Shown piece by piece: positions 1-64,000 of a stretch of 64,000 bases of DNA. The DNA is taken from NCBI GenBank assembly GCA_002238905.1, contig MPNG01000003.1, forward strand, positions 34,121-98,120, given 5' to 3'. The stretch is from Alphaproteobacteria bacterium bin98 (GTDB taxonomy: Bacteria; Pseudomonadota; Alphaproteobacteria; Bin98). How positions within the stretch are numbered: the stretch's first letter is position 1; each line of letters starts with the position of its first letter. The notes under the pieces are model-generated. The model saw only the letters and a list, made by a program, of their open reading frames with translations, ran no database searches and had not been told where the DNA came from. Both the position numbers and the translations under genes were made by a program.

Positions 1-1024
1 TATCAATATATGGTGGGTTTTTGCCTGGTTTTTGTATAAAACATAAAGAGTTTTCCTTTAAACCATACCGCAAAGATAGGTACTGGTTCACCCTGATAAA
101 AAATTGCCCCACCTGCGCTAAATAAGGGTGAACCCTGCAGTCAACTTTTGTAAGACAGACAGAAAGTGTTTTTTCCACACCAAAACGCACAATTTTCAAT
201 TCACTCCTGGGCTTTCTTTGCATCATACACACAAAATCTGTCACAGTTTTAACAGGCCTCCCATCGCACGAAACAATGACATCACCCACTTTCAGTGCGA
301 CATCAGAATAAAGCATTTTCTCTGATACAAGAATACCTTCTTCATAACCGCTTTCTCCCATAAAAATATGTTTTTCCCACGGCGCCATATACCTAAAACT
401 TAAACCCTTGAGAAAATAAAAATCTCGTCGCTTGCCACCAGACAGCACATGTTCTGTATCCTCCATAAGCTCTTTAACAACTCGGCATGGAACCCATCCC
501 GCAAGAGTGTTAATCGCATACGCCTCATCGTTCTCATTTAAATACAACGCCGCCGGCTCTGAAGCGAGGTCTGGGCTTCCCACAGATTGTCCAGGAAACC
601 CTTTGTGGGATTGATAATCATGGCTAGCATAAAACATAATGCTTTTTTCAACACTATCGCTGACAAAATCCAAAACCTGCTTAAAGCCAGAAGTCGCTGT
701 TAGTGCCTTACTATCAACAAATCGCACTTCTTCACAGCGCGGGAAAGCGCCATTTCCCTCTTCAAGCTGCAGGGTGCAAAGATCGTACAAAGGTTGCACA
801 GCCACAATACGCGCGACACGCCGCTCTCCATGGCTTTGCAAAATAATTTTTCCTCCAACAAAGTAATTGGTTACCTTGCTAAACTGTGCCAAAAACAGAT
901 GGCGCTTTTTATCCACTAAACTGGCCGATGACTCTGGAGCGCCTTTAATGTCATGCACTACAGACACCATGCAATTTTTACACCACAACTCTGCACACAA
1001 AAAACATAACACTATCAACAACAT
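1..1024 (-). CDS. Secreted HtrA/DegP-like trypsin-fold + PDZ protein, paralog 0 (partial; the C-terminus runs off the window edge)
   Basis: Manual translation of the minus strand from the ATG at 1024..1022 gives MLLIVLCFLCAELWC...LVDKKRHLFLAQ...DLCTLQLEE...VALKVGDVIVSCDGRPVKTV with no stop before position 1. It shares the LIDK(K/N)(K/R)xL box and the PDZ-like GDV..V.G motif with the five downstream paralogs. The partial ORF is absent from the ORF track because it has no stop inside the window. Confidence 0.55.
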   Translation of the reverse strand, partial: MLLIVLCFLCAELWCKNCMVSVVHDIKGAPESSASLVDKKRHLFLAQFSKVTNYFVGGKIILQSHGERRVARIVAVQPLYDLCTLQLEEGNGAFPRCEEVRFVDSKALTATSGFKQVLDFVSDSVEKSIMFYASHDYQSHKGFPGQSVGSPDLASEPAALYLNENDEAYAINTLAGWVPCRVVKELMEDTEHVLSGGKRRDFYFLKGLSFRYMAPWEKHIFMGESGYEEGILVSEKMLYSDVALKVGDVIVSCDGRPVKTVTDFVCMMQRKPRSELKIVRFGVEKTLSVCLTKVDCRVHPYLAQVGQFFIRVNQYLSLRYGLKENSLCFIQKPGKNPPYID

Positions 1025-2304
1025 AAACCCCCTCCGATTGGCATAGCAAAGATTGTCGAGGAAGCGCGCGTCTCAAACATAACGAATCTCTTACGACCTT
1101 GCACTGGCTTGAGCATAATGGGCTTCCCTAATCTCAAACAGTCTCTGAGCGTTACATCATCCCACTCTTTTTTTCCATCAATACTGTCTAGATAGAGCAA
1201 AGGATTTAGCATCTTTGGAGGAGAGGAGTACGCAAGAGGCAGTTGCTCATAGTGCGCCACATACGCCAGCCACCTTTGAGGGTCATGCAAATCCCATAAT
1301 GTTCTCAGGAAAGGCGTAATACGGAAAAAAATCATACCACGTTCCTCAATGCGCTCAGGAAACCCAGAAGGCTTTACAGAAGATGGCAGCGATATCACTT
1401 CTCCATCTCTCAGCACCTTCACATCTTGACTATGATAAAAAATACCCTCTGCCGCATACCAAACCTCTTTGCCGTTCATGTGATCTATGTGGCGATATTT
1501 AACAATATCGCCTTCCTTAAACACTCCATCACCCTTCACAACACAATAAATATGCAACGCGTAAGGTTCATCACTGCTGAAAGATAGTTGGGCATCAAGA
1601 GTGTTTGTGTACCACCTTAAGTTGCTTGTTTCTATAAGAGCTGCGGTATAGGTGGTTTCTTTTTGTTGATAGTTTTTATTTGCCTGTAAGCGCTCTAAGG
1701 CATAAGAAATTTTCTCACACGAGGCATAGGTATTGCCCCACACTTGAATACCTACAATTTCATGATTGTCATTCAGCAACAAACCACCATTAACGTCCGT
1801 TATAAGACGCGCATGACCACAACCATCTTGTGTCTTGCCCTCAATCCTTGAGGGTGTCACAAAATAAGACATTTTCCCAAGCTTGGCTAAAAAACCGTAT
1901 ATCTGAATATCTCCCGTATGCTGTGTTGCTTTCACAGGAAGCGCTGGCATATCAGCCGGCACATGATCTGCTTCTACAAGGGCAAAGTCTGCATAAATAT
2001 CTTGATAAATCACATGCGCTGGAGAAGAGGATCCATCTGCAAAAAACATTGTCACTGTTGCATCACTTTGACACTCAAAAAATGTATTATCTGTTAAAAA
2101 CAAACGCTTATTTTTATCTATCAGCGCACCCATGGTTTGTTGCTTATAGTGCTCTTTTACACCCCCGTTTCCCTTATGCACTATGACATGATCACTCTGA
2201 ACACACACAATGGCCAAACTTTTTCCAGGGTCCGCAGAACACCAAACAGCACAAGATAAAAGCATCCAAAAAACCTTAAGCACAACACACCCACTTAGAG
2301 TCAA
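1015..2304 (-). CDS. Secreted HtrA-like trypsin-fold/PDZ paralog 1; the catalytic His and Ser positions appear substituted
   Basis: The 429 aa ORF has a hydrophobic N-terminus. LIDKNKRLFLTDNTFF occupies the position of the HtrA His box (..ILTNxHVV). DIYADFALVEAD is the Asp box, VNGGLLLNDNHEIVGIQ replaces GNSGGPL, and the PDZ-like segment is GDIVKYRHIDHMNGKEV. Its stop overlaps the start of paralog 0. Confidence 0.55.
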   Translation of the reverse strand: MTLSGCVVLKVFWMLLSCAVWCSADPGKSLAIVCVQSDHVIVHKGNGGVKEHYKQQTMGALIDKNKRLFLTDNTFFECQSDATVTMFFADGSSSPAHVIYQDIYADFALVEADHVPADMPALPVKATQHTGDIQIYGFLAKLGKMSYFVTPSRIEGKTQDGCGHARLITDVNGGLLLNDNHEIVGIQVWGNTYASCEKISYALERLQANKNYQQKETTYTAALIETSNLRWYTNTLDAQLSFSSDEPYALHIYCVVKGDGVFKEGDIVKYRHIDHMNGKEVWYAAEGIFYHSQDVKVLRDGEVISLPSSVKPSGFPERIEERGMIFFRITPFLRTLWDLHDPQRWLAYVAHYEQLPLAYSSPPKMLNPLLYLDSIDGKKEWDDVTLRDCLRLGKPIMLKPVQGRKRFVMFETRASSTIFAMPIGGGLCC

Positions 2305-3619
2305 AGGACTGCTTATATTCTGTCATTTTTTTATGATACGGGCAAAAACGAAGCACCATTCGGGGAGCGTACACCCAGGATCGCCACTCTATGTTTATAG
2401 GCTCTGTCGATAATACCACTCCTTCTTTGGAACATTCGGATAACAACGTATAAACATCATCCAGAGAGTGGACTTCTTTGCCATTCATTGCGTATACAAA
2501 CGCCTTAGGATTATAGTTATTGCCTTTCTTGGACATACACGCCAAACGCCTTCCATGTCGTCGAAAAACATGTGATGTTTCAAAAAATATATGCGATCCA
2601 TAATCAATCACGCGATCAGGCGTGAAGGTATCAAGAAAACAAATGGGTGCCTCTACCGTCATCATTTTTCCCATACGCCAAATACGCACACTCACGGTTT
2701 TTTTTCCTTTTGCGATAGCTTTTTCTAAAACACGCCACACATCTGTTATACGATAAACCGGCTCACCTTCTACAAAAAAGATATGATCTCTCACCGCAAA
2801 AGGCATGTTCTGCAGGTGATCACTTGCGTTGCATTCAGAAACTGTCAAAGGACGTTTGTGCACCATAGAGCTATCATATCCTTCAGGCCACACAATCGGA
2901 AGGCCCATAAATTCTGAAAATTCTTCCATAGATTTGTGAGAGAGGAGAGCGCCTATATGGGCAGTAAAAAACACCCCTTGCTTTTTAAAATAATCGCATT
3001 GAAACACAATAGGTGGAGAGGCAGCAATATACAAGCTGTGATCGCTCTTTCGATCAAAGCGCACACCAATCACCGCGCCATTTTCACCAACTACTGGCAC
3101 ATTGAGGGATGGTTCCGCATCTTTGCGCGCCGTATAAGCAGCCGTCATAGGCAACAATCGTGCAGAAGACATCACATCACCCAGCATAACGTTCGTGCTT
3201 GTTTGAGAATGAAGGTCCGAGAGAAACGATACTTTTTGATGCAGCGTGCCCCATTGATCACTCAGCTTGTACTCTTTGTGCGCTTGTAGTTTCTTTCTAT
3301 CACTCTCTTCTACCTGAAACAGCGTAAGAGCACCGATGGATCCCACACAGTGCGCTTTTAACGGATCAGAGCTCCAGGAAACCAAGTGATATTCTCCCAC
3401 TATTGGCAAATTATAAAACTGCAACGATGAGTCAAGGCTCACGCACAAGCCGCGCTCACGATCTATTAAAAACGCGATTTTATCAACCCACAAACTCATA
3501 ACCAATGGCCCTTCAGGATGTATTTGAAAAATGCCATCCAACTCTTTCTCTTTTTGCACAAAGAGCATACAGCACAAAGCCGTCATAACAATAATGCCAA
3601 TAATGATCTTACTACGCAC
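2276..3619 (-). CDS. Secreted HtrA-like trypsin-fold/PDZ paralog 2 (degenerate active site)
   Basis: The 447 aa ORF starts with a signal-like N-terminus, MRSKIIIGIIVMTALCCMLF. LIDRERGLCVSLDSSL sits at the His-box position with no His, and GENGAVIGV sits at the Ser-box position. The PDZ-like segment is AMNGKEVHSLDDVYTLL. It ends in CCA like paralog 1 (..LCC). Confidence 0.5.
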   Translation of the reverse strand: MRSKIIIGIIVMTALCCMLFVQKEKELDGIFQIHPEGPLVMSLWVDKIAFLIDRERGLCVSLDSSLQFYNLPIVGEYHLVSWSSDPLKAHCVGSIGALTLFQVEESDRKKLQAHKEYKLSDQWGTLHQKVSFLSDLHSQTSTNVMLGDVMSSARLLPMTAAYTARKDAEPSLNVPVVGENGAVIGVRFDRKSDHSLYIAASPPIVFQCDYFKKQGVFFTAHIGALLSHKSMEEFSEFMGLPIVWPEGYDSSMVHKRPLTVSECNASDHLQNMPFAVRDHIFFVEGEPVYRITDVWRVLEKAIAKGKKTVSVRIWRMGKMMTVEAPICFLDTFTPDRVIDYGSHIFFETSHVFRRHGRRLACMSKKGNNYNPKAFVYAMNGKEVHSLDDVYTLLSECSKEGVVLSTEPINIEWRSWVYAPRMVLRFCPYHKKMTEYKQSFDSKWVCCA

Positions 3620-4949
3620 TTTTTTCTCCTTCTACAACCCTTTGTTCTGTTATGCCAATACCTTTTTTCAGAGACAAAAGAAGGCCCTTTTGTGCATGTG
3701 CGGGTATTGATAGTTCCTCTAACACAACCCGCTCATTAAATGGGTGAGACAAATAGTGCATGCCGACAGTTAAATAGGGAAGCCCGATCAAAGGCAATAA
3801 ATCATCAAGAGTGTGAATACTTTTACCATTAATGAAGCATACCCATTGATAGAGATTATTGCAGCAACTGTCCAGAACTAACCGTGATATTTCACCAAGA
3901 GGTCGCTCCCACATTTCCCAAAAATCTTTTCCCCCGTAGTGCAGCGCTTTCTCATCTTGTGCGTCATACGTATAAACGGGAAGCGGCATATCCAAAACGC
4001 TTTGTGTGGTGGATCTATAAACTGTTATAGTAGCGCCAGATTCAGCCAAAGATGCACGGTATACATCACCCAGGGTAGGATTCTTTTTTCCATTGACCTG
4101 CAAAACAACATCTCCCACTTCCAGGGGATGCGAATGTTTGATCTCACATGGATCAAAAAAAATCCTTTGAATGTACAGGTAACGCTTATGGCTTTCCAAG
4201 TGCTTTGATGGCCCCAACATCTCTACCAAACCAGATCCATCTTCATACACAAATTCGTATCCTCTCAAAGCCCGACTGGTTATGCCATCATCTTCACAAA
4301 TCAAGCGTTTCTTTGCTCTTTCAACAAATTTTTTCACTTGGTAGGAGGGAATAATAGTTGTACAATTGCGCGAACCTTGAAACACCATACCAACCAATTT
4401 TTTATCACGACTTAACAAAGGAGAACCACTTGATCCAGCGTGAAAATTCAAAGGCCCCACCGCACTATAAGATTCCATTACAATGTTCATACGCTGAAAC
4501 GATGTGTCAGACCCTCCCATCAAACCTTTGCCAAAGATAAAACCACCACCACTAGAGTTGTTAATAGTAAAAACTTCCATACCAACATAAACGTCATCTA
4601 CAAATCCTGCGATTTCTTCATAGTCCTCTAAAAACGCAGGGTCTACCTGCAAAGCCGCCAAATCGCTGGCACGATCAATCAACACGACCCTAGCTTCTGC
4701 AGAACTGCCATTTTTTGTGTGCAAAAAATAATTTCCTCCATTACAATAGAACACTGCATGAGCGTTAGATAAAACAAGGCCTCTTTTTTTATCCACAATT
4801 ACAGAGCTTGCGCAGTAATGAGTGCTACGCCCTCGGCGCACAACTATCTGCGTTGTGGGCATAAACACTTTACACAAATAGTTTTCCATGTGAGTGTCTG
4901 CAAAAGCTGATTTTGACATAAAAAATAGAAGGAGCACCACCCACATCAT
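3612..4949 (-). CDS. HtrA/DegP-family periplasmic serine protease with PDZ domain; the only array member with an intact His-Asp-Ser triad
   Basis: The 445 aa ORF has a signal peptide, MMWVVLLLFFMSKSAFA. VIVDKKRGLVLSNAHAV is the HtrA His box, ARVVLIDRASDLAALQV is the Asp box and NFHAGSSGSPLLSRDKKLVGMVFQG is the GNSGGPL-like Ser box. The PDZ motif is LEVGDVVLQVNGKKNPTLGDVYRAS. Confidence 0.75.
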   Translation of the reverse strand: MMWVVLLLFFMSKSAFADTHMENYLCKVFMPTTQIVVRRGRSTHYCASSVIVDKKRGLVLSNAHAVFYCNGGNYFLHTKNGSSAEARVVLIDRASDLAALQVDPAFLEDYEEIAGFVDDVYVGMEVFTINNSSGGGFIFGKGLMGGSDTSFQRMNIVMESYSAVGPLNFHAGSSGSPLLSRDKKLVGMVFQGSRNCTTIIPSYQVKKFVERAKKRLICEDDGITSRALRGYEFVYEDGSGLVEMLGPSKHLESHKRYLYIQRIFFDPCEIKHSHPLEVGDVVLQVNGKKNPTLGDVYRASLAESGATITVYRSTTQSVLDMPLPVYTYDAQDEKALHYGGKDFWEMWERPLGEISRLVLDSCCNNLYQWVCFINGKSIHTLDDLLPLIGLPYLTVGMHYLSHPFNERVVLEELSIPAHAQKGLLLSLKKGIGITEQRVVEGEKSA

Positions 4950-6124
4950 AACTTCCCTCTTAATATTGCTGGCTGTATGCAGTCTTGCAAGATCTTCGAG
5001 TGAAGTTTTTGCTCAAGGCCTATTTGTTTCTGCTCCAGGATAATTTTTAACTTCTCTAGCGTCATCTTTCTGCCGTCACTTGTAAACACCTGGTAGGCTT
5101 TTTTTCTACCACGTGGCAAACAAACCGCCGTACCCACAGAGGCTTTCCAGTTAAAATACTCTGCTGTAAAAGGTGATTGAATAAAACATACAGCATCTGC
5201 GTTCGCGATACAGCCTGCTTGCAATTGGGTAAACCTTTCCGTCGGAAGCAGCACCTTTTGCAAACCTCCATCTCGCCACACCTCCCATTCCACAAAAGGT
5301 ATGTTGGCAGACTCTATCACTGCATTGTAGTGGCTTGGATAAAGGCCATTCACTGCAAATAAAACATCACAAACTTTCAAGCCGTTCCGATTCTCTGTCA
5401 TGACGGAAAAAAGAAAAGGCTCTCCTGGATACCTCTGACTAAAGATATTGAGCATTTCTTCTGTCACAACTTTATGTGTCAAAAGAGTCGATGCGTAAAA
5501 TGTTGCGCTCTCCAGAGGAACATAGCGCATTTCTTCCGTGTGTCGAGATAGGAGCATTTTTAAGGATTTTTTTATAAATTTTGCACGCACAAAAGAAGCA
5601 TTTATAGCAACACCAACTAAACCATCTTTAGAAAACAATAAGGGTAGAGCGCTGCTTTCATTCCATCTTTGCCAAAAGTATCCATTCGTGCGCTGATAGA
5701 CATTATTTTCATAAGCCAAGAGGGTTTCTGTGACTTCCGACTCATTCGCATGATAAGACCACACTTGTGTTGGCAAATTTTCATGATCATCAAGTGGTAT
5801 GGCATGGCTTTCTTCAGGAATTTCTTCAGCTTGCAAAAACATAAAGCCATGTATGGGGTGAACAAAAACAACACGAGCGTTCACTAACATACCCCCATGC
5901 AAACACAGCCTTACCTTTGTTACAGGCGCAATATGCACCAAGGAAAGGAACGCAACAAAAAGCTTTTTTTCCTTGTCAATAAGAGCGGTGGGAACTATGT
6001 GTTTTTCTGGCGAACCTTCTTTAAAAACTTCTACCATTGCGGACCCAACGCTTTGCGACACACACGCAGGATCTGGCGCAGCGCCACACAAAGACAAAAC
6101 ATATAGTAGCGCTATCCACTTCAT
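4946..6124 (-). CDS. Secreted HtrA-like trypsin-fold/PDZ paralog 4 (degenerate active site)
   Basis: The ORF track extends to 6259, but the likely start is the internal Met of MKWIALLYVLSLCGAAP (signal peptide), at about 6124, which abuts the paralog-5 stop. ALIDKEKKLFVAFLSLVHIA sits at the His-box position and SKDGLVGVAINASF at the Ser-box position. The PDZ-like segment is CDVLFAVNGLYPSHYNAV. Confidence 0.5.
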   Translation of the reverse strand: MKWIALLYVLSLCGAAPDPACVSQSVGSAMVEVFKEGSPEKHIVPTALIDKEKKLFVAFLSLVHIAPVTKVRLCLHGGMLVNARVVFVHPIHGFMFLQAEEIPEESHAIPLDDHENLPTQVWSYHANESEVTETLLAYENNVYQRTNGYFWQRWNESSALPLLFSKDGLVGVAINASFVRAKFIKKSLKMLLSRHTEEMRYVPLESATFYASTLLTHKVVTEEMLNIFSQRYPGEPFLFSVMTENRNGLKVCDVLFAVNGLYPSHYNAVIESANIPFVEWEVWRDGGLQKVLLPTERFTQLQAGCIANADAVCFIQSPFTAEYFNWKASVGTAVCLPRGRKKAYQVFTSDGRKMTLEKLKIILEQKQIGLEQKLHSKILQDCIQPAILRGKL

Positions 6125-7509
6125 GCGGCCCAACCTGCTCTTTTGGTGCACTGCTGTTCTAAATTGACAAATCTGGATAGTTTTTTTGATGGCAAAAAAC
6201 AGCCTTTGTTTGTACTGGTAAGTAGCAAATCTATACCACTCAAAGCAATATTTTGGCAAGCAAGCATCGCTATATCCACCAAATCTGAAAAGTTTTTAAC
6301 AACCTGACCATTTGCGGACTGCACAAAAAATCTATCACCTTGGGAATAAGGGGTAAAAGGGTCAGCAAAGCGCATCACCACGCCACCCATACCTTCCATG
6401 CCTGGCACACGCGCATCGGTAAACAGAAGTGGTCCCCAATAAAATAAGCGCTTAGGGGCATAATCCAGTGAATTAGATACGGGCGTTTGCACCGTCTTTT
6501 TGACGCCTCTTCTGAGCACCGTTAACTGAATCATAGGGGCATTATCTTCGGCCGCTTTATCCAAAAAGGACTGTAGCAGATCCGGGTTTCTGCTTATATC
6601 ATGCTCACAACCTTGGTAGTGCAAAGAAAGCACAACATCGCCAATATGGGGGGCATTTTCTTCCACAGGCATCCTAACGTTCTTCACTATGAGTTGCTGA
6701 GCATATCCATAACGCTCCATAATCCCTTTGGGAAGTGTAGCAGTATCAATGCCATCAAAACAGCATCGGTCAACCAAAAACCCCCCTTTTAAGCTAGTAG
6801 CCGGCAAAAACCCACGTTTTGTATTTTTCCCTTTCTTTTTAAACGCAGCCACCAGATCTCTGATACCCCCTATGTCCATCACACGCATATTGCGCCGCCT
6901 TCCTTGCATGACACCGCAGCACTTATTGTCTTTATTGAGAAGGAGCATGCCTTGCACAACATCCTCACACTCAAGAGGACAAGCCACAGTAACGCGCATT
7001 TTGTTATTAATCGATGGTTCTTCCAAGATTCTTTTGTGTAGCTCTTTGAAATAGGGTGTCGCGTGAAACAAAAATACCTCTTGGCCTTGATGCACAGTCT
7101 CTTGTGCAAAACGCACCTCCTCATCATTGGCAATATTATCAAGAAACGAATCCTCTATCTGCATAATAAGCGTTGATGTGGGATGATCTATAAAGACAAT
7201 GTGTGCATCCATAGAGCCGTGGGTAGCGCTATAAATATAGCAGCGCTCATCTCCCGTAAAGTAGGTTGCGTTATCTGTATACACCAGCATAAGCCCTCTC
7301 TTTTTATCAATCAGCATGCCAACAGATTTCTTAAACGTTGATTCACTTTGCAACCCTACATAGCGCGGAGCAAAAGAAACTTTATACCAAGTAGGAACTG
7401 ACGAAAACAGCCATGAACAAATGAAAAATAAGAAAAATGACCGCCTCATGGGCACAACATAACACACTAGCGCAACCCAGAAAAGAATTCTTGCAAAAGT
7501 GCGGCGCAA
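6121..7509 (-). CDS. Secreted HtrA-like trypsin-fold/PDZ paralog 5 (degenerate active site)
   Basis: The 462 aa ORF has a hydrophobic N-terminus. MLIDKKRGLMLVYTDNATYF sits at the His-box position with no His in register. The PDZ-like segment is HIGDVVLSLHYQGCEHD. The start region overlaps the tadA stop. Confidence 0.5.
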   Translation of the reverse strand: MRRTFARILFWVALVCYVVPMRRSFFLFFICSWLFSSVPTWYKVSFAPRYVGLQSESTFKKSVGMLIDKKRGLMLVYTDNATYFTGDERCYIYSATHGSMDAHIVFIDHPTSTLIMQIEDSFLDNIANDEEVRFAQETVHQGQEVFLFHATPYFKELHKRILEEPSINNKMRVTVACPLECEDVVQGMLLLNKDNKCCGVMQGRRRNMRVMDIGGIRDLVAAFKKKGKNTKRGFLPATSLKGGFLVDRCCFDGIDTATLPKGIMERYGYAQQLIVKNVRMPVEENAPHIGDVVLSLHYQGCEHDISRNPDLLQSFLDKAAEDNAPMIQLTVLRRGVKKTVQTPVSNSLDYAPKRLFYWGPLLFTDARVPGMEGMGGVVMRFADPFTPYSQGDRFFVQSANGQVVKNFSDLVDIAMLACQNIALSGIDLLLTSTNKGCFLPSKKLSRFVNLEQQCTKRAGWAA

Positions 7510-7934
7510 GGCTCTTCCAGCACACCTCCTAAAATTAAAGTCGGGTAGGGAGGTTTGCCAACAGGAACCTCTTTATCAAACGCGCCAAAGCAGAGCGTAT
7601 GCAGTCGCATACGCTGCAAAACGGCCGAGCACATTGTGCAGGGCTGAAGTGTGACATATAGTGTGCACTCACTCCAATACCTGCGCTCCATGTTATGCGC
7701 CTTCTGCGCGCATAATAACTCAGCATGCGCCAAGGGATTATTATCGCGCTCCACACGATTTGCATGCTCTACCACCAACGTATCTTGATGCCAAAGTGAA
7801 GCGGCCACTGGCACTTCGCCATATTCTTTTGCTTCTTTTGCTAGTGTGTAAACGCGTTGCATGCGCTGGGTATGCATATCACCATTACGCAACCATTCCT
7901 CAAGGGTTGCTGAGGCATACTCCAAATCAGACAT
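7467..7934 (-). CDS. tadA: tRNA-specific adenosine deaminase
   Basis: The 155 aa ORF carries the CDA-fold zinc motifs HAELLCAQKAH (HAE) and PCTMCSAVL (PCxxC). Confidence 0.8.
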   Translation of the reverse strand: MSDLEYASATLEEWLRNGDMHTQRMQRVYTLAKEAKEYGEVPVAASLWHQDTLVVEHANRVERDNNPLAHAELLCAQKAHNMERRYWSECTLYVTLQPCTMCSAVLQRMRLHTLCFGAFDKEVPVGKPPYPTLILGGVLEEPCAALLQEFFSGLR

Positions 7935-8609
7935 TTATCGGCGCACCAAGCAGTCTTCTCCGCTATTTTTCAGGGATCGACACAACTGATTTGCTTCTGA
8001 CAAGGGCATATCCGCAATCGTCACGCGGTAAAGAGTGCGACCCTTCACTTTTGTTTGCATCAACACCACTTTGTCTCTGCTACCTACAAGAAGGCTTTTG
8101 TACGGGTCACGCTTGCTAAGATTACGTATTAAAGTTGTTGCTTGAGCACGCGTTTTAAACGTTGCCAAATCAAGATCCACCATTGTATCTGGAACCGTTT
8201 GTTTTTTTTCGGTGGCCACTACACGATCTTCATCTGTATAAATATTCACAACATCTGAGTGGATGCTGTAGTAATTACGACCTTCTCGTTGAGGCTCTTT
8301 TATTGCAGGAATCTCTTTGCGTCCTACAGAAGTATCTCGGGGACGCTCAGGCTCTTTATCCAACAAACGATAAACCGCCATGCCTTTGTCTTCAGCGCGA
8401 TATCCACCAGGCTCGGATGGCACTGCGCGCACAACGCCGCTTGGTGCTTGCACATAGATAACCCCACGGCTTTCTGGCGGAGAAAACACAAACCAAAGCA
8501 AAATAATAATAATGAGAATAAAAGCAACGAGTGCTAAGCGTACTCGTACGCTCATACGCCGTCCAGCGTATATATATTTTTCTTCTTCTTCAGAACGCCA
8601 ATCGCTCAT
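7935..8609 (-). CDS. SPOR-domain membrane protein (peptidoglycan-binding; septal or cell-wall associated)
   Basis: It has an N-terminal TM segment, LALVAFILIIIILLWFVF, and a C-terminal SPOR-like segment, GRTLYRVTIADMPLSEANQLCRSLKNSGEDCLVRR. Confidence 0.55.
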   Translation of the reverse strand: MSDWRSEEEEKYIYAGRRMSVRVRLALVAFILIIIILLWFVFSPPESRGVIYVQAPSGVVRAVPSEPGGYRAEDKGMAVYRLLDKEPERPRDTSVGRKEIPAIKEPQREGRNYYSIHSDVVNIYTDEDRVVATEKKQTVPDTMVDLDLATFKTRAQATTLIRNLSKRDPYKSLLVGSRDKVVLMQTKVKGRTLYRVTIADMPLSEANQLCRSLKNSGEDCLVRR

Positions 8610-8663
8610 ACACTACCCTGAAAACCCTATCCATTGCAGCCCATTATATCATGAAGAAAGCCA

Positions 8664-9170
8664 TTACGAAGAAGCTATATTGCTGTACAAATTAGTAAAA
8701 AATTTTTTCATGGGCATCTTACACACACCATAGCGGCGCGCAAAGTCTAGCCACCACACAAAACCCAACTCTGGAAGAGGATTCAAAAAATCTTCGTTGC
8801 GCGTAACACGCCAGTGGTGCAAACGCAGAATGCATTCCCACACACACCACAAAGGCACATGATGCTTGGGCATGTCATGATGGCATGATGCACTATAAAT
8901 CTTATATAAATATTGCGATTTTATCTTGATGTGAGGGACTTTGGGGGGCGCTGGCGCCACATCGGCCGCCTTCACAACATCGGAAGATGTCAAGCGCATA
9001 GTCATACGACTACCGACTTCAAGGCATAAGCCTAAAGACATAGCTTCCCGCACATGATGCAGCTCCACGCCATCCACCACGAGCAGACATGCGGACCCAC
9101 GCTGCACACGCATATTGACACTTTGTGGGGAGTTTTGATAAAAAAAATCAACGATCTTTGCGATATTCAC
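8664..9170 (-). CDS. Hypothetical Cys/His-rich protein
   Basis: The 168 aa ORF lies on the same strand immediately downstream of rpsU. No recognisable family; it has clusters of His/Cys (CHHDMPKHHVPLWCVWEC). Confidence 0.4.
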   Translation of the reverse strand: MNIAKIVDFFYQNSPQSVNMRVQRGSACLLVVDGVELHHVREAMSLGLCLEVGSRMTMRLTSSDVVKAADVAPAPPKVPHIKIKSQYLYKIYSASCHHDMPKHHVPLWCVWECILRLHHWRVTRNEDFLNPLPELGFVWWLDFARRYGVCKMPMKKFFTNLYSNIASS

Positions 9171-9176
9171 AAAGCT

Positions 9177-9380
9177 TTAATCATCACGACCAAATCGTTT
9201 TGAGTTAAGCTTACGCAAACGCTTAACCGATTCAGCGCGCTCACGAACTCTTTTTTCAGAAGGCTTTTCATAGCTTTGGTGCATTTTAAAGGCTTTCAAA
9301 ATACCTTCTTGCATAACCCGTCTTTTAAAAACCCTTAATGCCTGTTCAGCTTTATCATCAGAAACAAATACTTTAACCAC
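9177..9380 (-). CDS. rpsU: 30S ribosomal protein S21
   Basis: The 67 aa protein reads MVKVFVSDDKAEQALRVFKRRVMQEGILKAFKMHQSYEKPSEKR, a typical S21 sequence. Confidence 0.85.
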   Translation of the reverse strand: MVKVFVSDDKAEQALRVFKRRVMQEGILKAFKMHQSYEKPSEKRVRERAESVKRLRKLNSKRFGRDD

Positions 9381-9528
9381 TTCTTCTCCTGTAGCAAACT
9401 ATTGTAGCACACCCCTCTATCATTCTCAATTGTGGCAACAATTATACAGACAACACGCACTTTTTAATCACCAACAGCAACCACCCTTGTTCTGATACAG
9501 TAAAAACTGTAGTCTGTTTGGGGGAGTT

Positions 9529-10044
9529 ATGATGTTATTTTTACTAATATTTTTATTATCGTTAGTGGGATGTGGCCCACAAATGCATGACACTGTCGAG
9601 TCGTTACCACGCGGCGCCTACATTCTGGACAAAGAATCTTTTATGAAGACGCCAAAACCAGTGACACCTTATGTTGTGCACTTCTTGCGATCAAAGGGAT
9701 TCCTGATTAATCCTTTAAACATCAAAGGGCGGATGCTGAGATACACGCTTTTTGCAGATTACAAAGTCATTACAGAAGGAAATCAAAACGTTGCTGTTTT
9801 GCGTTTACTGGCTGATTGTCCGCGCAACAAGCGAGGCAATGCCCTGATAACTATCAAGCGCACCATTGATCCAAATGAACCGCTCGATCGTCATATTCGC
9901 CTTATGGTGACAGCGCTTGACAACAAATTCCCAATTGTTAATGGGTCAGGGCAAGCAACGTGCTCATTTGAATACGGCCTTGAAAGCTCTTTTTCCGCCA
10001 AAGGTAGATTAAGATCCAACAGATCTAACAGTATGAGAAGATAA
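9529..10044 (+). CDS. Putative lipoprotein, hypothetical
   Basis: It has a signal peptide with a lipobox-like LLSLVGC motif. No recognisable family. Confidence 0.45.
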   Translation: MMLFLLIFLLSLVGCGPQMHDTVESLPRGAYILDKESFMKTPKPVTPYVVHFLRSKGFLINPLNIKGRMLRYTLFADYKVITEGNQNVAVLRLLADCPRNKRGNALITIKRTIDPNEPLDRHIRLMVTALDNKFPIVNGSGQATCSFEYGLESSFSAKGRLRSNRSNSMRR

Positions 10045-10055
10045 TAAAGCTTTTA

Positions 10056-10083
10056 AAACACACACCTTTCAAGGTGTGTGTTT
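10056..10083 (+). terminator. Putative intrinsic terminator-like hairpin
   Basis: A perfect 11-bp inverted repeat, AAACACACACC-TTTCAA-GGTGTGTGTTT, is followed by CTT. It lies directly after the stop of the 9529..10044 gene. Confidence 0.4.
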
Positions 10084-10145
10084 CTTGGAACCACAGGCTT
10101 GTGCGCCCCCACCCTTTTGACATATACTATCCTTGGAGGAATTTC

Positions 10146-10670
10146 ATGATTCATTTACTACTTGCCGCGCTGCTGATCTCATGTGCTCACAACAAACAGA
10201 ACTCACCAACGCGTTATACACACAACGCAACAACTATACCTTTGCTGATCTCTAACATTTCTGTTGCCTTCCCTGAAAACATGGATGGGCACACTATCAA
10301 AGAAGTAGACTCTCTAGGCATCTGTGGAGCACTAACCGAATGGAGTCAAAAACGCTTCCAAACACACGGTGATGGCACAATGCGCGTCATGGTAACAACA
10401 GAAAAAGTGCCAACCACAGGCCCTATAACCAAAAACTTCTGGAACCACAACGCTTTAATCATTACTATTCATATTACAGGATCATCATTGTATACGGATG
10501 TAAAACTGCGCATTAAGGCACATCGATCCATGAACATTTTCCGCTACGGTCCTCCGAAGCATGGAACGCCAGCATGGGCTGAATTTATGACTAACCTTAT
10601 CAACTCTGTTGATGCACAAGTGGTGAGCGGATTACAAAAATATGCGCCAAAACTTTTGGTGCACAACTAA
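10146..10670 (+). CDS. Putative lipoprotein, hypothetical
   Basis: The track ORF starts at 10074, inside the upstream hairpin. The likely start is the in-frame ATG at 10146, giving MIHLLLAALLISCAHN (lipobox-like). No recognisable family. Confidence 0.45.
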   Translation: MIHLLLAALLISCAHNKQNSPTRYTHNATTIPLLISNISVAFPENMDGHTIKEVDSLGICGALTEWSQKRFQTHGDGTMRVMVTTEKVPTTGPITKNFWNHNALIITIHITGSSLYTDVKLRIKAHRSMNIFRYGPPKHGTPAWAEFMTNLINSVDAQVVSGLQKYAPKLLVHN

Positions 10671-10709
10671 TAATCTAACAGCGCTGCTTGAACATAAAAG
10701 CTCTTGTTT

Positions 10710-11315
10710 CTATTGAAAATATGAAACAAGGGCTTTTTTTAATGCAGATAGTCCAAAAAAGACTATAAGAAGCGGTGACACTAACACAGCCCTCTGCATC
10801 CATGTGTTGGCCTTCTGACGCATAATATACGCCAACAATCCATAACAGCAGTAAGCGGTACTGCTGCCTAAAGCAGCTCCCAAAGCCACTTGTAGTTTTT
10901 CTATAAGGAGTAATTCTGCGCTAAGTGTAGGTGTCATCACCATCAGGTTAATAACCAACACCGTGGTAAAAGGACACACCAACGAAAGCGCAGCCGGCCA
11001 CCAAACTGCAGCGGCGCTTGGCTCACCATAGCGTATATTTTTATTGGAAACATGAGCGTGTGCAGCCACACATAAAACCAAAATACCCATCACCGTATAA
11101 AGAGCAGTAGGAAAATTCTCCACCAATACAACAATGTACGTATTTAAAAACATAGCCAACATAACGTGACACCCTATGGAACAACCCAACAAGGCTTGAG
11201 CTATTAAAAAATCTCTCAGTGATCGTGTCGCCGCCATACACAACAACAAAATCACCACTGGCCCAACCGGCAAAACAATATAGGCCCCTATTTTGATTCC
11301 TTCCCAAAAAAACAT
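10710..11315 (-). CDS. LysE/RhtB-type amino-acid exporter family membrane protein (paralog 3 of 3)
   Basis: The 201 aa polytopic membrane protein has the N-terminus MFFWEGIKIGAYIVLPVGPVVILLLCMA. It is paralogous to the two upstream genes. Confidence 0.55.
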   Translation of the reverse strand: MFFWEGIKIGAYIVLPVGPVVILLLCMAATRSLRDFLIAQALLGCSIGCHVMLAMFLNTYIVVLVENFPTALYTVMGILVLCVAAHAHVSNKNIRYGEPSAAAVWWPAALSLVCPFTTVLVINLMVMTPTLSAELLLIEKLQVALGAALGSSTAYCCYGLLAYIMRQKANTWMQRAVLVSPLLIVFFGLSALKKALVSYFQ

Positions 11316-11323
11316 ATCTCCTC

Positions 11324-11941
11324 CTAAAACCAGGATCCTCCTTTATAAGTCTGCAGGGATTGATGAAGTGAGGATAAACCATAAAAAACTAAAATCAGTG
11401 GTGTATACATCACACCATTTTTCATCCAACTATCTGCTTTCTTACGTAAAAGGAACAATATAAAACCTTCAGAACAATAAACGCTCATGCTACCCAAAAT
11501 AGCACCAAGCGCCACACATAACTTATCGGTTAGCTCCAAATCCACACACAAAGAAGGGGTGTTAATCATTAAATTAATCACAAGTACCGTAGTGAAAGGA
11601 CACAAAAGAGACAAAACCCCAGGACCCCATAATTTTGTGTTTCTCGGCAAACCATAGCGAATCTTTTGATTAGTAGCGTACAAACGCCAAGCCGAAAACA
11701 ATACCAGAAACCCCATCATTGCATAAAGCTCCACCGGAAATCGCTCTACAAGCTCTCTAATGTATGCGTGAAAAGACATGGCCACCATAAAGTGTGTGCC
11801 CACAGCCAATCCAACAAGAAACTGTGCTACTAAAAAATCTTTCATGGAGCGCAAGATGGCCATACACAAAAGAAGAATCACCACAGGACCAACCGGTAGC
11901 GCTAAAGCAGCGCCAATTTTGAAACCTTCAACTATAAACAT
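11324..11941 (-). CDS. LysE/RhtB-type exporter family membrane protein (paralog 2 of 3)
   Basis: The 205 aa protein has MFIVEGFKIGAALALPVGPVVILLLCMA and RYG, CPFTTVLVINLM motifs shared with 10710..11315. Confidence 0.55.
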   Translation of the reverse strand: MFIVEGFKIGAALALPVGPVVILLLCMAILRSMKDFLVAQFLVGLAVGTHFMVAMSFHAYIRELVERFPVELYAMMGFLVLFSAWRLYATNQKIRYGLPRNTKLWGPGVLSLLCPFTTVLVINLMINTPSLCVDLELTDKLCVALGAILGSMSVYCSEGFILFLLRKKADSWMKNGVMYTPLILVFYGLSSLHQSLQTYKGGSWF

Positions 11942-12559
11942 TTAAAACCACAATACATAAGCCTGATACAAACTCTCAGCGCTATAAAACAAAACAATAA
12001 TAGGCGCCAACTTCACAAGAAAAATACTCACTCTTAGCGACATTTGTTCTGAAAGCCTAAACACCATAAACGCTAAAGAAAAGTAGGTAGCCGCGCCACT
12101 CAACCCTGTTGCAAGAGAGGTTACTGCTATCTCCAAAGGTGTGAAGGGCACCTGCAGCCTCTCTGTGCCAAGAAACAAATTCAACACCAGCAAACCGATA
12201 AAAGGACACAACAAAGAAATCAAAGCAGGCGTGTAAACCTTAGTGACAGGCCGAATGTTACGAATATCAATTTTGCGACCAGTCATAAAAGCGTTGAGGG
12301 CAACAAGCGCCACTGCAACACCCATCACAAAATAAAACTGCACAGCATACTCTTTTACATACTGAAGAATCACTGCCTGAAAAACTAAAGCGACTGTTGT
12401 ATGCGCCACTATAGACATACCTGCCCAAAAGGATGCCAAAGGCCACATGTTCCAGCCTTTTGTGGTTAAAACCATGCTAATTAATGTAATAGCAACAGGC
12501 CCTATAGGCAAAGCTACCTTAAAGCCTATTAAGAAACCTTCCATTATTTTATCTAGCAT
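11942..12559 (-). CDS. LysE/RhtB-type exporter family membrane protein (paralog 1 of 3)
   Basis: The 205 aa protein has MEGFLIGFKVALPIGPVAITLISM and LLCPFIGLLVLNL, matching the two downstream paralogs. Confidence 0.55.
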   Translation of the reverse strand: MLDKIMEGFLIGFKVALPIGPVAITLISMVLTTKGWNMWPLASFWAGMSIVAHTTVALVFQAVILQYVKEYAVQFYFVMGVAVALVALNAFMTGRKIDIRNIRPVTKVYTPALISLLCPFIGLLVLNLFLGTERLQVPFTPLEIAVTSLATGLSGAATYFSLAFMVFRLSEQMSLRVSIFLVKLAPIIVLFYSAESLYQAYVLWF

Positions 12560-12632
12560 TTATCTCCTTGCGGATACCACGCGCAAACCCTAAGCATTTT
12601 TCATTCTAACATAAAAAACTCGTCATCACGAT

Positions 12633-13394
12633 TCAAAGGCAAAGAGATGACCAAACTGGGATATGGTCTGAAGGCCTTTCTTTTTGACGTTGTGCGCGAA
12701 TATGTCCATACCCTGTAATGCAATCAAGAGCGCTATAGGTGGCAAGCATTAAGTCAATGCGAAGACCTTTGACAGGAAAGTCTGCCATATTACGGTAATC
12801 CCACCATGTGTAGCGCTCTTCTTGATGCGCGTTATGCAAAAACACACCACCAACATCCATAAATCCAAGCGAGCACACATGACTAAGCCATTGCCGCTCT
12901 GCAGGACTAAACAACAGCCTTTTAGAAAAGTGCTCCGGAGCATAAACATCTTTAACGCTTGGTACAATATTAAAATCACCCATCACAAGGACTTTTTCGT
13001 TAGCCAAAGGAGCCAAATAGGACGCCAAATCCTGCATAAAGGTTTTTTTATACACAAATTTATCACTTGTTAAGCTTTCACCGTTTGGCACATAAACGTT
13101 AATCAGATGCACTCCTTGTACAATCACATGCAGAAATCTTGCGGGCTGATGCCCTTCTTGCGGTAAAGAGGTTCTTTCCACAGAAAAAGGTATCCGCGAT
13201 ACAAATGCCACTCCGCTCAATCCTTTATTGCCCAAGGCAAATATTTCAAACCCTGAGTTCAGGGTGGGAAAATCTTCTTTGCTACATTTGGTTTCTTGCA
13301 GTGCAATAATATCTACGCTTCCGGTTGCCAAAATATCTTCCACTTGCTGTTGGCGCACACGCACAGAGTTCACGTTCCAGGATAAAATCTTCAT
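12633..13394 (-). CDS. xthA: Exodeoxyribonuclease III (AP endonuclease)
   Basis: The protein shows MKILSWNVNSVRVR...DIIALQETK...WDYR...D and PSDH motifs of the EEP-family Xth. Confidence 0.85.
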   Translation of the reverse strand: MKILSWNVNSVRVRQQQVEDILATGSVDIIALQETKCSKEDFPTLNSGFEIFALGNKGLSGVAFVSRIPFSVERTSLPQEGHQPARFLHVIVQGVHLINVYVPNGESLTSDKFVYKKTFMQDLASYLAPLANEKVLVMGDFNIVPSVKDVYAPEHFSKRLLFSPAERQWLSHVCSLGFMDVGGVFLHNAHQEERYTWWDYRNMADFPVKGLRIDLMLATYSALDCITGYGHIRAQRQKERPSDHIPVWSSLCL

Positions 13395-13714
13395 GATGTC
13401 GGCTTAGGCAAAGTGAACGATACTCCGCACCCACAGCTTCCATCGCTCTTGGGATTTTGAAACACAAATTTAGCATGCATCATTTCTTGCTGATAGTCCA
13501 ACGTTCCACTTTCTAAAAACGGAAGATGATTTTTAGACACTACAATACGCGCATTTTTGTTATGCAAAACGACATCATTGCTTTCAGCGTTTTCCACAAA
13601 AACAAACACATAGCTAAAGCCATGGCATCCACCACTTTTAATGCCCAATCGCAACACAGGATTCTCTGAGTGCGATGCTATTTTGTTCCAAGCGCTTTCG
13701 GTAATATTAATCAT
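13391..13714 (-). CDS. erpA: Fe-S cluster insertion protein, HesB/IscA/ErpA family
   Basis: The 107 aa protein has GIKSGGCHGFSY and the C-terminal CGCGVSF motif. Confidence 0.8.
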   Translation of the reverse strand: MINITESAWNKIASHSENPVLRLGIKSGGCHGFSYVFVFVENAESNDVVLHNKNARIVVSKNHLPFLESGTLDYQQEMMHAKFVFQNPKSDGSCGCGVSFTLPKPTS

Positions 13715-13717
13715 CTT

Positions 13718-14836
13718 TTACATCTTTGAAGGCACTTTTTGAGCAAGAGCTTCTTCCAGAAAGCGCATAATATCTCCCTGCAGAACTTTATCTGGCTCTT
13801 GATGTTCAACGTTTGTGCGCAAATCTTTCACCAATCGATAAGGGTGCAAAACATAAGAGCGAATTTGGTGGCCCCAACTAATACTTTCTTTTTCTACTTG
13901 CGCATCTTTTTCTTTCTTTTCTGCAAGGCGAGCTGCGTAAAGACGAGAACGCAGCATTTTCATCGCACTATCTTTATTGCGGTGCTGAGATCTCTCACTT
14001 TGGCACTGCACCACAATACCAGAAGGCATATGGGTAATGCGCACGGCGCTGTCGGTTTTGTTGACATGCTGCCCACCGGCGCCTGAAGCTCTGTAGGTAT
14101 CAATGCGCAAATCTTTATCTTCCACTACCACCATAATGGTTTCATCCACTATAGGCACCACAAAAACAGAAGCAAAACTTGTGTGTCTTTTTCCAGAAGA
14201 ATTAAAAGGGGATTGGCGCACCAAGCGGTGAATGCCGCTTTCTGTTTTTAAAAACCCAAAGGCATACTCTCCCTCAAAACGTAGCGTTCCACCTTTAATG
14301 CCAGCTTCTTCACCTTCCACGTAATCGTCCACTATCACCTTATGGCTCTGCTGCTGCCCAAAGCGCATATACATCGTGAAAAGCATTTCTGCCCAATCTT
14401 GAGCATCCGTGCCACCTGCTCCACTTTGCACATGCACATAGCACCCCTTTTTATCTTCAGGGGAGCTCAGCATAATATGATAACTCAGTGTGTGTACACG
14501 CTTAGCCAGGGCACCAGAAGAAGCATTCAGGTCTGTCAGCATGTCTTCATCTTTTTCTTGGCGCAAAAAGTCTAGCATTTCCTGGGCATGCGCATGCTGA
14601 TTTGTGTAATTGGCGATAGTTTCACATACACCATTCACTTGGGCGTATTCTTGCGTTAAAGCACGGGCGTTATCTGGATTGTCCCACAACGCATCTTGTT
14701 CAATAGCCTCACGCAGCGATTCTTTTTTTGCCAAGAGCTCATCCCAGCGAACAAAATCTTTGCACTGCAGCAGCCCTTTTTCCACCAAGCGCAGTGCTGA
14801 CTGCACCGTTAACAAAACCTCTGAATAATCCATCAC
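13718..14836 (-). CDS. prfB: Peptide chain release factor 2, encoded as a single uninterrupted ORF
   Basis: The 372 aa ORF has SGAGGQHVNKTDSAVRITHMPSGIVVQCQSERSQHRNK (GGQ motif) and an SPF tripeptide context. No internal stop or frameshift is required. Confidence 0.85.
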   Translation of the reverse strand: MMDYSEVLLTVQSALRLVEKGLLQCKDFVRWDELLAKKESLREAIEQDALWDNPDNARALTQEYAQVNGVCETIANYTNQHAHAQEMLDFLRQEKDEDMLTDLNASSGALAKRVHTLSYHIMLSSPEDKKGCYVHVQSGAGGTDAQDWAEMLFTMYMRFGQQQSHKVIVDDYVEGEEAGIKGGTLRFEGEYAFGFLKTESGIHRLVRQSPFNSSGKRHTSFASVFVVPIVDETIMVVVEDKDLRIDTYRASGAGGQHVNKTDSAVRITHMPSGIVVQCQSERSQHRNKDSAMKMLRSRLYAARLAEKKEKDAQVEKESISWGHQIRSYVLHPYRLVKDLRTNVEHQEPDKVLQGDIMRFLEEALAQKVPSKM

Positions 14837-17350
14837 TTATACAATAACATTGACTATACGATTCATCACAAAAATCACTTTTCTAACTGGCTGATTCCCT
14901 ATGGTCCGCGCAATGATGTTTTGCGCCTCTTGCAAAACGTCTTGTTCTGCAGCGTTTAATGCCACCTCTACAGTGCCACGCATTTTTCCATTCACTTGCA
15001 CCGCCACCGTAACCATATCTGCCACCAGATAATTTTTGTTGTAAGATGGCCAACTAGATTCCACAGAACACTGCTCTCGCAATTCTGCTGACAAATGCGG
15101 CATAAAGGGGTCCAACAGCAGCAACAGCGCTCTCCATCCGTGCCAGAGGTTCTGCATACACCCTGCCGCAGCGGACTGCGTAACAGCGTTAAAAAGCGCT
15201 CTGATATGTGCAATGGCTAAGTGCAGGCGCATGGCCTCCAAATCATCAGTTACCGCAGCAATAGTTTTGTGCATAAGCACAAGAAATTCCTGAGTCATTT
15301 CTTGCTTTGGCTGCTCTGCGGTTAAATCATCTCGCCACTCATCCATCATAGCATACAGTTTTTTAGCAAAACGCCATGATCCGTGCAAACCTGTATCGCT
15401 CCAATCAAAGTGTCGCTCCGGCGGCGCATCGGACACAACAAACATACGCAAAGCATCAACGCCGTAGGCTTCCATAATACTGTCCGGGTCTACAACGTTT
15501 TTCTTAGATTTGCTCATTTTCTCAGAGGCGCCTTCCGTCACAGGCGTTCCATCTTTCAGCGCCCATGTTCCATCCGCTTGTTTTTTGACATCTTTTGGCT
15601 CTACCCACTCTTTATCCTTTGTGCGGTATGTACGATGACAAATCATACCTTGTGTTAACAATCTCTTAATAGGTGTTTTTATAGGCTTAAGATAGCCAGC
15701 GCGCACAAGCATGATCATAAATAAACGAACATACAGCAAGTGCATCACAGCATGCTCCACGCCACCAATATACCAGTCAATGGGCAAAAACTGCTCTACC
15801 TCTTTAGGATCAAAACAGCGATCTTTAGGCTGAGATATAAAACGCAAATAGTACCAACAAGACTCAAAAAATGTATCAAGCGTATCTGTGTCACGCACAG
15901 CGGGTTTTGCGCATTGTGGGCATGAAACATGCTTCCAGGTGGGATGTTTATCAAGAGGGTTTCCCTGCCCATCAAACACGATATCTTGAGGTAAAGAAAC
16001 CGGCAAATCTTCCACCGGCACTGGCACTTCTCCGCAATCATCGCACAAAATCATAGGAATAGGTGTCCCCCAATAGCGCTGGCGAGAAACACACCAATCA
16101 CGCAATCGATATCGCTCCTGCTTTGCTCCAAGCCCTTGCTTAATCAGAGTTTCTGTTACACGCTCAAAGGCAGAAGCGCATGACAATCCATTCAGTTCTT
16201 TGGAGTGTATAAGCGTACCACCTATGTCATCGCGCGGCACCACAAGCGCCTCTTCCCCGCTCCACTCACCCTGAGCGGGCGCAATGACTTGCTGAATACG
16301 TTCGTTATAGCGTTTTGCGAAGGCAAAATCACGCTCATCATGGGCAGGACACGCAAAAATAGCACCTGTACCATAATCTGATAAAACATAATTCACAACA
16401 TAAATAGGCAATAACTCTTTTGTTAAAGGGTGACATGCTTCAAAAGAAAGTTTTACGCCTTCTTGTGTTGCTTGATCAGATTGTTCATCAAAAGGGTGTG
16501 CTCTTGTGTGCGTGATAAAATCGGCAACATCTTTGTGTGTACTGGCGGCTTCTTCAGCTAAAGGATGTTCTACAGAAACAGCACAAAACGTAGCGCCATA
16601 GAGGGTTTCAGGGCGTGTAGAAAACACTTCTAAAGAGTCCCTATCTTTCACTGAAAATCTGACGATTGCGCCTTCTGAATATCCAATCCAGTTTTCTTGC
16701 ATGGTGCGGACAGCTGCAGGCCATTCATCCAGATCTTTGATACTTGCAAGAAGCTCTTCTGCAAAATCGCTTTGCCTGACAAACCACTGTCGCATTTTTT
16801 TCTTTTCTATCAGCGCTCCGGATCTCCACCCTCGGCCGTTTTCTATTTGTTCATTAGCCAAAATAGTTTGATCAATAGGGTCCCAGTTGACAACCCCTTC
16901 TTTGCGTACAAGTAAGTTTTCTTTCCAAAACCTAATAAACATTTCTTGCTCATGCATAAAATACGATTCATCGCATGTAGCAAATTCTCGTGACCAGTCA
17001 TACCCCAAACCCAATCGCTTGAACTGTTTGCGCATATGTTGAATATTTGCATGAGTCCAGGTTCGTGGATGCGTGTTGTGGGTAATAGCAGCGTTTTCTG
17101 CCGGCAAGCCAAAAGCGTCCCACCCCATGGGATGCAGGACATCAAAACCTTGTGCTTTTTTAAAGCGCGCAAGCACATCACCCAGAACATAATTTCTGAC
17201 GTGCCCAACATGCAAAACGCCTGATGGATAAGGAAACATTTCCAATACATAAAAAGGATTTTTGGGATTTTTATCTACGGAAAAGGGTTGGCTTTCTTCC
17301 CAACTCTTTTGCCATTTGTCTTCTATTTTTTTAAAATCGTATCCTGACAC
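14837..17350 (-). CDS. leuS: Leucyl-tRNA synthetase
   Basis: HVGHVRNY (HIGH) and KMSKS motifs are present. The track ORF extends to 17410 across a terminator hairpin. The likely real start is the in-frame GTG at 17350, giving (M)SGYDFKKIEDKWQ, a typical LeuS N-terminus. The stop abuts the prfB start. Confidence 0.8.
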   Translation of the reverse strand: MSGYDFKKIEDKWQKSWEESQPFSVDKNPKNPFYVLEMFPYPSGVLHVGHVRNYVLGDVLARFKKAQGFDVLHPMGWDAFGLPAENAAITHNTHPRTWTHANIQHMRKQFKRLGLGYDWSREFATCDESYFMHEQEMFIRFWKENLLVRKEGVVNWDPIDQTILANEQIENGRGWRSGALIEKKKMRQWFVRQSDFAEELLASIKDLDEWPAAVRTMQENWIGYSEGAIVRFSVKDRDSLEVFSTRPETLYGATFCAVSVEHPLAEEAASTHKDVADFITHTRAHPFDEQSDQATQEGVKLSFEACHPLTKELLPIYVVNYVLSDYGTGAIFACPAHDERDFAFAKRYNERIQQVIAPAQGEWSGEEALVVPRDDIGGTLIHSKELNGLSCASAFERVTETLIKQGLGAKQERYRLRDWCVSRQRYWGTPIPMILCDDCGEVPVPVEDLPVSLPQDIVFDGQGNPLDKHPTWKHVSCPQCAKPAVRDTDTLDTFFESCWYYLRFISQPKDRCFDPKEVEQFLPIDWYIGGVEHAVMHLLYVRLFMIMLVRAGYLKPIKTPIKRLLTQGMICHRTYRTKDKEWVEPKDVKKQADGTWALKDGTPVTEGASEKMSKSKKNVVDPDSIMEAYGVDALRMFVVSDAPPERHFDWSDTGLHGSWRFAKKLYAMMDEWRDDLTAEQPKQEMTQEFLVLMHKTIAAVTDDLEAMRLHLAIAHIRALFNAVTQSAAAGCMQNLWHGWRALLLLLDPFMPHLSAELREQCSVESSWPSYNKNYLVADMVTVAVQVNGKMRGTVEVALNAAEQDVLQEAQNIIARTIGNQPVRKVIFVMNRIVNVIV

Positions 17351-17366
17351 ACTGCACCTTTTTTCT

Positions 17367-17398
17367 AAAAAAAAAGAGGAGCAACAGCTCCTCTTTTT
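17367..17398 (-). terminator. Rho-independent terminator downstream of the porin-like gene
   Basis: The hairpin GAGGAGC-AACA-GCTCCTC is flanked by A9 on one side and T5 on the other. On the minus strand the hairpin is followed by a 9-U run. It lies between the 17418 stop and the leuS start. Confidence 0.6.
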
Positions 17399-17417
17399 AT
17401 TCTGCGGCAAAACTATA

Positions 17418-18611
17418 TTAGCATTGCACCTTCAGACCAATCATAAACACTTGAGCTTTTGTATTAACGGGTCCATCTTTTTCAAGAGAAAGTCCTGCTC
17501 CGTCATAAATCTTATCAAGTTCAATGTCGCGAAGGCCTGCTTCACTCACGTGAGCTTTTGTAGATTGCGCATCTACGATATCACACTCTGCGTAAACTGT
17601 AACACTTGGAGATACTTGGTAGTCAGCGCTGAATGTCAAAAGATTAGTTTCTGCCATTCCTTGCTCTACCTTACGCTCTGTGCGGTAATAACCCACAGAA
17701 AGAAGCGTAGCTCCCAATGTGAATGCAGCAGAAACGCTGTATCCTTTAGGCGCTGTGAAAGGCAATCCAGCACGAATTGCTGATTTGCCCATGTCGTAGA
17801 AACTACCAGCAATTCTTACACAACCAGCGTCTACCATCGCACCTACTTGGTAACCCTCAACAGGGTTGTAGTTTACATTAGAAGGCTTATGGCTATCGTT
17901 CGCAGGCATAGACTTAGCGAACACACCACCAATGAAAGCACCTAGCGTAAGGTTGTCAATTGTCTTAGTGTAGTTTAATGCGACTTCCGTCATGTTGCGG
18001 AAAGAGAATTTGCGATCAATCTCGTTCTTTAGAACGATACGTGAAGCGCGCCCTTCCTCTCCAGTGTCTGGAGCAAAGGAAATACCAAATACGAATCCAT
18101 TCATAGAAACAGTGTTAAAACCAATCTTGTTGGATGGAGCCTGACGAATACCAAGGTAAAGGTTGCAACCAACTGGCAAGTCCACAACACGGCCAACAAA
18201 TCCCAAAGGACCTTTACAACCACCTGCGTTGATTGGACCGTCAATGTTAAGCGTGCTCACTGGACCTTCATATCCACCTATGAATCCTGTTCCGTATGGT
18301 GTGGAATAGAAACCATAAAACTCTGCAATTCTCTTAACACCCTCTTTAACACGGTCAAGATCTATTGCGGCAATCAATCCGTAGGAGTGATCATGTTGAT
18401 CTTTTGTAGACGACGCTACTGCCGTTAGGTTTCCACCGATACCAATGTATGAATTAGCTGCAGCTTCCCTTTGAACTTTTTGGTTAACCGACAAAAGCAC
18501 AGCGTTCACCGCTGCTGACATCTTCAAACTAAACGCCGGAGACGTCATATTGGCGGGCGCTGCCACCAAACCGGAGCATACCGCTGCTCCCAACAATAAT
18601 AATTTCTTCAT
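17418..18611 (-). CDS. Putative outer-membrane porin/major surface beta-barrel protein
   Basis: The 397 aa protein has a signal peptide, MKKLLLLGAAVCSGLVAAPA. It is Gly/aromatic-rich with alternating beta-strand-like segments and is followed by a strong terminator. The family is not confidently identified. Confidence 0.45.
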   Translation of the reverse strand: MKKLLLLGAAVCSGLVAAPANMTSPAFSLKMSAAVNAVLLSVNQKVQREAAANSYIGIGGNLTAVASSTKDQHDHSYGLIAAIDLDRVKEGVKRIAEFYGFYSTPYGTGFIGGYEGPVSTLNIDGPINAGGCKGPLGFVGRVVDLPVGCNLYLGIRQAPSNKIGFNTVSMNGFVFGISFAPDTGEEGRASRIVLKNEIDRKFSFRNMTEVALNYTKTIDNLTLGAFIGGVFAKSMPANDSHKPSNVNYNPVEGYQVGAMVDAGCVRIAGSFYDMGKSAIRAGLPFTAPKGYSVSAAFTLGATLLSVGYYRTERKVEQGMAETNLLTFSADYQVSPSVTVYAECDIVDAQSTKAHVSEAGLRDIELDKIYDGAGLSLEKDGPVNTKAQVFMIGLKVQC

Positions 18612-18704
18612 AATACTACCTTTTCAGTTCCTGTATGTTTTTAGCAAATCCTGACTCTCTTATCAAGCCAACAACCAGTATGCGCCAAGCGCTCTCAAGC
18701 AATT

Positions 18705-18721
18705 TGTATCATTTTGATACA
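18705..18721. promoter_or_regulatory. Perfect inverted repeat TGTATCA-N3-TGATACA in a divergent intergenic region (candidate operator)
   Basis: The sequence is read directly. It lies in the 181-bp gap between the porin-like gene (minus) and rsmE (plus). Confidence 0.35.
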
Positions 18722-18792
18722 TAAAAGCAGAGCAGGATACTATCAACACCACTTAAAACATTCAATACCTTGCTGTGTTAAAGTAACACATC

Positions 18793-19476
18793 ATGTTGAG
18801 ACTTTATACATCAGAAAATCTATACACCAAAAAAAATCTTATCTTAACAGATAAAATGATACGCCATCTTGCCGCACGCCGCATTACTGAACAAACGTTC
18901 GCTCTTTTTAATGAACGAGAAGGAAGCTTTGAGGCACGCCTCAGCTTACGCTCAACAGCTACTGTGGGAAAGCGCATATGCGATCCATGGTCTTCACCTG
19001 CCCTACACCTTTATATAGCGCTCATTAAGCCAAAAAACCTATCATTTGTCTTAGAAAAGTGTACAGAGCTAGGGGTGACGCATTTTCAGCTCATCACCAC
19101 ACACTTTTCCCAAAACTATAAACCCAATTTAGAACGTTTAGAAAATGTGTGCAAAGAGGCCATTGAGCAGTGTGAGCGATTCACACCCCCCAAAGTACTC
19201 AGACCCATAGCTTTACACGCCCTTTTGGACACAACCACAAGCCCTTTATACGTGGCTCTCGAACGCAGCAATCACACGGTTGCCAAACCATTTAACAGCG
19301 CACATCCACACATACTAATTGGGCCAGAAGGCGGCTTTTCCCCAGAGGAAAAAACGATCCTTCTTGCACACAAACACTGCGCCCCTTTCTCACTTGGAAA
19401 CGCTATCTTAAGATCAGAAACAGCCGCCATTTCTGGGGTCGCTAACTATTTGTACTCGATCGACTCAATGCAGTAG
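18793..19476 (+). CDS. rsmE: 16S rRNA (uracil1498-N3)-methyltransferase
   Basis: The protein has the HILIGPEGGFSPEE and LGNAILRSETAAI motifs of RsmE (SPOUT). Confidence 0.7.
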   Translation: MLRLYTSENLYTKKNLILTDKMIRHLAARRITEQTFALFNEREGSFEARLSLRSTATVGKRICDPWSSPALHLYIALIKPKNLSFVLEKCTELGVTHFQLITTHFSQNYKPNLERLENVCKEAIEQCERFTPPKVLRPIALHALLDTTTSPLYVALERSNHTVAKPFNSAHPHILIGPEGGFSPEEKTILLAHKHCAPFSLGNAILRSETAAISGVANYLYSIDSMQ

Positions 19477-19925
19477 TACCTAACGCCTTCACTAGGAAGA
19501 GCCACTTCTACACTGTCGCCTTTCTTACGTCCCAAAATAGCACGAGCAAGAGGCGACTCTTGAGAGATCAGGCGATCCTCTGGATCAGCCTCAATGGGGC
19601 TTACTATTTTATAAACCACCTGATTTTCCGTCTCTTCATCAAGCAAAGTGACTTTAGCGCCAAAACGCACATCTTGCACGCCTGTGAATTTCTTCACGTC
19701 CACGACTTCTGCATTTTGCAAACTTTCTTCCAATTGCGCAATACGCCCTTCAATAAAAGACTGCTTCTCTCGCGCAGCATGGTATTCTGCATTTTCAGAA
19801 AGATCCCCATGCTTGGCAGCTTCTGCGATTGCTTTAATCACCGCCGGACGCTCCGTGTCGCGCAAATTTATTAATTCTGTTTTAAGTTTATTCAAACCAA
19901 CTTCTGTTACAAGTAACCTGTTCAT
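19446..19925 (-). CDS. greA: Transcription elongation factor GreA
   Basis: The protein has HGDLSENAEYHAAREKQSFIEGRI...SPLARAILGRKKGD. The start is placed at MNRLLV, which gives 159 aa (the track ORF extends 5 codons further). Confidence 0.8.
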   Translation of the reverse strand: MNRLLVTEVGLNKLKTELINLRDTERPAVIKAIAEAAKHGDLSENAEYHAAREKQSFIEGRIAQLEESLQNAEVVDVKKFTGVQDVRFGAKVTLLDEETENQVVYKIVSPIEADPEDRLISQESPLARAILGRKKGDSVEVALPSEGVRYYCIESIEYK

Positions 19926-19943
19926 ACAAGCCTTTCCCACACC

Positions 19944-20531
19944 CTATAGATGTAAAATTATTCCGACCGAAAACGTATGCATTGCAGCACGTTTCTCAAA
20001 AATGGCCTTTGACTGATGCGCATTTTCAGAAAGCGCAAAAGCATATCGATATGATACCTCAGAAGATAGGGCGCCTGTCAAGAGGGATTCTGTCATTATC
20101 TCCACATAACCAAAAAACATCTCCTGGTTATATTTTTTCCCTTGCGGACTTTTCATTGAAAAAATTGACTGCAAACAGCCTAAACCAAAGCTGGTTAAGA
20201 AAGTTTTTTGCACAATAGCACCAGTCACAAGACCACCACCCCAACAGTGTGATGGTATCAGCGTCCAGCTTGATTTTTCAGACACTCCACGCTCAACACA
20301 CGCAAAGGCATGCCCTCCATAGTAAACGCCCTCTCCTTTCAATCCACCAAGGTACGCATGCACCGAGGCGCCTGGCACCCATGCGGAGGGAGGGTTGCTT
20401 ATCTTTTTTGGAAAAACAGAGAATGAGGTTACGTTAATCTTAGTAGCGATACGCAAACCGACAAAATCCTTAGCTTCCAAAAAAGCTGGTGGATTCATCA
20501 GCAAAATAATTAAAAAAAAATATTTTTTCAA
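19944..20531 (-). CDS. Small outer-membrane beta-barrel protein, hypothetical
   Basis: The 195 aa protein has a signal peptide, MKKYFFLIILLMNPPAFLEA, and alternating hydrophobic beta-strand patterning. Confidence 0.4.
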   Translation of the reverse strand: MKKYFFLIILLMNPPAFLEAKDFVGLRIATKINVTSFSVFPKKISNPPSAWVPGASVHAYLGGLKGEGVYYGGHAFACVERGVSEKSSWTLIPSHCWGGGLVTGAIVQKTFLTSFGLGCLQSIFSMKSPQGKKYNQEMFFGYVEIMTESLLTGALSSEVSYRYAFALSENAHQSKAIFEKRAAMHTFSVGIILHL

Positions 20532-20609
20532 AAAACCCCTCTTTATTCACCATATCAGCTTTCCTATATTTGGAAAAGCGAATGCATGCTATATTTGATT
20601 ACAAAGTGA

Positions 20610-21401
20610 ATGATGTTTAATCCTTACGCCACATTGAGTGTCTCACCCAACGAATCTTTGCAAGCTATACGCGCAAAATATGCCCACATCATTAAGAAAA
20701 AACATCCAGACACAGCCTCTGGTTCCTCAGATCCTCAAAATATAGAAAACATCATGCAAGCGTTCTCTGTGCTAAAATCGCACCGGACCCGGAAGCTTTT
20801 TGATGATGCCACCAACGGCGGCAAAACATTTTCAGACTACAGCGCCTTTGCCGCCTTTATGCATAAACACATAGAAAGCGAGAAAAGCTCGCAAACAGAG
20901 CATGCACAACACGCCCTTTCCATCACGATTTCCTTGCAGGAAAGCTTGCTTGGAACCACAAAAAAAATCACCTTCCTCAACGCAAGCATCCATGCACGCA
21001 TTCCGCCCAACACACGTGATGCAACCGTTATTACTATTGAGCACAAAACCTCTTTGTCGCGAGTAGATACGCTTTTTTTGAAAGTATTTGTAGCATCCAA
21101 TCCGCTTTTTTCTCGAACCGCACAAGACCTCATTATGCAGTGCCCCATTTCCTTTGCGGATTCCCTCCATGGAAACACTTTTTCACTCACCACGCCACTC
21201 GAAACCCTCAATGTGCACATTCCTACGCTGGGAAGTTTTCCGTTTGCGCCTATTGTATATAAAAATCACGGCGTGGAATACGCTCCAGGTGTACGCGGCA
21301 ACCTAATCATGCATCCAGTCATTGTCCCTCCCAAAAAAGAAGATCCGGCCGCCCATCACTTAGCTGAAATCTTAAAAAACACCGCCTACAAAGTCTTGTA
21401 A
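20610..21401 (+). CDS. J-domain co-chaperone (CbpA/DnaJ-like, lacking the Zn-finger domain)
   Basis: The J-domain helix II/HPD reads IRAKYAHIIKKKHPDTAS. The C-terminal region resembles the DnaJ/CbpA substrate-binding CTDs. Confidence 0.5.
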   Translation: MMFNPYATLSVSPNESLQAIRAKYAHIIKKKHPDTASGSSDPQNIENIMQAFSVLKSHRTRKLFDDATNGGKTFSDYSAFAAFMHKHIESEKSSQTEHAQHALSITISLQESLLGTTKKITFLNASIHARIPPNTRDATVITIEHKTSLSRVDTLFLKVFVASNPLFSRTAQDLIMQCPISFADSLHGNTFSLTTPLETLNVHIPTLGSFPFAPIVYKNHGVEYAPGVRGNLIMHPVIVPPKKEDPAAHHLAEILKNTAYKVL

Positions 21402-21459
21402 TTACAAAGTGTTTTTGACAAATAACGCTCTCTGCATTATAGTATAATAGCGAAAGGCT

Positions 21460-22671
21460 ATGAAAAAAGAAAACCGCTTTTACATGGACCATATGTCCAC
21501 CACACCTTGTGATCAACGAGTTATTGATACGATGATGCCATTTTTGGTAGATCACTTTGGCAACCCTCACTCCAAAAATCATGAATGGGGATGGGATGCT
21601 AGTACCGCTGTGGAAAAAGCACGCAAAGGCATAGCATCTATCATCAACGCATCACCTAAAGAAATTATTTTCACATCTGGTGCAACAGAAGCCACTAACC
21701 TTGCCATTAAAGGCTTAGCTCTTTTTCATCCTGATAAAAAACATATTGTTACAACGCAAATAGAGCATAAGTGTGTTTTGGATTCCTGCACTTTTCTCGA
21801 ATCTCAAGGATTCAGCATTACGTATGTACCCGTACAGAAAAGCGGCATTGTGCAAGCACATGACATAGAAAACGCAATACAAGACGATACGCTTCTTGTG
21901 AGTGTTATGGCCGCAAACAATGAAATTGGCACGATTCAACCCATTAGAGAAATTGGGCATATCTGCAAAAAAAGAGGTGTTTTCTTTCACACAGATGCTG
22001 CACAGGCATTTGCAAAAATGCCTATTGATGTTGAGGATATGTGCATCGACCTTTTGAGTATTTCTGGGCATAAAATTTATGGCCCTAAGGGTATAGGCGC
22101 TCTCTTTTTGCGCAAGCGAGGCAGGCGCGTGCGCATCACACCCCTTATGACCGGTGGCAACCAAGAGCAAGGCTTGCGCTCCGGAACACTGGCTCCATTT
22201 TTGTGTGTTGGCTTAGGAGAAGCAGCCCGCATCACATGGGAAGAAAGCTCCAAAGAGAATGTGAGACTGCTAAATCTGAAGCGCACTTTGTGGAAAAAAA
22301 TACAAGCATTACCTGAAATACTCCTGAACGGAGATTTTGATAACGCTCTACCACACGTACTAAACGTAAGCTTTGCAGATGTTGAGGGAGAAGGTCTGAT
22401 GGGACACATCAGCGAAATTGCCGTTTCCTCTGGTTCTGCATGTACATCAGACTCTCTAGAGCCATCGTATGTCTTACGCGCTATTGGGGTAGACGAGTCC
22501 ATGGCGCACACATCATTGCGCATATCGTTTGGACGCTTTACAACAGAAGAAGATATTCTCCACACCGCAAACCGCATTGTGCACGCAGTCAACCATTTGC
22601 GCAACATGAGCCCGTTATGGGAAATGCGACAAAACGGCGTGGATATCTCAACAATTGAGTGGAAACACTAG
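21460..22671 (+). CDS. iscS: Cysteine desulfurase IscS
   Basis: The 403 aa protein has the PLP-lysine region SISGHKIYGPKGIGALF and SSGSACTS (active-site Cys). It is followed by iscU. Confidence 0.85.
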   Translation: MKKENRFYMDHMSTTPCDQRVIDTMMPFLVDHFGNPHSKNHEWGWDASTAVEKARKGIASIINASPKEIIFTSGATEATNLAIKGLALFHPDKKHIVTTQIEHKCVLDSCTFLESQGFSITYVPVQKSGIVQAHDIENAIQDDTLLVSVMAANNEIGTIQPIREIGHICKKRGVFFHTDAAQAFAKMPIDVEDMCIDLLSISGHKIYGPKGIGALFLRKRGRRVRITPLMTGGNQEQGLRSGTLAPFLCVGLGEAARITWEESSKENVRLLNLKRTLWKKIQALPEILLNGDFDNALPHVLNVSFADVEGEGLMGHISEIAVSSGSACTSDSLEPSYVLRAIGVDESMAHTSLRISFGRFTTEEDILHTANRIVHAVNHLRNMSPLWEMRQNGVDISTIEWKH

Positions 22672-22680
22672 GAGAGTGCT

Positions 22681-23052
22681 ATGAAATACAGTCAGAAGGT
22701 AGAAGATATTAACAAAAACCCAAAAAACGTTGGGTCATTTCAAGACAGCAACGATATTGGAACAGGACTTGTGGGAGCCCCAGCATGCGGTGACGTCATG
22801 AAGCTGCAAATTAAAGTAGAGAAAGGCGTTATTGTGGATGCGTGCTTTAAAACGTTCGGCTGCAAAGCAGCCATTGCCTCAAGCTCTCTCGCCACAGAGA
22901 TGCTTAAAGGTAAAAGTTTGGACGAAGCGCTTGCTGTTAAAAACAACGACATCGCCGCAGATCTTGCTCTCCCACCCATTAAAAAGCACTGCTCTACATT
23001 AGCCGAAGAAGCGATTCAAGCTGCTGTAGAAAACTTAAAAGAAAAACAATAA
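22681..23052 (+). CDS. iscU: Fe-S cluster scaffold IscU
   Basis: The protein has GAPACGDVMKL, FKTFGCKAAIAS and KKHCSTLAEEA, the three conserved Cys regions. Confidence 0.85.
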   Translation: MKYSQKVEDINKNPKNVGSFQDSNDIGTGLVGAPACGDVMKLQIKVEKGVIVDACFKTFGCKAAIASSSLATEMLKGKSLDEALAVKNNDIAADLALPPIKKHCSTLAEEAIQAAVENLKEKQ

Positions 23053-23060
23053 TCGGGTAG

Positions 23061-23399
23061 ATGACTCAGTCCTTCCTTACCACCACACCAGTAGCAAAAA
23101 AAATGCTCCAAAACATGCTTGTTGCCCGCGAAAAAGACACGCTTGGTATTCGCATAGGTGTGCGCACACGGGGATGCACTGGGCGCTCCTACACTATGTC
23201 CTTTGTTGACAAAGTCGACCCGCTTGACCATCAATGCGCCGTCTCAGACGCCCTCACGCTTTTTATTGATCCAAAAGCCTTCATGTTTATTGTGGGAACA
23301 ACTCTTGATTACCAAAAAACAGATACAGCGGAGGGATTTCTGTTTCAAAACCCTAATGAAAAAGGACGCTGTGGTTGTGGAGAATCTTTTTACACTTAA
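23061..23399 (+). CDS. iscA: Fe-S cluster assembly protein IscA
   Basis: The protein has GIRIGVRTRGCTGRSY and the C-terminal RCGCGESF. Confidence 0.8.
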   Translation: MTQSFLTTTPVAKKMLQNMLVAREKDTLGIRIGVRTRGCTGRSYTMSFVDKVDPLDHQCAVSDALTLFIDPKAFMFIVGTTLDYQKTDTAEGFLFQNPNEKGRCGCGESFYT

Positions 23400-23979
23400 T
23401 TGCACTCACTGCCGACACCTCATCACACGCATTCAAGTGGTTTGTGATGCGTGCTCTTCCCCCCTTGTCGCTATCAAAAAACTCAATGCTTTTGAAATTT
23501 TTGGCATAAAACCATCTACCACTCTCGACCCCAAAACCCTTAAAAGACTTTTTTTAGATGCACAAAAACAAATACACCCAGATCGCTTTATCCGTGAGCC
23601 AAAGACTTTCACCTTTGCTACAGAAGTCACGGCCTTACTCAATAAATCCTTTGCCGTGCTTTCCTGCCCTTTGCAACGATCGCTTGCCTTTATTGCGGCA
23701 CACAATCACTGCGCGGACATCAACAATGCCACGCTTGATCCCGCAATTCTTGACCACCTCTTAGAGAAGCGCGCCCAAATCGACACCGCCGAAAACACAT
23801 CTTTTGTGCAGGATATATTAACCGAAATCAGCACAGAACTCAAAAAATCGCTTGCTCGGGTCGCCTCACATATCGAACACCAACTACCAAAAAAATCATT
23901 AGAAGAGGCCGCTTTCATTAGCTACCTATTGCGCGTACAAAAAGATGCCAAAAAAAAACTCCCCCGCACTCATTTTTGA
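23377..23979 (+). CDS. hscB: Co-chaperone HscB with an N-terminal CxxC-x17-CxxC tetracysteine motif
   Basis: The J-domain reads NAFEIFGIKPSTTLDPKTLKRLFLDAQKQIHPDRF. It is preceded by NCTHCRHLITRIQVVCDACSS. The only in-frame starts are GTGs at 23371/23377, which overlap the iscA end. The exact start is uncertain. Confidence 0.6.
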   Translation: MENLFTLNCTHCRHLITRIQVVCDACSSPLVAIKKLNAFEIFGIKPSTTLDPKTLKRLFLDAQKQIHPDRFIREPKTFTFATEVTALLNKSFAVLSCPLQRSLAFIAAHNHCADINNATLDPAILDHLLEKRAQIDTAENTSFVQDILTEISTELKKSLARVASHIEHQLPKKSLEEAAFISYLLRVQKDAKKKLPRTHF

Positions 23980-25630
23980 TTTTTCCGAAAACAAAAAAAA
24001 CACACCTGTTGTAGGCATAGATTTTGGCACAACATGCTCACTGGTCGCGCATGGAGCGCCACCGGATGTTATTAAGCATGACGAATCACTCATGCTTCCC
24101 ACGTCCGTTATTTATCATGAGGATAAAACAGAGTGCGGAACACAAAGCGCTCTTGCCATCAATTCCATAAAACGCCTTCTTGGGCAAACATCTGGTACCG
24201 CACAAGCGTTGGGATTTCAGGTTGAAAAAGGATCAAATATTACGATCGTTACTCCTCAAGGCCCTAAAACACCTTTGGAAATCACTGCTGATTTTTTGCG
24301 CCATCTGCGCCAACACACAACACATGCCCTTGGATGCGATGTACATACAGCCGTCTTAACCGTCCCTGCACATTTTTCAGAGAAAGCGCGCCAAGAACTT
24401 CGTCACGCAGCATCACAAGCAGGGTGGCACATTCTCAGGCTTCTTCCAGAACCAACAGCGGCCGCATTGGCCTACAAGCTCGATACCCTAGAGCCCGCTT
24501 GCTACCTTATTTATGACTGGGGAGGGGGGACGTTTGACATCTCTATTCTTGCGCTTGAGGATGGAGTGTTTCGCGTTGTTGCTCTCAGCGGAGATAGTTT
24601 GTTAGGAGGCGACGACCTGGATCGCATTATTGCCCAAAACCTCACGAACTCTGAGCATCCAAGCACACAGGATATTGCACAAGCGCGCTTGATCAAAGAA
24701 TCTTTATGCCTCGCTCCTTCTGTGGATTGGGTACAAAACACAAACACCATCAGTGTAACAAAAGACATGGTGGCATCTTTCATAGAACCTCTGATACAAC
24801 AAACTCTCTCGATGTGTGATCAGGCTATGGAGGACGCCAACATGAGCTACAGCGACCTCCGCAACATTATTCTTGTAGGTGGCACCACCCGCCTTGCTTG
24901 CATTCAAGATGCCATCGCGCGCCACATGGGCGCACCCATCCTATCTAGCCAAAACCCTCAAACGGTTGTGGCTATGGGAGCAGCGCAATATGGGCACTCC
25001 ATCATGTGCGATAGCGATCCTAACATTTTAATTGATGTGCTACCTTTGTCGCTTGGCATTGAGTCTGTGGGAGGCATTGTGGAGGTTATTATTCCTCGCA
25101 ATACCCCTATTCCACATAACGAAACACAGGTATTTACCACTTCCATCAACGGGCAGAAATTTATTAACATATCCGTTATTCAAGGGGAACGCGATTTGGC
25201 ACAACACTGTACACAGCTTGGCTCCTTTACCATCGGTCCTCTGCAGCCTGTCCTTGCAGGCATACCACATGTCGAGGTCACCTTTTCCTTAGATGTAGAA
25301 GGATTGTTAACAGTAACAGCGTTTGAGAAGCAGTCGCAGCAATACCACCACATAACATTAAATAATATTATGGATCCCAAACACTATGAAGACACAGTGA
25401 AGGACGCCGCCCAGCACGCTCTTGCAGATGCAGAAACTTATCAGCGTGTTTTTACAAAGCAAAAGGCGCTTTTGCTGCTATCGCGCCTTCATGCATATCA
25501 AGCAAACCATACCGTAAGCGACAATATTCTTGAGGCACAGAAAGCACTGCAAGAAGGTGTTAATGAAGATCAATCCGACCTGTCAGATCTCTTGCAAACA
25601 CTAGAAAATCGTATTAATGAATCTTTGTAA
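23945..25630 (+). CDS. hscA: Fe-S cluster chaperone HscA (Hsp70 family)
   Basis: The 561 aa protein has the Hsp70 ATPase motifs VVGIDFGTTCSLVA and DWGGGTFDISIL. It follows hscB in the isc operon. Confidence 0.85.
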   Translation: MPKKNSPALIFDFSENKKNTPVVGIDFGTTCSLVAHGAPPDVIKHDESLMLPTSVIYHEDKTECGTQSALAINSIKRLLGQTSGTAQALGFQVEKGSNITIVTPQGPKTPLEITADFLRHLRQHTTHALGCDVHTAVLTVPAHFSEKARQELRHAASQAGWHILRLLPEPTAAALAYKLDTLEPACYLIYDWGGGTFDISILALEDGVFRVVALSGDSLLGGDDLDRIIAQNLTNSEHPSTQDIAQARLIKESLCLAPSVDWVQNTNTISVTKDMVASFIEPLIQQTLSMCDQAMEDANMSYSDLRNIILVGGTTRLACIQDAIARHMGAPILSSQNPQTVVAMGAAQYGHSIMCDSDPNILIDVLPLSLGIESVGGIVEVIIPRNTPIPHNETQVFTTSINGQKFINISVIQGERDLAQHCTQLGSFTIGPLQPVLAGIPHVEVTFSLDVEGLLTVTAFEKQSQQYHHITLNNIMDPKHYEDTVKDAAQHALADAETYQRVFTKQKALLLLSRLHAYQANHTVSDNILEAQKALQEGVNEDQSDLSDLLQTLENRINESL

Positions 25631-25631
25631 A

Positions 25632-25706
25632 TGGAGCGGGAGAAGGGGATCGAACCCTCGACCTCAACCTTGGCAAGGTTGCGCTCTACCGCTAAGCTAC
25701 TCCCGC
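25632..25706 (-). tRNA. tRNA-Gly (anticodon GCC)
   Basis: The reverse complement is GCGGGAGTAGCTTAGCGGTAGAGCGCAACCTTGCCAAGGTTGAGGTCGAGGGTTCGATCCCCTTCTCCCGCTCCA. It has cloverleaf pairing, a GTTCGATCC T-loop and an encoded CCA. Confidence 0.85.
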
Positions 25707-25765
25707 TTTTGCGACAAATCATTTTACCATCAACGTGGGTTGTTGCAAAGGGGTTCAGCTAGAAA

Positions 25766-26404
25766 TCAGAGTCTCTCCGCGACATGGTATCCCTGACCAA
25801 TAAAAAAGACTTCTCTGGATTCTTTTTGAGAAGAAGGCGGTTTCATGAGAGACGTTTTTATAAAGTATTTTTGCAGAGATTTTACAAAAACAGACCATTC
25901 ATGTCCTTGCCACCCTTTGCAAACAAAAACACCACCATCATCCAAAAATGCTTGAGAGCATTGCCATATTTTCTCCACTAAAACCATCATACGAATATGA
26001 TCTGTGGAGGCATGGCCAATGGTATTAGGCGCCGCATCTGACAGAACTACATCTGCCTTTTGATCAGACAAAGCGCTTCTGACTTTATCCCATCCTTCTT
26101 CAGATGAAAGATCTGCCTGCAGGCACAGCGCGCCTTCAATGGGATCCATCTCTAATCGGTCTACTGCCACGATAAAGCTAGTAGGTGTAATATGGCGCAC
26201 CACCTCAGTCCAACCACCAGGCGCAGAACCCAACTCCAAGATTCTGCGCTTTCCTTTTAAAATTTTATGCTTTTCTTCAATTTCTAATAATTTAAAGGCA
26301 GACCGCGCACGCCAACCTTCTTTGCGCGCTCTGAGTACATAGGGATCTTTCAACCATCTTTGTAACCAACGTTGCGAAGATTGCGTTCTCCTTCCCTTAC
26401 TCAT
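25766..26404 (-). CDS. rlmE: 23S rRNA (uridine2552-2'-O)-methyltransferase RlmE/FtsJ
   Basis: The protein has RSAFKLLEIEEKHKILKGKRRILELGSAPGGWTEV (SAM motif I) and the K-D-K-E catalytic context. Confidence 0.8.
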   Translation of the reverse strand: MSKGRRTQSSQRWLQRWLKDPYVLRARKEGWRARSAFKLLEIEEKHKILKGKRRILELGSAPGGWTEVVRHITPTSFIVAVDRLEMDPIEGALCLQADLSSEEGWDKVRSALSDQKADVVLSDAAPNTIGHASTDHIRMMVLVEKIWQCSQAFLDDGGVFVCKGWQGHEWSVFVKSLQKYFIKTSLMKPPSSQKESREVFFIGQGYHVAERL

Positions 26405-27666
26405 TATTCTGCTACACGCACAATGTCAGCACCACATGCCGCAAGCTTTTCCTCTATGCGTTCATATCCTCGGTCCGTATGATAGATGCGTCGTATATGC
26501 GTTTCTCCCTCAGCACCTAGTGCACACGCCACCAAAGCGGCCCCTGCTCGCAAATCGCTTGCCATTACAGTGGCACCAGATATATTGGCGCCACCATGCA
26601 CAGTGGCCCTATCACCCTGAAGAGTAATGTTGGCGCCCATACGAATGAACTCCAGCGCATGCATAAATCGGTTAAGAAAAACTGTTTCTTTTATTGTGCT
26701 GTCTCCTTCACAAAAAATAGAAAGGGCCATAAAGAAACTTTGTAGGTCGGTGGAAAAAGCGGGGTAAGGTCCGCTTTCAAAATCAAACGCTTTCAACACA
26801 CCTGCTCTACGCACACGCATACTTGTTGCATCAGGAAAACTCACATCCACTCCAATTGATTGAAGCAACTCTAACGGACCCTCCATTAAAGATGCGTCGT
26901 TGTTTTTGATAATCAGATCACCCTTAGTGATGGCGGCCATAACAGCGTAGGTCAAAGCCTCTATCCGATCAGGTAGCACGCACCACGATTCAGGCATATT
27001 GAGTGTGTCCACACCCTGTATAGTCAAAGTGCGGGTTCCAATGCCATCAATCTTTGCGCCCGATTTCACAAGAAACTTACAAAGCTCAACGACCTCTGGT
27101 TCGCAAGCCGCACCTGTTATAGTGGTTTCTCCTTTAGACAAAACTGCCACCGTTAAAATATTTTGTGTACCACCCACCGTTGGGTAAGGAAGATCAATCT
27201 GAGCGCCTTGCAATCGCGCAACTTTTGCCTGCACAAAACCTTTTTCTAAAGCAATATCAACACCCAATTTTTGGATGCCCTCAAGGTGCCACTGCACAGG
27301 TCGGGATCCGATAGAGCAGCCTCCTGGCAAAGGCACGCGCGCCTCTCCAAATCGACCCAAAAGCGACCCCAAAAGCAAAAAAGATGCACGCATTTTACTC
27401 ACATGCTCATAGCGAGGTTTCCAACACTGAACGGAACGAGTATCAACGCAGTAAATGCCGCCATCTTTGAGAGAAGTTTGAGCGCCCAAATCCTCTAAAA
27501 TAGTACCCAAAAGGATAACATCTTTTAGCGCCGATACAGGGGAAAAGGTCACGACGCTAGGGCGTAAAACGGAAGATACCATTAGAGGTAAAAGGGCATT
27601 TTTTGCACCCTGAACAGACACACTTCCAGAGAGCGCCTTACCGCCTCGAATAATGAGTTTATCCAT
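26404..27666 (-). CDS. murA: UDP-N-acetylglucosamine 1-carboxyvinyltransferase
   Basis: The 420 aa protein has [12 protein letters not shown] (active-site Cys) and the EPT-fold repeats. Confidence 0.85.
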
Positions 27667-28225
27667 GCGGCTTCACCATAGGGTGCGTAATGCCTCTTTG
27701 GCCCTGGTAGCGACCTTTTCTATCCACATAAGAAGTTTCACAAGATTCTGTCCCTTGAAAGAAGAGAAACTGGCAAATACCCTCAAAAGCGTAAATGCGA
27801 ATGGGCAGGCTTGTAGTGTTAGAAAATTCCAAAGTTACATGACCTTCCCATTCCGGCTCTAGCGGCGTCACATTCACAATCAAGCCACACCTAGCATACG
27901 TTGATTTGCCAATACAAAGAACCAGCACATCCCGGGGCACACGAATGTATTCCACAGTACGCCCCAAAGCGAAACTATTAGGAGGAATGTCACACGTTGC
28001 ACCAACTTTTTCCACAAGTGATGCAGAAGAAAAGTTTTTAGGATCAATAACGCGAGGATCTATATTAGAAAACACCTGAAAATGATCAGCGACCCGAACA
28101 TCATATCCATACGAAGACAGTCCATATGATAAACATCCTTCTTGATTCATTTTAGTCACAAAAGGCTCAATCATCTTGTTTTTGATTGCTTGCTCTTTGA
28201 TCCACTTGTCTGGCATAATTCCCAT
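27659..28225 (-). CDS. dcd: dCTP deaminase
   Basis: The 188 aa protein has the Dcd/dUTPase-fold motifs [23 protein letters not shown]. Confidence 0.75.
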
Positions 28226-28326
28226 GCGATCTCTCCTCTTTTTTCTTTAATCGACGTTCTTTGATATTGCGGCGCAGTGCCTCAGAGTACTGGCCAAAAT
28301 TCTTCTTTTGGTAACTTTTCTTTTCA

Positions 28327-29217
28327 CTATCTGGCATTTTGGTATAGCGCAAAAACTTTCTTGATTAATTCAACAGACTCGCCCCATGGTCGCTGAAAGA
28401 CATTTCTTCCCATAATGCTTCCATGCCCTCCACCATCAATGACCGCTTTTACGTCATCCAGAGCTGCCTCTTCACTCTCAAACGATCCACCAGAAAAAAT
28501 GACGAGTCTTTTGCCATTAAAAGCAGACTGCATGACCAACTTAACACGGTCCCTCTGAGTAGCATCTTTAAGACCCAAGTTGCTGTGTCGCGCAAGTGAT
28601 ACTGGCTGATCAGGAATCTTAACTTTGATAATGTGCGCCCCCAACAACGCTGCCATGTGTGCGGCATCAGCAATAACATCTACTGCTGTTGCTTTTCCTA
28701 GCACTTCTGGTCCACGTGGGTAACACCATACAACAGTGAAAAGGCCATTTTCTCGCGCCTCTGCAATAATGGCGCGTGCTCTCTCAAGCATATCCAGCGT
28801 GGTTGTGGCACCGGGGTAAATTGTAAGCCCAACACCAACACAACCTAAGCGAACAGCATCCTCAACGGATGCTGTTTCTGCTTGGTCTAAAAAACCACCA
28901 GGAACAAATAGTGTGTTGTTCGTGAGTTTTAAAATGAGCGGAACACGCCCGCAGTACACATCCGCAGCAATGCTCAAGAATCCTACCGGTGCAGCTAACG
29001 CACTCATACCTGTTTCGTCGGCCAATTTAAAGTGATAAAGCGGATCCATAGCTTCCATGTTTTTGGAAAAGCTTGTAATGGGTCCATGCTCAAATCCATG
29101 ATCTACAGGATATATCACTAATTTATTGGTGCCAGCAAGGACACCGTGTCCCAATACAGTCCCTAAATTTTTTTGGACACTCAAAGGCTCCGTTTTATAA
29201 AATTGCAACATCCCCAC
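28327..29217 (-). CDS. Class I fructose-bisphosphate aldolase (DhnA/FbaB type)
   Basis: The 296 aa protein has the DeoC/LacD-like TIM-barrel pattern, the Schiff-base Lys region HIIKVKIP and VIFSGGSFESEEAALDDVKAVIDGGGHGSIMGRNVFQ. Confidence 0.65.
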   Translation of the reverse strand: MGMLQFYKTEPLSVQKNLGTVLGHGVLAGTNKLVIYPVDHGFEHGPITSFSKNMEAMDPLYHFKLADETGMSALAAPVGFLSIAADVYCGRVPLILKLTNNTLFVPGGFLDQAETASVEDAVRLGCVGVGLTIYPGATTTLDMLERARAIIAEARENGLFTVVWCYPRGPEVLGKATAVDVIADAAHMAALLGAHIIKVKIPDQPVSLARHSNLGLKDATQRDRVKLVMQSAFNGKRLVIFSGGSFESEEAALDDVKAVIDGGGHGSIMGRNVFQRPWGESVELIKKVFALYQNAR

Positions 29218-29223
29218 TCCTTG

Positions 29224-30432
29224 CTATTTTTTACGATTGTCAGGAAACATAAAAATTGCCAAAACAATGCTTATTACTCCGACAATGCCTCCTCCATAAA
29301 ACATAGCACTATGTCCCAACTTTGCCCACACGAGTCCTGCCCACGAGCTTGCTCCCACAAGAGAGAGGCCGCACACTAAATACAAAACACCAAACGCTGT
29401 GCCACGCAAATTTTCGGGCACCACTCTGTTAATTTCTGCCGCCAAAAGTGTTTGGGTGGAGTAAGTTTGTGCTCCCCACAAAAGCATTCCTAAAAAATTA
29501 ACCCAAACATGATCAACAGCCAAACAAAGGTTGCCCGCCACCATCAAAGCAAAAACATTCAGAAGCGCACGCTTAATGCCAATTCTGTCACCTAAAATAC
29601 CAATGGGGTAGATAATAGTAATAGCACCCATACTCCACGCCACTTGTGCAAAAGGAATGAAGGAAGAAACCACATTATGATCTGTTAAACGAAAAATTAA
29701 GAAGGTTTCAGAAAAATGCCCCAAGTGATAAAATCCTGCTACACCCAAAATACGCCAGTAAATCGCCGGTAGACACTTAACCAACGAAACAATCAAAAGC
29801 TTTCCGGTTCTTACACGCGCTTGGGTGTGCCGAGGCTCTTTCACCAAAAACCACACAAATGCTACGGCCACAAAAGCAAACGCTGCACACACTGCGGCAC
29901 ACCGAGTCATTTCAGCGTGACTTGTGGATAGTTTTGTTAAAAAAGGAAGCGCCATTATCGCGCCCACCACAGAGCCTGTGGTTTTAAAAACACGCTGCAA
30001 AGAATATCCACGTGCTCGCAAATTTGGTGGCAGCGTTGCACCTACCATCACATCTCGAGGAACAGCCACAAATCCACTAAAGGTCCTTTGTGCACAACGC
30101 AAAATCAAAATAGAAGCAGCGCTCCACACCCAAATAAAACCCATTTGAGAAAGCCCAAGAAGCAACATGGACCAAAACAGAATAGGCTTGCGTGATCGCG
30201 CCGCATCCACAACGCTTCCCACAAAAATGCGTGACCCATACGCACACATCTCTGCAATAGAGTCGACCTGCGCCACCAACATCTCAGAGAGACCAATCAC
30301 ATCACGTGTGTAAAGGGGTAAAATGCTAAAAAGCCCTGCTGTAGAGGCATTCAAGAACAAGCCAGAAAATGCAATGCCATAGAAAGTGCTACTAAACGAT
30401 GAGTTCTTATGCTCCATAGAGAATGGTAGCAT
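29224..30432 (-). CDS. MFS-family transporter
   Basis: The 402 aa protein has 12 predicted hydrophobic segments and an MFS-like GxxxDRxGRK-type loop (GDRIGIKRAL). Confidence 0.6.
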   Translation of the reverse strand: MLPFSMEHKNSSFSSTFYGIAFSGLFLNASTAGLFSILPLYTRDVIGLSEMLVAQVDSIAEMCAYGSRIFVGSVVDAARSRKPILFWSMLLLGLSQMGFIWVWSAASILILRCAQRTFSGFVAVPRDVMVGATLPPNLRARGYSLQRVFKTTGSVVGAIMALPFLTKLSTSHAEMTRCAAVCAAFAFVAVAFVWFLVKEPRHTQARVRTGKLLIVSLVKCLPAIYWRILGVAGFYHLGHFSETFLIFRLTDHNVVSSFIPFAQVAWSMGAITIIYPIGILGDRIGIKRALLNVFALMVAGNLCLAVDHVWVNFLGMLLWGAQTYSTQTLLAAEINRVVPENLRGTAFGVLYLVCGLSLVGASSWAGLVWAKLGHSAMFYGGGIVGVISIVLAIFMFPDNRKK

Positions 30433-30510
30433 ATTGTCCCGCCACCATCAAGTTATGCACTGAGTTTGACAATCTTTATATCGGCAAGCGCTAGGCATTT
30501 TTTGCATTTG

Positions 30511-30539
30511 TTGACGCACCTATACTTTTCATCTATTAT
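30511..30539 (+). promoter_or_regulatory. Sigma70-like promoter, TTGACG-N17-TATTAT, upstream of the sHSP gene
   Basis: The sequence is read directly. A GGAGGG Shine-Dalgarno lies 7 nt before the ATG at 30559. Confidence 0.45.
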
Positions 30540-30558
30540 TCTCTTGGAGGGTAATTAT

Positions 30559-31038
30559 ATGTTTTTATTATGTTTTATTGCTTTTACGAGTCTTTCAGCT
30601 CATTCATTGTCGAGTCTTTCAGCGCACTCCGGTGTACTGGATTTAATGAACAGAAACTTCTCTTTTAACACCGAGCAAAGATATTCTTCTGTCATGTATA
30701 CACGCGATAGCAAGGGTGCACAGCTGGTAATAGACGTTCCAGGATACAGCAAAAACGATCTGACTATTACTTTAGAAGGCGACAACACCCTGGTAGTACG
30801 AGAAAAAAACACCATCTGTGATTCTTGTTTAAAAAAACCCTGCGCAAAGGGTGCAGACAAAACAGATAACCCCTTTGAGAAAAGGAGTTGTGACTGCAAA
30901 GAAAAAGGAGACAGTGTCCTTCACAGATTCAAAATTCCTGGAAACTCCAAAAAAATTCGCGCCTCAGTCCAAAACGGGCAGCTAACAGTAAAAATTGAGT
31001 TTAAAGAACCTGAGAACATTGAAATAAACCTAGACTAA
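30559..31038 (+). CDS. Small heat-shock protein (alpha-crystallin/Hsp20 family) with a signal-like N-terminus and a Cys-rich insertion
   Basis: The alpha-crystallin domain reads LVIDVPGYSKNDLTITLEGDNTLVV...RFKIPGNSKKIRASVQNGQLTV. The start is chosen at the SD-preceded ATG at 30559, giving MFLLCFIAFTSLSAHS (the track ORF starts at 30466). The insertion CDSCLKKPCAKGADKTDNPFEKRSCDC lies inside the domain. Confidence 0.65.
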   Translation: MFLLCFIAFTSLSAHSLSSLSAHSGVLDLMNRNFSFNTEQRYSSVMYTRDSKGAQLVIDVPGYSKNDLTITLEGDNTLVVREKNTICDSCLKKPCAKGADKTDNPFEKRSCDCKEKGDSVLHRFKIPGNSKKIRASVQNGQLTVKIEFKEPENIEINLD

Positions 31039-31042
31039 CATT

Positions 31043-31789
31043 ATGAATATATTGAAAAGCACCGCCACCTCCCTGCTAATGTGTGTGTGCATTATGCGCG
31101 CAGAAATTAAAAAAAACCCCATTGAAACCGTGTATGTGGGAGTATATGTAAGCGGCGGCCTTTCCACCGGCCTAATAGAGCCACATAAAGAGTTCTTGCG
31201 CAAAGCCAAGCTTTTTTCCGCCGACAGCACATCCAAAGACTGGTCTTGGGGAGCCATTGGTGGCGGATTTGGGCGCGTTGGCCACTCAGACAATCTTTTA
31301 GTGGGAGCTGGAATGGGTTACTTGGGCGCTTTTTCATTAAAAGGCACCATACAAGATAAGCAAAGCGCTGACAAAACTTTGAAAATGACCTACAACCTGG
31401 AAGGATTAGGCGGACCTATGTTGTTCTTTTCATTGGGAACACCTGTTGGTCAGCACGACTCTTTTCACATCTTTGCAGGAGCCGCAAAGCGCGGTGCTCG
31501 CTTATTTTTGGAGGTGAAAAAAGCTAAAGATTCCAAAAGCTTGGGATCATTTACTTCTGAAATAGAGGCAACCGGATGGACTTGCGGCCTTCGCTACATT
31601 AAGCCAATTTTCCACTGGAATTTGCCCCTTGCTTTAATGATTTCTTACGAGATGAGCGGATTCTTTGAGAAAAAAACCTTTGTGCAAGGAACAAATGCTG
31701 ACGGAGAGGTTCGTCAAATGCCATTCTTAGGCCTAAATGGTGAAGCATTTGCTCACACGATATCAATGGGCTTAATCTACATGTTTTAA
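31043..31789 (+). CDS. Outer-membrane beta-barrel protein (Omp25/Omp31/Msp-like surface antigen family)
   Basis: The 248 aa protein has a signal peptide, MNILKSTATSLLMCVCIMRA, and the C-terminal aromatic residue (..GLIYMF) typical of OMPs. Confidence 0.5.
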   Translation: MNILKSTATSLLMCVCIMRAEIKKNPIETVYVGVYVSGGLSTGLIEPHKEFLRKAKLFSADSTSKDWSWGAIGGGFGRVGHSDNLLVGAGMGYLGAFSLKGTIQDKQSADKTLKMTYNLEGLGGPMLFFSLGTPVGQHDSFHIFAGAAKRGARLFLEVKKAKDSKSLGSFTSEIEATGWTCGLRYIKPIFHWNLPLALMISYEMSGFFEKKTFVQGTNADGEVRQMPFLGLNGEAFAHTISMGLIYMF

Positions 31790-31795
31790 TGTTTT

Positions 31796-31869
31796 TGGGG
31801 GATAGTTTAGAGGCAAAACTCTCGACTCTGGATCGAGCGACCAAGGTTCGAATCCTTGTCCCCCAGCCA
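31796..31869 (+). tRNA. tRNA-Gln (anticodon CTG)
   Basis: The sequence is TGGGGGATAGTTTAGAGGCAAAACTCTCGACTCTGGATCGAGCGACCAAGGTTCGAATCCTTGTCCCCCAGCCA. The acceptor, D, anticodon and T stems all pair, the anticodon loop is CTCTGGA, and the CCA is encoded. Confidence 0.8.
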
Positions 31870-31877
31870 TTTCCTGT

Positions 31878-31953
<76 letters not shown>

Positions 31954-31989
31954 ATATTCAACACTCTCTTATTCTAGCAAACAATAACC

Positions 31990-33324
31990 ATGCGCAAAAG
32001 TACCTTTTTTATTATTCTTTGCCTTTTGTCTCAGCCACTTTTTTCTCGGTCAATTTCTTTGCTTATGGACACAGAGTGCCTCTATTTGCTCCGCGCATTG
32101 ATGGAGCCCATTACAAAACATTCACGCCTTACAAAAGATGACCTATCCATCTACATCATAGAAGATACCTCACTCAACGCCTTCGCCACCATCAACGATA
32201 CTATGGCTGTTTTTTCAGGCCTCATCGAAGCCACCACAGCCGAAGGGTTGCTTTCTGTGTTAGCACACGAGGTTGGCCATTTGCATGAAAGGCACATTAC
32301 AAAGATGCCAAAAATTAACTTTCTCCCTCTTGCCATGAGCGCCGTGCTAACAATGATGGGATTGCCAGTAGGCACAGCACTGATAGCCGCCGTCGATCAC
32401 CTGAATTTTTCCTACTGCATGCGCTACTCACGTGAACGGGAAGCATCAGCGGATCGCTTTGCCTTAACAGTTTTTCAAAAGAATAATTGGCCCACCAAAG
32501 AAACTCTCAAATTCATGAAAGCTTTTTCCACGCATTCCAAACACCACCCATACTTCTTAACTCACCCCATAGGCCGCCAACGCCTCCTCATCATGGAAGA
32601 TCATTTGGAAGATCTCTTTAACGTGAAAGACTTGGATGATCTGCCCAATCCACCTCTTCCGGAAGAGATCCGCATCCTTTGTCAAAGACTCAAAAGCAAA
32701 GTGACAGCACTGCTTCATCCCGAAAAATTCCTTACAATTAGCGCAGGAGCAACAGATAAGGTAACGCTTTATTCCCGAGCGGTTGCGCATATGCAGCTTG
32801 ATGACCACCTCAAATCTCGCGCTATATTAGAAGAGCTTTTAGCCCTAAACAACTCTCCTATTGAGCTATGCTTTTTGCTTCAAACATACGCAGGACTGCT
32901 GGCAGATATGGGTGAGATTAGTAAAGCCATCGAATACACAGAACAAGCGCTGAATGCTTCTTCACACGCAAATCCTTGCCTTGTTATGCAAAGAGCCATC
33001 CTTCTTTTGCAACAGCCCACACTTTGCCCAGAAAAGGCGCATGCCATTATTGGCATGCTAGAAATGAATATAGCAACCTCTCGCCAGAAAGAATTTGTGT
33101 TCATGGCATGGCATATTCTTGCAATGCTTTATGGCCGCTTAGGAAAAATTGTGCATGCAGAATACTGCTTGCTGGAAAAGTTTTTACTTTTGTGTAAGCG
33201 CTCTGCACGCATCGTATTGACACAGTTGGAAAGCAAAAAAGATCACCCCGATTACGCAGAGTTGGAGGTGAAGATCGAAGATGTTAGACTCTGCTTAGAG
33301 AAAATACGTGTACGTGTTCAGTAA
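31990..33324 (+). CDS. M48-family zinc metallopeptidase with C-terminal TPR-like region (BepA/YfgC-like)
   Basis: The 444 aa protein has a signal peptide and HEVGHLHERH (HExxH), followed by a helical repeat region. Confidence 0.7.
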   Translation: MRKSTFFIILCLLSQPLFSRSISLLMDTECLYLLRALMEPITKHSRLTKDDLSIYIIEDTSLNAFATINDTMAVFSGLIEATTAEGLLSVLAHEVGHLHERHITKMPKINFLPLAMSAVLTMMGLPVGTALIAAVDHLNFSYCMRYSREREASADRFALTVFQKNNWPTKETLKFMKAFSTHSKHHPYFLTHPIGRQRLLIMEDHLEDLFNVKDLDDLPNPPLPEEIRILCQRLKSKVTALLHPEKFLTISAGATDKVTLYSRAVAHMQLDDHLKSRAILEELLALNNSPIELCFLLQTYAGLLADMGEISKAIEYTEQALNASSHANPCLVMQRAILLLQQPTLCPEKAHAIIGMLEMNIATSRQKEFVFMAWHILAMLYGRLGKIVHAEYCLLEKFLLLCKRSARIVLTQLESKKDHPDYAELEVKIEDVRLCLEKIRVRVQ

Positions 33325-34012
33325 GCGCAACATTACCCATCTTATTCTAGGCACACAGCCTTACCCAACGCCGCCATCGTCTGCGCCAGAAATACCACCT
33401 TCTGCAAGCACACCAACTCAACCGACCCCTCTCACGCCAAAGAAAATACTAAAACCTTCCTCGATGCAAGATTTAGAGCACAACCTGCTTCACTGCGGGT
33501 CACACCTCAAAAAAGGCGCACAATCTTTTGTGTTTTCTGATGGAAAACCAGGAAATATCATGCTTATTGGCGAGGCACCTGGCGCACAAGAAGATGAACA
33601 AGGCAAACCTTTTGTAGGAAAAAGTGGCCAACTTCTTATGCGCATGTTTGAATGTATAGGTCTGCCTCGCAATAAGCTTTATATCACCAATATTGTACCA
33701 TGGAGGCCAGAAAACAACCGCACCCCCACAAAGCAGGAGATCTTGTTTTTCCAACCCTTTATGAAGCAGCATATTGCACTGGCCAATCCTCCACTCATTG
33801 TGCTGGTAGGAAGCACTCCTTTGAATGCACTTTTCCCTAAACCTGAGGGCATTACGCGAGTACACGGCACAACCTTAGAGCTATCACTGGAGGAGAAAAC
33901 GTTTACATGCATACCTATTTACCACCCAGCTTATTTATTGCGCAACCCATTTAAGAAAAAAGAAGCATGGTATGATTTACTGACCATTCAAGCAAAGGTC
34001 CTTACATGTTAA
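33308..34012 (+). CDS. Uracil-DNA glycosylase, family 4, with a Pro-rich N-terminal extension
   Basis: The protein has GEAPGAQEDEQGKPFVGKSGQLL and the HPAYLLRNP family-4 UDG motifs. The first ~60 residues are Pro/Ser/Thr-rich (PYPTPPSSAPEIPPSASTPTQPTPLTP). The start is uncertain. Confidence 0.65.
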   Translation: MYVFSKRNITHLILGTQPYPTPPSSAPEIPPSASTPTQPTPLTPKKILKPSSMQDLEHNLLHCGSHLKKGAQSFVFSDGKPGNIMLIGEAPGAQEDEQGKPFVGKSGQLLMRMFECIGLPRNKLYITNIVPWRPENNRTPTKQEILFFQPFMKQHIALANPPLIVLVGSTPLNALFPKPEGITRVHGTTLELSLEEKTFTCIPIYHPAYLLRNPFKKKEAWYDLLTIQAKVLTC

Positions 34013-34995
34013 TACTATTACTTTCCCTGCTTTTACAAACCAGCTTATACGCTCAAAAACACATAGGTGTTTTTCTGCATAAAAACACCTTTCCATCATT
34101 GGCAGACAAACAAGTTTTTCAAGCAACACAGCTTGCGTGCCTGGAGCATGAAAATGCTGATGTCACATGCCATTTTATTGATCTTGAAGAGTTTTGTGCG
34201 CATCCGCACGACTTTAAAGACGTCCTTTTACAAACAGCTGTATGGATAGGACCTCGTCGGTCTGAGGAAGCCATAAAACTGCTACAAACGTGCAAAAGAG
34301 TTTTTAAAATCACACCGCCTATTTTATCATTCTCCAACAACCCTTCTCTTAAAAAACTTGGCGCTAGACCCATAGGGCCTTCCCCTCTCATGGAGATCGC
34401 ACTGCTAATGCCAACAGCGTATGAACATTTTTCTCACCGAGTATTAGTGTTTACACCACGTCCATGGTCTGCCGCCACCATCGCCGCCGTTGTCACACAG
34501 GCACAACAAGGCTCTTTTTATTTTTTCACTTACGATAGCAATGATTTGGCCAACGCCACAAAACAGCTACATGACGCTCTTAAACAGTGCAGCCCTAACG
34601 TTTTTCTAGTGCCTTTTGGTGACAACACAACGCTGCAGCTTATGTCGGAAGCTCTTGCGTTTATGACAAAAAAAGTGGGCATTAAACCTCTCATACTTGG
34701 CACATCAGCCTGGAACGATGAATTTCTTAATGACGTTTCTTTGCGAGGTGCCATACGTTCCGACATTCCTCTGACGACTAAAGGGAAAAAGTTTGTTAAA
34801 ACATTTCAAAAACTTTTTCATGAAAAACCCTTATCTGTAGCTATTACCGCGTATGATACTACACACATTGCCATAGAAATGCTGCAAAATGGAGCTCAAT
34901 GCTCAGATTACACTTTTCAAACTTGTCGGGGGAAGATAGAATTAACCCGGGAGGGAGAGTGCTTGTACGAAATCAAGCTCCAGAAACTAAAATAA
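34006..34995 (+). CDS. Periplasmic protein with type-I periplasmic-binding-protein-like fold, hypothetical
   Basis: The 329 aa protein has a signal peptide, MLILLLSLLLQTSLYA. LivJ/LpoA-like PBP patterning is visible (e.g. AITAYDTTHIAIEMLQNG). No cognate ABC transporter genes lie adjacent. Confidence 0.4.
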   Translation: MLILLLSLLLQTSLYAQKHIGVFLHKNTFPSLADKQVFQATQLACLEHENADVTCHFIDLEEFCAHPHDFKDVLLQTAVWIGPRRSEEAIKLLQTCKRVFKITPPILSFSNNPSLKKLGARPIGPSPLMEIALLMPTAYEHFSHRVLVFTPRPWSAATIAAVVTQAQQGSFYFFTYDSNDLANATKQLHDALKQCSPNVFLVPFGDNTTLQLMSEALAFMTKKVGIKPLILGTSAWNDEFLNDVSLRGAIRSDIPLTTKGKKFVKTFQKLFHEKPLSVAITAYDTTHIAIEMLQNGAQCSDYTFQTCRGKIELTREGECLYEIKLQKLK

Positions 34996-37062
34996 ATGGA
35001 CGTCACACGCTTTATCAATAGTGATGTTAACGCATTGAAAACGGGCACCCCCAAAATTGCCCAAAGCCTAACCAAAAATGTTGGTCAATCGCTTATGGAT
35101 CTGGCACTACATTTGCCCACACGGGTACGGTGTTTAATTTCCACAGACACTTTAAACCCTTCACTGGAAGGCAAAACTGTCATGTTGAATGGCATCGTAG
35201 AAGGACACTTGCCACCTCGGCAACATAAAAGCCCCCATCAAATCGTTTTTTCTATTGGTGCACAAAAAGTCTTTCTCACGTTTTTTAACGGCAACCCTGC
35301 GATGTTTGCGCGTGCCTTTGCCCCTCGAAAACAACTTTCTATATCAGGCACATTACGATGGAAAGAACAATGGCAAATTGCACACCCAACTATCATTACA
35401 CATCCCGCAAAAGGAAAAGTGATTTGTCAGCCTTTGTACCCCATTCCTGAATCTATTCATCCACAGCGATACCGCTCTCTTATTGATGAGCTTTTGGCTA
35501 TTTTGCCAGGCGTTACAGAATGGATTCCCATGCATATTCTGCAAACCAAAAACTGGCCATCCTGGAAAGAAGCCCTGATACAGGCGCATCGCCCGAAAGG
35601 CGAGAAAGATTTATTACCCAACACAGTTGCGCGATCACGTTTGGCATTTGATGAACTTCTGGCGCACAATCTCTCTATTGGACTTCTCACATATCACCAA
35701 AAAGAACACCGTGCAGCTAAACCTTGCCCTCATAAAGAATCTTTTTTTCAAGATTATGCAGATGCCCTTCCTTTTTCTATGACACCCTGTCAGCTAGAAG
35801 CTTGTAAAACAATTTATGAAGATATGCTTCAGCCACGCCCCATGCTTCGCTTGCTTCAGGGTGATGTTGGCAGTGGCAAAACCGCAGTAGGACTCTTTGC
35901 CATACTGTTTGCAGCGCAAGGAAATTTTCAAGCAGCGCTTTTATCACCAACAGAAATTTTAGCGCAACAGCAGGCGCAAGTGATTCGACCTATTGCTGAA
36001 AAACTCGGGAAAACCTGTCGCATTCTCACATCGCAAACCCCCAAAAAAGAACGCAAGGATATTGTAAGCCTTCTTGCACAAGGAGAATTAGATATTTTAA
36101 TAGGCACACACGCAGTCTTAGAAAAAGACGTCGTGTTTAAAAACTTAAACACCGTAGTCATCGATGAACAACACAGGTTCGGAGTGCAACAAAGGCTGTC
36201 CATTGTGGATAAAGGGTTAGCACCTCACACCCTTATTATGAGCGCCACACCCATTCCCCGTTCTCTTACCCTTACACTTTTTGGAAGCGTACAAGTATCT
36301 CGCTTAATCACACGACCAAAGCCATTTCGTGTTAAAACAAGCGTTACACAAAAAACAAATATAGAAAAAGTTTACGCATCCATTAAAGCAATTGTAGCAA
36401 AGAACGAGCGGGTTTTTTGGGTATGCCCACTTATTGAAGAAACCGAGAAAACACACCTAACACCGGCTTCTCAACGCTTTGAGGACGTGCAAAAAGCCCT
36501 TCCTGATTTGCGCATTGATTTACTTCATGGTCGCATGAGCGGAGCAGAAAAAAATCAAAAAATCACAGGTTTTCGCAACGGAGAAATTGATTTACTTGTC
36601 ACCACCACAGTAGTGGAGGTGGGTGTAGATATTCCTCAGTGCAACTTAATGATTATTGAAAACGCAGAAGTCTTTGGGTTAGCGCAAATTCACCAGCTGC
36701 GTGGTCGTGTGGGTCGTAAAGGTGAGGATGCTCTTTGTGTATTACTATACCAAGGCCCTTTGAGCGAATCCGCACAAAAAAGGTTAGCGACCATTCGCAA
36801 CGAAACGGATGGATTTAAAATTGCAGAAGAAGATCTCAAGCTGCGCGGCGCAGGAGATGTACTAGGCATCAAACAAAGTGGATTGCCTCCTTTTAAGGTG
36901 GCAGATCTCATAGAACATAGTGACCTTTACAGAGAAGCGCAACAAATAGCACAAAACATTGTCACCAAGAATCCGTTTTTGGAAGGACCAAAGGGTGAGA
37001 GCATTCGCACACTCCTTTTGTTATTAAAGAATGATTCACTTAGTTACATCATGTCTGGATAA
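34996..37062 (+). CDS. recG: ATP-dependent DNA helicase RecG
   Basis: The 688 aa protein has GDVGSGKT (Walker A), DEQHRFG (DExH) and the helicase C motifs QLRGRVGRKG. Confidence 0.85.
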   Translation: MDVTRFINSDVNALKTGTPKIAQSLTKNVGQSLMDLALHLPTRVRCLISTDTLNPSLEGKTVMLNGIVEGHLPPRQHKSPHQIVFSIGAQKVFLTFFNGNPAMFARAFAPRKQLSISGTLRWKEQWQIAHPTIITHPAKGKVICQPLYPIPESIHPQRYRSLIDELLAILPGVTEWIPMHILQTKNWPSWKEALIQAHRPKGEKDLLPNTVARSRLAFDELLAHNLSIGLLTYHQKEHRAAKPCPHKESFFQDYADALPFSMTPCQLEACKTIYEDMLQPRPMLRLLQGDVGSGKTAVGLFAILFAAQGNFQAALLSPTEILAQQQAQVIRPIAEKLGKTCRILTSQTPKKERKDIVSLLAQGELDILIGTHAVLEKDVVFKNLNTVVIDEQHRFGVQQRLSIVDKGLAPHTLIMSATPIPRSLTLTLFGSVQVSRLITRPKPFRVKTSVTQKTNIEKVYASIKAIVAKNERVFWVCPLIEETEKTHLTPASQRFEDVQKALPDLRIDLLHGRMSGAEKNQKITGFRNGEIDLLVTTTVVEVGVDIPQCNLMIIENAEVFGLAQIHQLRGRVGRKGEDALCVLLYQGPLSESAQKRLATIRNETDGFKIAEEDLKLRGAGDVLGIKQSGLPPFKVADLIEHSDLYREAQQIAQNIVTKNPFLEGPKGESIRTLLLLLKNDSLSYIMSG

Positions 37063-37080
37063 AACGCATGCTACAATGCA

Positions 37081-38988
37081 TTGAGGCTTTTTATGCTCTT
37101 TGCGGTACTGTTGTTTCTTCTTTCTACAACATCTCATGGCTTTATTATGTCATCTGCTGATGCAGTACAGGGCTCAAAGCTAGATCAATTCCACTCAAAC
37201 TTCGCTATTTTCTTTTACGGAATTGAGGGTGGCGATGAACAATTAAAAGAAGACTTAGAAAAAGAAATTACCTTTCCAAAAAAAGCATCTATGTCCTCAG
37301 AAGAGGTTTTTGCTTGGTCATTGTCACGCATCCCTAACATTGAAACGATTTTAGCTGGATACGGATACTTTGACGCAGAAGTCGATTTCTTTGTAGATGT
37401 CAGATCTACGCCAAAAATCATCTATTACAATATCCGCCTTGGTCCTTTATACACTATTGGAGCGTTTGCTCTGCGCGCAGATCCTGCACACAGAGGTCCT
37501 GTGGCTCTCATGGCCTCAGATATTGAACAGTTCGGTGTGAGCTTAGGTATGCCAGCTAATAAGCATAAGATTCTTGAGGCAAAAGAAAATATTTTGCGCA
37601 AACTAGGCGAATCAGGGTTTCCTTTTGCCACCATTACCGGAGAAAAAACTGTTTTGAATCGCTCCAAAAAATCGCTGCTGATTTCTTTTCGCATACGCGC
37701 CAATAAACTTGTGCGATACGGAGATGTCTTTTTGGAAGGTGACTCAGATATCAAGCCGGAATTTTTACAGCGTTTTCTTAACTGGGATAAAGGGCACATC
37801 TATAATAAAGCGATTGTGGACCAAGTGGCCCAAGAGCTTATGGACACCGGCGCATTTAAAGAAGTCGTTATTTACTTAGACAAGCAAGGAAAAGAAATGA
37901 GCAACTTAACGCCAGAGGAAATAGAGTTGGAAGATGATGCTCCTGTGGTCACAGTTGATATCTTCTTCCACCTGATTTCTAAGCGAGCGGCTATGGTGAG
38001 ATTTTCTGGTGCGTCTGGCGATGTGGGTGAAGCGTTTGGTTTTGAAGGAACACGCTTTAATAAATTCCAAATGGGAGAAACCTTCTACCTGGATGCGCTT
38101 TTTTCCGCAGAACGCAGCCATATTATGCCACGCTTCTTATTTTCAAATGCTTTTGGCTTTGCAAATGTACAGTCTCTTAGCTCATTAGGCATTCTCTCTG
38201 AGCGCTTTCAAGGATTTTCTACCGGAGTATTTAGAGCAAAACAAACCTTTGATTACATGATTAATGATCATGTTGCCATTTCTGTGGGGGGTGGATTAGA
38301 GTATGCCCGCTATCCAGAAATCAGACCTTCCATTGGTCCAACGGACACCTCTATCACCTCATTTGACGTTTTTGGTGGCATTATTGCAAACTACCTAGAC
38401 AGCACCATCCATCCTAAATCTGGTTGGAAGGCGAAAGCTCTTGCTATTGGATCGGTGGGCGCGTATGGACTTGCTTATAGAATGTCTCGCATCAAGGCGT
38501 CTTTGCGCTTCTTTACCACCCTGAACGCTCGCAAGTCACTGGTATGGGAGAACTGGACAAAAATCTATATGACGCCATCACACATGGATAAGCGCAGCAA
38601 GAAAACAACACCTGGCAACATTCCACTACATCGCATGTGCTACATTAGCGGTCCAAAAGGATTGAGAGGTTATCGCCGTCAACCATTTTCCCTAACGCCT
38701 GAAGACTACATATTAACACCTCACTACTCTATGCTAACCTTCGGAACACAGCTTAACTACTATTTCTCGAAAAACTTTTCACTGTCCGCTTATGTTGATA
38801 TGGGAAAATCATTCGAAAAGGACTATCCCATGCTTACATGGCCTTTGTTCTACTCTTTGGGAGGGTCCGCCCGGTACACCACTAGCTTTGGTGTATTTAG
38901 TATGTCCCTCACCACACCACTAGTAGAAACCGCTTACACCAATCCCGTTGAGTTTGGCATAGCATTCTCCCCGATCTGGGCTGACTAA
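37081..38988 (+). CDS. Omp85-family outer-membrane protein (BamA/TamA-like, short form)
   Basis: The 635 aa protein has a signal peptide, a POTRA-like region and a C-terminal surface-antigen beta-barrel ending in aromatic residues (..FSPIWAD). No tamB-like partner lies adjacent. Confidence 0.55.
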   Translation: MRLFMLFAVLLFLLSTTSHGFIMSSADAVQGSKLDQFHSNFAIFFYGIEGGDEQLKEDLEKEITFPKKASMSSEEVFAWSLSRIPNIETILAGYGYFDAEVDFFVDVRSTPKIIYYNIRLGPLYTIGAFALRADPAHRGPVALMASDIEQFGVSLGMPANKHKILEAKENILRKLGESGFPFATITGEKTVLNRSKKSLLISFRIRANKLVRYGDVFLEGDSDIKPEFLQRFLNWDKGHIYNKAIVDQVAQELMDTGAFKEVVIYLDKQGKEMSNLTPEEIELEDDAPVVTVDIFFHLISKRAAMVRFSGASGDVGEAFGFEGTRFNKFQMGETFYLDALFSAERSHIMPRFLFSNAFGFANVQSLSSLGILSERFQGFSTGVFRAKQTFDYMINDHVAISVGGGLEYARYPEIRPSIGPTDTSITSFDVFGGIIANYLDSTIHPKSGWKAKALAIGSVGAYGLAYRMSRIKASLRFFTTLNARKSLVWENWTKIYMTPSHMDKRSKKTTPGNIPLHRMCYISGPKGLRGYRRQPFSLTPEDYILTPHYSMLTFGTQLNYYFSKNFSLSAYVDMGKSFEKDYPMLTWPLFYSLGGSARYTTSFGVFSMSLTTPLVETAYTNPVEFGIAFSPIWAD

Positions 38989-39464
38989 CCTTTTTGGTGC
39001 TCTTTAATATAGTTTTTAACAATAACGTTTGTTAAATCGCTCATTTTTTTTTGATGTTTTGCAGCACCCACATACGCATCAATTGCAGAAGAAATATGCT
39101 CCATACAAAGATTGAGTTGATAGGACTCAAGCTGCTGAGCCCAGTGCGCTTCTTGCTGAGTACACAGCTCTTGATAGCTGTGGGACCTTGCTTGTGTAAG
39201 CGTTTGCGTTTGCTTTTGAATAGCGGTTACTTCTTGCCCAGCTTCCTGCATAGATTCTTCACTCCTTTGGAGCACGACTTCCATGCGCTCATGCAGCATT
39301 TGAAGAGTTTCGTTTGCTTGCTTCAAAGCGGTGTCTGCGTTATCAAAATCTTCTTTGATAGCTAAAGCGGCTTCATCCAGCATTGCTACAACAGCAGGCC
39401 TCACTTTGACAACAACAAAGATCATAAAAATGCCAAAAGAAATCAGTAGACTTACATCAAACAT
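38985..39464 (-). CDS. atpF: ATP synthase F0 subunit b
   Basis: The 159 aa protein has an N-terminal TM helix followed by a long charged coiled-coil. It sits in the atpI-B-E-F'-F order typical of alphaproteobacteria. Confidence 0.7.
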   Translation of the reverse strand: MFDVSLLISFGIFMIFVVVKVRPAVVAMLDEAALAIKEDFDNADTALKQANETLQMLHERMEVVLQRSEESMQEAGQEVTAIQKQTQTLTQARSHSYQELCTQQEAHWAQQLESYQLNLCMEHISSAIDAYVGAAKHQKKMSDLTNVIVKNYIKEHQKG

Positions 39465-39900
39465 GGGAATCCTTCATCTTTTCCATAAAGCGCTGAACCA
39501 GATCTGCCCAAGGGTAATCTTGAATACTTGCGTCAGCTTGTTTGCAAAGCTGTTCGTATTCATACTCTTTCTTTTGATTATGCTCTCTCAGTTCTTGATT
39601 TAAAGCATCGGTAAAGGTTTGTGTTTCTTTTGTAGATTGGGTGCGCGCTTCTTCCACCACTTGCCTTATATTGTGTAAAATTTCTCGTTCTTTCTTCAAG
39701 ACTTCTTCTTCTTTTTCCAAAATCTTCTGTTCAATTTTTTCTCGCTCAGAGTGCAGACGCTTCAGCGCTTGCGCTCGTTTTTTTTGCAAAGCAAAAAATC
39801 GAGGCACAAGCGACCATTTCAAAAGAGCGAACAAAACGCTCCAGCAGATCATGAGCCAGACTATCTGAGGCGTCCAATACTGCAAAAAGGGCTCAATCAT
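39457..39900 (-). CDS. ATP synthase F0 subunit b'
   Basis: The 147 aa protein has one N-terminal TM helix plus a charged helical region. It sits between atpE and atpF. Confidence 0.65.
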
Positions 39901-40121
39901 CGAAACAAGATTAAGAAAGAAACAAGTAACGCAATTAAGCCAACGGCTTCTGTGAGAGCAAATCCCAAAATCGCCATTGGGAAAAGATTTTTCTGCACAC
40001 TTGGGTTCCGTGCAATTGACTGAATAAGGGTGGCAAAAATATTACCAATGCCTATACCCACACCCAGCAAAGGTAGCACCGCTAACCCTGCTGCAATAAG
40101 TTTTGCTGATTCAACTTCCAT
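39897..40121 (-). CDS. atpE: ATP synthase F0 subunit c
   Basis: The 74 aa proteolipid reads [29 protein letters not shown]...[12 protein letters not shown], with the conserved acidic residue in helix 2. Confidence 0.9.
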
Positions 40122-40159
40122 TTATATACCTCTTTTCTAACTACATTATAGCAGGGTCG

Positions 40160-40879
40160 TCAATGCCCCTTAACCGCTTCTTGTAAATAAAGGCTACTGA
40201 GCACAGAAAACACATATCCTTGAAGGACCGCTATACTCACCTCTAACACAAAAAGCACTGCATTAAGCAACCCCACACAAACGCTAATCACGCTTATGCC
40301 AGCAATAAAAGATGCGAACACCGCCAAAATAGAGTGTCCTGCCACCATATTAACAAAAAGACGCAAACCCAAACTTAAAGGGCGGGTAAAAAATGATAAA
40401 ATTTCTACCGGAATAATAAGAGGGTAAAGCCACGCCGACACACCGTGAGGAACGAACTGTTTAAAAAATTTAAGGCCTCTTTTTTTTATGCCAAGCACAA
40501 TGGACACCAAAAATACCACAATAGCCATAAACATAGTAACGATCAATTGACTGGTAAAAGTGAACGCTCCCGGCACAAGTCCCACAACATTGCCAAACAC
40601 AACTATTAAAAAAATCGAGAGGGTAAACGGCAACACCTGCTTGGTAAGTTGATCGTTAACTGGACCAATCATACCAGCCACCAAAAAGAAGCTTTTTTCC
40701 ACCAACATTTGCCAACGACTTGGTTGCATCTGAGCTCTGTATAAAATAGAACAAAAAGCCACCACACCAAACAGGCTCACAAACATAAAAAGCACACCGT
40801 TTGTAAGTGTAAGATCCCAACCCATCACGCCAAACTGACATAAGGGTTTTTGAAAAAATTGCAGCATAGGATTTGTCAT
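40160..40879 (-). CDS. atpB: ATP synthase F0 subunit a
   Basis: The 239 aa protein has LSLGLRLFVNMVAGHSILAVF (the conserved Arg region) and a polytopic membrane topology. Confidence 0.85.
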   Translation of the reverse strand: MTNPMLQFFQKPLCQFGVMGWDLTLTNGVLFMFVSLFGVVAFCSILYRAQMQPSRWQMLVEKSFFLVAGMIGPVNDQLTKQVLPFTLSIFLIVVFGNVVGLVPGAFTFTSQLIVTMFMAIVVFLVSIVLGIKKRGLKFFKQFVPHGVSAWLYPLIIPVEILSFFTRPLSLGLRLFVNMVAGHSILAVFASFIAGISVISVCVGLLNAVLFVLEVSIAVLQGYVFSVLSSLYLQEAVKGH

Positions 40880-41094
40880 GCAAGGTACCTACGCACACGC
40901 TTATAAATACTAAAAAGTGCTAACATAACACCTATAATGCCGCCCACACTAAAACCAAAGACATGAGAACAAACACCAAAACAACTAATGCCATATCCAA
41001 TCGCACCCAGCACAAGAGCCATAACGATCATTTCTGATGTAGTGGCTGCTAGAATCTTAAAAAACGTTTTTTTATTTATTTCTTTACCCATCAC
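40876..41094 (-). CDS. atpI: ATP synthase protein I-like small membrane protein
   Basis: The 72 aa protein has two hydrophobic helices and lies immediately upstream of atpB. Confidence 0.5.
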   Translation of the reverse strand: MMGKEINKKTFFKILAATTSEMIVMALVLGAIGYGISCFGVCSHVFGFSVGGIIGVMLALFSIYKRVRRYLA

Positions 41095-41800
41095 ACCTCA
41101 GTTTAGCATTTTTTTGCTTTCGTCTCTTGTTTAGGTTTTTTTGTCTTGTGTTTTCTAACTTTTCTTGGGCTTCCAATTGGTCTTCCAAAAAGCTTGTAAG
41201 GTTTGTGAGTGTATCCACTATATGGAGTTCATTGGTGAGAGAGTCCATCACTAAAAAGAAGGGCAAATATTGGATAGTGTAAATCATATCAAGGCCTTGG
41301 CGTTGCTGCAATTGACTCACCCTTGCCTCTTCTATTTTGTTGTAATATTCGGCGCTAAGCGTAAAGCCTGATGCTTCCAAAAATTTCGTCATAAATTCAA
41401 GCGTAGATACGCCTTCCGCCCCCCATCTATTTTGCTGTTCTAGCATATAGGGCCTAACGGTATCTTGCAATTTTTTAGGCAAAACAGAAATCATAGCCAT
41501 AGCCGTTAAATCTTTTTTTGTTAAAAAATAATCAATATCCCGGAAAGAAGCTATTTTTCCAAAGCGCTTGACAAACATTGCTTGTCCCTTAAGCACAAAT
41601 GCTAAACAACCAGGACAACCTACCGACGTAAGCGAATAGACCACAAAACGTGCCTTAGGGTTGTGAAAAACCCAATGCCCTTCAAGGGTCAAAAACACTT
41701 CGGCGGCATCAGGATCATGTTTGACAGCTATCTGAGATTTAGCGAACAGGGATAGTGCACACAAAAACATACAGATAAGAAGTGAAAAGTTTTTCATCAT
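41084..41800 (-). CDS. Periplasmic thioredoxin-fold thiol:disulfide oxidoreductase (DsbA-like)
   Basis: The protein has a signal peptide, MMKNFSLLICMFLCALSLFA, and the CPGC active-site motif (SLTSVGCPGCLAF). Confidence 0.6.
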   Translation of the reverse strand: MMKNFSLLICMFLCALSLFAKSQIAVKHDPDAAEVFLTLEGHWVFHNPKARFVVYSLTSVGCPGCLAFVLKGQAMFVKRFGKIASFRDIDYFLTKKDLTAMAMISVLPKKLQDTVRPYMLEQQNRWGAEGVSTLEFMTKFLEASGFTLSAEYYNKIEEARVSQLQQRQGLDMIYTIQYLPFFLVMDSLTNELHIVDTLTNLTSFLEDQLEAQEKLENTRQKNLNKRRKQKNAKLRCDG

Positions 41801-42132
41801 CTTCTGGCCACCACACGAACATTTTGGATAATTTTTTGATTATAGTATTGATTAATAGCATCACGCATAAAAAGGGTTTCGTGCTGCATAATCAATGCCG
41901 CCCCTTGCGAGGCAACACGCACGGTCAACTGGCCCGCAGCACTTCGTTCGGGTATTTTAAACCACAACTTATCGGGAACAGTTTGTTCTGCTAAAGACGA
42001 ACCGACTATATTAGGCCACTCCGCTTGCATTAACGCAAGCCATTCTAGATCAGACGGCGGTCTAAGCCGCTCTACCAAAGATCGAGCACACTGTTGTACC
42101 TGGCGAAAAGAGCCTGGCCCAACAAAGCGCAT
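41797..42132 (-). CDS. DUF721/DciA-like small protein
   Basis: The 111 aa basic protein is called from size and sequence pattern only. The call is weak. Confidence 0.3.
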   Translation of the reverse strand: MRFVGPGSFRQVQQCARSLVERLRPPSDLEWLALMQAEWPNIVGSSLAEQTVPDKLWFKIPERSAAGQLTVRVASQGAALIMQHETLFMRDAINQYYNQKIIQNVRVVARR

Positions 42133-42133
42133 A

Positions 42134-42436
42134 TTACCCGTTTTCCTTTTTGAGCAACTGCTTCCGCAACACGCGTAGTTTTGGGTGCAAAATGCGCTCT
42201 TTTTGAGCTAAAACAAATTGATCAATCCCGCCACTTTTTTCCACAATACGCAAAGCTTTTGGAGTCACACGCAAACGCACACAAATGCCTAGCTTGCTAA
42301 AAAACGTATTATTCTGTAGGTTAATGTCAAACCTTCTTTTAGTTCTGTTATGAGCGTGGCTGAGGTTATACCCCATACGGCCTTTACGCCATGTAATTTC
42401 ACAAATTCTGGACACAGAAATCTCCTCGGATACCAT
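42134..42436 (-). CDS. rpmB: 50S ribosomal protein L28
   Basis: The protein has SRICEITWRKGRMGYNLSHAHNRTKRRFDINLQ, the L28 signature. The start is placed at the internal Met (the track ORF extends to 42463). Confidence 0.8.
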   Translation of the reverse strand: MVSEEISVSRICEITWRKGRMGYNLSHAHNRTKRRFDINLQNNTFFSKLGICVRLRVTPKALRIVEKSGGIDQFVLAQKERILHPKLRVLRKQLLKKENG

Positions 42437-42518
42437 TATCCCATAGTGGTCAGGTTGAATCAAGAGAACAAAACAAAAAGCCTCTCATTTGAGAGACTTT
42501 TTGTTCTATGGGTTAAGG

Positions 42519-44201
42519 TTAGTACGCCTCAACCAACGGAGAGGACTCCGGAACAATTGGTTGCAACAACACAGAGGGGCAAACATCAGAAGCGTGAGGC
42601 GGAGTCTTGAAAGCCTTCCAGTGCGCGGCAAAAGACACTTGAGAAAAAGAAAAACACCCTGCCGTCATTGCCATAAGAGGCACATGGAGATGGCTGGAAC
42701 CGTTTTCGCGTATCTGGCGCACCAAGTCTTGAGCTACTTGGATCGATGGTTTTGTATCGGCATCCTCTATCATTTTTAGAGAAAAGAATTGCGCAACTTC
42801 AGCCAAATAGCGGATTCTTTCCGAGTGCTTGTCTCCAGGAATGAGTCCATACTCTGCGTTCATAGCATAACCCAGAAATAATTGCATCCTGCCCATTTTT
42901 TCTGACTGGTTAGCCAATATAGTCATGGTCTCAGCAGTTTTTTGAGGAAATTCGCCCGTCAGAGGAGGAGGAGCAGCATCTACCTCTTCTCGACCATGCA
43001 CGGTGTCATCCGCATGCACAACTGCCTCCACCACCTCCTCAGTGAGCGTGGCATAGTCTCCGAAGTTCTCCATCAGATCACTGCCCGTAGTTTTCAAGCA
43101 CTGACCTATACAGCAAAATAATGATTTAAGCCAGTGTCGGCCACCATTATTTCTAAACTCTTCCATGCCTGTTGTGCTTCCTTTAGCCACAGCATTGAGC
43201 CCCATTTTGCCCAGTGGCATAATTTTTTGAATGACTGCCATAACAGCTTTCATTTTTTGAATCTCCTCGCTGGTACCTACTGTCTCTGATTCGTCGCCAT
43301 CTACTGCCTCTAATCCGACTTTTTTCCTGCGGAGCAAATCCGAAAGTGCATTGAAGGGTTTTTCCAAAAAATCATCAAAAGTTACTTCATTAGTGCTAAC
43401 CCTTTCAGCCCAACGATCTGCTTGAGCAGCCAGCCTTTCAGCAATGCTGTGATAAAAATCAGTAACCCGAGAATTTACGGATGAGAGGTCTTGATCTATT
43501 ACGCTAGGCAGAGCCATTACCGCAGTTTGCATCACAAGAATGGCATGCTTTAGCAAATTGCTATTCAACAAATCAGCAAAATGCACGGCATCACGTGCGA
43601 CTAATCCAAGCCCAGACAAGGATCGCCTGACACAATCTGACACTGTTGTTTGACTTACGTTTGCGGGAGCAACACACCAAACCTTCTTGACTATAGCCTG
43701 GAACATATCGTTATTTTTATCACACCAATCGGCTGCTAACTCAGAGGCGCACTGAGCCACTAATTTATGAGACGCCTGGGCTTGAGCCATAAGAGATGAG
43801 CGGAACGGTTCATGCGGGATACGCACCTTTGCTGGTCCTACAGGAACAAATCTGCTCTCTGGCGGTTCAACTACAGCGAATCGAGGCCTAACTCTGGAAC
43901 CCGCATTTATCCCTTCTGTGCCCTGCTTCGGATCTATATTCAGACTCACCTCTTGAGCCGACGTCAGATCCACTCTCTCTACCTCTACACCTAGCGCCTG
44001 TGCCTCCTGAAACGACGGATTAAATGCTATGCCCCCCTCTTCAACACCCAAAGCCAGGTTCAGATCTGAGGTACTGCTGCCTAAATCCCGCATCCTCTCT
44101 TTTGTCGCCACTAATGTAGAGCTGGATACGATCGATGTATCTGCGAACTCCTCCAGCGCTCCGTACACCAGCGCCACTAAAAAATATAATAAATAAAACA
44201 T
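42519..44201 (-). CDS. Large secreted/membrane-anchored hypothetical protein with no recognisable family
   Basis: The 560 aa protein has a hydrophobic N-terminus, MFYLLYFLVALVYGAL. There are no enzymatic motifs, and acidic/Pro-rich segments are present. A 550-bp noncoding region lies upstream. Confidence 0.5.
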   Translation of the reverse strand: MFYLLYFLVALVYGALEEFADTSIVSSSTLVATKERMRDLGSSTSDLNLALGVEEGGIAFNPSFQEAQALGVEVERVDLTSAQEVSLNIDPKQGTEGINAGSRVRPRFAVVEPPESRFVPVGPAKVRIPHEPFRSSLMAQAQASHKLVAQCASELAADWCDKNNDMFQAIVKKVWCVAPANVSQTTVSDCVRRSLSGLGLVARDAVHFADLLNSNLLKHAILVMQTAVMALPSVIDQDLSSVNSRVTDFYHSIAERLAAQADRWAERVSTNEVTFDDFLEKPFNALSDLLRRKKVGLEAVDGDESETVGTSEEIQKMKAVMAVIQKIMPLGKMGLNAVAKGSTTGMEEFRNNGGRHWLKSLFCCIGQCLKTTGSDLMENFGDYATLTEEVVEAVVHADDTVHGREEVDAAPPPLTGEFPQKTAETMTILANQSEKMGRMQLFLGYAMNAEYGLIPGDKHSERIRYLAEVAQFFSLKMIEDADTKPSIQVAQDLVRQIRENGSSHLHVPLMAMTAGCFSFSQVSFAAHWKAFKTPPHASDVCPSVLLQPIVPESSPLVEAY

Positions 44202-44751
44202 ATCAAACCTCCATCCAAGGTTGCCATCAAAAAAACTAGCCTGTCAACAAAAATGATGTTTGCAAACAGATAACGCTAGAGATATCCGGGATAGTTTTGC
44301 AAGGATAGGGTTATTAGAAACAATGTCCTAACCATCTCACATCCGCCGCACTCATAGTTGAATAAAATCTAACAATCTTCTCACTAAAAACCACCTTCCA
44401 CAATCAAATCTATACGCTTGGTCAATAGGATGTTTGGTTAAGAAATGTCTATTTCTCAGCGTTATAAGAAGAAAAAAATCGGCAAAATAATATTTCTAGG
44501 GTGTATAAGCTTGCGGCGCGAACATATCACGCAAAAACTTAGAAACACACAAGACAGGTTTTATAAAAAGAGTAAAAAATATTTTATGCGCAGATACGCC
44601 CATGCAACTTTCTTTTTTATTCTTAATAAACTCTAACAAACTCAGACCTCTCTTCCGCTATAAAACCAACACTGCATAATGTATTTGTAATCTATATCGT
44701 AGCTCTTTATTGCAAAATCACCCTCTTTTAATTACCATGGTTTAGCGCCAG

Positions 44752-46284
44752 ATGATTAATAACCGACTGCAATTTTTAAAAAAAACCCTATGGGTTGCCA
44801 TTTTTACGATTGGCAGCCGTATATTAGGGTACTTTCGCGAAAGAATGCTTGCACAATTTTTAGGTGTTTGCGCTTCTACGGATGCACTTCTTATTGCCAT
44901 CAAGCTTCCCTCGTTTTTTAGACGCAGTTTAGCGGAAGGTGCGCTAAGCTCCTCCTTTGTACCCATTTTATCTTCCGAGCTGCATAATAAAGAAAACCAG
45001 TCTTCCCTCATTCTCACCTCTCTTGCCTTTCTTGCGCTTGCATTAGCGCCTCTTATTTTTTCCTTTGAAATTTGGACTGACTCTATTATCACAACTCTTT
45101 TTCCCAAACTTACCGAAACGCCAACAAGACTACAACTCACCATTCACTTTTCTCGCATCATCTTTCCTTTTATTGGAATGATTAGTTTAGCCAGCTTGTT
45201 TAGCGGCATTTTGCAAAGCCACCTTCGCTTTAATCTGGTTGCCAGCGCCCCCATGATGGGAAACCTTTCGCTCATCATCACAGGGCTGTGCTTTTTGCCA
45301 GCGGCAGAAGAAAAAGCCGGTGCTATTTTCGCCTGGTCTGTTTTGGTATCTGGGTGTGTCCATTTTTTATGGGTGTGCATACCCGCCATACGCCTTATTC
45401 CGAGAGGGGGTGTTGTGAACTTTTCCTCCCCCGCCTTTCAAAAATTCATCAAAAACTTTTTTCCTGGCGTTATAGGAACTACAAGCCTCCAAATCAACAT
45501 TCTTATCGATACTATCTTTATTACACTGTTAGGAGTAGGGGGGGCTTCTTACCTATCTTACGCAGATCGCATTATACAACTTCCTATCAGTGTCATCAGC
45601 GCCTCGCTCAGCCTCACACTATTGCCAGCACTCACACTCAGTATTGCTCAAAAAGAAAAACAAATGTTTGATAAACTTTTTGCCCTCAGCATTTCCTTTT
45701 GTTTGATTTTTGCCATACCAGCATCTTTGGCGTGCCTACATCTGAGCGCATTCCTTATTCGCGCACTTTACAACTACGGATCCTTTTCCCAGGAACATAT
45801 CACCCCAACAGCACACACACTAATGGCCTTTGCATTAGGCCTACCCGCTTTTTTGCTTTCTAAAGTCTTATCAACATTATTTTTTGCCCACAAAGACACG
45901 CGCACTCCTGCACTCATCACATTAATTTCCGTTTCCATATGCATTATCAGCAACCTCATTTTGCTCAAATCATGGCAGCACATAGGATTAGCGCTTTCCA
46001 CAACCATCAGCGCTTACGTCCACACTCTATGCCTTTACGTTATTGCCAAAAGAAGAAAAATTCTTCCCAACAAACTTTCCAAAAAAATCATGCTTTCACG
46101 CATTATCATCACAAATATATTGTTTTTTCTCTTTATCAAATACACGGGACCAATGCTTGTAGAATACGTCTATGACTGGAATCGTTTTGTAGGAATATGC
46201 GCTCTTGTTGGCTTCATAGTTATGGTATACTCCATTATCGCCTTTTCTTGTGGTTTGTGGGGCGTTTGGAGAAAAAGCCAGTGA
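44752..46284 (+). CDS. murJ: Lipid II flippase MurJ (MviN)
   Basis: The 510 aa protein has about 14 TM segments, and the N-terminus TIGSRILGYFRERMLAQFLGV is the MurJ signature. Confidence 0.8.
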   Translation: MINNRLQFLKKTLWVAIFTIGSRILGYFRERMLAQFLGVCASTDALLIAIKLPSFFRRSLAEGALSSSFVPILSSELHNKENQSSLILTSLAFLALALAPLIFSFEIWTDSIITTLFPKLTETPTRLQLTIHFSRIIFPFIGMISLASLFSGILQSHLRFNLVASAPMMGNLSLIITGLCFLPAAEEKAGAIFAWSVLVSGCVHFLWVCIPAIRLIPRGGVVNFSSPAFQKFIKNFFPGVIGTTSLQINILIDTIFITLLGVGGASYLSYADRIIQLPISVISASLSLTLLPALTLSIAQKEKQMFDKLFALSISFCLIFAIPASLACLHLSAFLIRALYNYGSFSQEHITPTAHTLMAFALGLPAFLLSKVLSTLFFAHKDTRTPALITLISVSICIISNLILLKSWQHIGLALSTTISAYVHTLCLYVIAKRRKILPNKLSKKIMLSRIIITNILFFLFIKYTGPMLVEYVYDWNRFVGICALVGFIVMVYSIIAFSCGLWGVWRKSQ

Positions 46285-47582
46285 CAATTGCAGCATTTAT
46301 ATTAGCAGGCGGGCAGGGAAAGCGCGTAGCAGGACCGATTGCAAAAATAGAGCTTCCCATTGCAGGGTTGCCTTGCATTCAACACCTCCTTAATACTGTA
46401 GAAAGCATTAAGTCTTTAGTGCCCTTTATTATTGCCTCACCTGAATTTGCACAAAAACATACACACCACGCAATACAAAAAATTCCGCACGGAACAGGAG
46501 ATGCTGTACGTGTTGGATGCCAAGCGTGGGGCAGCACACCTCCTGATGTCGTTCTTATCCTTTACGCTGACGTTCCACTTATTAGCAAAGAATCGTTAGA
46601 AAGCCTTTTGGAGCGTCATGTTCAGGACAACAACGACATCTCGTTGTTGTCTTTTAACGCCCCCTTACCGAATAACTATGGTCGCATCATTGCTCGCGAA
46701 GATGACCATAGCGTACAAGCTATTATTGACGGCGCAGACGAAAAACGTGCACTTTCGGGATGCATATTGGCATACAGCGGCATTATGGCGATTAACGGCC
46801 CTCTTCTTTGGAAGAGCATAAAAAAACTTTCCCAGAACAACCAACAAGGCGAACTCTACCTCACAGATATTGTTCAAATAGCCCACAAAGAACACCACAA
46901 AGTACAGCACTGTATGATTCCACAAGAAGAAGCTCAAGGGCTCAACACATGGCAGGACTGGATGAACCTGGAAAATATTTTTCAATCACGCATGCGCTCA
47001 AAATGGTTTGAACAAGGCACTCTCATCAGCGAACTGGTCCACCTGCATCATGACACTCAGCTAGAATCCGGCATTCGCATAGAGCCCTTCGTAACCTTAG
47101 GAGCGCAAGTCTCTATTCAAAAAGGGGCACATATCTTACCTCACTCACATATTTCCAACAGCACCATTGGCCCGAATGCCCTCATTGGCCCGTTTGCACA
47201 CATTCACAGCAACTCTCATATTCATAGCCACAGCCACATTGGAAATTTTGTAGAATGCAAAGAAACACAAGCCATGGAATATGTAAAAGCCAAGCACCTC
47301 GCTTACTTAGGAAACGCCACACTACACAAGCACACCAACGTAGGCGCCGGCGCTGTATGTGCTAATTACGATGGAAAAGCAAAACACCAAACTATCGTGG
47401 AAGAAGGTGGTTTTGTGGGAGCAAACACCACATTAATTGCCCCTATCACAGTAGAAAAAAATGCCTTTATTGCCGCAGGATCCACTGTAACAAAAAATAT
47501 TCCGGAAAACGCTCTGGCCATTGCGCGCCCTCCTCAAGAAAACAAACAAGGGTGGGCGTCTGCTTGTAAAAAGAAATCGTAA
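46281..47582 (+). CDS. glmU: Bifunctional N-acetylglucosamine-1-phosphate uridyltransferase/glucosamine-1-phosphate acetyltransferase
   Basis: The N-terminus has AFILAGGQGKRV and GTGDAV. The C-terminal LbH hexapeptide repeats read NVGAGAVCANYDGKAKHQTIVEEGGFVGANTTLIAPITV. The start is placed at the GTG overlapping the murJ stop (GTGA); the track ORF starts at 46197. Confidence 0.8.
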   Translation: MTIAAFILAGGQGKRVAGPIAKIELPIAGLPCIQHLLNTVESIKSLVPFIIASPEFAQKHTHHAIQKIPHGTGDAVRVGCQAWGSTPPDVVLILYADVPLISKESLESLLERHVQDNNDISLLSFNAPLPNNYGRIIAREDDHSVQAIIDGADEKRALSGCILAYSGIMAINGPLLWKSIKKLSQNNQQGELYLTDIVQIAHKEHHKVQHCMIPQEEAQGLNTWQDWMNLENIFQSRMRSKWFEQGTLISELVHLHHDTQLESGIRIEPFVTLGAQVSIQKGAHILPHSHISNSTIGPNALIGPFAHIHSNSHIHSHSHIGNFVECKETQAMEYVKAKHLAYLGNATLHKHTNVGAGAVCANYDGKAKHQTIVEEGGFVGANTTLIAPITVEKNAFIAAGSTVTKNIPENALAIARPPQENKQGWASACKKKS

Positions 47583-47584
47583 TT

Positions 47585-48898
47585 ATGTTTTTGTTTTCTC
47601 ATACACCAATAGAAGCTTTAGGCACGCTCTGTTTTGACTATAAAGATGGCGCATTCTTCCCATCCCAAAAAGGTCGCTTACATCTAGGAAGTCTCACCTA
47701 TATGGCTCACAACAACCAGCTGTTAGTCGCCTATATTGGCAAGCCTTGCATGCCCATAACCCTTGATTTTTCCAAACATCCTAATGATTTACAAGCGCAA
47801 CAACTATTAACAATCATCGAAAGCTCCGGCGTTGAAGAAAGCCTCAGTCAACTCAAAAGTTCTGAACCGTTTGCAGTCCTTGTGTGGTGCACGCAAACAA
47901 ACACTGTGTATGTACGGTCGCACAGCATAGGGTGCTACGCAGGACAAAACACAATCACCACAAACCCACTTTTATCCTCTCAGCCTACAGCGCTTATCGA
48001 ACAAAACACAACGTGGCGTTTTGGACAACAAACCAACACAGTCTCCACATATCATCTGCTCACCAACCACAAAACACCACCAGCGTACCCTTTGCCACAA
48101 CCTCTGACAGAGAACATTACACAGATTTCTATTTTTGCAGAAAACATGGGCCTTTGTGTATCTCGCATGATTAAAGACAGTATAGAAGGAAGCCATGGCA
48201 TTCAAACGTTTATTTTCCCAATTACCTCTCACATGCCTATAAAAGCAAGCGCCACACACCCTGTGTTTCTTCTGCCCTCACCTTTTTCTCATTATCAGCA
48301 CCTTTTGCACACACTTGCTCAGCAACCGCACGTATACGTTATAGATCCATCACGAGATTTTTTGCGCCACGATCACATGGAGCCATTGTTTCACCATATG
48401 CATCAATGGCGACATGCTATGCACATGATTACACACCAAAGCACGCCAGAGCCTATCGCTCTTAGTGATAGCTTGCAAAAAACCTTGACTCAGGCACTTC
48501 CAGAAATGCAATCATCTCTCAGGTTTTATTTAGGAAGGCATGTGTTTGCCGGATTTGCACGTGTTTGTGCGTATTACGATCAAAAACACACACGATCCGC
48601 ATCATTTCACTATCCTGCGGGAGAGCTCAAACATGGACCTCTTGCGGTAGTGGATGAGTCAGTGTTAGCTATTATTTTTTGCCCCCATGACGATATTTTC
48701 TCAAAAAACATCGCATCCATCCACGAAATTCTCTGCAGAAAAGGAAAGGTTCTTTGCTTGACAGATCAAGAAGGCGGGGATTTTATTCGTAATAATTTGG
48801 GAATAAACACCTATATATTTTCCCATCAAAGCCAGGAAGAGTTTATTATGCAAGCGTGGACAGCAATGCATTGGCTCATACATCAATTGGAGTGTTAA
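47585..48898 (+). CDS. Hypothetical protein whose C-terminus resembles the second SIS (isomerase) domain of GlmS
   Basis: The 437 aa protein has no N-terminal Cys/Ntn glutaminase motif. The C-terminal [30 protein letters not shown] matches the GlmS motif [22 protein letters not shown]. It is wedged between glmU and glmS. Confidence 0.5.
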   Translation: [437 protein letters not shown]

Positions 48899-48899
48899 T

Positions 48900-50687
48900 A
48901 TGTGTGGTATTTTTTCTTTTATATCCAGAGAGCCCTCTTCCATCGCCACAGTATTAGTGGAAGGTTTGCAAAAGATTACTTACCGTGGGTATGACTCTGT
49001 GGGAGTTTCTGTGCTCCATAATGAAGAACATCATGTGATTAAAGCGGTAGGCAATATGGATCAACTCGCGCCTCTTATGCCAAAAAAATCCTTACAAGCG
49101 CATGTTGGTATTGGACACATTCGATGGGCCACCAACGGATCTGTTTCTTTGCAAAACGCACACCCTGTAGCCTCAAAACACTTTGCGTTAGTGCATAATG
49201 GTATTATTTCCAATATCGATGACATCGCCCCCAGGCTTCCAAAAATCTCTGTTTTAAAAGGAGAGACAGACTCTGAGGTTGTGGTTCATTTTTGTGAACA
49301 TTTGTGGTCTAACAATCGTTCTTCCTTTTTTTCGCTTGAGCGAGCAGTGGAACTCTTAGAGGGTAGCTGGGCATTAGCCATAGCGTGCACAAAAAATCCA
49401 GAATCTCTCTTATTCGCTCGCAAGCAATCCCCGCTCATTATTGGCGAAGCACCTGAAGGTTTTTACTTAGCATCTGACATAGGATCTATGCCGGATACGG
49501 TAACAGAGTTAACGTTTCCGGAAGATGGGGATTACGGATTTGTTAACACAAAAGAAATTATTGTTTATAACAACAAGAAAGAGGTCGTGCGCCCCACATC
49601 CCCACATGTCACCACACAACAAACAGCAACAAAGGGATCATTTTCTTCCTTTTTGCTCAAGGAGATTCATGAGCAGCCTGATGTGGTGCGCTCTATTTTA
49701 AAAAACAATGTACAAAAGACAGAATCTTCCTCCTTCACACCATCTTTTGCAGAAAGTGTCCGCATCCGCACAGCGCGTATGCATCTCATCGCATGTGGAT
49801 CTTCTTATTACGCAAGCTTATTAGGGGTACATTGGTTGGAAAAAATTGCTAATATTGCCGCTTCACCTTACATCGCATCTGAGTATTACTGGCAGTGCGC
49901 AGAAGATAAAATGTGTGCTTTTATATCGCAATCAGGAGAAACAGCCGATATTTTACGATTGTTTTCTGAGCCTTTAAAGCCCAAAGCCAAACACACCATG
50001 TGTTTGATAAACAGCGCTCACTCTTCTTTAAGCAGATTGGTGCCTAGGGTTATCCCTTTGTATGCTGGTGTGGAGCGAAGCGTAGCTTCTACAAAGGCTT
50101 TTCTTTCCCAAATCACAACACTTTTTCTTTTGGCATGCGCCTGGGGCGGAGAAGAGGGGCGCAAACACATTGCAAAACTTGAAACACTACCCACTCTTTT
50201 GGATACCTTGATAAAGGGATCCTACGATTTTTTGGCCACCAACATTCCGCCGCTTTTAGATATCAATCACTACATTTTCTTATCTGCAGAAAATCTCTAC
50301 CCTATTATTGTCGAAGGAAGCCTAAAGATGAAGGAGCTTTCTTACATTACATCAACCGCCTACACGTTTGACAACATGCCTTTTTTGCACATTCATCCAC
50401 ACTCTATGCTGATCATTGTACTCAACAAAGATCATGAACCTTTAGCGCATGAGGCGCTTGCCTTAGCTCTTCAGGATCATGCGCCTTTTGTGATAGTCAT
50501 TACCAACGGCCCAAGCGACCTTATACCCCCACATTGCCTACATCTTGAAACTCCCGAATGTGACCACTTAGTGTTTCCTATGCTCGCAACACCTTTTTTA
50601 CAAATGATTGCGCTAGTGGTGGCGGAACATCGCGGCAGCTGCATTGATCAACCACGCAACCTGGCAAAATCCGTTACAGTTGAGTAA
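48900..50687 (+). CDS. glmS: Glutamine--fructose-6-phosphate aminotransferase
   Basis: The protein has MCGIF (N-terminal nucleophile Cys), the first SIS domain (FISQSGETADIL, VASTKAF) and the canonical C-terminus DQPRNLAKSVTVE. The segment around the ELKHGP motif is divergent (ELSYITSTAYTFDNMPFLHIHPHS). Confidence 0.8.
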   Translation: MCGIFSFISREPSSIATVLVEGLQKITYRGYDSVGVSVLHNEEHHVIKAVGNMDQLAPLMPKKSLQAHVGIGHIRWATNGSVSLQNAHPVASKHFALVHNGIISNIDDIAPRLPKISVLKGETDSEVVVHFCEHLWSNNRSSFFSLERAVELLEGSWALAIACTKNPESLLFARKQSPLIIGEAPEGFYLASDIGSMPDTVTELTFPEDGDYGFVNTKEIIVYNNKKEVVRPTSPHVTTQQTATKGSFSSFLLKEIHEQPDVVRSILKNNVQKTESSSFTPSFAESVRIRTARMHLIACGSSYYASLLGVHWLEKIANIAASPYIASEYYWQCAEDKMCAFISQSGETADILRLFSEPLKPKAKHTMCLINSAHSSLSRLVPRVIPLYAGVERSVASTKAFLSQITTLFLLACAWGGEEGRKHIAKLETLPTLLDTLIKGSYDFLATNIPPLLDINHYIFLSAENLYPIIVEGSLKMKELSYITSTAYTFDNMPFLHIHPHSMLIIVLNKDHEPLAHEALALALQDHAPFVIVITNGPSDLIPPHCLHLETPECDHLVFPMLATPFLQMIALVVAEHRGSCIDQPRNLAKSVTVE

Positions 50688-51407
50688 TTATTTTGCTAAA
50701 CTGCGGTAAGCGGTAATCAGCTTCTGTGAGTATGGGTCTTGCAATTGGTTTTCGTTTAACTGCTTTTTGGTAACAATTTCGAGGATTTCTCCTTGACGCA
50801 TAATGGCAATACGGTCTGCGAGATACTCCATGGCCACAAGCGAGTGTGCCACAAAAAAGTAGGTAAGATTGTGCGTTTTCTTAAGATCACGCAAAAGCTT
50901 TAGCACACGCCCTTTAATGTACGCATCCAAAGCGGATGTGGGTTCATCAAGAAACACTACCTTTGGTTTGCAAATAAGAGCGCGTGCAATACACACACGC
51001 TGTCTTTGTCCACCGGAGAGTTCGTGTGGGTAACGTCGCAAAAAAGACTGATCCAGATACGTTTCTGAAAGCGCTTGTTCAATGCGCTCTTGCGCGCAGT
51101 CCATTTCCCCTCGTAAATACAGAGGCTCCTGTAAAATAAACTCCACCGTATGGCGTGGGTGCAACCCTCCCACGGGATCTTGCGGAACAAGGTGAATACC
51201 ATCAATAATATCCACCTCTCCCTGATAGGCGTTAAATCTTCCTGTGAGCACTCTTGTTATTAACGACTTACCGGCGCCTGATTCACCTAAAACGCCAAAG
51301 GTTTCGCCTGGATGAACGGAAAAACTAACATTATCCAACAACTTTTCTTGCGGTCTATTGGGGTTGTAAACATTGAGATTTTTAACAGAAAGATATGCGT
51401 TTGTCAT
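50688..51407 (-). CDS. ABC transporter ATP-binding protein (DppF/OppF-like)
   Basis: The protein has GESGAGKS (Walker A), LSGGQRQRVCIARAL (signature) and FLDEPTSALD (Walker B). Confidence 0.8.
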   Translation of the reverse strand: MTNAYLSVKNLNVYNPNRPQEKLLDNVSFSVHPGETFGVLGESGAGKSLITRVLTGRFNAYQGEVDIIDGIHLVPQDPVGGLHPRHTVEFILQEPLYLRGEMDCAQERIEQALSETYLDQSFLRRYPHELSGGQRQRVCIARALICKPKVVFLDEPTSALDAYIKGRVLKLLRDLKKTHNLTYFFVAHSLVAMEYLADRIAIMRQGEILEIVTKKQLNENQLQDPYSQKLITAYRSLAK

Positions 51408-52168
51408 TGCGTTATGGCCGTTAATAGTTTGCGTGTGTGGGGATGAACAGACTGCTTCAGGTTTTTGGATAAAATATTTTCTACCACACGCCCTTCATGC
51501 ATCACGATAATTCTGTCGGTAAAGTTACGCACCATATTGATATCATGACTAATCAGCAAAAACGAAGCTTGGCGCGTGGATAGGTCTTGATCAATCAAAC
51601 GAAGTATCTCCACTCCTACAGGCGCATCCAGCGATGAGGTGGGCTCATCACCAATAAGAAGCAGGGGTTTTAATGCCATCATCATAGCCACCATAACCCG
51701 CTGCGCCATGCCACCAGAAAGCTGTCCTGGATAACTTTTTGCAATGCGGTCTGCCTCAAAAAGTTGCACGCTGTGCAAGAGTCGTTTTACTTCTAAAAAC
51801 TTTTCCACTTTGCTCATATAACCTGGAAGTGCTTCCCCTATTTGCTTTTCTACAGTCATCATGGGATTTAAAGCGACCAACGGGTCTTGCAAAATAACGG
51901 CAATGGGAAGGTGTTCCGCTTTGCAATATTCTCCTGCATTATAAATAGGGGTATCATGAAAGTATATTTTTGTACTTTCAGACGGTACAGCCTGGGATGG
52001 TAAGATGCCCAGAACTGCACGCATAATCATTGTTTTTCCAGCGCCAGATGCACCCACAACAGCTACTTTTTCATTACGGCGAATACACAGGGAGATGTCG
52101 TGCAAAACCTGTATAGGTTCTTTACCCTTTCTTTCTATGTTTAAAGAAAATTTCTCTATTCTTAACAT
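51404..52168 (-). CDS. ABC transporter ATP-binding protein (DppD/OppD-like)
   Basis: The protein has GASGAGKT, LSGGMAQRVMVAMMMAL and LIGDEPTSSLD. Confidence 0.8.
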   Translation of the reverse strand: MLRIEKFSLNIERKGKEPIQVLHDISLCIRRNEKVAVVGASGAGKTMIMRAVLGILPSQAVPSESTKIYFHDTPIYNAGEYCKAEHLPIAVILQDPLVALNPMMTVEKQIGEALPGYMSKVEKFLEVKRLLHSVQLFEADRIAKSYPGQLSGGMAQRVMVAMMMALKPLLLIGDEPTSSLDAPVGVEILRLIDQDLSTRQASFLLISHDINMVRNFTDRIIVMHEGRVVENILSKNLKQSVHPHTRKLLTAITQ

Positions 52169-52169
52169 T

Positions 52170-53009
52170 TTAAAGCTCCTTAGGGTTTAAAACATCCCGC
52201 AATGCATCTCCAAGGGAGTTCATAGAAAAACTCAGTAAGAAAATACTTCCTCCTGGCACAATAGCCACCCATGGGTGCGTAAGAAGGAATGAGCTGCCTT
52301 GTGCTGCCATATAGCCCCATTCAGGGACATCTGTGGATACCCCTAATCCCAAAAATCCTAAGCTAGCTGCGGTGAGTACAACAGTGGAACAGTCAAGAGA
52401 GGCTCTGACCACTGCTGATGGCAGAACAATAGGAGCCAAGTGATAGCGCAGTATGTAAAGAAAACTTGCTCCCTGAAGACGGGCAATATGGATAAAATCA
52501 GACTCTTTAATTTGTATAGTTTCCACGCAAGCAAGACGTGTATAAGCGGGCCAAATCGCAACCGAGATAGAAACGATCATCACTCCCCATCCTGTGCGTC
52601 CAAAAAGCGCTGGAACCATCATCGCAACCACTAATCTTGGAATAGAAATCCAAACATCCGTAAAACGCAAAGCGGCTTTTTGAAGAAATCCTCCTCTGTA
52701 TCCGGCAATAACACCAAGGCACACACCAAAAGGAACAGAAAACAGCATAGTGCAAATCACAATAATAAAAGCAGTCCTTGTTCCATAAACAATTCTAGAA
52801 AACAAATCACGGCCTATATCATCTGTTCCCAAAAAGTGCTGAAAAGAGAATCCCTGCATACGGTCCTGAATGGTTACAGAATCTGGCGTTTGTGCAGCAA
52901 AGAACGATGGGAAAAGGGCAAACAGCACAAAAACCATAAAAACAAAAAGAGAAACGAGTGCGACTTTATTGTGCGCAATTTCACGTAAAAAATTCTGACG
53001 TATCATCAT
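52170..53009 (-). CDS. ABC transporter permease (DppC/OppC-like)
   Basis: The 279 aa protein has 6 TM segments and a BPD_transp_1-like EAA loop region. Confidence 0.7.
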   Translation of the reverse strand: MMIRQNFLREIAHNKVALVSLFVFMVFVLFALFPSFFAAQTPDSVTIQDRMQGFSFQHFLGTDDIGRDLFSRIVYGTRTAFIIVICTMLFSVPFGVCLGVIAGYRGGFLQKAALRFTDVWISIPRLVVAMMVPALFGRTGWGVMIVSISVAIWPAYTRLACVETIQIKESDFIHIARLQGASFLYILRYHLAPIVLPSAVVRASLDCSTVVLTAASLGFLGLGVSTDVPEWGYMAAQGSSFLLTHPWVAIVPGGSIFLLSFSMNSLGDALRDVLNPKEL

Positions 53010-53992
53010 GTTTTACTCCTTTGAGAAGGGGTTTGAGGATAAGACATATCCACAAAAGTATCTACAAGAAAATTACACGAAAGCACAATCACTCCCACTA
53101 TAAGGGTTGTACCCATAATAGCTGTTTCATCATGAGCCAACACAGCACGTACTAAGTACGACCCTATACCGTTTAAAGAAAATACTGTTTCTGTAATCAC
53201 AGATCCCTCTAATAGCTGTGTATAGGAAAGAATCAGAACCGGCAAAAGGCGCGGCATAATATTAGGCATCATGTGCACAAAAAATACACGCGTAAAAGAG
53301 AGGTGTTTGATTTTTGCTGTAATCATATACTGAGCAGAAATTTCGTGCAAGACAAACCCTCGCATCATACGCGTAATATAGGCAAGGGCGATATAAGCCA
53401 AGAGCACAGCAGGTGGCCATAGAATAAGCCAACTTTCTGCAAGTGCATTCCAGTCTCTCCTGATCAAAGATCTGATCAGCCCTGTCTGCATATCTCCTAA
53501 ATGAAGGCCACTTTGTCCCATAGAAAGCGCTAGCATTAAGACGCCATATCCTATTAAAAAGTTAGGAACGCTGTGCCCAATAAAAACAAATGACCTTACT
53601 ATCTTATCTAGCCTTCCTTTTTTAAAGGCACACAGTACTCCTAGCGGAATGCCGATAAATATACCAAAAAGAAGCGCAATGGTTGCTAACTCTAGAGTTA
53701 AGGGCAAAACACGCTGCAAATCTTGCCAAACGGGTTTTTTGGTCAAAAATGATACTCCTATATCACCAGAGAGCAATCCTTTTACATAATAACAAAATCT
53801 TATGATAACGGGCTTGTCTAAACCCAAGCTCTTAGCGGTAGCATCGTATATTTCTTGTGTAGCGCTTTCTCCTATGAGCGCAATCACCGGATCTACCGGA
53901 TTCATTACACTCATAACAAAAGTAAAAAGCAGTAATATTAAAAGAGAAAATACAAACCAATACGTGTGTTTAAGAAACCTTCCTATATCCAT
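53006..53992 (-). CDS. ABC transporter permease (DppB/OppB-like)
   Basis: The 328 aa polytopic membrane protein overlaps its neighbours by start/stop in the operon. Confidence 0.7.
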   Translation of the reverse strand: MDIGRFLKHTYWFVFSLLILLLFTFVMSVMNPVDPVIALIGESATQEIYDATAKSLGLDKPVIIRFCYYVKGLLSGDIGVSFLTKKPVWQDLQRVLPLTLELATIALLFGIFIGIPLGVLCAFKKGRLDKIVRSFVFIGHSVPNFLIGYGVLMLALSMGQSGLHLGDMQTGLIRSLIRRDWNALAESWLILWPPAVLLAYIALAYITRMMRGFVLHEISAQYMITAKIKHLSFTRVFFVHMMPNIMPRLLPVLILSYTQLLEGSVITETVFSLNGIGSYLVRAVLAHDETAIMGTTLIVGVIVLSCNFLVDTFVDMSYPQTPSQRSKT

Positions 53993-55554
53993 TACACATC
54001 TTTCTTGTAAAGGTGGTGATAAATCAGCGCTTCCTTTATAAATATCCTTGGACCCGACAAGCGCTTAGAAAAGAGTATAGTTGCATAAATTTCAGCTAAG
54101 GGTATCAAAGGCACTTTTTGGTAACGTCTTTGAATTTCTTCATAAATTTTAGTACGCTCTGTAGTATCCATAATAGTTGATGCTTTATGTGCCATTTCTT
54201 GCAAACCCTCTACATCAAGGCTATTACGCCACGCTACGAACGTTACCGCCTGTGATTCATTTTGAGGCAACAGGACAAACGTTGTAATAAAAGTGTGGGG
54301 ATCGTTATAATCAGCACCAAACATCTTAAGACTCATTTGATGCTGTCTTTTGCGCAAACGAGAGATAGCTTGACGGGCATCAAAATAGTTTAATTTCAAC
54401 TTAATACCACCTTTTGCAAAAATGCTTTGGTAAACCTGAGCAAGCGCTAACATGGATGTATCAAATTCTATTTCGATGTCTCCCCCATATTCTGCATGAA
54501 TGATTTCTCGCGCTTTTTCTGGGTTAAATTCAGGAAGTTCTGGATTTGTTATATGCCCCAAAAATCCACTTGGCACAAGAGTTGGCAAAGGTTGAGCAAC
54601 TTTTTCTCCCAACACCTTACTCATGACTGAATAATCGATAAGGTGACGAATGGCTTGATGTACAGCAGGGTTTTTAAGGTACTTGTTAGATTGATTAAGA
54701 TTTAAGTACCAAATCTGCGCTTTGCTTATGTACTCCAAATCATATTTTTCCTTATCAACGCTTTCGCTTTGTTCTTGTGGTAAATCACGAATGATATCCA
54801 CCTCTCCTCTTTTTAGGAGAAGCATTTGCGTCGCTACATCACCAACATGACGCAATATCACGGTTGTAAATTTAATATCATCAGAATCTTCATAGTAAGG
54901 GTTCCTCTTCATAGTCAGAACTTCCCCTGGCTGCCACACACCCAACATAAGAGGACCACTACCTGCTCCTGCTGAGCGCAACCAGGCCGCACCATAGTCA
55001 TCATTTACTGTATGCTCTTTCACAAGCGCCGCATCCAAGATCGAGGATGCACTTGCAGCTAAGCACGTCAAAACAAGATCTTTGCTTAGCGGATTCTGAA
55101 ATTCTAGCTCTACTGTGTGTGGGTCCACCTCTCTAATGTGTTGACGCACACTCTGCGGTGTAAACCCTAAAGGCGCAAACATGATGTATGCCGCCTTTTG
55201 CATTAACACCAACCTTCTCAAAGAGTAAACAACATCTTCCGCGGTCACAACGTTGCCGGAAGAGAAGTATTGATCTTTTTTGATGGTTAAGCGCAGAATT
55301 TTTCCGCCTTCTACAAACTCGTAAGATTCGACCAAATCATTTTGCACAGCACCACCAATAGTTTTAAATAACCTTTGGTAAGTGTTGAAAATGAAGTCCA
55401 TACACTCAGTTTCAAAAACATCGGCTGGATCTAAAGTGATAATAGACGATAATTTTTGAGCCACGATGAGCCTTGATTTCGAAGAAGAGTCTTTCGAACA
55501 ATTACCAAGCCCTAGCAAAATAGCTAGCGCAATCAACCAATTTTTTTTAAACAT
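53992..55554 (-). CDS. Periplasmic substrate-binding lipoprotein, SBP family 5 (peptide/opp-dpp type)
   Basis: The 520 aa protein has a signal with lipobox (LGLGNCS). Its size and sequence pattern match DppA/OppA-like SBPs, and it is the first gene of the ABC operon. Confidence 0.7.
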   Translation of the reverse strand: MFKKNWLIALAILLGLGNCSKDSSSKSRLIVAQKLSSIITLDPADVFETECMDFIFNTYQRLFKTIGGAVQNDLVESYEFVEGGKILRLTIKKDQYFSSGNVVTAEDVVYSLRRLVLMQKAAYIMFAPLGFTPQSVRQHIREVDPHTVELEFQNPLSKDLVLTCLAASASSILDAALVKEHTVNDDYGAAWLRSAGAGSGPLMLGVWQPGEVLTMKRNPYYEDSDDIKFTTVILRHVGDVATQMLLLKRGEVDIIRDLPQEQSESVDKEKYDLEYISKAQIWYLNLNQSNKYLKNPAVHQAIRHLIDYSVMSKVLGEKVAQPLPTLVPSGFLGHITNPELPEFNPEKAREIIHAEYGGDIEIEFDTSMLALAQVYQSIFAKGGIKLKLNYFDARQAISRLRKRQHQMSLKMFGADYNDPHTFITTFVLLPQNESQAVTFVAWRNSLDVEGLQEMAHKASTIMDTTERTKIYEEIQRRYQKVPLIPLAEIYATILFSKRLSGPRIFIKEALIYHHLYKKDV

Positions 55555-57242
55555 TACTTCACCTTTTTGTTGAGATCATCTTCGGAAAAATTTCCTCCCA
55601 AGATTTCCTTCAAACTAGCACCGCTGCTAACAGAACCATACTGCTCCATCACCTGCTGCTCTTCCTCTATCTCACGCTGGCGCACAGATAGCAATAGTGT
55701 GTCACTTTTTTTGTTGTATCCTACAAAGCTAGCGTCCACCCTGTCACCTTGTGCATACCGCCTATCAGCTTGCAATCCACGCTCTTTGGCAAGATCGGTA
55801 CGACGAATAAATCCACGAACCCCTTCCTTAACCTCAACAATCACTCCCGTTTCCAAGACGTGAACAACTGAGCACGTAACAACATCACCTTTACGCAATT
55901 TCTTACAGTAGTCCTGCACTGGGCTTGCTACAGAACCTTTCACGCTAAATGTAACACCTTCACCATAAAGATCAACACTTACAACACGCGCTTGGTGCGT
56001 AGATCCCACCTCAATACTGTCCAAAGCTTCTTGATCCTGTAAACCCCAGGCAATTTCATCCGCAGGCACAAACCCTGTGGAATTATCAACACTTTTTACA
56101 GTAAGACCACTACGTTGTTTTTCAACAACTTCGATACTGACTACAGATCCAGCCGGGTACTTCTCAACAAATGCCTGCCAAGGGTTTTCTTCAACCTGCC
56201 TTTTGCTAAGAGTGAAACGCCTCTTCTGACGGTCAACATCTAAAACACGAGCATCAAATTTCTCACCAACTTTAACAAAGTCGGTAGCTTTAATTTGGCG
56301 ACCAAGATACCATGACATTTCTTTCACGTGAACAAACCCTTCAATATTTTTGTCCAAAAGAACAAACACACCGTACTCCTGCACATGGATTGTTTCTACT
56401 GTGCGAATATCACCAATCAAAATTCTCTTTTCTGCCTCTAACCAAGGATCTTGCTCTAGTTGCTTCATACCCAAAGAAATACGACCCGTTTCTCTGTTCA
56501 TCTTAATAACCTTAACGGTCACTTTTTGTCCAACCTTCAGAACATCACCAGGCGAGTGCACGTGTCCCCACGCTATATCTGTCACGTGAAGCAAACCATC
56601 TTTGCCACCAATATCAACAAAAGCGCCATAATCTGTAAGGTTTTTCACAATACCTTCGACAACAGAGCCCTCTTCTACAGAATCAGAGGTAGCGCTGGCA
56701 GATGGACGATAAGAAACAACTATACTGCCCTTATCTCTCTCAACACTCACAACTTTAAATTGCTGCGTAGATCCCAAAAATCCTCCTGGGCTGGGCATGT
56801 GTGAATCAATTTGACTAAAAGGCAAAAATGCAGCAATGCCACAAAGGTTAACCACATAACCACCGCGCACTCTGCTATACACAGTACCTTCAAAACATTC
56901 TTCGGTATCAACACTTGCACACAACTCGTCCAGCGTACGCTCACAACGCGCACGCGCATAGCTTGCAACCGTCTCACCTGAGCTGCTTTCCACACGCTCA
57001 ATGTACACCTCTATGGAATCACCTGGAGAAAGCTGCGCCAGCTCCTCACCAAACTCACGCACCGGGATGCATACCTCTGATTTCAATCCAACATTAACGA
57101 TGACATGATCGCTATTTATAGAATCAATTGTTGCGCAACATAACGACTTGCGCACACGGCCTATCTTCTCAACCGCTTCCTTAAATTCTTGTTCAAATTT
57201 TGCGTCTAAAACGCCTTCTTCTCTTTCCATTAATCCAACCAA
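55554..57242 (-). CDS. rpsA: 30S ribosomal protein S1
   Basis: The 562 aa protein has six S1 repeats, each with the G.V......G.FV..G pattern. Confidence 0.85.
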   Translation of the reverse strand: MVGLMEREEGVLDAKFEQEFKEAVEKIGRVRKSLCCATIDSINSDHVIVNVGLKSEVCIPVREFGEELAQLSPGDSIEVYIERVESSSGETVASYARARCERTLDELCASVDTEECFEGTVYSRVRGGYVVNLCGIAAFLPFSQIDSHMPSPGGFLGSTQQFKVVSVERDKGSIVVSYRPSASATSDSVEEGSVVEGIVKNLTDYGAFVDIGGKDGLLHVTDIAWGHVHSPGDVLKVGQKVTVKVIKMNRETGRISLGMKQLEQDPWLEAEKRILIGDIRTVETIHVQEYGVFVLLDKNIEGFVHVKEMSWYLGRQIKATDFVKVGEKFDARVLDVDRQKRRFTLSKRQVEENPWQAFVEKYPAGSVVSIEVVEKQRSGLTVKSVDNSTGFVPADEIAWGLQDQEALDSIEVGSTHQARVVSVDLYGEGVTFSVKGSVASPVQDYCKKLRKGDVVTCSVVHVLETGVIVEVKEGVRGFIRRTDLAKERGLQADRRYAQGDRVDASFVGYNKKSDTLLLSVRQREIEEEQQVMEQYGSVSSGASLKEILGGNFSEDDLNKKVK

Positions 57243-57271
57243 TCTTTAGCCATTATATACTCTTTGACGCA

Positions 57272-57874
57272 TTAGGGCAAATATATAAAACTATACACTT
57301 GATCCAAGACCTCATTCTTGCTATGAAGAGTCGTATCCAAAACAATAGCTCCATCCGGAACCACCAATGGGGCCACTTCTCTTTCTCTGTCTCTTTTATC
57401 TCTTAACTTCATCTTGGCTAACACATCTTCTACGCGCAACCCCAACTCCTCCGCGCGTCTTTGAGCGCACACCAAAACATCTGCCGTAAGAAAAAATTTA
57501 TGAGTGGCTTGCGGCCAAATCACACTGCCGGCGTCCCGGCCATCCATCACAACATGTGAGCGCTCCAGAAAATGTGTAATCTCTTTTCTTTGAATCATCA
57601 AAGCCTGCTCTCTAACCTCCGCTATAGCTGCAAGCTCCGAAGCCTTATGACCCACGCGCTCTTCTTTGAGCAGCAAGGCATCCTCTTCATTGTTCATCAA
57701 CACTTGACTCACAGAGTCCGCAACATCACACCCCCTCTCAAGAGCTAAAAGCGCCAGCCGCCTATAGATAGCGCCCGTTGAGTAAAACGTGCCTTGCATT
57801 TTTTCTGCCAAAGCCACCCCCAACACACTTTTCCCCGTTCCTGAAGCACCATCAATAGTCACACTAACATTCAT
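57272..57874 (-). CDS. cmk: Cytidylate kinase
   Basis: The 200 aa protein has the P-loop IDGASGTGKS and CMP-binding motifs. Confidence 0.8.
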   Translation of the reverse strand: MNVSVTIDGASGTGKSVLGVALAEKMQGTFYSTGAIYRRLALLALERGCDVADSVSQVLMNNEEDALLLKEERVGHKASELAAIAEVREQALMIQRKEITHFLERSHVVMDGRDAGSVIWPQATHKFFLTADVLVCAQRRAEELGLRVEDVLAKMKLRDKRDREREVAPLVVPDGAIVLDTTLHSKNEVLDQVYSFIYLP

Positions 57875-60438
57875 TAAATCTTTCCATGACAGTGCTTATA
57901 CTTCTTATCCGACCCACACGGACAAGGCGCGTTGCGCGATGCAGGAGGGGTTAAAGATGGCGCCGATCGTGCCTCAGAATGTTTCAAAATATCCTGAAGG
58001 TGGTTAAAGAGCACACTGCTAACCTCTAAGGAGATCATACTAAGAAGCTTCAAAAATAAATCAAAAGCCTCCTTCTTAAACTCCACTAGAGGGTTGCCCT
58101 GAGCGTAGGATCGCAAATTAACACCTTGCTTCAAATGATCAATGCGCGCTAGGTGTTGCCGCCAGTTGTTATCAATAGTAGATAAAATATAATAAGCAAC
58201 AAAGTGGCTTTGATCGGAATCAAGAACCTTAATAGCCGGAATAATTTTATCACAAAGAATCTCAAAGAGGCTTTTCTCGATTAAAGACACACTACTCAAA
58301 GCACCTAACCCCTGCATGCGCTCATCCCGAAAGATATGACTCACCCTTCCCACAAACTCCTGCACACGCTCTGGCGAAAGCTCATCCCCGGGAAAACCTT
58401 CTTCCAAAAGCATATTAGCAGCCTCGTGCATGTGATCCTCCACAATCTCAAGTAATGGTTTTTCATCATCTAAAAGATCGCGACGCATGCTGTAAATCAT
58501 TTCACGCTGCTTGTTGCTCACATTATCATAGTTCAATAGATGCTTACGAATCTCATAGTTTTGAGCCTCCACTCGACCCTGAGCACGCTCAATAGACTTG
58601 GTAATAAGCTTATGTTCGATGGGCTCACCTTTTTGGCTTTTCATCTGGCTCATTAAAAACTGCATTTTATCGCCCGCAAAAATACGCATCAAGTCATCTT
58701 CCATACACAGGTAGAAAACACTCTCTCCAACATCTCCTTGACGACCCGCACGACCGCGCAACTGGTTGTCAATACGCCTGCTTTCGTGACGCTCCGTACC
58801 AATAATACACAACCCTCCTGCGACCAAAACCGCAGATTTTTTTTCAGAAAAATCTTTTTCTATTCTCTCAAGGTCGCTTTGCAAAAGCTCTTTCTTGGAT
58901 CGCATACCCTCAACATAAAAATCCATATTGCCACCAAGCTTAATATCTGTTCCACGCCCAGCCATGTTGGTGGCAATAGTAACTGCACCAACGGATCCTG
59001 CGCTTGCAATGATGGAAGCTTCTTTTGTATGATTCTTTGCGTTCAAAACATTGTGCGGAATTTTTTCTTTGCGCAAAATACGCGCAAAGGCCTCGGATTT
59101 TTCAATACTCACCGTGCCCAACAACACTGGTTGGCCCTTCTTCTGACATTCTTTAATTTTAGCAAGAATGGCTCCCGCCTTTTCTTCAAAGGTAGCGTAA
59201 AGCAAATCCTGCCTATCTTCACGCATCAAAGGCCTATTGGTAGGAAGCGCCACGCACGAAAGTTTATAAATCTCCTGAAACTCAACACTTTCCGTCATAA
59301 CGGTGCCACTCATACCCGAAAGAGTCTTATACATTCTGAAAAGGTTTTGGTACGTAATGGAGGCCAGAGTTTGGTTTTCCTGCTGAATGGCAACCCCCTC
59401 TTTAGCCTCAATAGCCTGATGAAGGTTATCTGAAAAACGACGACCATCCATAATACGGCCAGTGAACTCATCAATGATGTGCACTTTTTTATCGCGCACA
59501 ATATAATCTTTGTTTTTACTAAACAAGCGATGTGCTTTAAGGGATTGCGTTATAAAGTGCACCAAAGAAGAGTTTTCTATATCATATAAAGAAGCCTCTT
59601 TGTCCAAAACACCGGCATTTTTCAAAAACTGCTCTACAAAAGACATTCCCTCTTCTGTTAAAGAGGTACTCTTTCCTTTTTCATCAATATCGTAATGTTC
59701 CTTCTTAAGATTCAACACTACCTTATTAGCCAGATGACACAAATCTTCTTTTTTATCTGTAGGACCAGAAATAATCAAAGGTGTTCGCGCTTCATCAATC
59801 AGAATGCTATCAACCTCATCCACTAACGCAAAGTGCAAAACTCGCAAAACCTTTTGCTCAAGAGAAGATCGCATGTTATCTCTCAAATAATCAAATCCAA
59901 GCTCATTATTAGTAACATAGGTAATGTCACAAGCATACTGAGCCGATCTTTCCTCTGGCGACATACCAGACTGTATAATACCAACAGTCATACCAAGGAA
60001 TTCAAAGATCTGACCCATCCACTCAGCATCACGCTTTGCCAGATAGTCATTCACCGTTACAATATGAGCGCCAAAACCCTCTAGTGCCACAACATAAGCC
60101 GGCAGTGTAGCCACCAAAGTTTTACCTTCTCCAGTAGCCATTTCTGCCACTTTACCGTCAAACAGGACAATGCCCCCCATGATTTGCACATCGAAATGCC
60201 TCATGTTCAAAGCACGCTTTGCCGCCTCACGCACCAATGCAAAGCCAACATCCAAAATGTCTTTTCGCGAAGCGCCTTGCTTGATTTTCTCACGCAACTC
60301 GGCAGTTTTCTGTGGAAAGTCTTCATCCTTTAAAGCCATCATTTCTGGCTCTAACGCATTCACTGTCTGAACTATTTTTTTTAAGTTTTTGACAAACTTA
60401 TCATTTTTTGTTGGAAATATTTTTCTTAAAAACTGCAT
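57874..60438 (-). CDS. secA: Preprotein translocase ATPase SecA
   Basis: The 854 aa protein has the DEAD-like motor motifs (MATGEGKTLV, LVDEVDSILIDEARTPLIISG) and the C-terminal zinc finger CPCGSDKKYKHCHG. Confidence 0.9.
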   Translation of the reverse strand: MQFLRKIFPTKNDKFVKNLKKIVQTVNALEPEMMALKDEDFPQKTAELREKIKQGASRKDILDVGFALVREAAKRALNMRHFDVQIMGGIVLFDGKVAEMATGEGKTLVATLPAYVVALEGFGAHIVTVNDYLAKRDAEWMGQIFEFLGMTVGIIQSGMSPEERSAQYACDITYVTNNELGFDYLRDNMRSSLEQKVLRVLHFALVDEVDSILIDEARTPLIISGPTDKKEDLCHLANKVVLNLKKEHYDIDEKGKSTSLTEEGMSFVEQFLKNAGVLDKEASLYDIENSSLVHFITQSLKAHRLFSKNKDYIVRDKKVHIIDEFTGRIMDGRRFSDNLHQAIEAKEGVAIQQENQTLASITYQNLFRMYKTLSGMSGTVMTESVEFQEIYKLSCVALPTNRPLMREDRQDLLYATFEEKAGAILAKIKECQKKGQPVLLGTVSIEKSEAFARILRKEKIPHNVLNAKNHTKEASIIASAGSVGAVTIATNMAGRGTDIKLGGNMDFYVEGMRSKKELLQSDLERIEKDFSEKKSAVLVAGGLCIIGTERHESRRIDNQLRGRAGRQGDVGESVFYLCMEDDLMRIFAGDKMQFLMSQMKSQKGEPIEHKLITKSIERAQGRVEAQNYEIRKHLLNYDNVSNKQREMIYSMRRDLLDDEKPLLEIVEDHMHEAANMLLEEGFPGDELSPERVQEFVGRVSHIFRDERMQGLGALSSVSLIEKSLFEILCDKIIPAIKVLDSDQSHFVAYYILSTIDNNWRQHLARIDHLKQGVNLRSYAQGNPLVEFKKEAFDLFLKLLSMISLEVSSVLFNHLQDILKHSEARSAPSLTPPASRNAPCPCGSDKKYKHCHGKI

Positions 60439-60520
60439 ATAATACCCTTGCGATTATATCATAAAAAATTCAATTCGTTTTTTTGTAAGATATCTGGTAC
60501 AATCTTATTGTAGGCAATCA

Positions 60521-60603
60521 GCCCGCTTGGTGGAATTGGTAGACACTACGGACTTAAAATCCGTTGGCTTTATGCCGTGCCGGTTCGAGTCCGGCAGTGG
60601 GTA
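60521..60603 (+). tRNA. tRNA-Leu (anticodon TAA)
   Basis: The sequence is GCCCGCTTGGTGGAATTGGTAGACACTACGGACTTAAAATCCGTTGGCTTTATGCCGTGCCGGTTCGAGTCCGGCAGTGGGTA. It has a long variable arm, and no CCA is encoded. Confidence 0.8.
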
Positions 60604-60604
60604 T

Positions 60605-60680
60605 GGGGGCTTAGCTCAGTTGGTAGAGCAGCTGACTTTTAATCAGTTGGTCATAGGTTCGAATCCTATAGCCCCCACCA
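60605..60680 (+). tRNA. tRNA-Lys (anticodon TTT)
   Basis: The sequence is GGGGGCTTAGCTCAGTTGGTAGAGCAGCTGACTTTTAATCAGTTGGTCATAGGTTCGAATCCTATAGCCCCCACCA. It is a perfect cloverleaf with CCA encoded. Confidence 0.85.
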
Positions 60681-60690
60681 TAGTCTAATT

Positions 60691-61026
60691 ATGGCACATG
60701 TAGTAACGGAAAAATGTATTAAGTGCAAATACACTGATTGCGTTGAGGTGTGCCCAGTTGACTGTTTCCTCGAGCTGCCTGATATGCTAATCATTGATCC
60801 CAACACCTGTATTGACTGTGGCCTGTGCGTCCAGGAGTGCCCCGTGAATGCCATCGTTAACGATTTGTATGACCCCACAAACACATGGTCTCTCTACAAC
60901 AAAAACAAAATCAAAGACGCAGTGCCAATATTTGAAAAAAAACTACCACCAAAAGATGCAGACTCCTTTGCACACAAAGAAAACAAAGAGGCTTTACTAC
61001 CAGACTTCAAAGAAAAGTCTCAGTAG
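60691..61026 (+). CDS. fdxA: Ferredoxin, 2[4Fe-4S]/7Fe FdxA type
   Basis: The 111 aa protein has CIKCKYTDCVEVCPVDCF and CIDCGLCVQECPV, the two Cys clusters. Confidence 0.75.
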   Translation: MAHVVTEKCIKCKYTDCVEVCPVDCFLELPDMLIIDPNTCIDCGLCVQECPVNAIVNDLYDPTNTWSLYNKNKIKDAVPIFEKKLPPKDADSFAHKENKEALLPDFKEKSQ

Positions 61027-61068
61027 GGGAGCGCGCGCAGGCGCCCTCCCAACACCTACCTTGATGAC

Positions 61069-62904
61069 CTAATACAAAATATCAACACCACCGGCTGAAT
61101 AACTGCCTGACGAGCCGAAAAAAGCACCTGCCTCACCGATTGAATCACTGTGTGAAGAGAGGATACCTTCAAGGCGCCCATACAACTCTACATCGAAACC
61201 CTGAGCTAACAACATCAAATGCAGCGCTGAATTCGCATCCACACACACTTTTCCCCGCTCTTTGAGAGCACAGTAGGCTCTGCGCACAGTCTCCCATAGG
61301 GAAGAAAATCTGAGAGATTTAAGTTCTGGATCCTCCAAAAGGTAGTCACAAACAAACCTCAAAAAATGATTATCATTTAGAAGGATAGGGAGACTCGAAT
61401 CAGCCAAACTCCATGTATCTCGATCAGCAGAAGTGCCAAAATACCCACAGATAGAATCCATGCTCTGCACAAATTTTTGGAATATAACACGCTCTTTGAG
61501 CGCGTCAACCATCCCTACCTTTTGCTTATCTTCGATCGCTATAGCCTTGAGACACTGTTCTGCACTCAGCCCTTCAAGGGAAACAGCAACCTGTTGGAGC
61601 GCGTAATTTGTGGTGTAACCCACAATCACACCCTTAATAATATTCAGCGCGTGGTTCCCTGATTCATCAAGGAATGTTTGTGCTGACCTCAACGGCATCC
61701 TCACCTCTTCTTCACCCTCTTTTTCTTCCTGGTCTTGGGAACAAACACTGCCCTCATCGGAGCGATCATCTACCTGATTCACTTTTTGAAGCACTGCATA
61801 TTTAATCCCCACATCTTGATTTTGCGCCTCCAACTCAGATGTCGATATTTTTTTCGCAGACTCCAGCGCTTCAACAACTGCTGTGCGCAAATTATCAAAA
61901 AAGCCCGCAACACTGATCCAATCCTCAAGGATTGAATCCGATATTTCAGAATTAGGACAAAATGATGCATACAGATCAGCTATGCCACATGTGCATGCGT
62001 CCACAAACTCCCGCCCTTCTGCATTTTTGTTATTCACACAACACAAAATGGCTTGATCCACAATAGCGTCACGCAACAATTGAGTGTCAACGGCTTGGTT
62101 GGCAAAATCAGCATTCAATTCTTCAGGAAAAGGAAACACACGAGCTAGTGCGCCTGCCAAATCATTAAGTTTTTTTTTGTGGCTTGCAGCAAATGTTGCC
62201 GCAGCCGGCACATCTGATGAGTGAAATTTTTTACTCTTTTGAGCAAAGAAGGTCAAAAAAGTGTCGAGAAAAGGGAAAATCCCTCCTACCCTCAACCCGT
62301 CATCGTAAGTCGATGATCTCTCGGGAGAAGCAACATGCGCACACGCCTCAGGGGGGCCTTGAGGCCCAAATGTGACCCTTCCTGAAAAGCCGCTAAAATG
62401 AGGGAAAAATTTTGACAGGAAATCACGAGAAGAATCAAATAGCGCAGATATGACTAGTGCTTCGCACTTCCACGAGAGCGGATGATCAGAGTCCGCTCCA
62501 TGTTGAATCATAGGTGTGCCAGGGTTCATCGTGAGAATAAAAAATTCTGACTGCTCTCTTTCCTGCAAGGTCATTCCTTCATCCTTCAAACAGTATCCTC
62601 GCGCATGCAAATAATTCTTTCTCGGATCAGTAGGCAAAGCTCCATCAACACTCTCAACGCCAACCCTTTCCTCTCCCGATTCAGTCTGAATGCCAAACAA
62701 AATTTCACCACAGAACATTGGAGAACTATCACGGAGTAAGACCTCGCAACTCTCCAGATCATCTTTCGGCACAGTCAAGACTGCACCCTGCGCTGCAGAC
62801 AAAGACAATAATAAACTCACAACTATAAAACAAAACATAACCCCTCCATATCTATTATTGAAACTATCACGCATTTTTAAAAAATCAAAAACGCACCTTC
62901 TCAA
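61069..62904 (-). CDS. Large secreted Cys-containing hypothetical protein with no recognisable family
   Basis: The 611 aa protein has a signal-like segment, FCFIVVSLLLSLSAAQGA, after a short basic N-terminus. It has an acidic stretch, DQEEKEGEEE, and no enzymatic motifs. Confidence 0.45.
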   Translation of the reverse strand: MRRCVFDFLKMRDSFNNRYGGVMFCFIVVSLLLSLSAAQGAVLTVPKDDLESCEVLLRDSSPMFCGEILFGIQTESGEERVGVESVDGALPTDPRKNYLHARGYCLKDEGMTLQEREQSEFFILTMNPGTPMIQHGADSDHPLSWKCEALVISALFDSSRDFLSKFFPHFSGFSGRVTFGPQGPPEACAHVASPERSSTYDDGLRVGGIFPFLDTFLTFFAQKSKKFHSSDVPAAATFAASHKKKLNDLAGALARVFPFPEELNADFANQAVDTQLLRDAIVDQAILCCVNNKNAEGREFVDACTCGIADLYASFCPNSEISDSILEDWISVAGFFDNLRTAVVEALESAKKISTSELEAQNQDVGIKYAVLQKVNQVDDRSDEGSVCSQDQEEKEGEEEVRMPLRSAQTFLDESGNHALNIIKGVIVGYTTNYALQQVAVSLEGLSAEQCLKAIAIEDKQKVGMVDALKERVIFQKFVQSMDSICGYFGTSADRDTWSLADSSLPILLNDNHFLRFVCDYLLEDPELKSLRFSSLWETVRRAYCALKERGKVCVDANSALHLMLLAQGFDVELYGRLEGILSSHSDSIGEAGAFFGSSGSYSAGGVDILY

Positions 62905-63071
62905 AAAACCTTATATTTTTCAAGTCAAGAAAGGTGATTGAACAAATCAACCTTTCTTGGTGAGCGCCTACAAATTCTAAAATAAAAAAGATACCCAACC
63001 TCCTTTTTCTTGCCAAAATCAATAAAACAACAAAAAAAACACAGATCCTCCCTCAAATCTAACAACAACTC

Positions 63072-63100
63072 TTGTCATTGAGCGTGAGTAATACTATAAT
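63072..63100 (+). promoter_or_regulatory. Consensus-like sigma70 promoter, TTGTCA-N17-TATAAT, upstream of rho
   Basis: The sequence is read directly. The -10 is a perfect TATAAT, 20 nt before the rho ATG at 63121. Confidence 0.5.
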
Positions 63101-63120
63101 GAAACAAAGGTTTCCCCCAA

Positions 63121-64000
63121 ATGAATGAAAAAACAGTGACGGACATAAGCGTCCTCAGAAGCTTGTCTTCAGAAAATTTACTCGCAAAAGCCAACGATCT
63201 TGGCATTGATCACCCCAATTCTTTACGCAAACAAGACTTGATTTTTTCTATGATGAAAAACTTGTCTAAGAGAGGTGATATCCTTACAGCGCGAGGTATA
63301 GCAGAGGTTATGCCAGACGGATTCGCATTTTTACGATTTCCAGAATACAACTACCTCACAGGCGCAGACGATATTTATATAGCCCCATCTCATGTAAGAC
63401 GCTTAGGCATCAAAACAGGCGACGATTTAATGTGCGAAATGAGACGCCCCAAAGAAAGTGAGCGCTATTTTTCGGCTGGCAAAATTCTTGAAATACATGG
63501 CCAAAAACCAAACACATCATCTCGCAAAATCTCTTTTGATAACAGCACCCCCCTTTATCCAGACACGGCGATACAGCTAGAAATGGATAACTATCCAGAC
63601 AAAAGTATGAGAGACACACTGCGCATAATTGACATCATTGCCCCTATTGGAAAAGGGCAAAGAGCCCTCATTGTAGCTCCACCAAGATCTGGAAAAACAG
63701 TGATGCTACAAAGCATAGCTCAATCTATCGAAACCAACCACCCAGAAGTGGAAATGATGGTGCTTTTGATAGATGAGCGCCCAGAAGAAGTCACTGACAT
63801 GGCAAGAACAGTCAAAAGCGCTGTCTTCAGCTCTACATTTGACGAGCCAGCACACCGTCACATACAGGTAGCAGACATGGTGATAGAGCGCGCCAAGCGA
63901 TTGGTGGAACACAAGAAGGATGTGGTGATATTACTTGACTCCATCACCCGACTTGCGCGCGCCTACAACTCCGTCACCCCTTCATCAGGGAAGGTTTTGA
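63121..64000 (+). CDS. rho: Transcription termination factor Rho (3' partial; continues past the window edge)
   Basis: The N-terminal domain reads [29 protein letters not shown]. The CSD-like RNA-binding region and the P-loop APPRSGKT are present, and there is no stop before 64000. Confidence 0.9.

What the first reader, a model, noticed from the sequence alone, without database searches (positions are those of the whole stretch)
1..7509. Tandem array of at least six translationally coupled, secreted HtrA/DegP-like (trypsin-fold + PDZ) paralogs
Six consecutive minus-strand genes, one running off the window edge, encode ~430-460 aa proteins with hydrophobic N-termini. They share a conserved (L/V)(I/V)DK(K/N/E)(K/R)xL box at the position of the HtrA His box and a C-terminal PDZ-like GDV..V.G motif. 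Pairwise they are highly divergent. Adjacent genes overlap start/stop by 4-29 nt (the 139-nt overlap of the last pair is resolved by the likely internal signal-peptide start at ~6124). The sixth copy, 1..1024, is not in the ORF track and was found by manual translation. Bacteria normally carry one to three DegP/DegQ/DegS homologues. A six-plus-member divergent array in an otherwise streamlined genome suggests a lineage-specific secreted protein family built on a protease scaffold. It could be periplasmic or surface-exposed, and may be host-interaction related.
Basis: partly seen in the sequence, partly recalled or inferred. Interest (0 to 1): 0.85.

Follow-up and report, generated by a model that had tools for sequence, protein, structure and literature searches.

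The report
Conserved six-gene HtrA pseudoprotease cassette
A sponge-associated alphaproteobacterium carries an operon of exactly six very divergent HtrA-type (protease + PDZ) paralogs, only one of which can still cut protein, and the same six-slot cassette recurs in distant relatives, which suggests a multi-subunit periplasmic protease/chaperone complex rather than a set of independent secreted proteins.

Summary
Six back-to-back minus-strand genes (A–F, window 1–7509) overlap by 4–10 nt. All have hydrophobic N-termini and all are HtrA-derived.

Three corrections:
1. The array has exactly six genes, not "six or more". On longer contigs gene A is 411 aa and is followed by convergent dksA, smr, tim44 and a malic-enzyme gene.
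2. Only the third gene, D (3612–4949), keeps the triad: His64, Asp96, Ser174. The other five are pseudoproteases.
3. The nearest outside relatives are Nma111/DEG7-type HtrAs, not DegP/DegQ/DegS. None of the six reaches a curated NCBIfam cut-off.

The new result is that the cassette is conserved slot for slot. I recovered four more complete cassettes and one partial one from related marine MAGs, including a 1.47-Mb chromosome. Each protein's best match is the protein in the same slot elsewhere, at 20–33% identity. The full triad is found only in slot 3, and one cassette there has Cys in place of Ser. One contig carries two complete cassettes.

The best reading, which is inferred and not shown, is a stoichiometric periplasmic hetero-oligomer with one catalytic and five non-catalytic subunits. 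I found no description of such a cassette in the literature searched. I rate it a new variant of a known kind.

The parts
6121..7509 (-). Slot 1, gene F. HtrA-derived pseudoprotease with protease-like, PDZ1 and PDZ2 regions. It is 442 aa from ATG 7449 (JGI call) or 462 aa from TTG 7509 (NCBI call). His, Asp and Ser are all replaced.
   Evidence: ORF. Alternative starts. No Pfam or NCBIfam hit. Independent HtrA-relative HMM E=1.9e-10. blastp to D 2e-11. Triad columns. Orthologs in slot 1 of other cassettes.
4946..6124 (-). Slot 2, gene E. Pseudoprotease of 392 aa from ATG 6124; the open frame runs on to TTG 6259. The start overlaps the stop of F as ATGA. His and Asp are lost; Asp is Gly in all five slot-2 orthologs.
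   Evidence: junction. HMM E=7.6e-11. Triad. Orthology.
3612..4949 (-). Slot 3, gene D. The only member with a complete catalytic triad: His64 (4760-4758), Asp96 (4664-4662) and Ser174 in GSSGSP (4430-4428). [quoted passage not shown]
   Evidence: Pfam Trypsin_2 6.3e-12. HMM E=4.5e-37. AF2 model with pLDDT 83.9 and pTM 0.83. Foldseek top hits DegQ, Deg9, Deg2 and DegP at E about 1e-18 over 430-480 columns. Residue coordinates. Triad conserved in slot 3 of 5 of 6 cassettes, and His-Asp-Cys in the sixth.
2276..3619 (-). Slot 4, gene C. Pseudoprotease of 447 aa with a GTG start and a good Shine-Dalgarno sequence (GGAG). The triad is lost. The long hydrophobic N-terminus could be a signal anchor.
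   Evidence: Pfam gives only a weak PDZ_2 hit (0.008). HMM E=5.6e-17, spanning the protease remnant, PDZ1 and PDZ2. Triad.
1015..2283 (-). Slot 5, gene B. Pseudoprotease of 422 aa from GTG 2283; the alternatives are TTG 2304 and ATG 2265. It keeps Asp only.
   Evidence: Pfam Trypsin_2 below threshold (0.0017). hhalign against the DegQ alignment E=7e-5. HMM E=6.9e-16. Triad.
1..1024 (-). Slot 6, gene A. Pseudoprotease cut by the window edge, with 341 of its 411 codons in the window. The full gene is L001:13926-15161. By the MAFFT alignment it keeps Asp only.
   Evidence: MAFFT alignment (this region was not aligned by hmmalign). HMM E=2.5e-9. PDZ match to the DegQ alignment E=4.6e-4. The array ends here and convergent dksA follows.
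7467..9429 (-). Upstream genes that may be co-transcribed with the array: tadA (7467-7934, abutting or overlapping the start of F), a SPOR-domain gene (7935-8609), a 149-aa orphan (8664-9113) and rpsU/S21 (9177-9380). The best sigma-70-like site on this strand is at 9429-9401.
   Evidence: Pfam labels on the JGI and NCBI gene calls. Translations. Promoter scan, which is a consensus match only, with fewer sites than shuffled controls. The same rpsU..tadA-then-array synteny is seen in L015 and L011.

Best explanation
Shown:
- Window 1-7509 holds an operon-like cassette of exactly six HtrA-derived paralogs (slots F-E-D-C-B-A). Each has a hydrophobic N-terminus, a chymotrypsin-fold domain and PDZ regions.
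- Only slot D keeps the His-Asp-Ser triad. The other five are pseudoproteases.
- The duplications and the inactivations are old. Related host-associated alphaproteobacteria carry the same six slots in the same order with one-to-one orthologs, and the cassette has been duplicated as a whole.

Inferred:
- The six proteins are exported to the periplasm.
- They are made in near-equal amounts by translational coupling.
- They assemble into one hetero-oligomeric HtrA-type particle. HtrAs are built from trimers that pair into hexamers, so a particle with one copy of each subunit is the obvious guess.
- In that particle D supplies the single proteolytic site. The five inactive paralogs would supply the oligomerisation scaffold, PDZ-based substrate or activator binding, and chaperone surface, and would probably gate D allosterically.
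- The likely task is envelope protein quality control or processing in a reduced genome of about 1.5 Mb.
For: Six genes and no more:
- Longer contigs place convergent dksA, smr, tim44 and a malic-enzyme gene directly after gene A.
- No seventh member lies within +-10 kb of any cassette, or anywhere in the 64-kb window.

HtrA ancestry:
- A profile of the six matches solved HtrA1 and DegP across protease plus PDZ1 (3e-11 to 1e-9).
- An exhaustive scan of 1.84 billion representatives puts Nma111/DEG7-type HtrAs on top (1e-30 to 1e-15).
- An HMM built from 69 non-array relatives hits all 33 cassette proteins.
- The D model (pLDDT 83.9) matches DegQ, Deg9, Deg2 and DegP over its full length.

One active member:
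- Slot D keeps His-Asp-Ser in 5 of 6 cassettes and His-Asp-Cys in the sixth. No other slot has a full triad in any cassette.

Conserved cassette:
- L015 (OZ253461.1, a 1.465-Mb chromosome), L011, L019, L016 and the partial L018 carry it.
- Reciprocal best hits always fall in the same slot.
- The cassette proteins are monophyletic against the eight non-array relatives used as outgroup (100% bootstrap), and slot D has the shortest, most basal branches.
- Flanking housekeeping proteins are 34-64% identical between genomes W and X, so the clade is deep.

For a complex rather than independent proteins:
- Slot number and order are fixed.
- Junctions are tight. In the window four are 4-10 nt overlaps and C/B is a 29-nt overlap to a 10-nt gap, depending on the start chosen. 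In the other cassettes they run from a 16-nt overlap to a 16-nt gap.
- In the two whole-cassette copies Z1 and Z2, at 41-53% identity, all six genes remain intact.

Precedents:
- The degenerate protease domain of DEG7 mediates trimerisation (PMC3194040).
- Deg5 and Deg8 form 1:1 heterohexamers (PMC4754418).
- The pseudoprotease MamO activates the active HtrA MamE (PMC4794232).

Export:
- All 33 proteins have an N-terminal hydrophobic stretch.
Against: - There is no direct evidence of physical interaction.
- Export rests on hydrophobic N-termini alone, because SignalP was not available. Several of these N-termini lack a positively charged n-region or could be membrane anchors.
- The orthologs are only 20-33% identical. 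They diverge faster than most neighbouring housekeeping proteins, which also fits diversifying host-interaction proteins.
- The partial Tara cassette has slot B split into two ORFs. If that is real, a slot can be lost.
- Only five complete cassettes and one partial cassette were found, so 'always six' rests on a small sample.
- I could not check whether these genomes also encode a canonical DegP or DegQ.
Confidence: 0.5

Rival explanations
1. The six are independent secreted or surface-exposed proteins used in host (sponge or other invertebrate) interaction. The HtrA/PDZ scaffold has been repurposed as binding modules that evolve quickly, and each protein acts alone.
For: - All have signal-like N-termini.
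- Cysteine content is 2-5% in most members, as expected for extracytoplasmic proteins.
- They diverge fast, at 20-33% identity between orthologs against 34-64% for neighbouring housekeeping genes.
- The organisms come from sponge and other marine metagenomes and have small genomes.
- PDZ domains are general peptide-binding modules.
Against: - Effector families in arms races usually show gain and loss of copies. Here the number (six), the order and one-to-one orthology are fixed across a deep clade, and duplication is of the whole cassette.
- One catalytic member is strictly retained in the same slot.
- Start/stop overlaps imply equal dosage.
- No type-specific secretion signal or secretion-system gene lies next to the array.
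Confidence: 0.2
2. One protease (D) works with five separate regulators or chaperones that act on or with it transiently, as MamO acts on MamE, without forming a fixed-stoichiometry particle. Alternatively, the six form several smaller sub-complexes.
For: - The MamO/MamE precedent.
- The five pseudoproteases differ strongly from each other, with pairwise blastp often not significant. That would allow five distinct roles.
- Slot-specific sequence features are conserved across cassettes.
Against: - Translational coupling and invariant order are more typical of obligate complex subunits.
- HtrA-fold domains oligomerise as trimers by default (PMC3194040).
Confidence: 0.2
3. They are ordinary redundant housekeeping DegP/DegQ/DegS paralogs, or decaying duplicates on the way to pseudogenes.
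For: - Profiles match DegP and DegQ.
- NCBI annotates D simply as 'serine protease'.
- Five copies have lost their catalytic residues.
Against: - None reaches a curated NCBIfam cut-off. D scores 34 bits against a cut-off of 416 for the Do family.
- Five of the six cannot be proteases.
- All reading frames are intact and retained in every complete cassette over a divergence at which RF-1 is only 57% identical. This rules out neutral decay.
Confidence: 0.05

Closest known systems
Nma111 (yeast) / DEG7 (plant) HtrA proteases
   Same: - They are the nearest sequence relatives outside the cassette clade. The top non-self hit is the Nma111 of the fungus Zancudomyces culisetae, at 1e-30.
- The unit architecture is the same: Trypsin_2, then a PDZ, then a second PDZ of the PDZ_1 type.
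- An active HtrA unit is combined with a degenerate, triad-less HtrA unit, and that degenerate unit mediates oligomerisation (PMC3194040).
   Different: - In DEG7 and Nma111 the two units are fused in one polypeptide of about 1000 aa, and the proteins are eukaryotic. Here the units are six separate bacterial genes, one active and five degenerate.
- Pfam PDZ_1 is not detected in the window proteins.
DegP / DegQ / DegS (bacterial periplasmic HtrA, MEROPS S1C)
   Same: - The fold and domain order match: chymotrypsin-fold protease followed by PDZ1 and PDZ2.
- An N-terminal export signal is expected in both.
- D has the His-Asp-Ser triad in a GxSGxP motif.
   Different: - DegP, DegQ and DegS are homo-oligomers of active subunits.
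- None of the six reaches the curated family cut-offs.
- Five of the six have lost the triad.
- I found no report of a six-gene cassette for these families.
Deg5-Deg8 heterohexamer of the Arabidopsis thylakoid lumen
   Same: It is a precedent for a hetero-oligomeric HtrA particle made of paralogs at a 1:1 ratio, in which only one partner is active as a recombinant protein (PMC4754418).
   Different: It has two subunit types rather than six, it is eukaryotic and nuclear-encoded, and Deg5 lacks PDZ domains. Membership was not tested and no close sequence relationship was seen.
MamO / MamE of magnetotactic alphaproteobacteria
   Same: An HtrA-fold pseudoprotease is encoded in the same gene cluster as an active HtrA protease and activates it (PMC4794232).
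   Different: MamO is fused to a TauE-like transporter domain, binds metal and serves biomineralisation. No such domains or context occur here. The NCBIfam MamE and MamO models are not hit by the window proteins.

Membership tests
HtrA/Deg family (MEROPS S1C) | Chymotrypsin-fold (Trypsin_2) protease domain | tested here: met
   D passes Pfam Trypsin_2 (6.3e-12), and its AF2 model matches DegQ, DegP, Deg2 and Deg9. The other five fall below Pfam thresholds but align collinearly to an independent HtrA-relative HMM, with E from 1e-9 to 1e-17.
HtrA/Deg family (MEROPS S1C) | Catalytic triad His-Asp-Ser | tested here: not met
   Met only by D (His64, Asp96, Ser174). A, B, C, E and F lack one to three triad residues. 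They are HtrA-derived pseudoproteases, not HtrA enzymes.
HtrA/Deg family (MEROPS S1C) | At least one C-terminal PDZ domain | tested here: met
   HMM alignments run through PDZ1 (the GDIIwsVNG strand) in all six, and into PDZ2 in C and F. The D model shows two beta-rich domains after the protease and aligns over 430-480 columns to two-PDZ HtrAs. Pfam PDZ hits on their own are sub-threshold.
HtrA/Deg family (MEROPS S1C) | Trimer-based oligomer | not testable with these tools
   No multimer prediction tool was available.
Do family DegP/DegQ (NCBIfam TIGR02037, PRK10942, PRK10139) and DegS | Score above the curated family cut-off | tested here: not met
   D scores 34.3 bits against a cut-off of 416 for TIGR02037. 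The other five give nothing, or hits with E>=7.5e-4 that are far below their cut-offs.
Nma111/DEG7 subfamily | Two HtrA units (one active, one degenerate) fused in one polypeptide of about 1000 aa | tested here: not met
   The six genes are separate ORFs of 392-462 aa, each with its own start and stop.
Nma111/DEG7 subfamily | Second PDZ of the PDZ_1 type (PF12812) | tested here: inconclusive
   PF12812 is found in the nearest relatives. It is not reported for any window protein even at E<=1, although the region aligns to the relatives' second PDZ in C and F.
Sec-exported periplasmic protein | Cleavable N-terminal signal peptide | tested here: inconclusive
   All 33 cassette proteins have a hydrophobic stretch within the first 20 or so residues. 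D has an AFA|D site and B a CSA|D site. No SignalP-type predictor was available, and C may be a signal anchor.

The most novel reading that the evidence does not exclude
The cassette encodes an obligate asymmetric hetero-hexameric HtrA particle, with six different subunits and one active site. This would be a bacterial periplasmic counterpart of the shift from homomeric to heteromeric rings seen in eukaryotic proteasomes and CCT. It would have evolved by fixing five pseudoprotease paralogs as structural and regulatory subunits, and it would be inherited, and even duplicated, as a unit.
Probability: 0.4. Interest if true: 0.85.

Novelty: new variant of a known kind. Interest (0 to 1): 0.72.

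Why it matters
HtrA proteases are textbook homo-oligomers. A conserved cassette of one active and five inactive paralogs would be the most elaborate HtrA subunit differentiation I know of. It would give a natural system for asking how pseudoenzymes become fixed as scaffold or regulatory subunits. It would be a bacterial counterpart, in separate genes, of the fused DEG7/Nma111 arrangement.

It also marks a poorly known clade of marine alphaproteobacteria, known only from sponge and other marine metagenome assemblies, with genomes of about 1.5 Mb. In a genome that small, keeping about 7.5 kb for this cassette implies an important envelope function. The hypothesis is directly testable by co-expressing the six genes.

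Tried and rejected
- AF2 of D with only the six paralogs as alignment gave an unusable model (pLDDT 45.8). It was replaced by a model from an 81-sequence alignment.
No pseudoprotease was therefore modelled.
- The word-indexed homolog search with D alone found only D itself. The first genome-contig scan found nothing. The second found only the source chromosome of L015.
- The alignment of slot-D orthologs was too divergent to seed a collection scan.
- The single metagenome-contig scan returned only a lone, non-array 535-aa relative (L021).
- The afdb50 fold library was unavailable.
- Single-sequence hhalign against a small DegQ alignment was weak for E, C and F. Family HMMs resolved this.
- The HMM unintentionally included six cassette orthologs. 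It was rebuilt without them.
- The promoter and terminator scan gave nothing above shuffled background.
- Literature searches found no description of such a cassette.
- The C-terminal Cys-containing tails of C, B and A (CCA, LCC, YCG) were considered as a shared motif. I rejected this because the orthologs do not conserve them.
- I could not decide whether cassette Y and cassettes Z1/Z2 belong to one genome. They come from the same samples but lie on different contigs.


Full report
**1. The observation**

The ORF list for window 1-12000 shows five consecutive minus-strand ORFs of 429-462 aa: 1015-2304, 2276-3619, 3612-4949, 4946-6259 and 6121-7509. Translating 1-1024 on the minus strand gives an open 341-codon N-terminal fragment of a sixth gene. 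I call the genes F, E, D, C, B and A in the order they are transcribed.

The junctions, read from the sequence:
- F/E and E/D are ATGA overlaps.
- D/C overlaps by 8 nt and B/A by 10 nt.
- C/B is a 29-nt or 8-nt overlap, or a 10-nt gap, depending on which of three starts is used.

The 139-nt F/E overlap in the raw ORF list disappears when E starts at ATG 6124. Composition is uniform across the window, at 41-47% GC with negative GC skew in all but one 2-kb bin, so the region is not an island.

**2. How far the array extends**

Protein D occurs on 24 public contigs. On a 96-kb JGI contig (L001) and on NCBI MAG GCA_026710745.1 (L002), gene A is 411 aa. It is followed at once by a convergent dksA/traR-type gene, then smr, tim44 and a malic-enzyme gene.

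Upstream of F lie tadA, a SPOR-domain gene, an orphan and rpsU. An HMM of the family finds no further member in the 64-kb window or within +-10 kb of any cassette. The array therefore has exactly six genes.

**3. What the proteins are**

Curated libraries recognise only D:
- D passes Pfam Trypsin_2 at 6.3e-12. B (Trypsin_2, 0.0017) and C (PDZ_2, 0.008) are sub-threshold. E has only weak hits to unrelated families, and F has none.
- NCBIfam gives D 34 bits against a cut-off of 416 for the Do family, and essentially nothing for the others.
- Pairwise blastp among the six runs from 2e-11 (D-F) to not significant.

Profile methods settle the homology:
- A profile of the six matches solved HtrA1, DegP, DegQ and HtrA2 across protease plus PDZ1, at 3e-11 to 1e-6.
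- An exhaustive HMMER scan of 1.84 billion representatives finds 3,527 relatives. Apart from the six themselves, the best are proteins of about 900-1100 aa with three matched stretches and single-unit proteins of about 440-540 aa.
- Nine of the best hits were scanned with Pfam. All carry Trypsin_2, most also carry PDZ domains, and the three long proteins plus one single-unit protein carry PDZ_1. The top hit is annotated as pro-apoptotic serine protease Nma111 of the fungus Zancudomyces culisetae.
- An HMM built from 69 single-unit relatives, with every cassette protein excluded, hits each of the six collinearly: D 4.5e-37, C 5.6e-17, B 6.9e-16, E 7.6e-11, F 1.9e-10, A 2.5e-9.

- The 'LIDKKRxL' box is the family's 'fivDkkrGlivTNaHV' strand, which runs into the catalytic His.
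- The 'GDV..V.G' motif is the 'GDIIwsVNG' strand of PDZ1.

An AF2 model of D from an 81-sequence alignment is confident (pLDDT 83.9, pTM 0.83). Its best PDB matches are Legionella DegQ, plant Deg9 and Deg2, and E. coli DegP, at E about 1e-18 over 430-480 aligned columns. That confirms a protease domain followed by two PDZ domains.

**4. One enzyme and five pseudoenzymes**

D has His64 (NAH), Asp96 (SDLA) and Ser174 (GSSGSP). B and A retain only the Asp. E has a Ser at the nucleophile position but no His or Asp. F and C have none of the three.

**5. The cassette is conserved elsewhere**

The proteins closest to D in the exhaustive search (P0044, P0032, P0145, P0103, P0024), and the one closest to F (P0152), all lie in six-gene arrays:
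- **X:** L015, which is OZ253461.1, 'MAG: Alphaproteobacteria bacterium', a 1,465,401-bp chromosome. Synteny matches the window: rpsU..tadA, then six genes of 452, 432, 446, 448, 426 and 397 aa, then dksA, smr, tim44 and the malic-enzyme gene.
- **Y:** L011, an 80-kb contig from JGI 3300007060. tadA is followed by genes of 475, 415, 438, 435, 435 and 415 aa.
- **Z1 and Z2:** L019 and L016, two complete cassettes about 5 kb apart on one 154-kb contig, next to pyruvate-dehydrogenase genes.
- **T:** L018, a partial cassette on a Tara scaffold.

All-against-all blastp of the 33 proteins shows that each protein's best hits sit in the same slot of the other cassettes. Identity is 20-33% between lineages and 41-53% between Z1 and Z2. 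Cross-slot hits are far weaker.

In a neighbour-joining tree the cassette proteins are monophyletic against the eight non-array relatives used as outgroup (100% bootstrap). Slot-D proteins form the short-branched base. Slots F, C and B group by slot except for the long-branched X proteins, while slots E and A are clades with 60% and 84% support.

The full triad is present in slot D of W, X, Y, Z2 and T. Z1 has His-Asp-Cys there. No other slot has a complete triad in any cassette, and slot E has Gly in place of Asp in 5 of 5 orthologs. The duplications and inactivations therefore predate the split of these lineages.

That split is deep. Between W and X, RF-1 is 57% identical, the malic enzyme 58%, S21 64%, TadA 39% and Tim44 37%, against 22-33% for the cassette proteins other than slot F, which barely aligns between these two genomes. 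Gene junctions are tight in every cassette, from a 16-nt overlap to a 16-nt gap.

**6. Source organism**

One of the runs that carries the window sequence, SRR6214543, is an Aplysina aerophoba (Mediterranean sponge) metagenome. NCBI labels the MAG only 'Alphaproteobacteria bacterium'. The relatives come from other marine metagenomes and from a cobiont-type chromosome assembly of 1.47 Mb. No rRNA gene lies in the window, so finer taxonomy is open.

**7. Mechanism**

Shown: a fixed six-slot cassette, one catalytic member, five pseudoproteases that keep the protease-like and PDZ regions, hydrophobic N-termini on all 33 proteins, and start/stop overlaps.

Inferred: the six are exported and assemble at equal stoichiometry into one hetero-oligomeric HtrA particle. 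D is the only cutting site. The pseudoproteases provide oligomerisation, PDZ-mediated ligand binding or chaperoning, and allosteric control.

Four arguments favour a complex over independent proteins:
- Copy number and order are invariant across a deep clade, with no gain or loss of single copies.
- Duplication is of the whole cassette, and all twelve genes remain intact in Z1 and Z2.
- The junctions allow translational coupling.
- HtrA domains trimerise by default, and in DEG7 it is the degenerate protease domain that does so (PMC3194040). Deg5 and Deg8 form 1:1 heterohexamers (PMC4754418), and the pseudoprotease MamO activates MamE (PMC4794232).

From my own knowledge, operon gene order often mirrors the assembly order of a complex, which would explain the fixed order. 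None of this shows physical interaction, so I give the complex model about 0.5.

**8. Rival explanations**

- **Independent secreted host-interaction proteins (0.2).** Fast divergence, cysteine content and host association fit. The fixed architecture does not.
- **One protease plus five transient regulators or chaperones, or several sub-complexes (0.2).**
- **Ordinary redundant DegP/Q/S paralogs, or decaying duplicates (0.05).** This is contradicted.

**9. Comparison with known families, and novelty**

The cassette belongs to the HtrA superfamily, and its nearest branch is the Nma111/DEG7-type. It fails the defining features of DegP/DegQ/DegS (curated cut-offs) and of Nma111/DEG7 (a fused double unit). 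Five members fail the HtrA enzyme definition because they lack the triad.

It works most like DEG7, but with the active and degenerate units in separate proteins, and like Deg5-Deg8, but with six subunit types. Full-text searches found no description of such a cassette. I rate it a new variant of a known kind, with interest 0.72.

**10. Limits**

- No pseudoprotease structure was obtained.
- There was no signal-peptide predictor, no multimer modelling and no whole-genome check for a canonical degP.
- Only five complete cassettes and one partial cassette were sampled.
- It is unresolved whether Y and Z1/Z2 belong to one genome.

Noticed in passing
window 10710-12559 (-): There are three tandem paralogous genes of 201, 205 and 205 aa, encoding very hydrophobic, apparently polytopic membrane proteins with no Pfam family. 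Orphan genes of about 205 aa, also without a Pfam family, occupy the same syntenic position in L011 (two) and L015 (one), but their homology was not tested. This is a second orphan tandem family in the same neighbourhood.
   Followed up: partly
L019:6188-7561 (cassette Z1, slot D): The catalytic Ser is replaced by Cys (GGGSCGAPVL), while His and Asp are kept. This may be a cysteine-nucleophile variant of the HtrA active site, as in viral 3C-type chymotrypsin-fold proteases.
   Followed up: no
L019:3499-11452 and L016:7321-15313 (JGI 3300007060, contig Ga0101640_1000002): Two complete six-gene cassettes, 41-53% identical slot by slot, lie about 5 kb apart next to pyruvate-dehydrogenase genes. 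A third cassette (L011) comes from the same samples on another contig. If all three belong to one genome, it would carry 18 paralogs.
   Followed up: partly
L018:3114-4420 (Tara scaffold): Slot B of this partial cassette is split into ORFs of 86 and 357 aa. This could be a frameshift, an assembly error, or real loss of a slot.
   Followed up: no
window 7449-7509 and 9401-9429 (-): The 3' end of tadA (7467) either overlaps the start of F by 43 nt (TTG 7509) or sits 17 nt upstream of it (ATG 7449). The best promoter-like site on this strand lies just upstream of rpsU. The cassette may therefore be the distal part of an rpsU-orphan-SPOR-tadA-FEDCBA transcript. The same synteny is seen in L015 and L011.
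   Followed up: partly
window 9529-10044 (+) and 10146-10670 (+): Two adjacent orphan ORFs have lipoprotein-like N-termini, with lipobox-like L-V-G-C and L-I-S-C motifs, and no Pfam family.
   Followed up: partly
window 1-64000: GC skew is negative in all but one 2-kb bin of the window, down to -0.30, and most long ORFs are on the minus strand. The whole window appears to lie on one replichore.
   Followed up: no
window 1015-3619 and L001:13926-15161: C, B and A of the window organism end in Cys-containing tails (…WVCCA, …GGLCC, …LQYCG), and most cassette proteins contain 2-5% Cys. The tails are not conserved in the orthologs, so they are probably not a motif.
   Followed up: yes

What the first reader, a model, noticed from the sequence alone, without database searches (positions are those of the whole stretch)
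3612..4949. Only one array member retains the Ser-protease catalytic triad; the rest look like pseudoproteases
The 3612..4949 protein has all three HtrA boxes in register: SNAHAV (His), DLAALQV (Asp) and GSSGSPLL (Ser). In the other five copies the His-box position reads TDNTFF, SLDSSL, AQFSKV, YTDNATYF or AFLSLVHIA. The Ser-box position reads VNGGLLL, GENGAVIG or SKDGLVGV. These are substituted or shifted. This one-active, several-inactive pattern is typical of pseudoenzyme families that act as binding proteins, chaperones or decoys. Examples include eukaryotic iRhoms and bacterial DegP-like chaperones.
Basis: seen in the sequence. Interest (0 to 1): 0.6.

Follow-up and report, generated by a model that had tools for sequence, protein, structure and literature searches.

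The report
One active HtrA, five pseudoprotease paralogs
A sponge-associated alphaproteobacterium carries a tightly packed operon of six diverged HtrA-type protease genes, of which only the third keeps its catalytic residues; the same arrangement in distant relatives indicates the five dead copies are kept for a non-catalytic job, probably as partners of the live one.

Summary
Six tandem minus-strand genes (c1-c6) are homologous HtrA-like proteins of about 20% mutual identity. The sixth runs off the left edge of the window. Only c3 (3612..4949) has His64/Asp96/Ser174, in register with human HTRA1.

Also, c2 keeps the Ser and c5/c6 keep the Asp. None of the five has the His.

These are not decaying genes:
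- Complete syntenic six-gene arrays occur in three other deeply diverged lineages, and three more contigs hold partial arrays.
- The catalytic copy is always third, and all copies show strict positional orthology.
- Positions 1, 2, 4, 5 and 6 lack a complete triad everywhere.
- dN/dS is about 0.16-0.26 for dead copies, similar to 0.19 for the live one.
- AlphaFold models of c4 and c5 match Deg2, Deg9, DegQ and DegP structures.

The family belongs to the Nma111/DEG7-like HtrA branch. There, an active and a degenerate repeat also occur fused in one protein or as adjacent gene pairs.

The best reading, which is inferred, is a co-expressed periplasmic module of one protease plus five non-catalytic scaffold or regulator subunits. 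Profile comparisons pair the copies (1,4), (2,5), (3,6), which suggests a duplicated three-gene unit. I rate it a new variant of a known kind.

The parts
6121..7449 (-). c1: HtrA-fold pseudoprotease, 442 aa (an alternative upstream TTG start lies at 7509). Catalytic columns read D or N (His), S/T (Asp) and Q (Ser). It has an N-terminal hydrophobic, signal-like segment.
   Evidence: blastp against c3 gives E=8e-9. The leave-one-out profile scores 51 bits. Its orthologs are B1 and C1; A1 is its counterpart by position only (no BLAST hit).
4946..6124 (-). c2: pseudoprotease, 392 aa (the ORF extends upstream to 6259). His is replaced by S and Asp by G. The Ser is kept in this lineage only. Its start overlaps the c1 stop by 4 nt.
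   Evidence: (32 bits). Its orthologs A2, B2 and C2 have a gap, C and Y at the Ser column.
3612..4949 (-). c3: the only copy with a complete catalytic triad, 445 aa. His64 is at 4758-4760, Asp96 at 4662-4664 and Ser174 at 4428-4430. The architecture is a protease domain followed by PDZ-like domains.
   Evidence: Pfam Trypsin_2 6.3e-12. HTRA1, HTRA2 and DegQ hits with aligned motifs. NCBIfam Do-family 1.3e-8. Orthologs A3, B3, D3 and F3 keep H/D/S, and C3 has H/D/C.
2276..3619 (-). c4: pseudoprotease, 447 aa. Catalytic columns read S (His; poorly aligned), A (Asp) and L (Ser). Its start overlaps the c3 stop by 8 nt.
   Evidence: The AlphaFold2 model has pLDDT 80.2 and pTM 0.80. Foldseek against PDB returns Deg9, Deg2, DegQ and DegP at E 1e-17 to 1e-14 over 430-480 columns. 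Seven orthologs lack the triad.
1015..2265 (-). c5: pseudoprotease, 416 aa (an alternative TTG start at 2304 gives a fuller signal peptide). His is replaced by T and Ser by N. The Asp is kept here but is G or C in the orthologs.
   Evidence: The AlphaFold2 model has pLDDT 76.3 and pTM 0.78. Foldseek against PDB returns DegQ, Deg2, DegP and M. tuberculosis HtrA at E about 2e-12. The ortholog alignment is A6.
1..1024 (-). c6: pseudoprotease. The first 341 of 411 codons are in the window, and the rest runs off the left edge. His is replaced by S and the Ser by V or P. The Asp is kept here but is G in all six orthologs. Its start overlaps the c5 stop by 10 nt.
   Evidence: The full gene is L025:13926-15161 and equals P0012. 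Its orthologs include P0135 and P0157.

Best explanation
The locus is a conserved, co-expressed operon of six exported HtrA-family paralogs. Its relatives are of the Nma111/DEG7-like type.

Shown:
- Only the third gene (c3) keeps the His-Asp-Ser triad.
- The other five keep the chymotrypsin-like protease fold plus the PDZ-like domains, but have lost the catalytic residues.
- This 1+5 pattern, the gene order and the tight packing of the genes are conserved in distant relatives, under purifying selection.

Inferred: the five dead copies act as non-catalytic partners of c3. HtrA proteases work as trimers and as multiples of trimers. The most likely role of the dead copies is therefore to form hetero-oligomers with c3, or to dock onto it. 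In that role they would supply the oligomer scaffold and extra PDZ and substrate-binding surfaces, and they would gate its activity. Two precedents exist: the degenerate protease repeat of DEG7 drives trimerisation, and the pseudoprotease MamO activates the protease MamE.

The array probably arose in place from a single active gene. A three-gene unit formed first and was then duplicated, giving the pairs c1/c4, c2/c5 and c3/c6. c6 then lost its catalytic residues.
For: Triad and homology:
- The triad is complete only in c3.
- All six copies are homologous.

Conservation of the array:
- Complete syntenic six-gene arrays, with the active copy third, occur in L036 (on a 1.47-Mb contig), L037/L038 and L041. 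Partial arrays occur in L040, L034 and L035.
- Best BLAST hits are nearly always the same-position copy in other arrays.
- Flanking housekeeping proteins of these lineages are only 33-82% identical (mostly 35-62%), so the array is old.
- dN/dS between lineages E and F is 0.19, 0.26 and 0.16 for c4, c5 and c6, against 0.19 for active c3.
- No invariant His or Cys exists in any pseudo orthogroup, and the only invariant Ser is S74 in OG1.

Fold and export:
- The c4 and c5 models match HtrA structures along their full length.
- Start and stop codons overlap by 4-16 nt or lie within 5-16 nt in all lineages. Promoter-like and terminator-like sites are no more frequent than in shuffled sequence.
- All copies have an N-terminal hydrophobic export-like segment.
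- The window also encodes SecA, an Omp85-family protein and MurJ, so the cell has a periplasm.

Family context:
- Nearest relatives carry Trypsin_2 + PDZ + PDZ_1 (PF12812). They include two-repeat proteins whose second repeat appears degenerate in the examples inspected.
- Independent two-gene pairs, an active gene followed by an inactive one, occur in other bacteria.
- The best-scoring single-repeat relative outside the arrays, P0014, is single-copy and lies near tadA and prfB, as the array does.
- Orthogroup profiles pair reciprocally as (1,4), (2,5), (3,6), and this is largely stable to jackknifing.

Published precedents: PMC3194040 for DEG7 and PMC4794232 for MamO/MamE.
Against: - No physical interaction, expression or activity data exist, and no multimer prediction could be run. 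Assembly with c3 is inferred only from operon structure and precedent.
- All six copies evolve fast (20-32% identity between lineages). This fits envelope proteins, but it also fits host-interaction proteins.
- dS is near saturation (1.3-2.2), so the dN/dS values are approximate.
- The AlphaFold alignments were dominated by active HtrA relatives, which may bias the models towards that fold.
- The (1,4) pairing is not fully robust, because og4 prefers og3 in 3 of 5 jackknife runs.
- Lineage F has an extra c3-like copy, so the number six is not absolute.
Confidence: 0.6

Rival explanations
1. The five dead copies are autonomous periplasmic binding proteins or holdase chaperones. They would use their PDZ domains and dead substrate clefts, work independently of c3, and share an operon with it only because of common regulation.
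For: The HtrA fold and PDZ-like domains are retained. The most invariant residues shared by all copies lie in the first PDZ-like region, namely the GD motif and R312/G314. From general knowledge, catalytically dead DegP (S210A) still acts as a chaperone.
Against: Five distinct autonomous chaperones kept in fixed order beside one protease in a roughly 1.5-Mb genome is harder to explain than subunits of one machine. The tight start/stop overlaps suggest coupled, stoichiometric synthesis. In DEG7 and in MamO/MamE the degenerate unit works with the active one.
Confidence: 0.22
2. The dead copies are exported host-interaction proteins of a sponge symbiont, acting as decoys, adhesins or inhibitors of host factors. 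On this view, rapid divergence reflects an arms race.
For: The organism is found in Aplysina aerophoba metagenomes. Related arrays come from a Tara metagenome sample and other metagenomes. The array proteins are 20-32% identical between lineages, against 35-62% for most flanking housekeeping proteins.
Against: The active copy diverges just as fast as the dead ones. dN/dS is well below 1. No eukaryote-like domains or secretion-system genes were seen beside the array. Strict one-to-one orthology with no copy-number flux is unlike typical effector families.
Confidence: 0.1
3. Some of the five copies are still hydrolases that use non-canonical residues. Examples would be the Ser kept in c2, the Cys or Thr at the nucleophile column in c4 orthologs, or the shifted His in B1, E4 and E6.
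For: W2 keeps the nucleophile Ser. D4 and E4 have Cys and F4 has Thr at that column. B1 can be aligned with a His if a 6-residue insertion is allowed. C3, an ortholog of the active copy, has Cys in place of Ser.
Against: None of these residues is conserved within its orthogroup. Every candidate lacks at least two of the three triad positions. The oxyanion-hole motif GxSGxP is eroded in most of them.
Confidence: 0.05
4. The five copies are non-functional relics of tandem duplication that are simply decaying.
For: Loss of catalytic residues and very low identity between paralogs.
Against: All ORFs of 390-475 codons are intact in the four complete arrays. The only split is in L040 c5, which falls at a run of unknown residues (X), probably an assembly gap. 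Positional orthologs persist across lineages whose housekeeping proteins are only about 50% identical. dN/dS is about 0.2. The genome is reduced, with a relative's contig of 1.47 Mb.
Confidence: 0.02

Closest known systems
DEG7 (plants) / Nma111 (fungi) and bacterial two-repeat HtrA proteins of about 900-1000 aa
   Same: They lie on the same branch of the HtrA family. They are the best non-self hits of the array profile and carry Trypsin_2 + PDZ + PDZ_1. They combine one active protease unit with a degenerate one that has lost the triad. In DEG7 the degenerate domain mediates trimerisation (PMC3194040).
   Different: There, the two units are fused in one polypeptide in a 1:1 ratio. Here, each unit is a separate gene and the ratio is 1 active to 5 degenerate. 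Pfam PDZ_1 is not detected in the window proteins. The single-copy relative P0014 and the independent pairs suggest the dead copies arose by local duplication rather than by splitting a fused gene.
MamO / MamE of magnetotactic Alphaproteobacteria
   Same: This is an HtrA/trypsin-like pseudoprotease encoded in the same gene cluster as an active HtrA protease. The dead partner is required for, and activates, proteolysis by the live one (PMC4794232). That paper also reports repeated independent origins of such pseudoproteases.
   Different: From my own knowledge, MamO has a surface di-His metal-binding motif and an added membrane transporter-like domain, and it acts in magnetosome biomineralisation. 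Nothing of that kind is seen here. NCBIfam MamE hits are only marginal (E about 0.03). That system has one dead partner, not five.
DegP / DegQ / DegS (bacterial periplasmic HtrA) and plant Deg2 / Deg9
   Same: They are the closest solved structures to the c4 and c5 models and the closest by sequence to c3. They share the periplasmic or organellar location, the protease plus PDZ architecture, and assembly from trimers.
   Different: Those are homo-oligomers of active subunits. Sequence identity to them is 10-17%. None is known to me as a conserved multi-paralog operon with a single catalytic member.
Two-gene active + inactive HtrA pairs in other bacteria (L044:4411-7476 and L045:2-2732)
   Same: They belong to the same subfamily. 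An active gene is followed directly by a triad-less paralog.
   Different: They have only two genes and a different neighbourhood, with RNase T downstream. The inactive member (P0071, P0060) is not specifically related to any of the five dead orthogroups, so this looks like an independent loss. As far as I could find, these pairs are undescribed.

Membership tests
HtrA / DegP family (MEROPS S1C) | Chymotrypsin-fold (trypsin-like) protease domain | tested here: met
   c3 hits Pfam Trypsin_2 at 6e-12 and PDB HtrA proteins. The c4 and c5 models match Deg9, Deg2, DegQ and DegP at E 1e-17 to 1e-12. All six orthogroups score against an active outgroup profile at hhalign E 1e-24 to 1e-61.
HtrA / DegP family (MEROPS S1C) | Catalytic triad His-Asp-Ser in the conserved motifs | tested here: met
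   This is met for c3 only (H64, D96, S174). It is not met for c1, c2, c4, c5 or c6, nor for their orthologs in six other lineages. Those five are therefore HtrA-fold homologs but not peptidases of the family.
HtrA / DegP family (MEROPS S1C) | At least one C-terminal PDZ domain | tested here: inconclusive
   Pfam PDZ_2 and PDZ_6 hits are all below the curated cut-offs (E 0.007-0.3). However, the phmmer alignment of c3 to HTRA1 runs through the PDZ domain. The c4 and c5 models also align over 430-480 columns to two-PDZ HtrA proteins.
HtrA / DegP family (MEROPS S1C) | Trimer-based oligomeric assembly | not testable with these tools
   No multimer prediction or experimental data were available.
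Nma111 / DEG7 two-repeat HtrA proteins | Two HtrA repeats (one active, one degenerate) in one polypeptide of about 900-1100 aa | tested here: not met
   Each array gene encodes a single repeat of 392-447 aa, separated from its neighbours by stop codons.
Nma111 / DEG7 two-repeat HtrA proteins | PDZ_1 (PF12812) second PDZ-like domain | tested here: not met
   No PF12812 hit at E<=1 in the five full-length window proteins c1-c5. It is present in the relatives P0013, P0015 and P0021, and weakly in P0014 and P0019.
MamO-type repurposed pseudoprotease | Degenerate triad in a trypsin-like domain encoded next to an active HtrA | tested here: met
   This shows functional resemblance only.
MamO-type repurposed pseudoprotease | Sequence membership of the MamO/MamE clade, and the surface di-His metal site | tested here: not met
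   NCBIfam MamE gives only E 0.025-0.027 and 13 bits against a cut-off of 800. No invariant His exists in any dead orthogroup.

The most novel reading that the evidence does not exclude
The six paralogs are the obligate subunits of one hetero-oligomeric periplasmic HtrA machine. It would consist of two different hetero-trimers (c1-c2-c3 and c4-c5-c6) stacked like the DegP hexamer, with a single catalytic site. It would have evolved from a homo-oligomer by triplication, then block duplication, then loss of catalytic sites. That would make it a bacterial, ATP-independent parallel to the eukaryotic proteasome beta ring or to CCT.
Probability: 0.25. Interest if true: 0.8.

Novelty: new variant of a known kind. 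Interest (0 to 1): 0.6.

Why it matters
HtrA proteases are textbook homo-oligomers. Dead HtrA units are so far known as a fused second repeat (DEG7/Nma111) or as a single partner (MamO).

This locus would be different: a fixed-order operon with one live and five dead HtrA paralogs, conserved across deeply diverged small-genome Alphaproteobacteria from sponge and other metagenomes. It would be a natural system for three questions:
- how a homo-oligomeric protease becomes a hetero-oligomer;
- what dead subunits contribute, whether scaffold, gating or substrate selection;
- why a reduced genome spends about 8 kb on them.

The five dead proteins are invisible to Pfam, and the one whose public name was seen (c5) is annotated 'hypothetical protein'. 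This analysis therefore also assigns a fold and a family to five orphan orthogroups.

Tried and rejected
- Word-indexed protein searches with c3 and with the six-copy profile returned essentially only the organism's own proteins and weak DegQ hits. The exhaustive HMMER search was needed to find relatives.
It gave no close genome.
- A metagenome-contig scan with the c5 ortholog alignment found nothing. I did not use the permitted second scan, because the look-up of encoding contigs had already supplied the orthologous arrays.
- I tested whether the dead copies descend from the degenerate C-terminal repeat of two-repeat proteins. They do score higher on a C-repeat HMM than on an N-repeat HMM. 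I do not rely on this, because the N-repeat profile penalises missing catalytic motifs. In addition, the single-copy relative P0014 and the independent pairs point to local duplication.
- The promoter and terminator scan across the array was no better than shuffled sequence.
- Rfam found only tRNAs in the window.
- My 'active outgroup' profile turned out to contain a near-copy of B1 (P0088) and three other triad-less proteins. I removed them before the hhalign comparisons.
Full report
**What is in the window.** Positions 1-7509 of the minus strand carry six consecutive ORFs of about 390-450 codons:
- c1 6121..7449 (gene call of 442 aa; a longer ORF runs to 7509)
- c2 4946..6124
- c3 3612..4949
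- c4 2276..3619
- c5 1015..2265
- c6 from 1024 leftwards, cut by the window edge

The same contig occurs in public assemblies. These include the NCBI MAG GCA_026710745.1 ('Alphaproteobacteria bacterium'), several JGI metagenomes and Logan SRR6214543. L025 is identical to the window over 14,949 shared bases and gives the full 411-aa c6. SRR6214543 is a metagenome of the sponge Aplysina aerophoba (bioRxiv 10.1101/2024.01.09.574914).

Neighbouring genes overlap by 4-10 nt, or lie 10 nt apart at c4/c5. The array follows tadA. At its far end it meets a dksA/traR-type gene on the opposite strand. The rest of the window encodes ordinary Gram-negative housekeeping genes such as LeuRS, RF2, SecA, an Omp85-family protein, MurJ, GlmU, GlmS, RecG and an Hsp70.

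**Checking the observation.** c3 is clearly HtrA-like. It hits Pfam Trypsin_2 at 6.3e-12 and the NCBIfam Do family at 1.3e-8. phmmer against PDB finds HTRA1, HTRA2, HTRA3 and DegQ. In that alignment SNAHAV, DLAALQV and GSSGSP sit over HTRA1 TNAHVV, DIALIKI and GNSGGP. This gives His64, Asp96 and Ser174.

The paralogs share only 17-22% identity, so I tested homology directly:
- blastp links c1 to c3 at 8e-9.
- Each copy scores 13-51 bits against an HMM built from the other five, while 500 shuffles of it reach at most 9 bits.
- hhalign between orthogroup profiles gives 93-100% probability for every pair.

I read the catalytic columns from MAFFT alignments that include active relatives and from hmmalign to an outgroup profile. 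The two agree wherever hmmalign places the residues:

| Copy | His column | Asp column | Ser column |
|---|---|---|---|
| c1 | D or N | S/T | Q |
| c2 | S | G | S (kept) |
| c3 | H (kept) | D (kept) | S (kept) |
| c4 | S (poorly aligned) | A | L |
| c5 | T | D (kept) | N |
| c6 | S | D (kept) | V or P |

The true Ser-box equivalents are ESSALPLL and PSLNVPVV.

**Relatives and conservation.** Word-indexed searches found only the organism's own proteins. An exhaustive HMMER search with the six-copy profile found 2064 relatives.

Contexts of the closest relatives revealed orthologous arrays:
- L036 lies on a 1.465-Mb contig. It has prfB, an Fe-S biogenesis gene, an exonuclease gene, S21, tadA, then six genes, then dksA, Smr, Tim44 and malic enzyme, as in the window.
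- L037/L038 and L041 also hold complete six-gene arrays.
- L040 (a Tara sample), L034 and L035 hold partial arrays.

In an all-against-all BLAST, nearly every protein's best hits are the same-position proteins of other arrays (A1 had no hits above the threshold). The six-fold state therefore predates these lineages. The lineages are deep: most flanking housekeeping proteins are only 35-62% identical (range 33-82%), while the array proteins are 20-32% identical.

Across the arrays:
- Position 3 always keeps His and Asp. It keeps Ser too, except in L041, where the nucleophile is Cys.
- Positions 1, 2, 4, 5 and 6 lack the His in all seven lineages in the MAFFT alignment. One copy, B1, can be aligned with a His but lacks the Asp and the Ser.
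- These positions mostly have Gly at the Asp column and no conserved Ser.
- The Ser in c2 and the Asp in c5/c6 of the window are lineage-specific.
- No dead orthogroup has an invariant His or Cys. The only invariant Ser is S74 in OG1, which has four sequences.

dN/dS between the two closest lineages is 0.19 (c4), 0.26 (c5) and 0.16 (c6), against 0.19 for the active copy. dS is near saturation.

**Fold.** AlphaFold2 models were built with an 87-sequence alignment.
- c4 gave pLDDT 80.2 and pTM 0.80. Its best PDB matches are Deg9, Deg2, DegQ and DegP at E 1e-17 to 1e-14 over 430-480 aligned columns.
- c5 gave pLDDT 76.3 and pTM 0.78. It matches DegQ, Deg2, DegP and M. tuberculosis HtrA at about 2e-12.

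The dead copies therefore keep the whole HtrA architecture. One caveat is that the alignments were rich in active HtrA relatives. All array proteins start with a hydrophobic, signal-like segment.

**Family placement and origin.** The nearest relatives outside the arrays are single-repeat proteins of about 480 aa and two-repeat proteins of 900-1100 aa. They carry Trypsin_2 + PDZ + PDZ_1, which is the Nma111/DEG7-like branch.

P0014, the best-scoring single-repeat relative outside the arrays, is a single active gene lying near tadA and prfB. This suggests that the array grew in place.

Among 75 single-repeat relatives, three lack the triad. Two of these (P0071 and P0060) lie directly downstream of a paralogous gene, and the one beside P0071 has the full triad. 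Pairing of an active with an inactive copy therefore recurs in this branch, either fused or as adjacent genes.

In profile-profile comparisons, OG3 is by far the closest to the active outgroup (score 462, against 189-248 for the others). Reciprocal best partners are (1,4), (2,5) and (3,6). Under jackknifing, the 3-6 pairing always holds, 2-5 nearly always holds, and 1-4 holds less firmly. BLAST cross-position hits agree. This points to duplication of a three-gene unit, with c6 a former active copy.

**Interpretation.** The following are shown:
- one catalytic and five non-catalytic HtrA-fold paralogs;
- fixed gene order;
- close packing of the genes;
- likely export;
- ancient origin and purifying selection.

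The following is inferred. The dead copies work with c3, most plausibly as hetero-oligomer subunits or as docking regulators. This rests on three points: HtrA proteins assemble from trimers, DEG7 trimerises through its degenerate domain (PMC3194040), and MamO activates MamE (PMC4794232).

The rivals are autonomous chaperones, host-directed decoys, cryptic catalysis and plain decay. The last two are weakly supported or effectively excluded.

**Novelty.** I found no description of this array. NCBI names c3 'serine protease', and the one dead copy whose public name was returned (c5) is 'hypothetical protein'. The principle of a dead HtrA unit partnering a live one is known. The conserved 1+5 multi-gene form, and the possible origin from two triplets, are new. 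I rate it a new variant of a known kind, with interest 0.6.

Noticed in passing
L041:6188-7561 (P0106): In one lineage, the ortholog of the active copy has Cys instead of the nucleophile Ser (GGGSCGAP), while keeping His and Asp. It could be a cysteine-nucleophile HtrA, or it could be an assembly error.
   Followed up: partly
window 1-7449, with orthogroup profiles from L034-L041: Reciprocal best profile-profile partners are c1/c4, c2/c5 and c3/c6. This suggests that the six-gene array is a duplicated three-gene unit. HtrA proteins are built from trimers.
   Followed up: yes
L044:4411-7476 and L045:2-2732: In unrelated bacteria a triad-less paralog (P0071, P0060) sits directly downstream of another HtrA gene of the same subfamily, and an RNase T gene follows. 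The upstream gene in L044 has the full triad. The one in L045 is cut at the contig end but keeps the Asp and Ser boxes. These pairs appear to be undescribed.
   Followed up: partly
L035:2-532: One lineage has an extra c3-like gene fragment directly upstream of its active c3 (54% identity to it). The array there may therefore have more than six genes.
   Followed up: no
window 10710-12559 (- strand): There are three tandem paralogous ORFs of 201-205 aa, rich in hydrophobic residues, with no Pfam hit on record. The same region holds a single gene of this size in L036 and two in L037.
   Followed up: no
window 13718-14836 (- strand): The RF2 (prfB) gene reads as one uninterrupted 372-codon ORF starting with GTG. 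It therefore seems to lack the programmed +1 frameshift found in many bacteria.
   Followed up: no
window 1-64000: GC skew on the plus strand is negative in 31 of 32 2-kb bins, and the cumulative skew falls almost monotonically to -4.6. The window therefore appears to contain no replication origin or terminus, and most of its genes lie on the minus strand.
   Followed up: no
L036 (ENA ERZ26695794, contig ctg497673): A relative with the same six-gene array sits on a single 1,465,401-bp contig. This hints that the clade has small genomes of about 1.5 Mb.
   Followed up: no
L040:3114-4420: The c5 ortholog in the Tara contig is called as two genes. The split coincides with a run of unknown residues (X) in the translation, probably an assembly gap rather than a real disruption.
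   Followed up: partly

Follow-up and report, generated by a model that had tools for sequence, protein, structure and literature searches.

Gene Organization of the Locus

The window, by which we mean the whole 64 kb stretch of DNA that was analysed, contains a string of four genes on the forward strand: murJ, encoding the lipid II flippase (44752–46284; Pfam MurJ, E = 4.5e-85), is followed by glmU, encoding the bifunctional GlcNAc-1-P uridyltransferase / GlcN-1-P acetyltransferase (46281–47582; TIGR01173, 371 bits), by an ORF of 437 aa that begins with ATG (47585–48898), and by glmS, encoding a glutamine--fructose-6-phosphate aminotransferase of 595 aa (48900–50687; TIGR01135, 448 bits). The ORF between glmU and glmS, in the following called X, has the position and length given in the preliminary description, as confirmed by the ORF listing and by the TIGR01173 and TIGR01135 matches of its neighbours. 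In the NCBI annotation X is a "SIS domain-containing protein" and its partner an ordinary GlmS; we describe it here as a GlmS-derived pseudoenzyme and propose it as a histidine-donor subunit.

murJ and glmU share the 4 nt GTGA (46281–46284), in which the TGA stop of the former is merged with the probable GTG start of the latter, the glmU stop (TAA, 47580–47582) is separated by 2 nt from the ATG of X at 47585, and the stop of X (TAA, 48896–48898) by a single nucleotide from the ATG of glmS at 48900, so that murJ, glmU, X and glmS are packed without intergenic space; the gaps of 2–3 nt stated earlier are corrected by these measurements. For glmU, the mechanically assigned ORF start (46197) probably lies about 28 codons too far upstream and the GTG at 46281 appears likelier: the TIGR01173 match sets in only at ORF residue 32, and glmU orthologues start with M(T/K)IAAFILAGG. 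A Shine–Dalgarno-like GGAG for glmS (48889–48892, forward strand) precedes the glmS ATG by 7 nt and thus falls inside the final codons of X, from which we infer that X and glmS are translationally coupled. No terminator was found between glmU, X and glmS in a scan of the region (10 sites vs 7.7 ± 2.7 in shuffled controls), and no other GlmS-like sequence is present within the 64 kb window.

On the other side of murJ, a large ORF without Pfam match occupies positions 42519–44201 of the reverse strand. Large Pfam-less ORFs (560–690 aa) also lie beside murJ in the related loci L001 (539–2611), L002 (928–2952) and L093 (2032–3906); grouped by position and size only, these ORFs may represent a lineage-specific, fast-evolving protein. 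A dipeptide/oligopeptide ABC transporter operon (50688–55554, reverse strand) adjoins the glmS stop and comprises two ATPases, two permeases and a substrate-binding protein, the last assigned through synteny with PF00496 genes in L004 and L008; this arrangement of glmS and the transporter is kept in most relatives. Elsewhere in the window, five tandem ORFs of 429–462 aa with 23–26% mutual identity (1015–7509, reverse strand), one of which (3612–4949, reverse strand) carries a trypsin-like peptidase domain, look like an old, diverging array of tandem paralogues.

X Is Derived from GlmS

The GlmS profile (TIGR01135 / NF001484, EC 2.6.1.16; curated cut-off 418 bits) matches X at residues 310–398 with E = 6.6e-13, a match that scores 48 bits, below the cut-off, and covers profile positions 463–551 only. 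In BLASTP, X shares 35% identity over 79 residues with E. coli GlmS (E. coli residues 498–572; E = 1e-12). When a 7-sequence profile of the X family was aligned with a 33-sequence GlmS profile by hhalign, X residues 80–424 paired with GlmS residues 139–577 at a probability of 99.4% (E = 4.5e-21), so that the two proteins are colinear over the latter half of the glutaminase domain and over the two SIS subdomains. A chance resemblance over about 25 residues, the reading that the preliminary description had set against a GlmS origin, is ruled out by these three results. Apart from glmS, no NCBIfam profile matches X.

The same picture emerges from comparison with solved structures. A sequence profile search of the PDB with X retrieves GlmS/GFAT chains at 1e-13 to 1e-22 and NagB-II-like SIS proteins only at 2e-5, and no FrlB or AgaS chain at E values up to 1. 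With a structure model of X based on 43 sequences (pLDDT 78.4, pTM 0.77), the best 50 PDB matches in Foldseek are all GlmS/GFAT (best E = 2e-15), headed by full-length GFAT/GlmS chains with >500 aligned columns; since the 43-sequence alignment contains GlmS rows, this model is partly circular as evidence for the fold and not independent of the sequence searches. An earlier model from 4 sequences (pLDDT 59.6), too poor for detail, gave the same ranking at lower confidence. As its best solved relatives are true GlmS/GFAT and not AgaS, FrlB or NagB-II, X is derived from glmS: judged by its alignments, it is a full-length but catalytically gutted duplicate of glmS itself. A BLASTP comparison of X with the neighbouring GlmS gives nothing significant because the loop that X shares with canonical GlmS is absent from this neighbour; the kinship becomes visible via canonical GlmS or via profiles.

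Three regions can be distinguished in X. Residues 1–175 (47585–48109, forward strand) are poorly conserved, with a mean pairwise identity of 25% and low pLDDT at residues 1–38; the hhalign pairing of residues 80–175 with GlmS 139–290 hints at a probable origin from the C-terminal half of the glutaminase domain, of which a remnant devoid of Cys1 would be left. Residues 176–305 (48110–48499, forward strand) map to the first SIS-like subdomain in hhalign and are modelled with a pLDDT of 80–97; their sugar-phosphate site is destroyed. Residues 306–437 (48500–48895, forward strand) form the second SIS-like subdomain, the best conserved part of X (mean pairwise identity 44%).

Catalytic Residues Lost and Retained in X

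X starts with MFLF and hence has no Cys1 nucleophile, and the residues of the glutamine site (R73, W74, T76, N98, G99, D123) are not alignable by hhalign. Of the sugar-phosphate site, CGTS (300–303) has become ENMG, and the phosphate loop SQSGET (347–352) reads SPFSHY in the window and S[PV]FSP[YH] in the closest relatives. In the window, Tyr stands in place of K485 and Lys in place of E488, a position that is A/S/H/I in relatives; GlmS positions 399–403 are not alignable, and X ends before the 18-residue C-tail of GlmS that carries K603. Across the X family, C300, T302, Q348, S349, T352, K485 and E488 are lost in 7/7 members, G301 and S303 in most.

What the family keeps, at canonical-GlmS stringency and in 7/7 members, are Y497, G500–P506, A508 and D511. 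The central element is the His-loop GELKHGP (48620–48640, forward strand), whose His350 (48632–48634) corresponds to E. coli His504 and which lies within a 13-residue motif at residues 345–357 (nt 48617–48655). It is invariant in all eight full-length X proteins and in the partial copy of L008. A GlmS-type histidine motif near the C-terminus, together with the missing N-terminal cysteine nucleophile and first SIS motifs, had already been read from the letters of the window, and the residue mapping bears this out.

X accordingly resembles GlmS in fold and His-loop only and departs from it in profile score, nucleophile, sugar site and C-tail. The pairing of Glu and His that marks FrlB-type deglycases is likewise incomplete: the histidine is present, and the position 16 residues upstream is occupied by K/A/S/H/I, not by Glu. 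Being a GlmS paralogue that lacks catalytic residues of its own, X is best described, from its sequence, as a GlmS-derived pseudoenzyme.

The Neighbouring GlmS Lacks the Loop Retained by X

By descent and by score (448 vs 418 bits) the gene downstream of X encodes a GlmS, which is 30% identical to E. coli GlmS from end to end. The alignment breaks solely at the His-loop, a loss that the preliminary description overlooked: a shortened, vestigial loop, TFDNMP (50364–50381, forward strand), is left, with Asn492 (50373–50375) at the position of His504. We compiled a residue table in which 26 canonical GlmS sequences are aligned with 7 GlmS of the His-less clade. G500, E501, K503, H504 and G505 are invariant in 26/26 canonical sequences and replaced in the clade, where three residues are deleted just before the His504 position and where H504 has become Asn and E501 Thr in 7/7 cases. 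Apart from the His-loop, and from His77 in the window, the tabulated catalytic and binding residues are present: C1, R26, R73, W74, T76, H86, N98, G99 and D123 are kept in 7/7 clade members, as are C300, G301, S347–T352, V399, K403, K485, K487 and E488, and the C-terminal L601, A602, K603, S604 and V605. The isomerase site of GlmS relies on Glu488, His504 and Lys603 as catalytic residues (PMC9272926), and one of these three is missing here. At the level of catalytic residues, the two neighbouring genes are complementary: GlmS lacks nothing but the His-loop, and X has nothing but the His-loop.

A compensating histidine in cis was considered for GlmS ("LLH", five residues downstream) and discarded, because P0123 and P0127 do not have it. 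Nor can X and the His-less GlmS be put down to a frameshift or to faulty assembly, both genes being complete in independent assemblies. As a separate peculiarity, residue 78 of the window GlmS (49131–49133; E. coli His77) is Asn (RWATNG); histidine occupies this position in 25/26 canonical GlmS and in the other six His-less GlmS.

Distribution of the Gene Pair

The preliminary description had proposed a look at synteny in related genomes. Nine divergent uncultured alphaproteobacterial lineages, namely the window and eight relatives, carry the X–GlmS pair, always in the arrangement glmU–X–glmS and with abutting or overlapping genes. Both halves of the pattern, X and a His-less GlmS, are visible in eight of the nine; the ninth contig (L010) breaks off short of the GlmS loop and shows just the beginning of glmS behind X. 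Among the best 120 homologues of the window GlmS, 113 carry the E.KHG motif and 7 do not, and these 7 all have X directly upstream in the order (murJ-)glmU-X-glmS (window, L001, L002/L003, L004/L005, L006/L007, L008 and L009). A further pair of X and His-less GlmS, reached via SecA and AlaRS, resides on a 1.47-Mb contig (L093; ERZ26695794, ctg497673) whose name ends in _c and which is probably circular; its GlmS reads ...KEISYKESITFSFFETLPHL.... This GlmS (8241–9995), itself without His-loop, also carries Ser at the otherwise invariant Cys300 (ASGSSCY). The full order murJ–glmU–X–glmS recurs in L001, L004, L006 and L093. In every lineage in which the junctions can be seen, X and glmS meet as TAATG, as TAAATG or with a gap of ≤3 nt, and glmU and X overlap or are separated by ≤4 nt.

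Homologues that cover the whole of X are very rare. A search of 5.8 billion clustered proteins gave three, and a profile of the N-terminal 300 residues added two more among 1.84 billion representatives. Neither X nor the His-less GlmS signature was found in the GTDB representative genomes, among which the lineage is not included. A scan of JGI metagenomes with a degenerate 63-nt signature returned 0 matches, an unreliable negative given that the pattern fits the JGI-derived L005 locally, and a metagenome scan with the X alignment recovered canonical GlmS C-termini only. The nearest canonical GlmS (P0128), tried as an outgroup, sits in an unrelated polysaccharide cluster and proved uninformative.

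SecA is 59–70% identical across the lineages and about 50% identical to the next relatives, which are generic Alphaproteobacteria; this marks the X–GlmS pair as a trait of a deep clade of uncultured Alphaproteobacteria, with at least one member, that of the probably circular 1.47-Mb contig, having a small genome. All lineages probably go back to a single ancestral event, so that the co-occurrence counts as one long-maintained evolutionary observation and not as nine independent ones. Since all sequences stem from metagenomes, with 64 kb seen of the window's MAG, to which the proteins MCY4414511 and MCY4414512 belong, a second, canonical glmS may exist elsewhere in these genomes.

The distribution also bears on the view that X is an independent SIS protein of the AgaS/FrlB/NagB-II type, a binder, isomerase or sensor, with the His-less GlmS being self-sufficient or a canonical GlmS being encoded elsewhere. 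The Pfam SIS domain (PF01380) is recognized in X at residues 317–434, just over the threshold (27.4 bits, marginal against a gathering threshold of 25), and the dead pocket of X carries the clade-conserved segments FAENxGLC, RMIKD and HPxILLPSxFSP, which could line a new site. However, X has neither the canonical phosphate loop nor the Glu that acts as general base, the 16-residue Glu/His signature is broken, the PDB profile search favours GlmS/GFAT over any other SIS protein by many orders of magnitude in E (1e-13 to 1e-22 against 2e-5 or worse), and X is found solely beside His-less glmS. We consider an independent function of this kind very unlikely. The suggestion in the preliminary description of a neofunctionalised sugar-phosphate binder finds no support in the same residues, namely SPFSHY in the phosphate loop, the change of CGTS to ENMG, and the loss of K485 and E488.

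Conservation and Selection

Across the lineages, pairwise identity is 20–70% for X, 38–74% for GlmS and 46–82% for GlmU. GELKHGP accounts for 7 of the 29 invariant columns of X and is constant even between copies that are 20% identical overall; mean identity reaches 69% for the loop ± 10 residues, compared with 25% in residues 1–175. None of the X ORFs is disrupted, and their start and stop positions are conserved. A comparison of dN/dS between relatives, another of the checks proposed beforehand, gave 0.09–0.12 for X in the closest pairs and 0.05–0.09 for GlmS; with dS above 2, synonymous sites are saturated and these values are rough, yet they are far from neutrality. By this measure (dN/dS about 0.1), X is under purifying selection.

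These data decide on the possibility that X is a functionless, decaying relic of glmS, a pseudogene that is still open by chance. Such a relic might be expected to look like X in several respects: few catalytic residues are left, conservation is poor in the N-terminal third, and BLASTP does not connect X to the neighbouring GlmS. Against this, the ORF has stayed whole in nine lineages that are saturated at synonymous positions, dN/dS is far below neutrality, start and stop positions are kept, and the 29 invariant columns include a contiguous 7-residue motif. The comparative data effectively refute the relic, which we regard as extremely improbable. Of the "degenerating tandem duplicate" envisaged in the preliminary description, the origin therefore stands, as X is colinear with GlmS; the degeneration does not, given its integrity and constraint across the clade.

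A Proposed Two-Gene GlcN-6-P Synthase

The meaning of the reciprocal pattern depends on where His504 acts. In E. coli-type GlmS, the isomerase site is assembled where the two chains of the dimer meet, from the P-loop 347–352, K485, E488 and K603 of one subunit and His504 of the other (PMC3224219). The corresponding His607 of C. albicans, which is responsible for hydrogen transfer and for opening the sugar ring, is about 3 nm away from the active centre of its own subunit (PMC3224219): the histidine works in trans, completing the active site of the adjacent chain, as it does in the homologue FrlB (PMC3224219, PMC10285752). In FrlB, E224 and H240, which align with E488 and H504 of GlmS, are supplied by separate monomers, and the H240A variant is inactive; a Glu and a His spaced 16 residues apart are nearly universal in FrlB-type deglycases and shared with GlmS homologues (PMC10285752). 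Our literature searches returned no direct kinetics for a His504 mutant of GlmS itself and no residual activity for a His504-less GlmS; the case for His504 being essential draws on the analogy to FrlB H240A and on its near-universal conservation, which together suggest that it would be indispensable. As His504 acts in trans and the His-loop is lost, a homodimer of the His-less GlmS should hold two incomplete sites.

We therefore consider it likely that GlmS and X form an obligate heterodimer in which X donates the ring-opening histidine in trans and on which GlmS activity would depend. X would be an ancient tandem duplicate of glmS that has turned into the non-catalytic subunit of a two-gene GlcN-6-P synthase. 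GlmS would supply the glutaminase site, the sugar-phosphate site, K485/E488 and the K603 tail, and X the canonical His-loop on a GlmS-like double-SIS scaffold. The dimer would consequently contain one complete site, made up of the GlmS residues and His350 of X, and one dead site. The "split/complementing partner", one of three options in the preliminary description, is the one favoured by this pattern, since GlmS has lost exactly the trans-acting His504 loop that X has retained (PMC3224219, PMC10285752).

The most parsimonious history would begin with a tandem duplication of glmS, after which heterodimers would form between both copies. Loss of the His-loop from one copy would then inactivate one site of the heterodimer, that of the partner, and would leave the homodimer of the altered copy with no working site at all. 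With its site already dead, the other copy could lose its own catalytic residues and its glutaminase domain in a freely running decay, and through these reciprocal losses each gene would have become indispensable to the other. Such a process could be seen as duplication–degeneration–complementation or as a constructive-neutral ratchet, in either case at an active site shared between subunits.

X could instead be a regulatory pseudoenzyme that binds GlmS and activates it allosterically, stabilizes it or inhibits it, in the manner of prozyme and AdoMetDC, with a histidine that is not catalytic and a GlmS that opens the sugar ring without a dedicated histidine. Co-occurrence, gene coupling and conservation would fit this equally well, and the vestigial loop of GlmS is itself conserved as A-x-T-[FY]-x-N, which suggests constraints at the interface beyond chemistry. 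It would, however, leave unexplained why a catalytic His-loop is the most conserved element of X, at the stringency of canonical GlmS, and why GlmS has lost precisely the same loop; we regard such a role as unlikely. A different and similarly improbable extension of the histidine-donor heterodimer is that of a half-of-sites enzyme in which the dead but conserved pocket of X, or the supply of X, regulates entry into UDP-GlcNAc synthesis. Other bacteria control glmS by the GlmY/GlmZ sRNAs or by the glmS ribozyme. If true, control by X could stand in for these devices and would be a bacterial, operon-encoded counterpart of prozyme control in trypanosomatids.

GlmS, a drug target, is both essential and near-universal, and to our knowledge it has always been described as a homo-oligomer. 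If the histidine-donor heterodimer is real, a natural two-gene GlmS would illustrate with textbook clarity how subfunctionalisation or constructive neutral evolution can act on individual active-site residues, and would be a natural bacterial counterpart of the classic "complementing mutant heterodimer" experiment. The GlmS/X pair would open three questions to direct tests: if the enzyme can do without His504, if one site per dimer is enough, and how a pseudoenzyme becomes locked in. With X annotated as a SIS protein and its partner as GlmS, a metabolic reconstruction of these reduced genomes would overlook that X is probably required.

Comparison with Known Systems

Full-text literature searches for a GlmS pseudoenzyme and for heterodimeric or paralogous GlmS yielded nothing relevant. 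We regard the GlmS/X system as a variant of a known enzyme and not as a new kind of system. Its closest reference is the homodimeric GlmS (E. coli, EC 2.6.1.16; PDB 1JXA, 2J6H, 4AMV), with which the same fold and chemistry are expected to be shared and next to which glmU is also found. Unlike in the homodimer, the two halves of the interface are encoded here by two genes, one for a catalytic chain without His504 and one for a partner with only the His-loop, and as a result at most one active site is proposed per GlmS/X dimer. The FrlB/FraB deglycases (PDB 8GLR; PMC10285752) resemble the proposed GlmS/X dimer in having an inter-subunit site with Glu and His from different monomers; they are homodimers in which each chain carries both residues, whereas X has neither the Glu nor the phosphate loop.

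In its quaternary organization, the system resembles pairs found in trypanosomatids, where deoxyhypusine synthase and its dead paralogue, and likewise AdoMetDC and its prozyme, are active only together (PMC3663545, PMC5201418). There as here, duplication appears to have turned an enzyme that needs to oligomerise into a pair of paralogues, one catalytic but impaired and the other dead, a division that in our case is read from sequence. The trypanosomatid pairs are eukaryotic, are encoded by unlinked genes, belong to other enzyme families, and their activation is described as allosteric. In contrast, GlmS and X are bacterial, encoded in one operon and, as the junction suggests, translationally coupled, and their residue pattern points to the direct donation of a catalytic residue.
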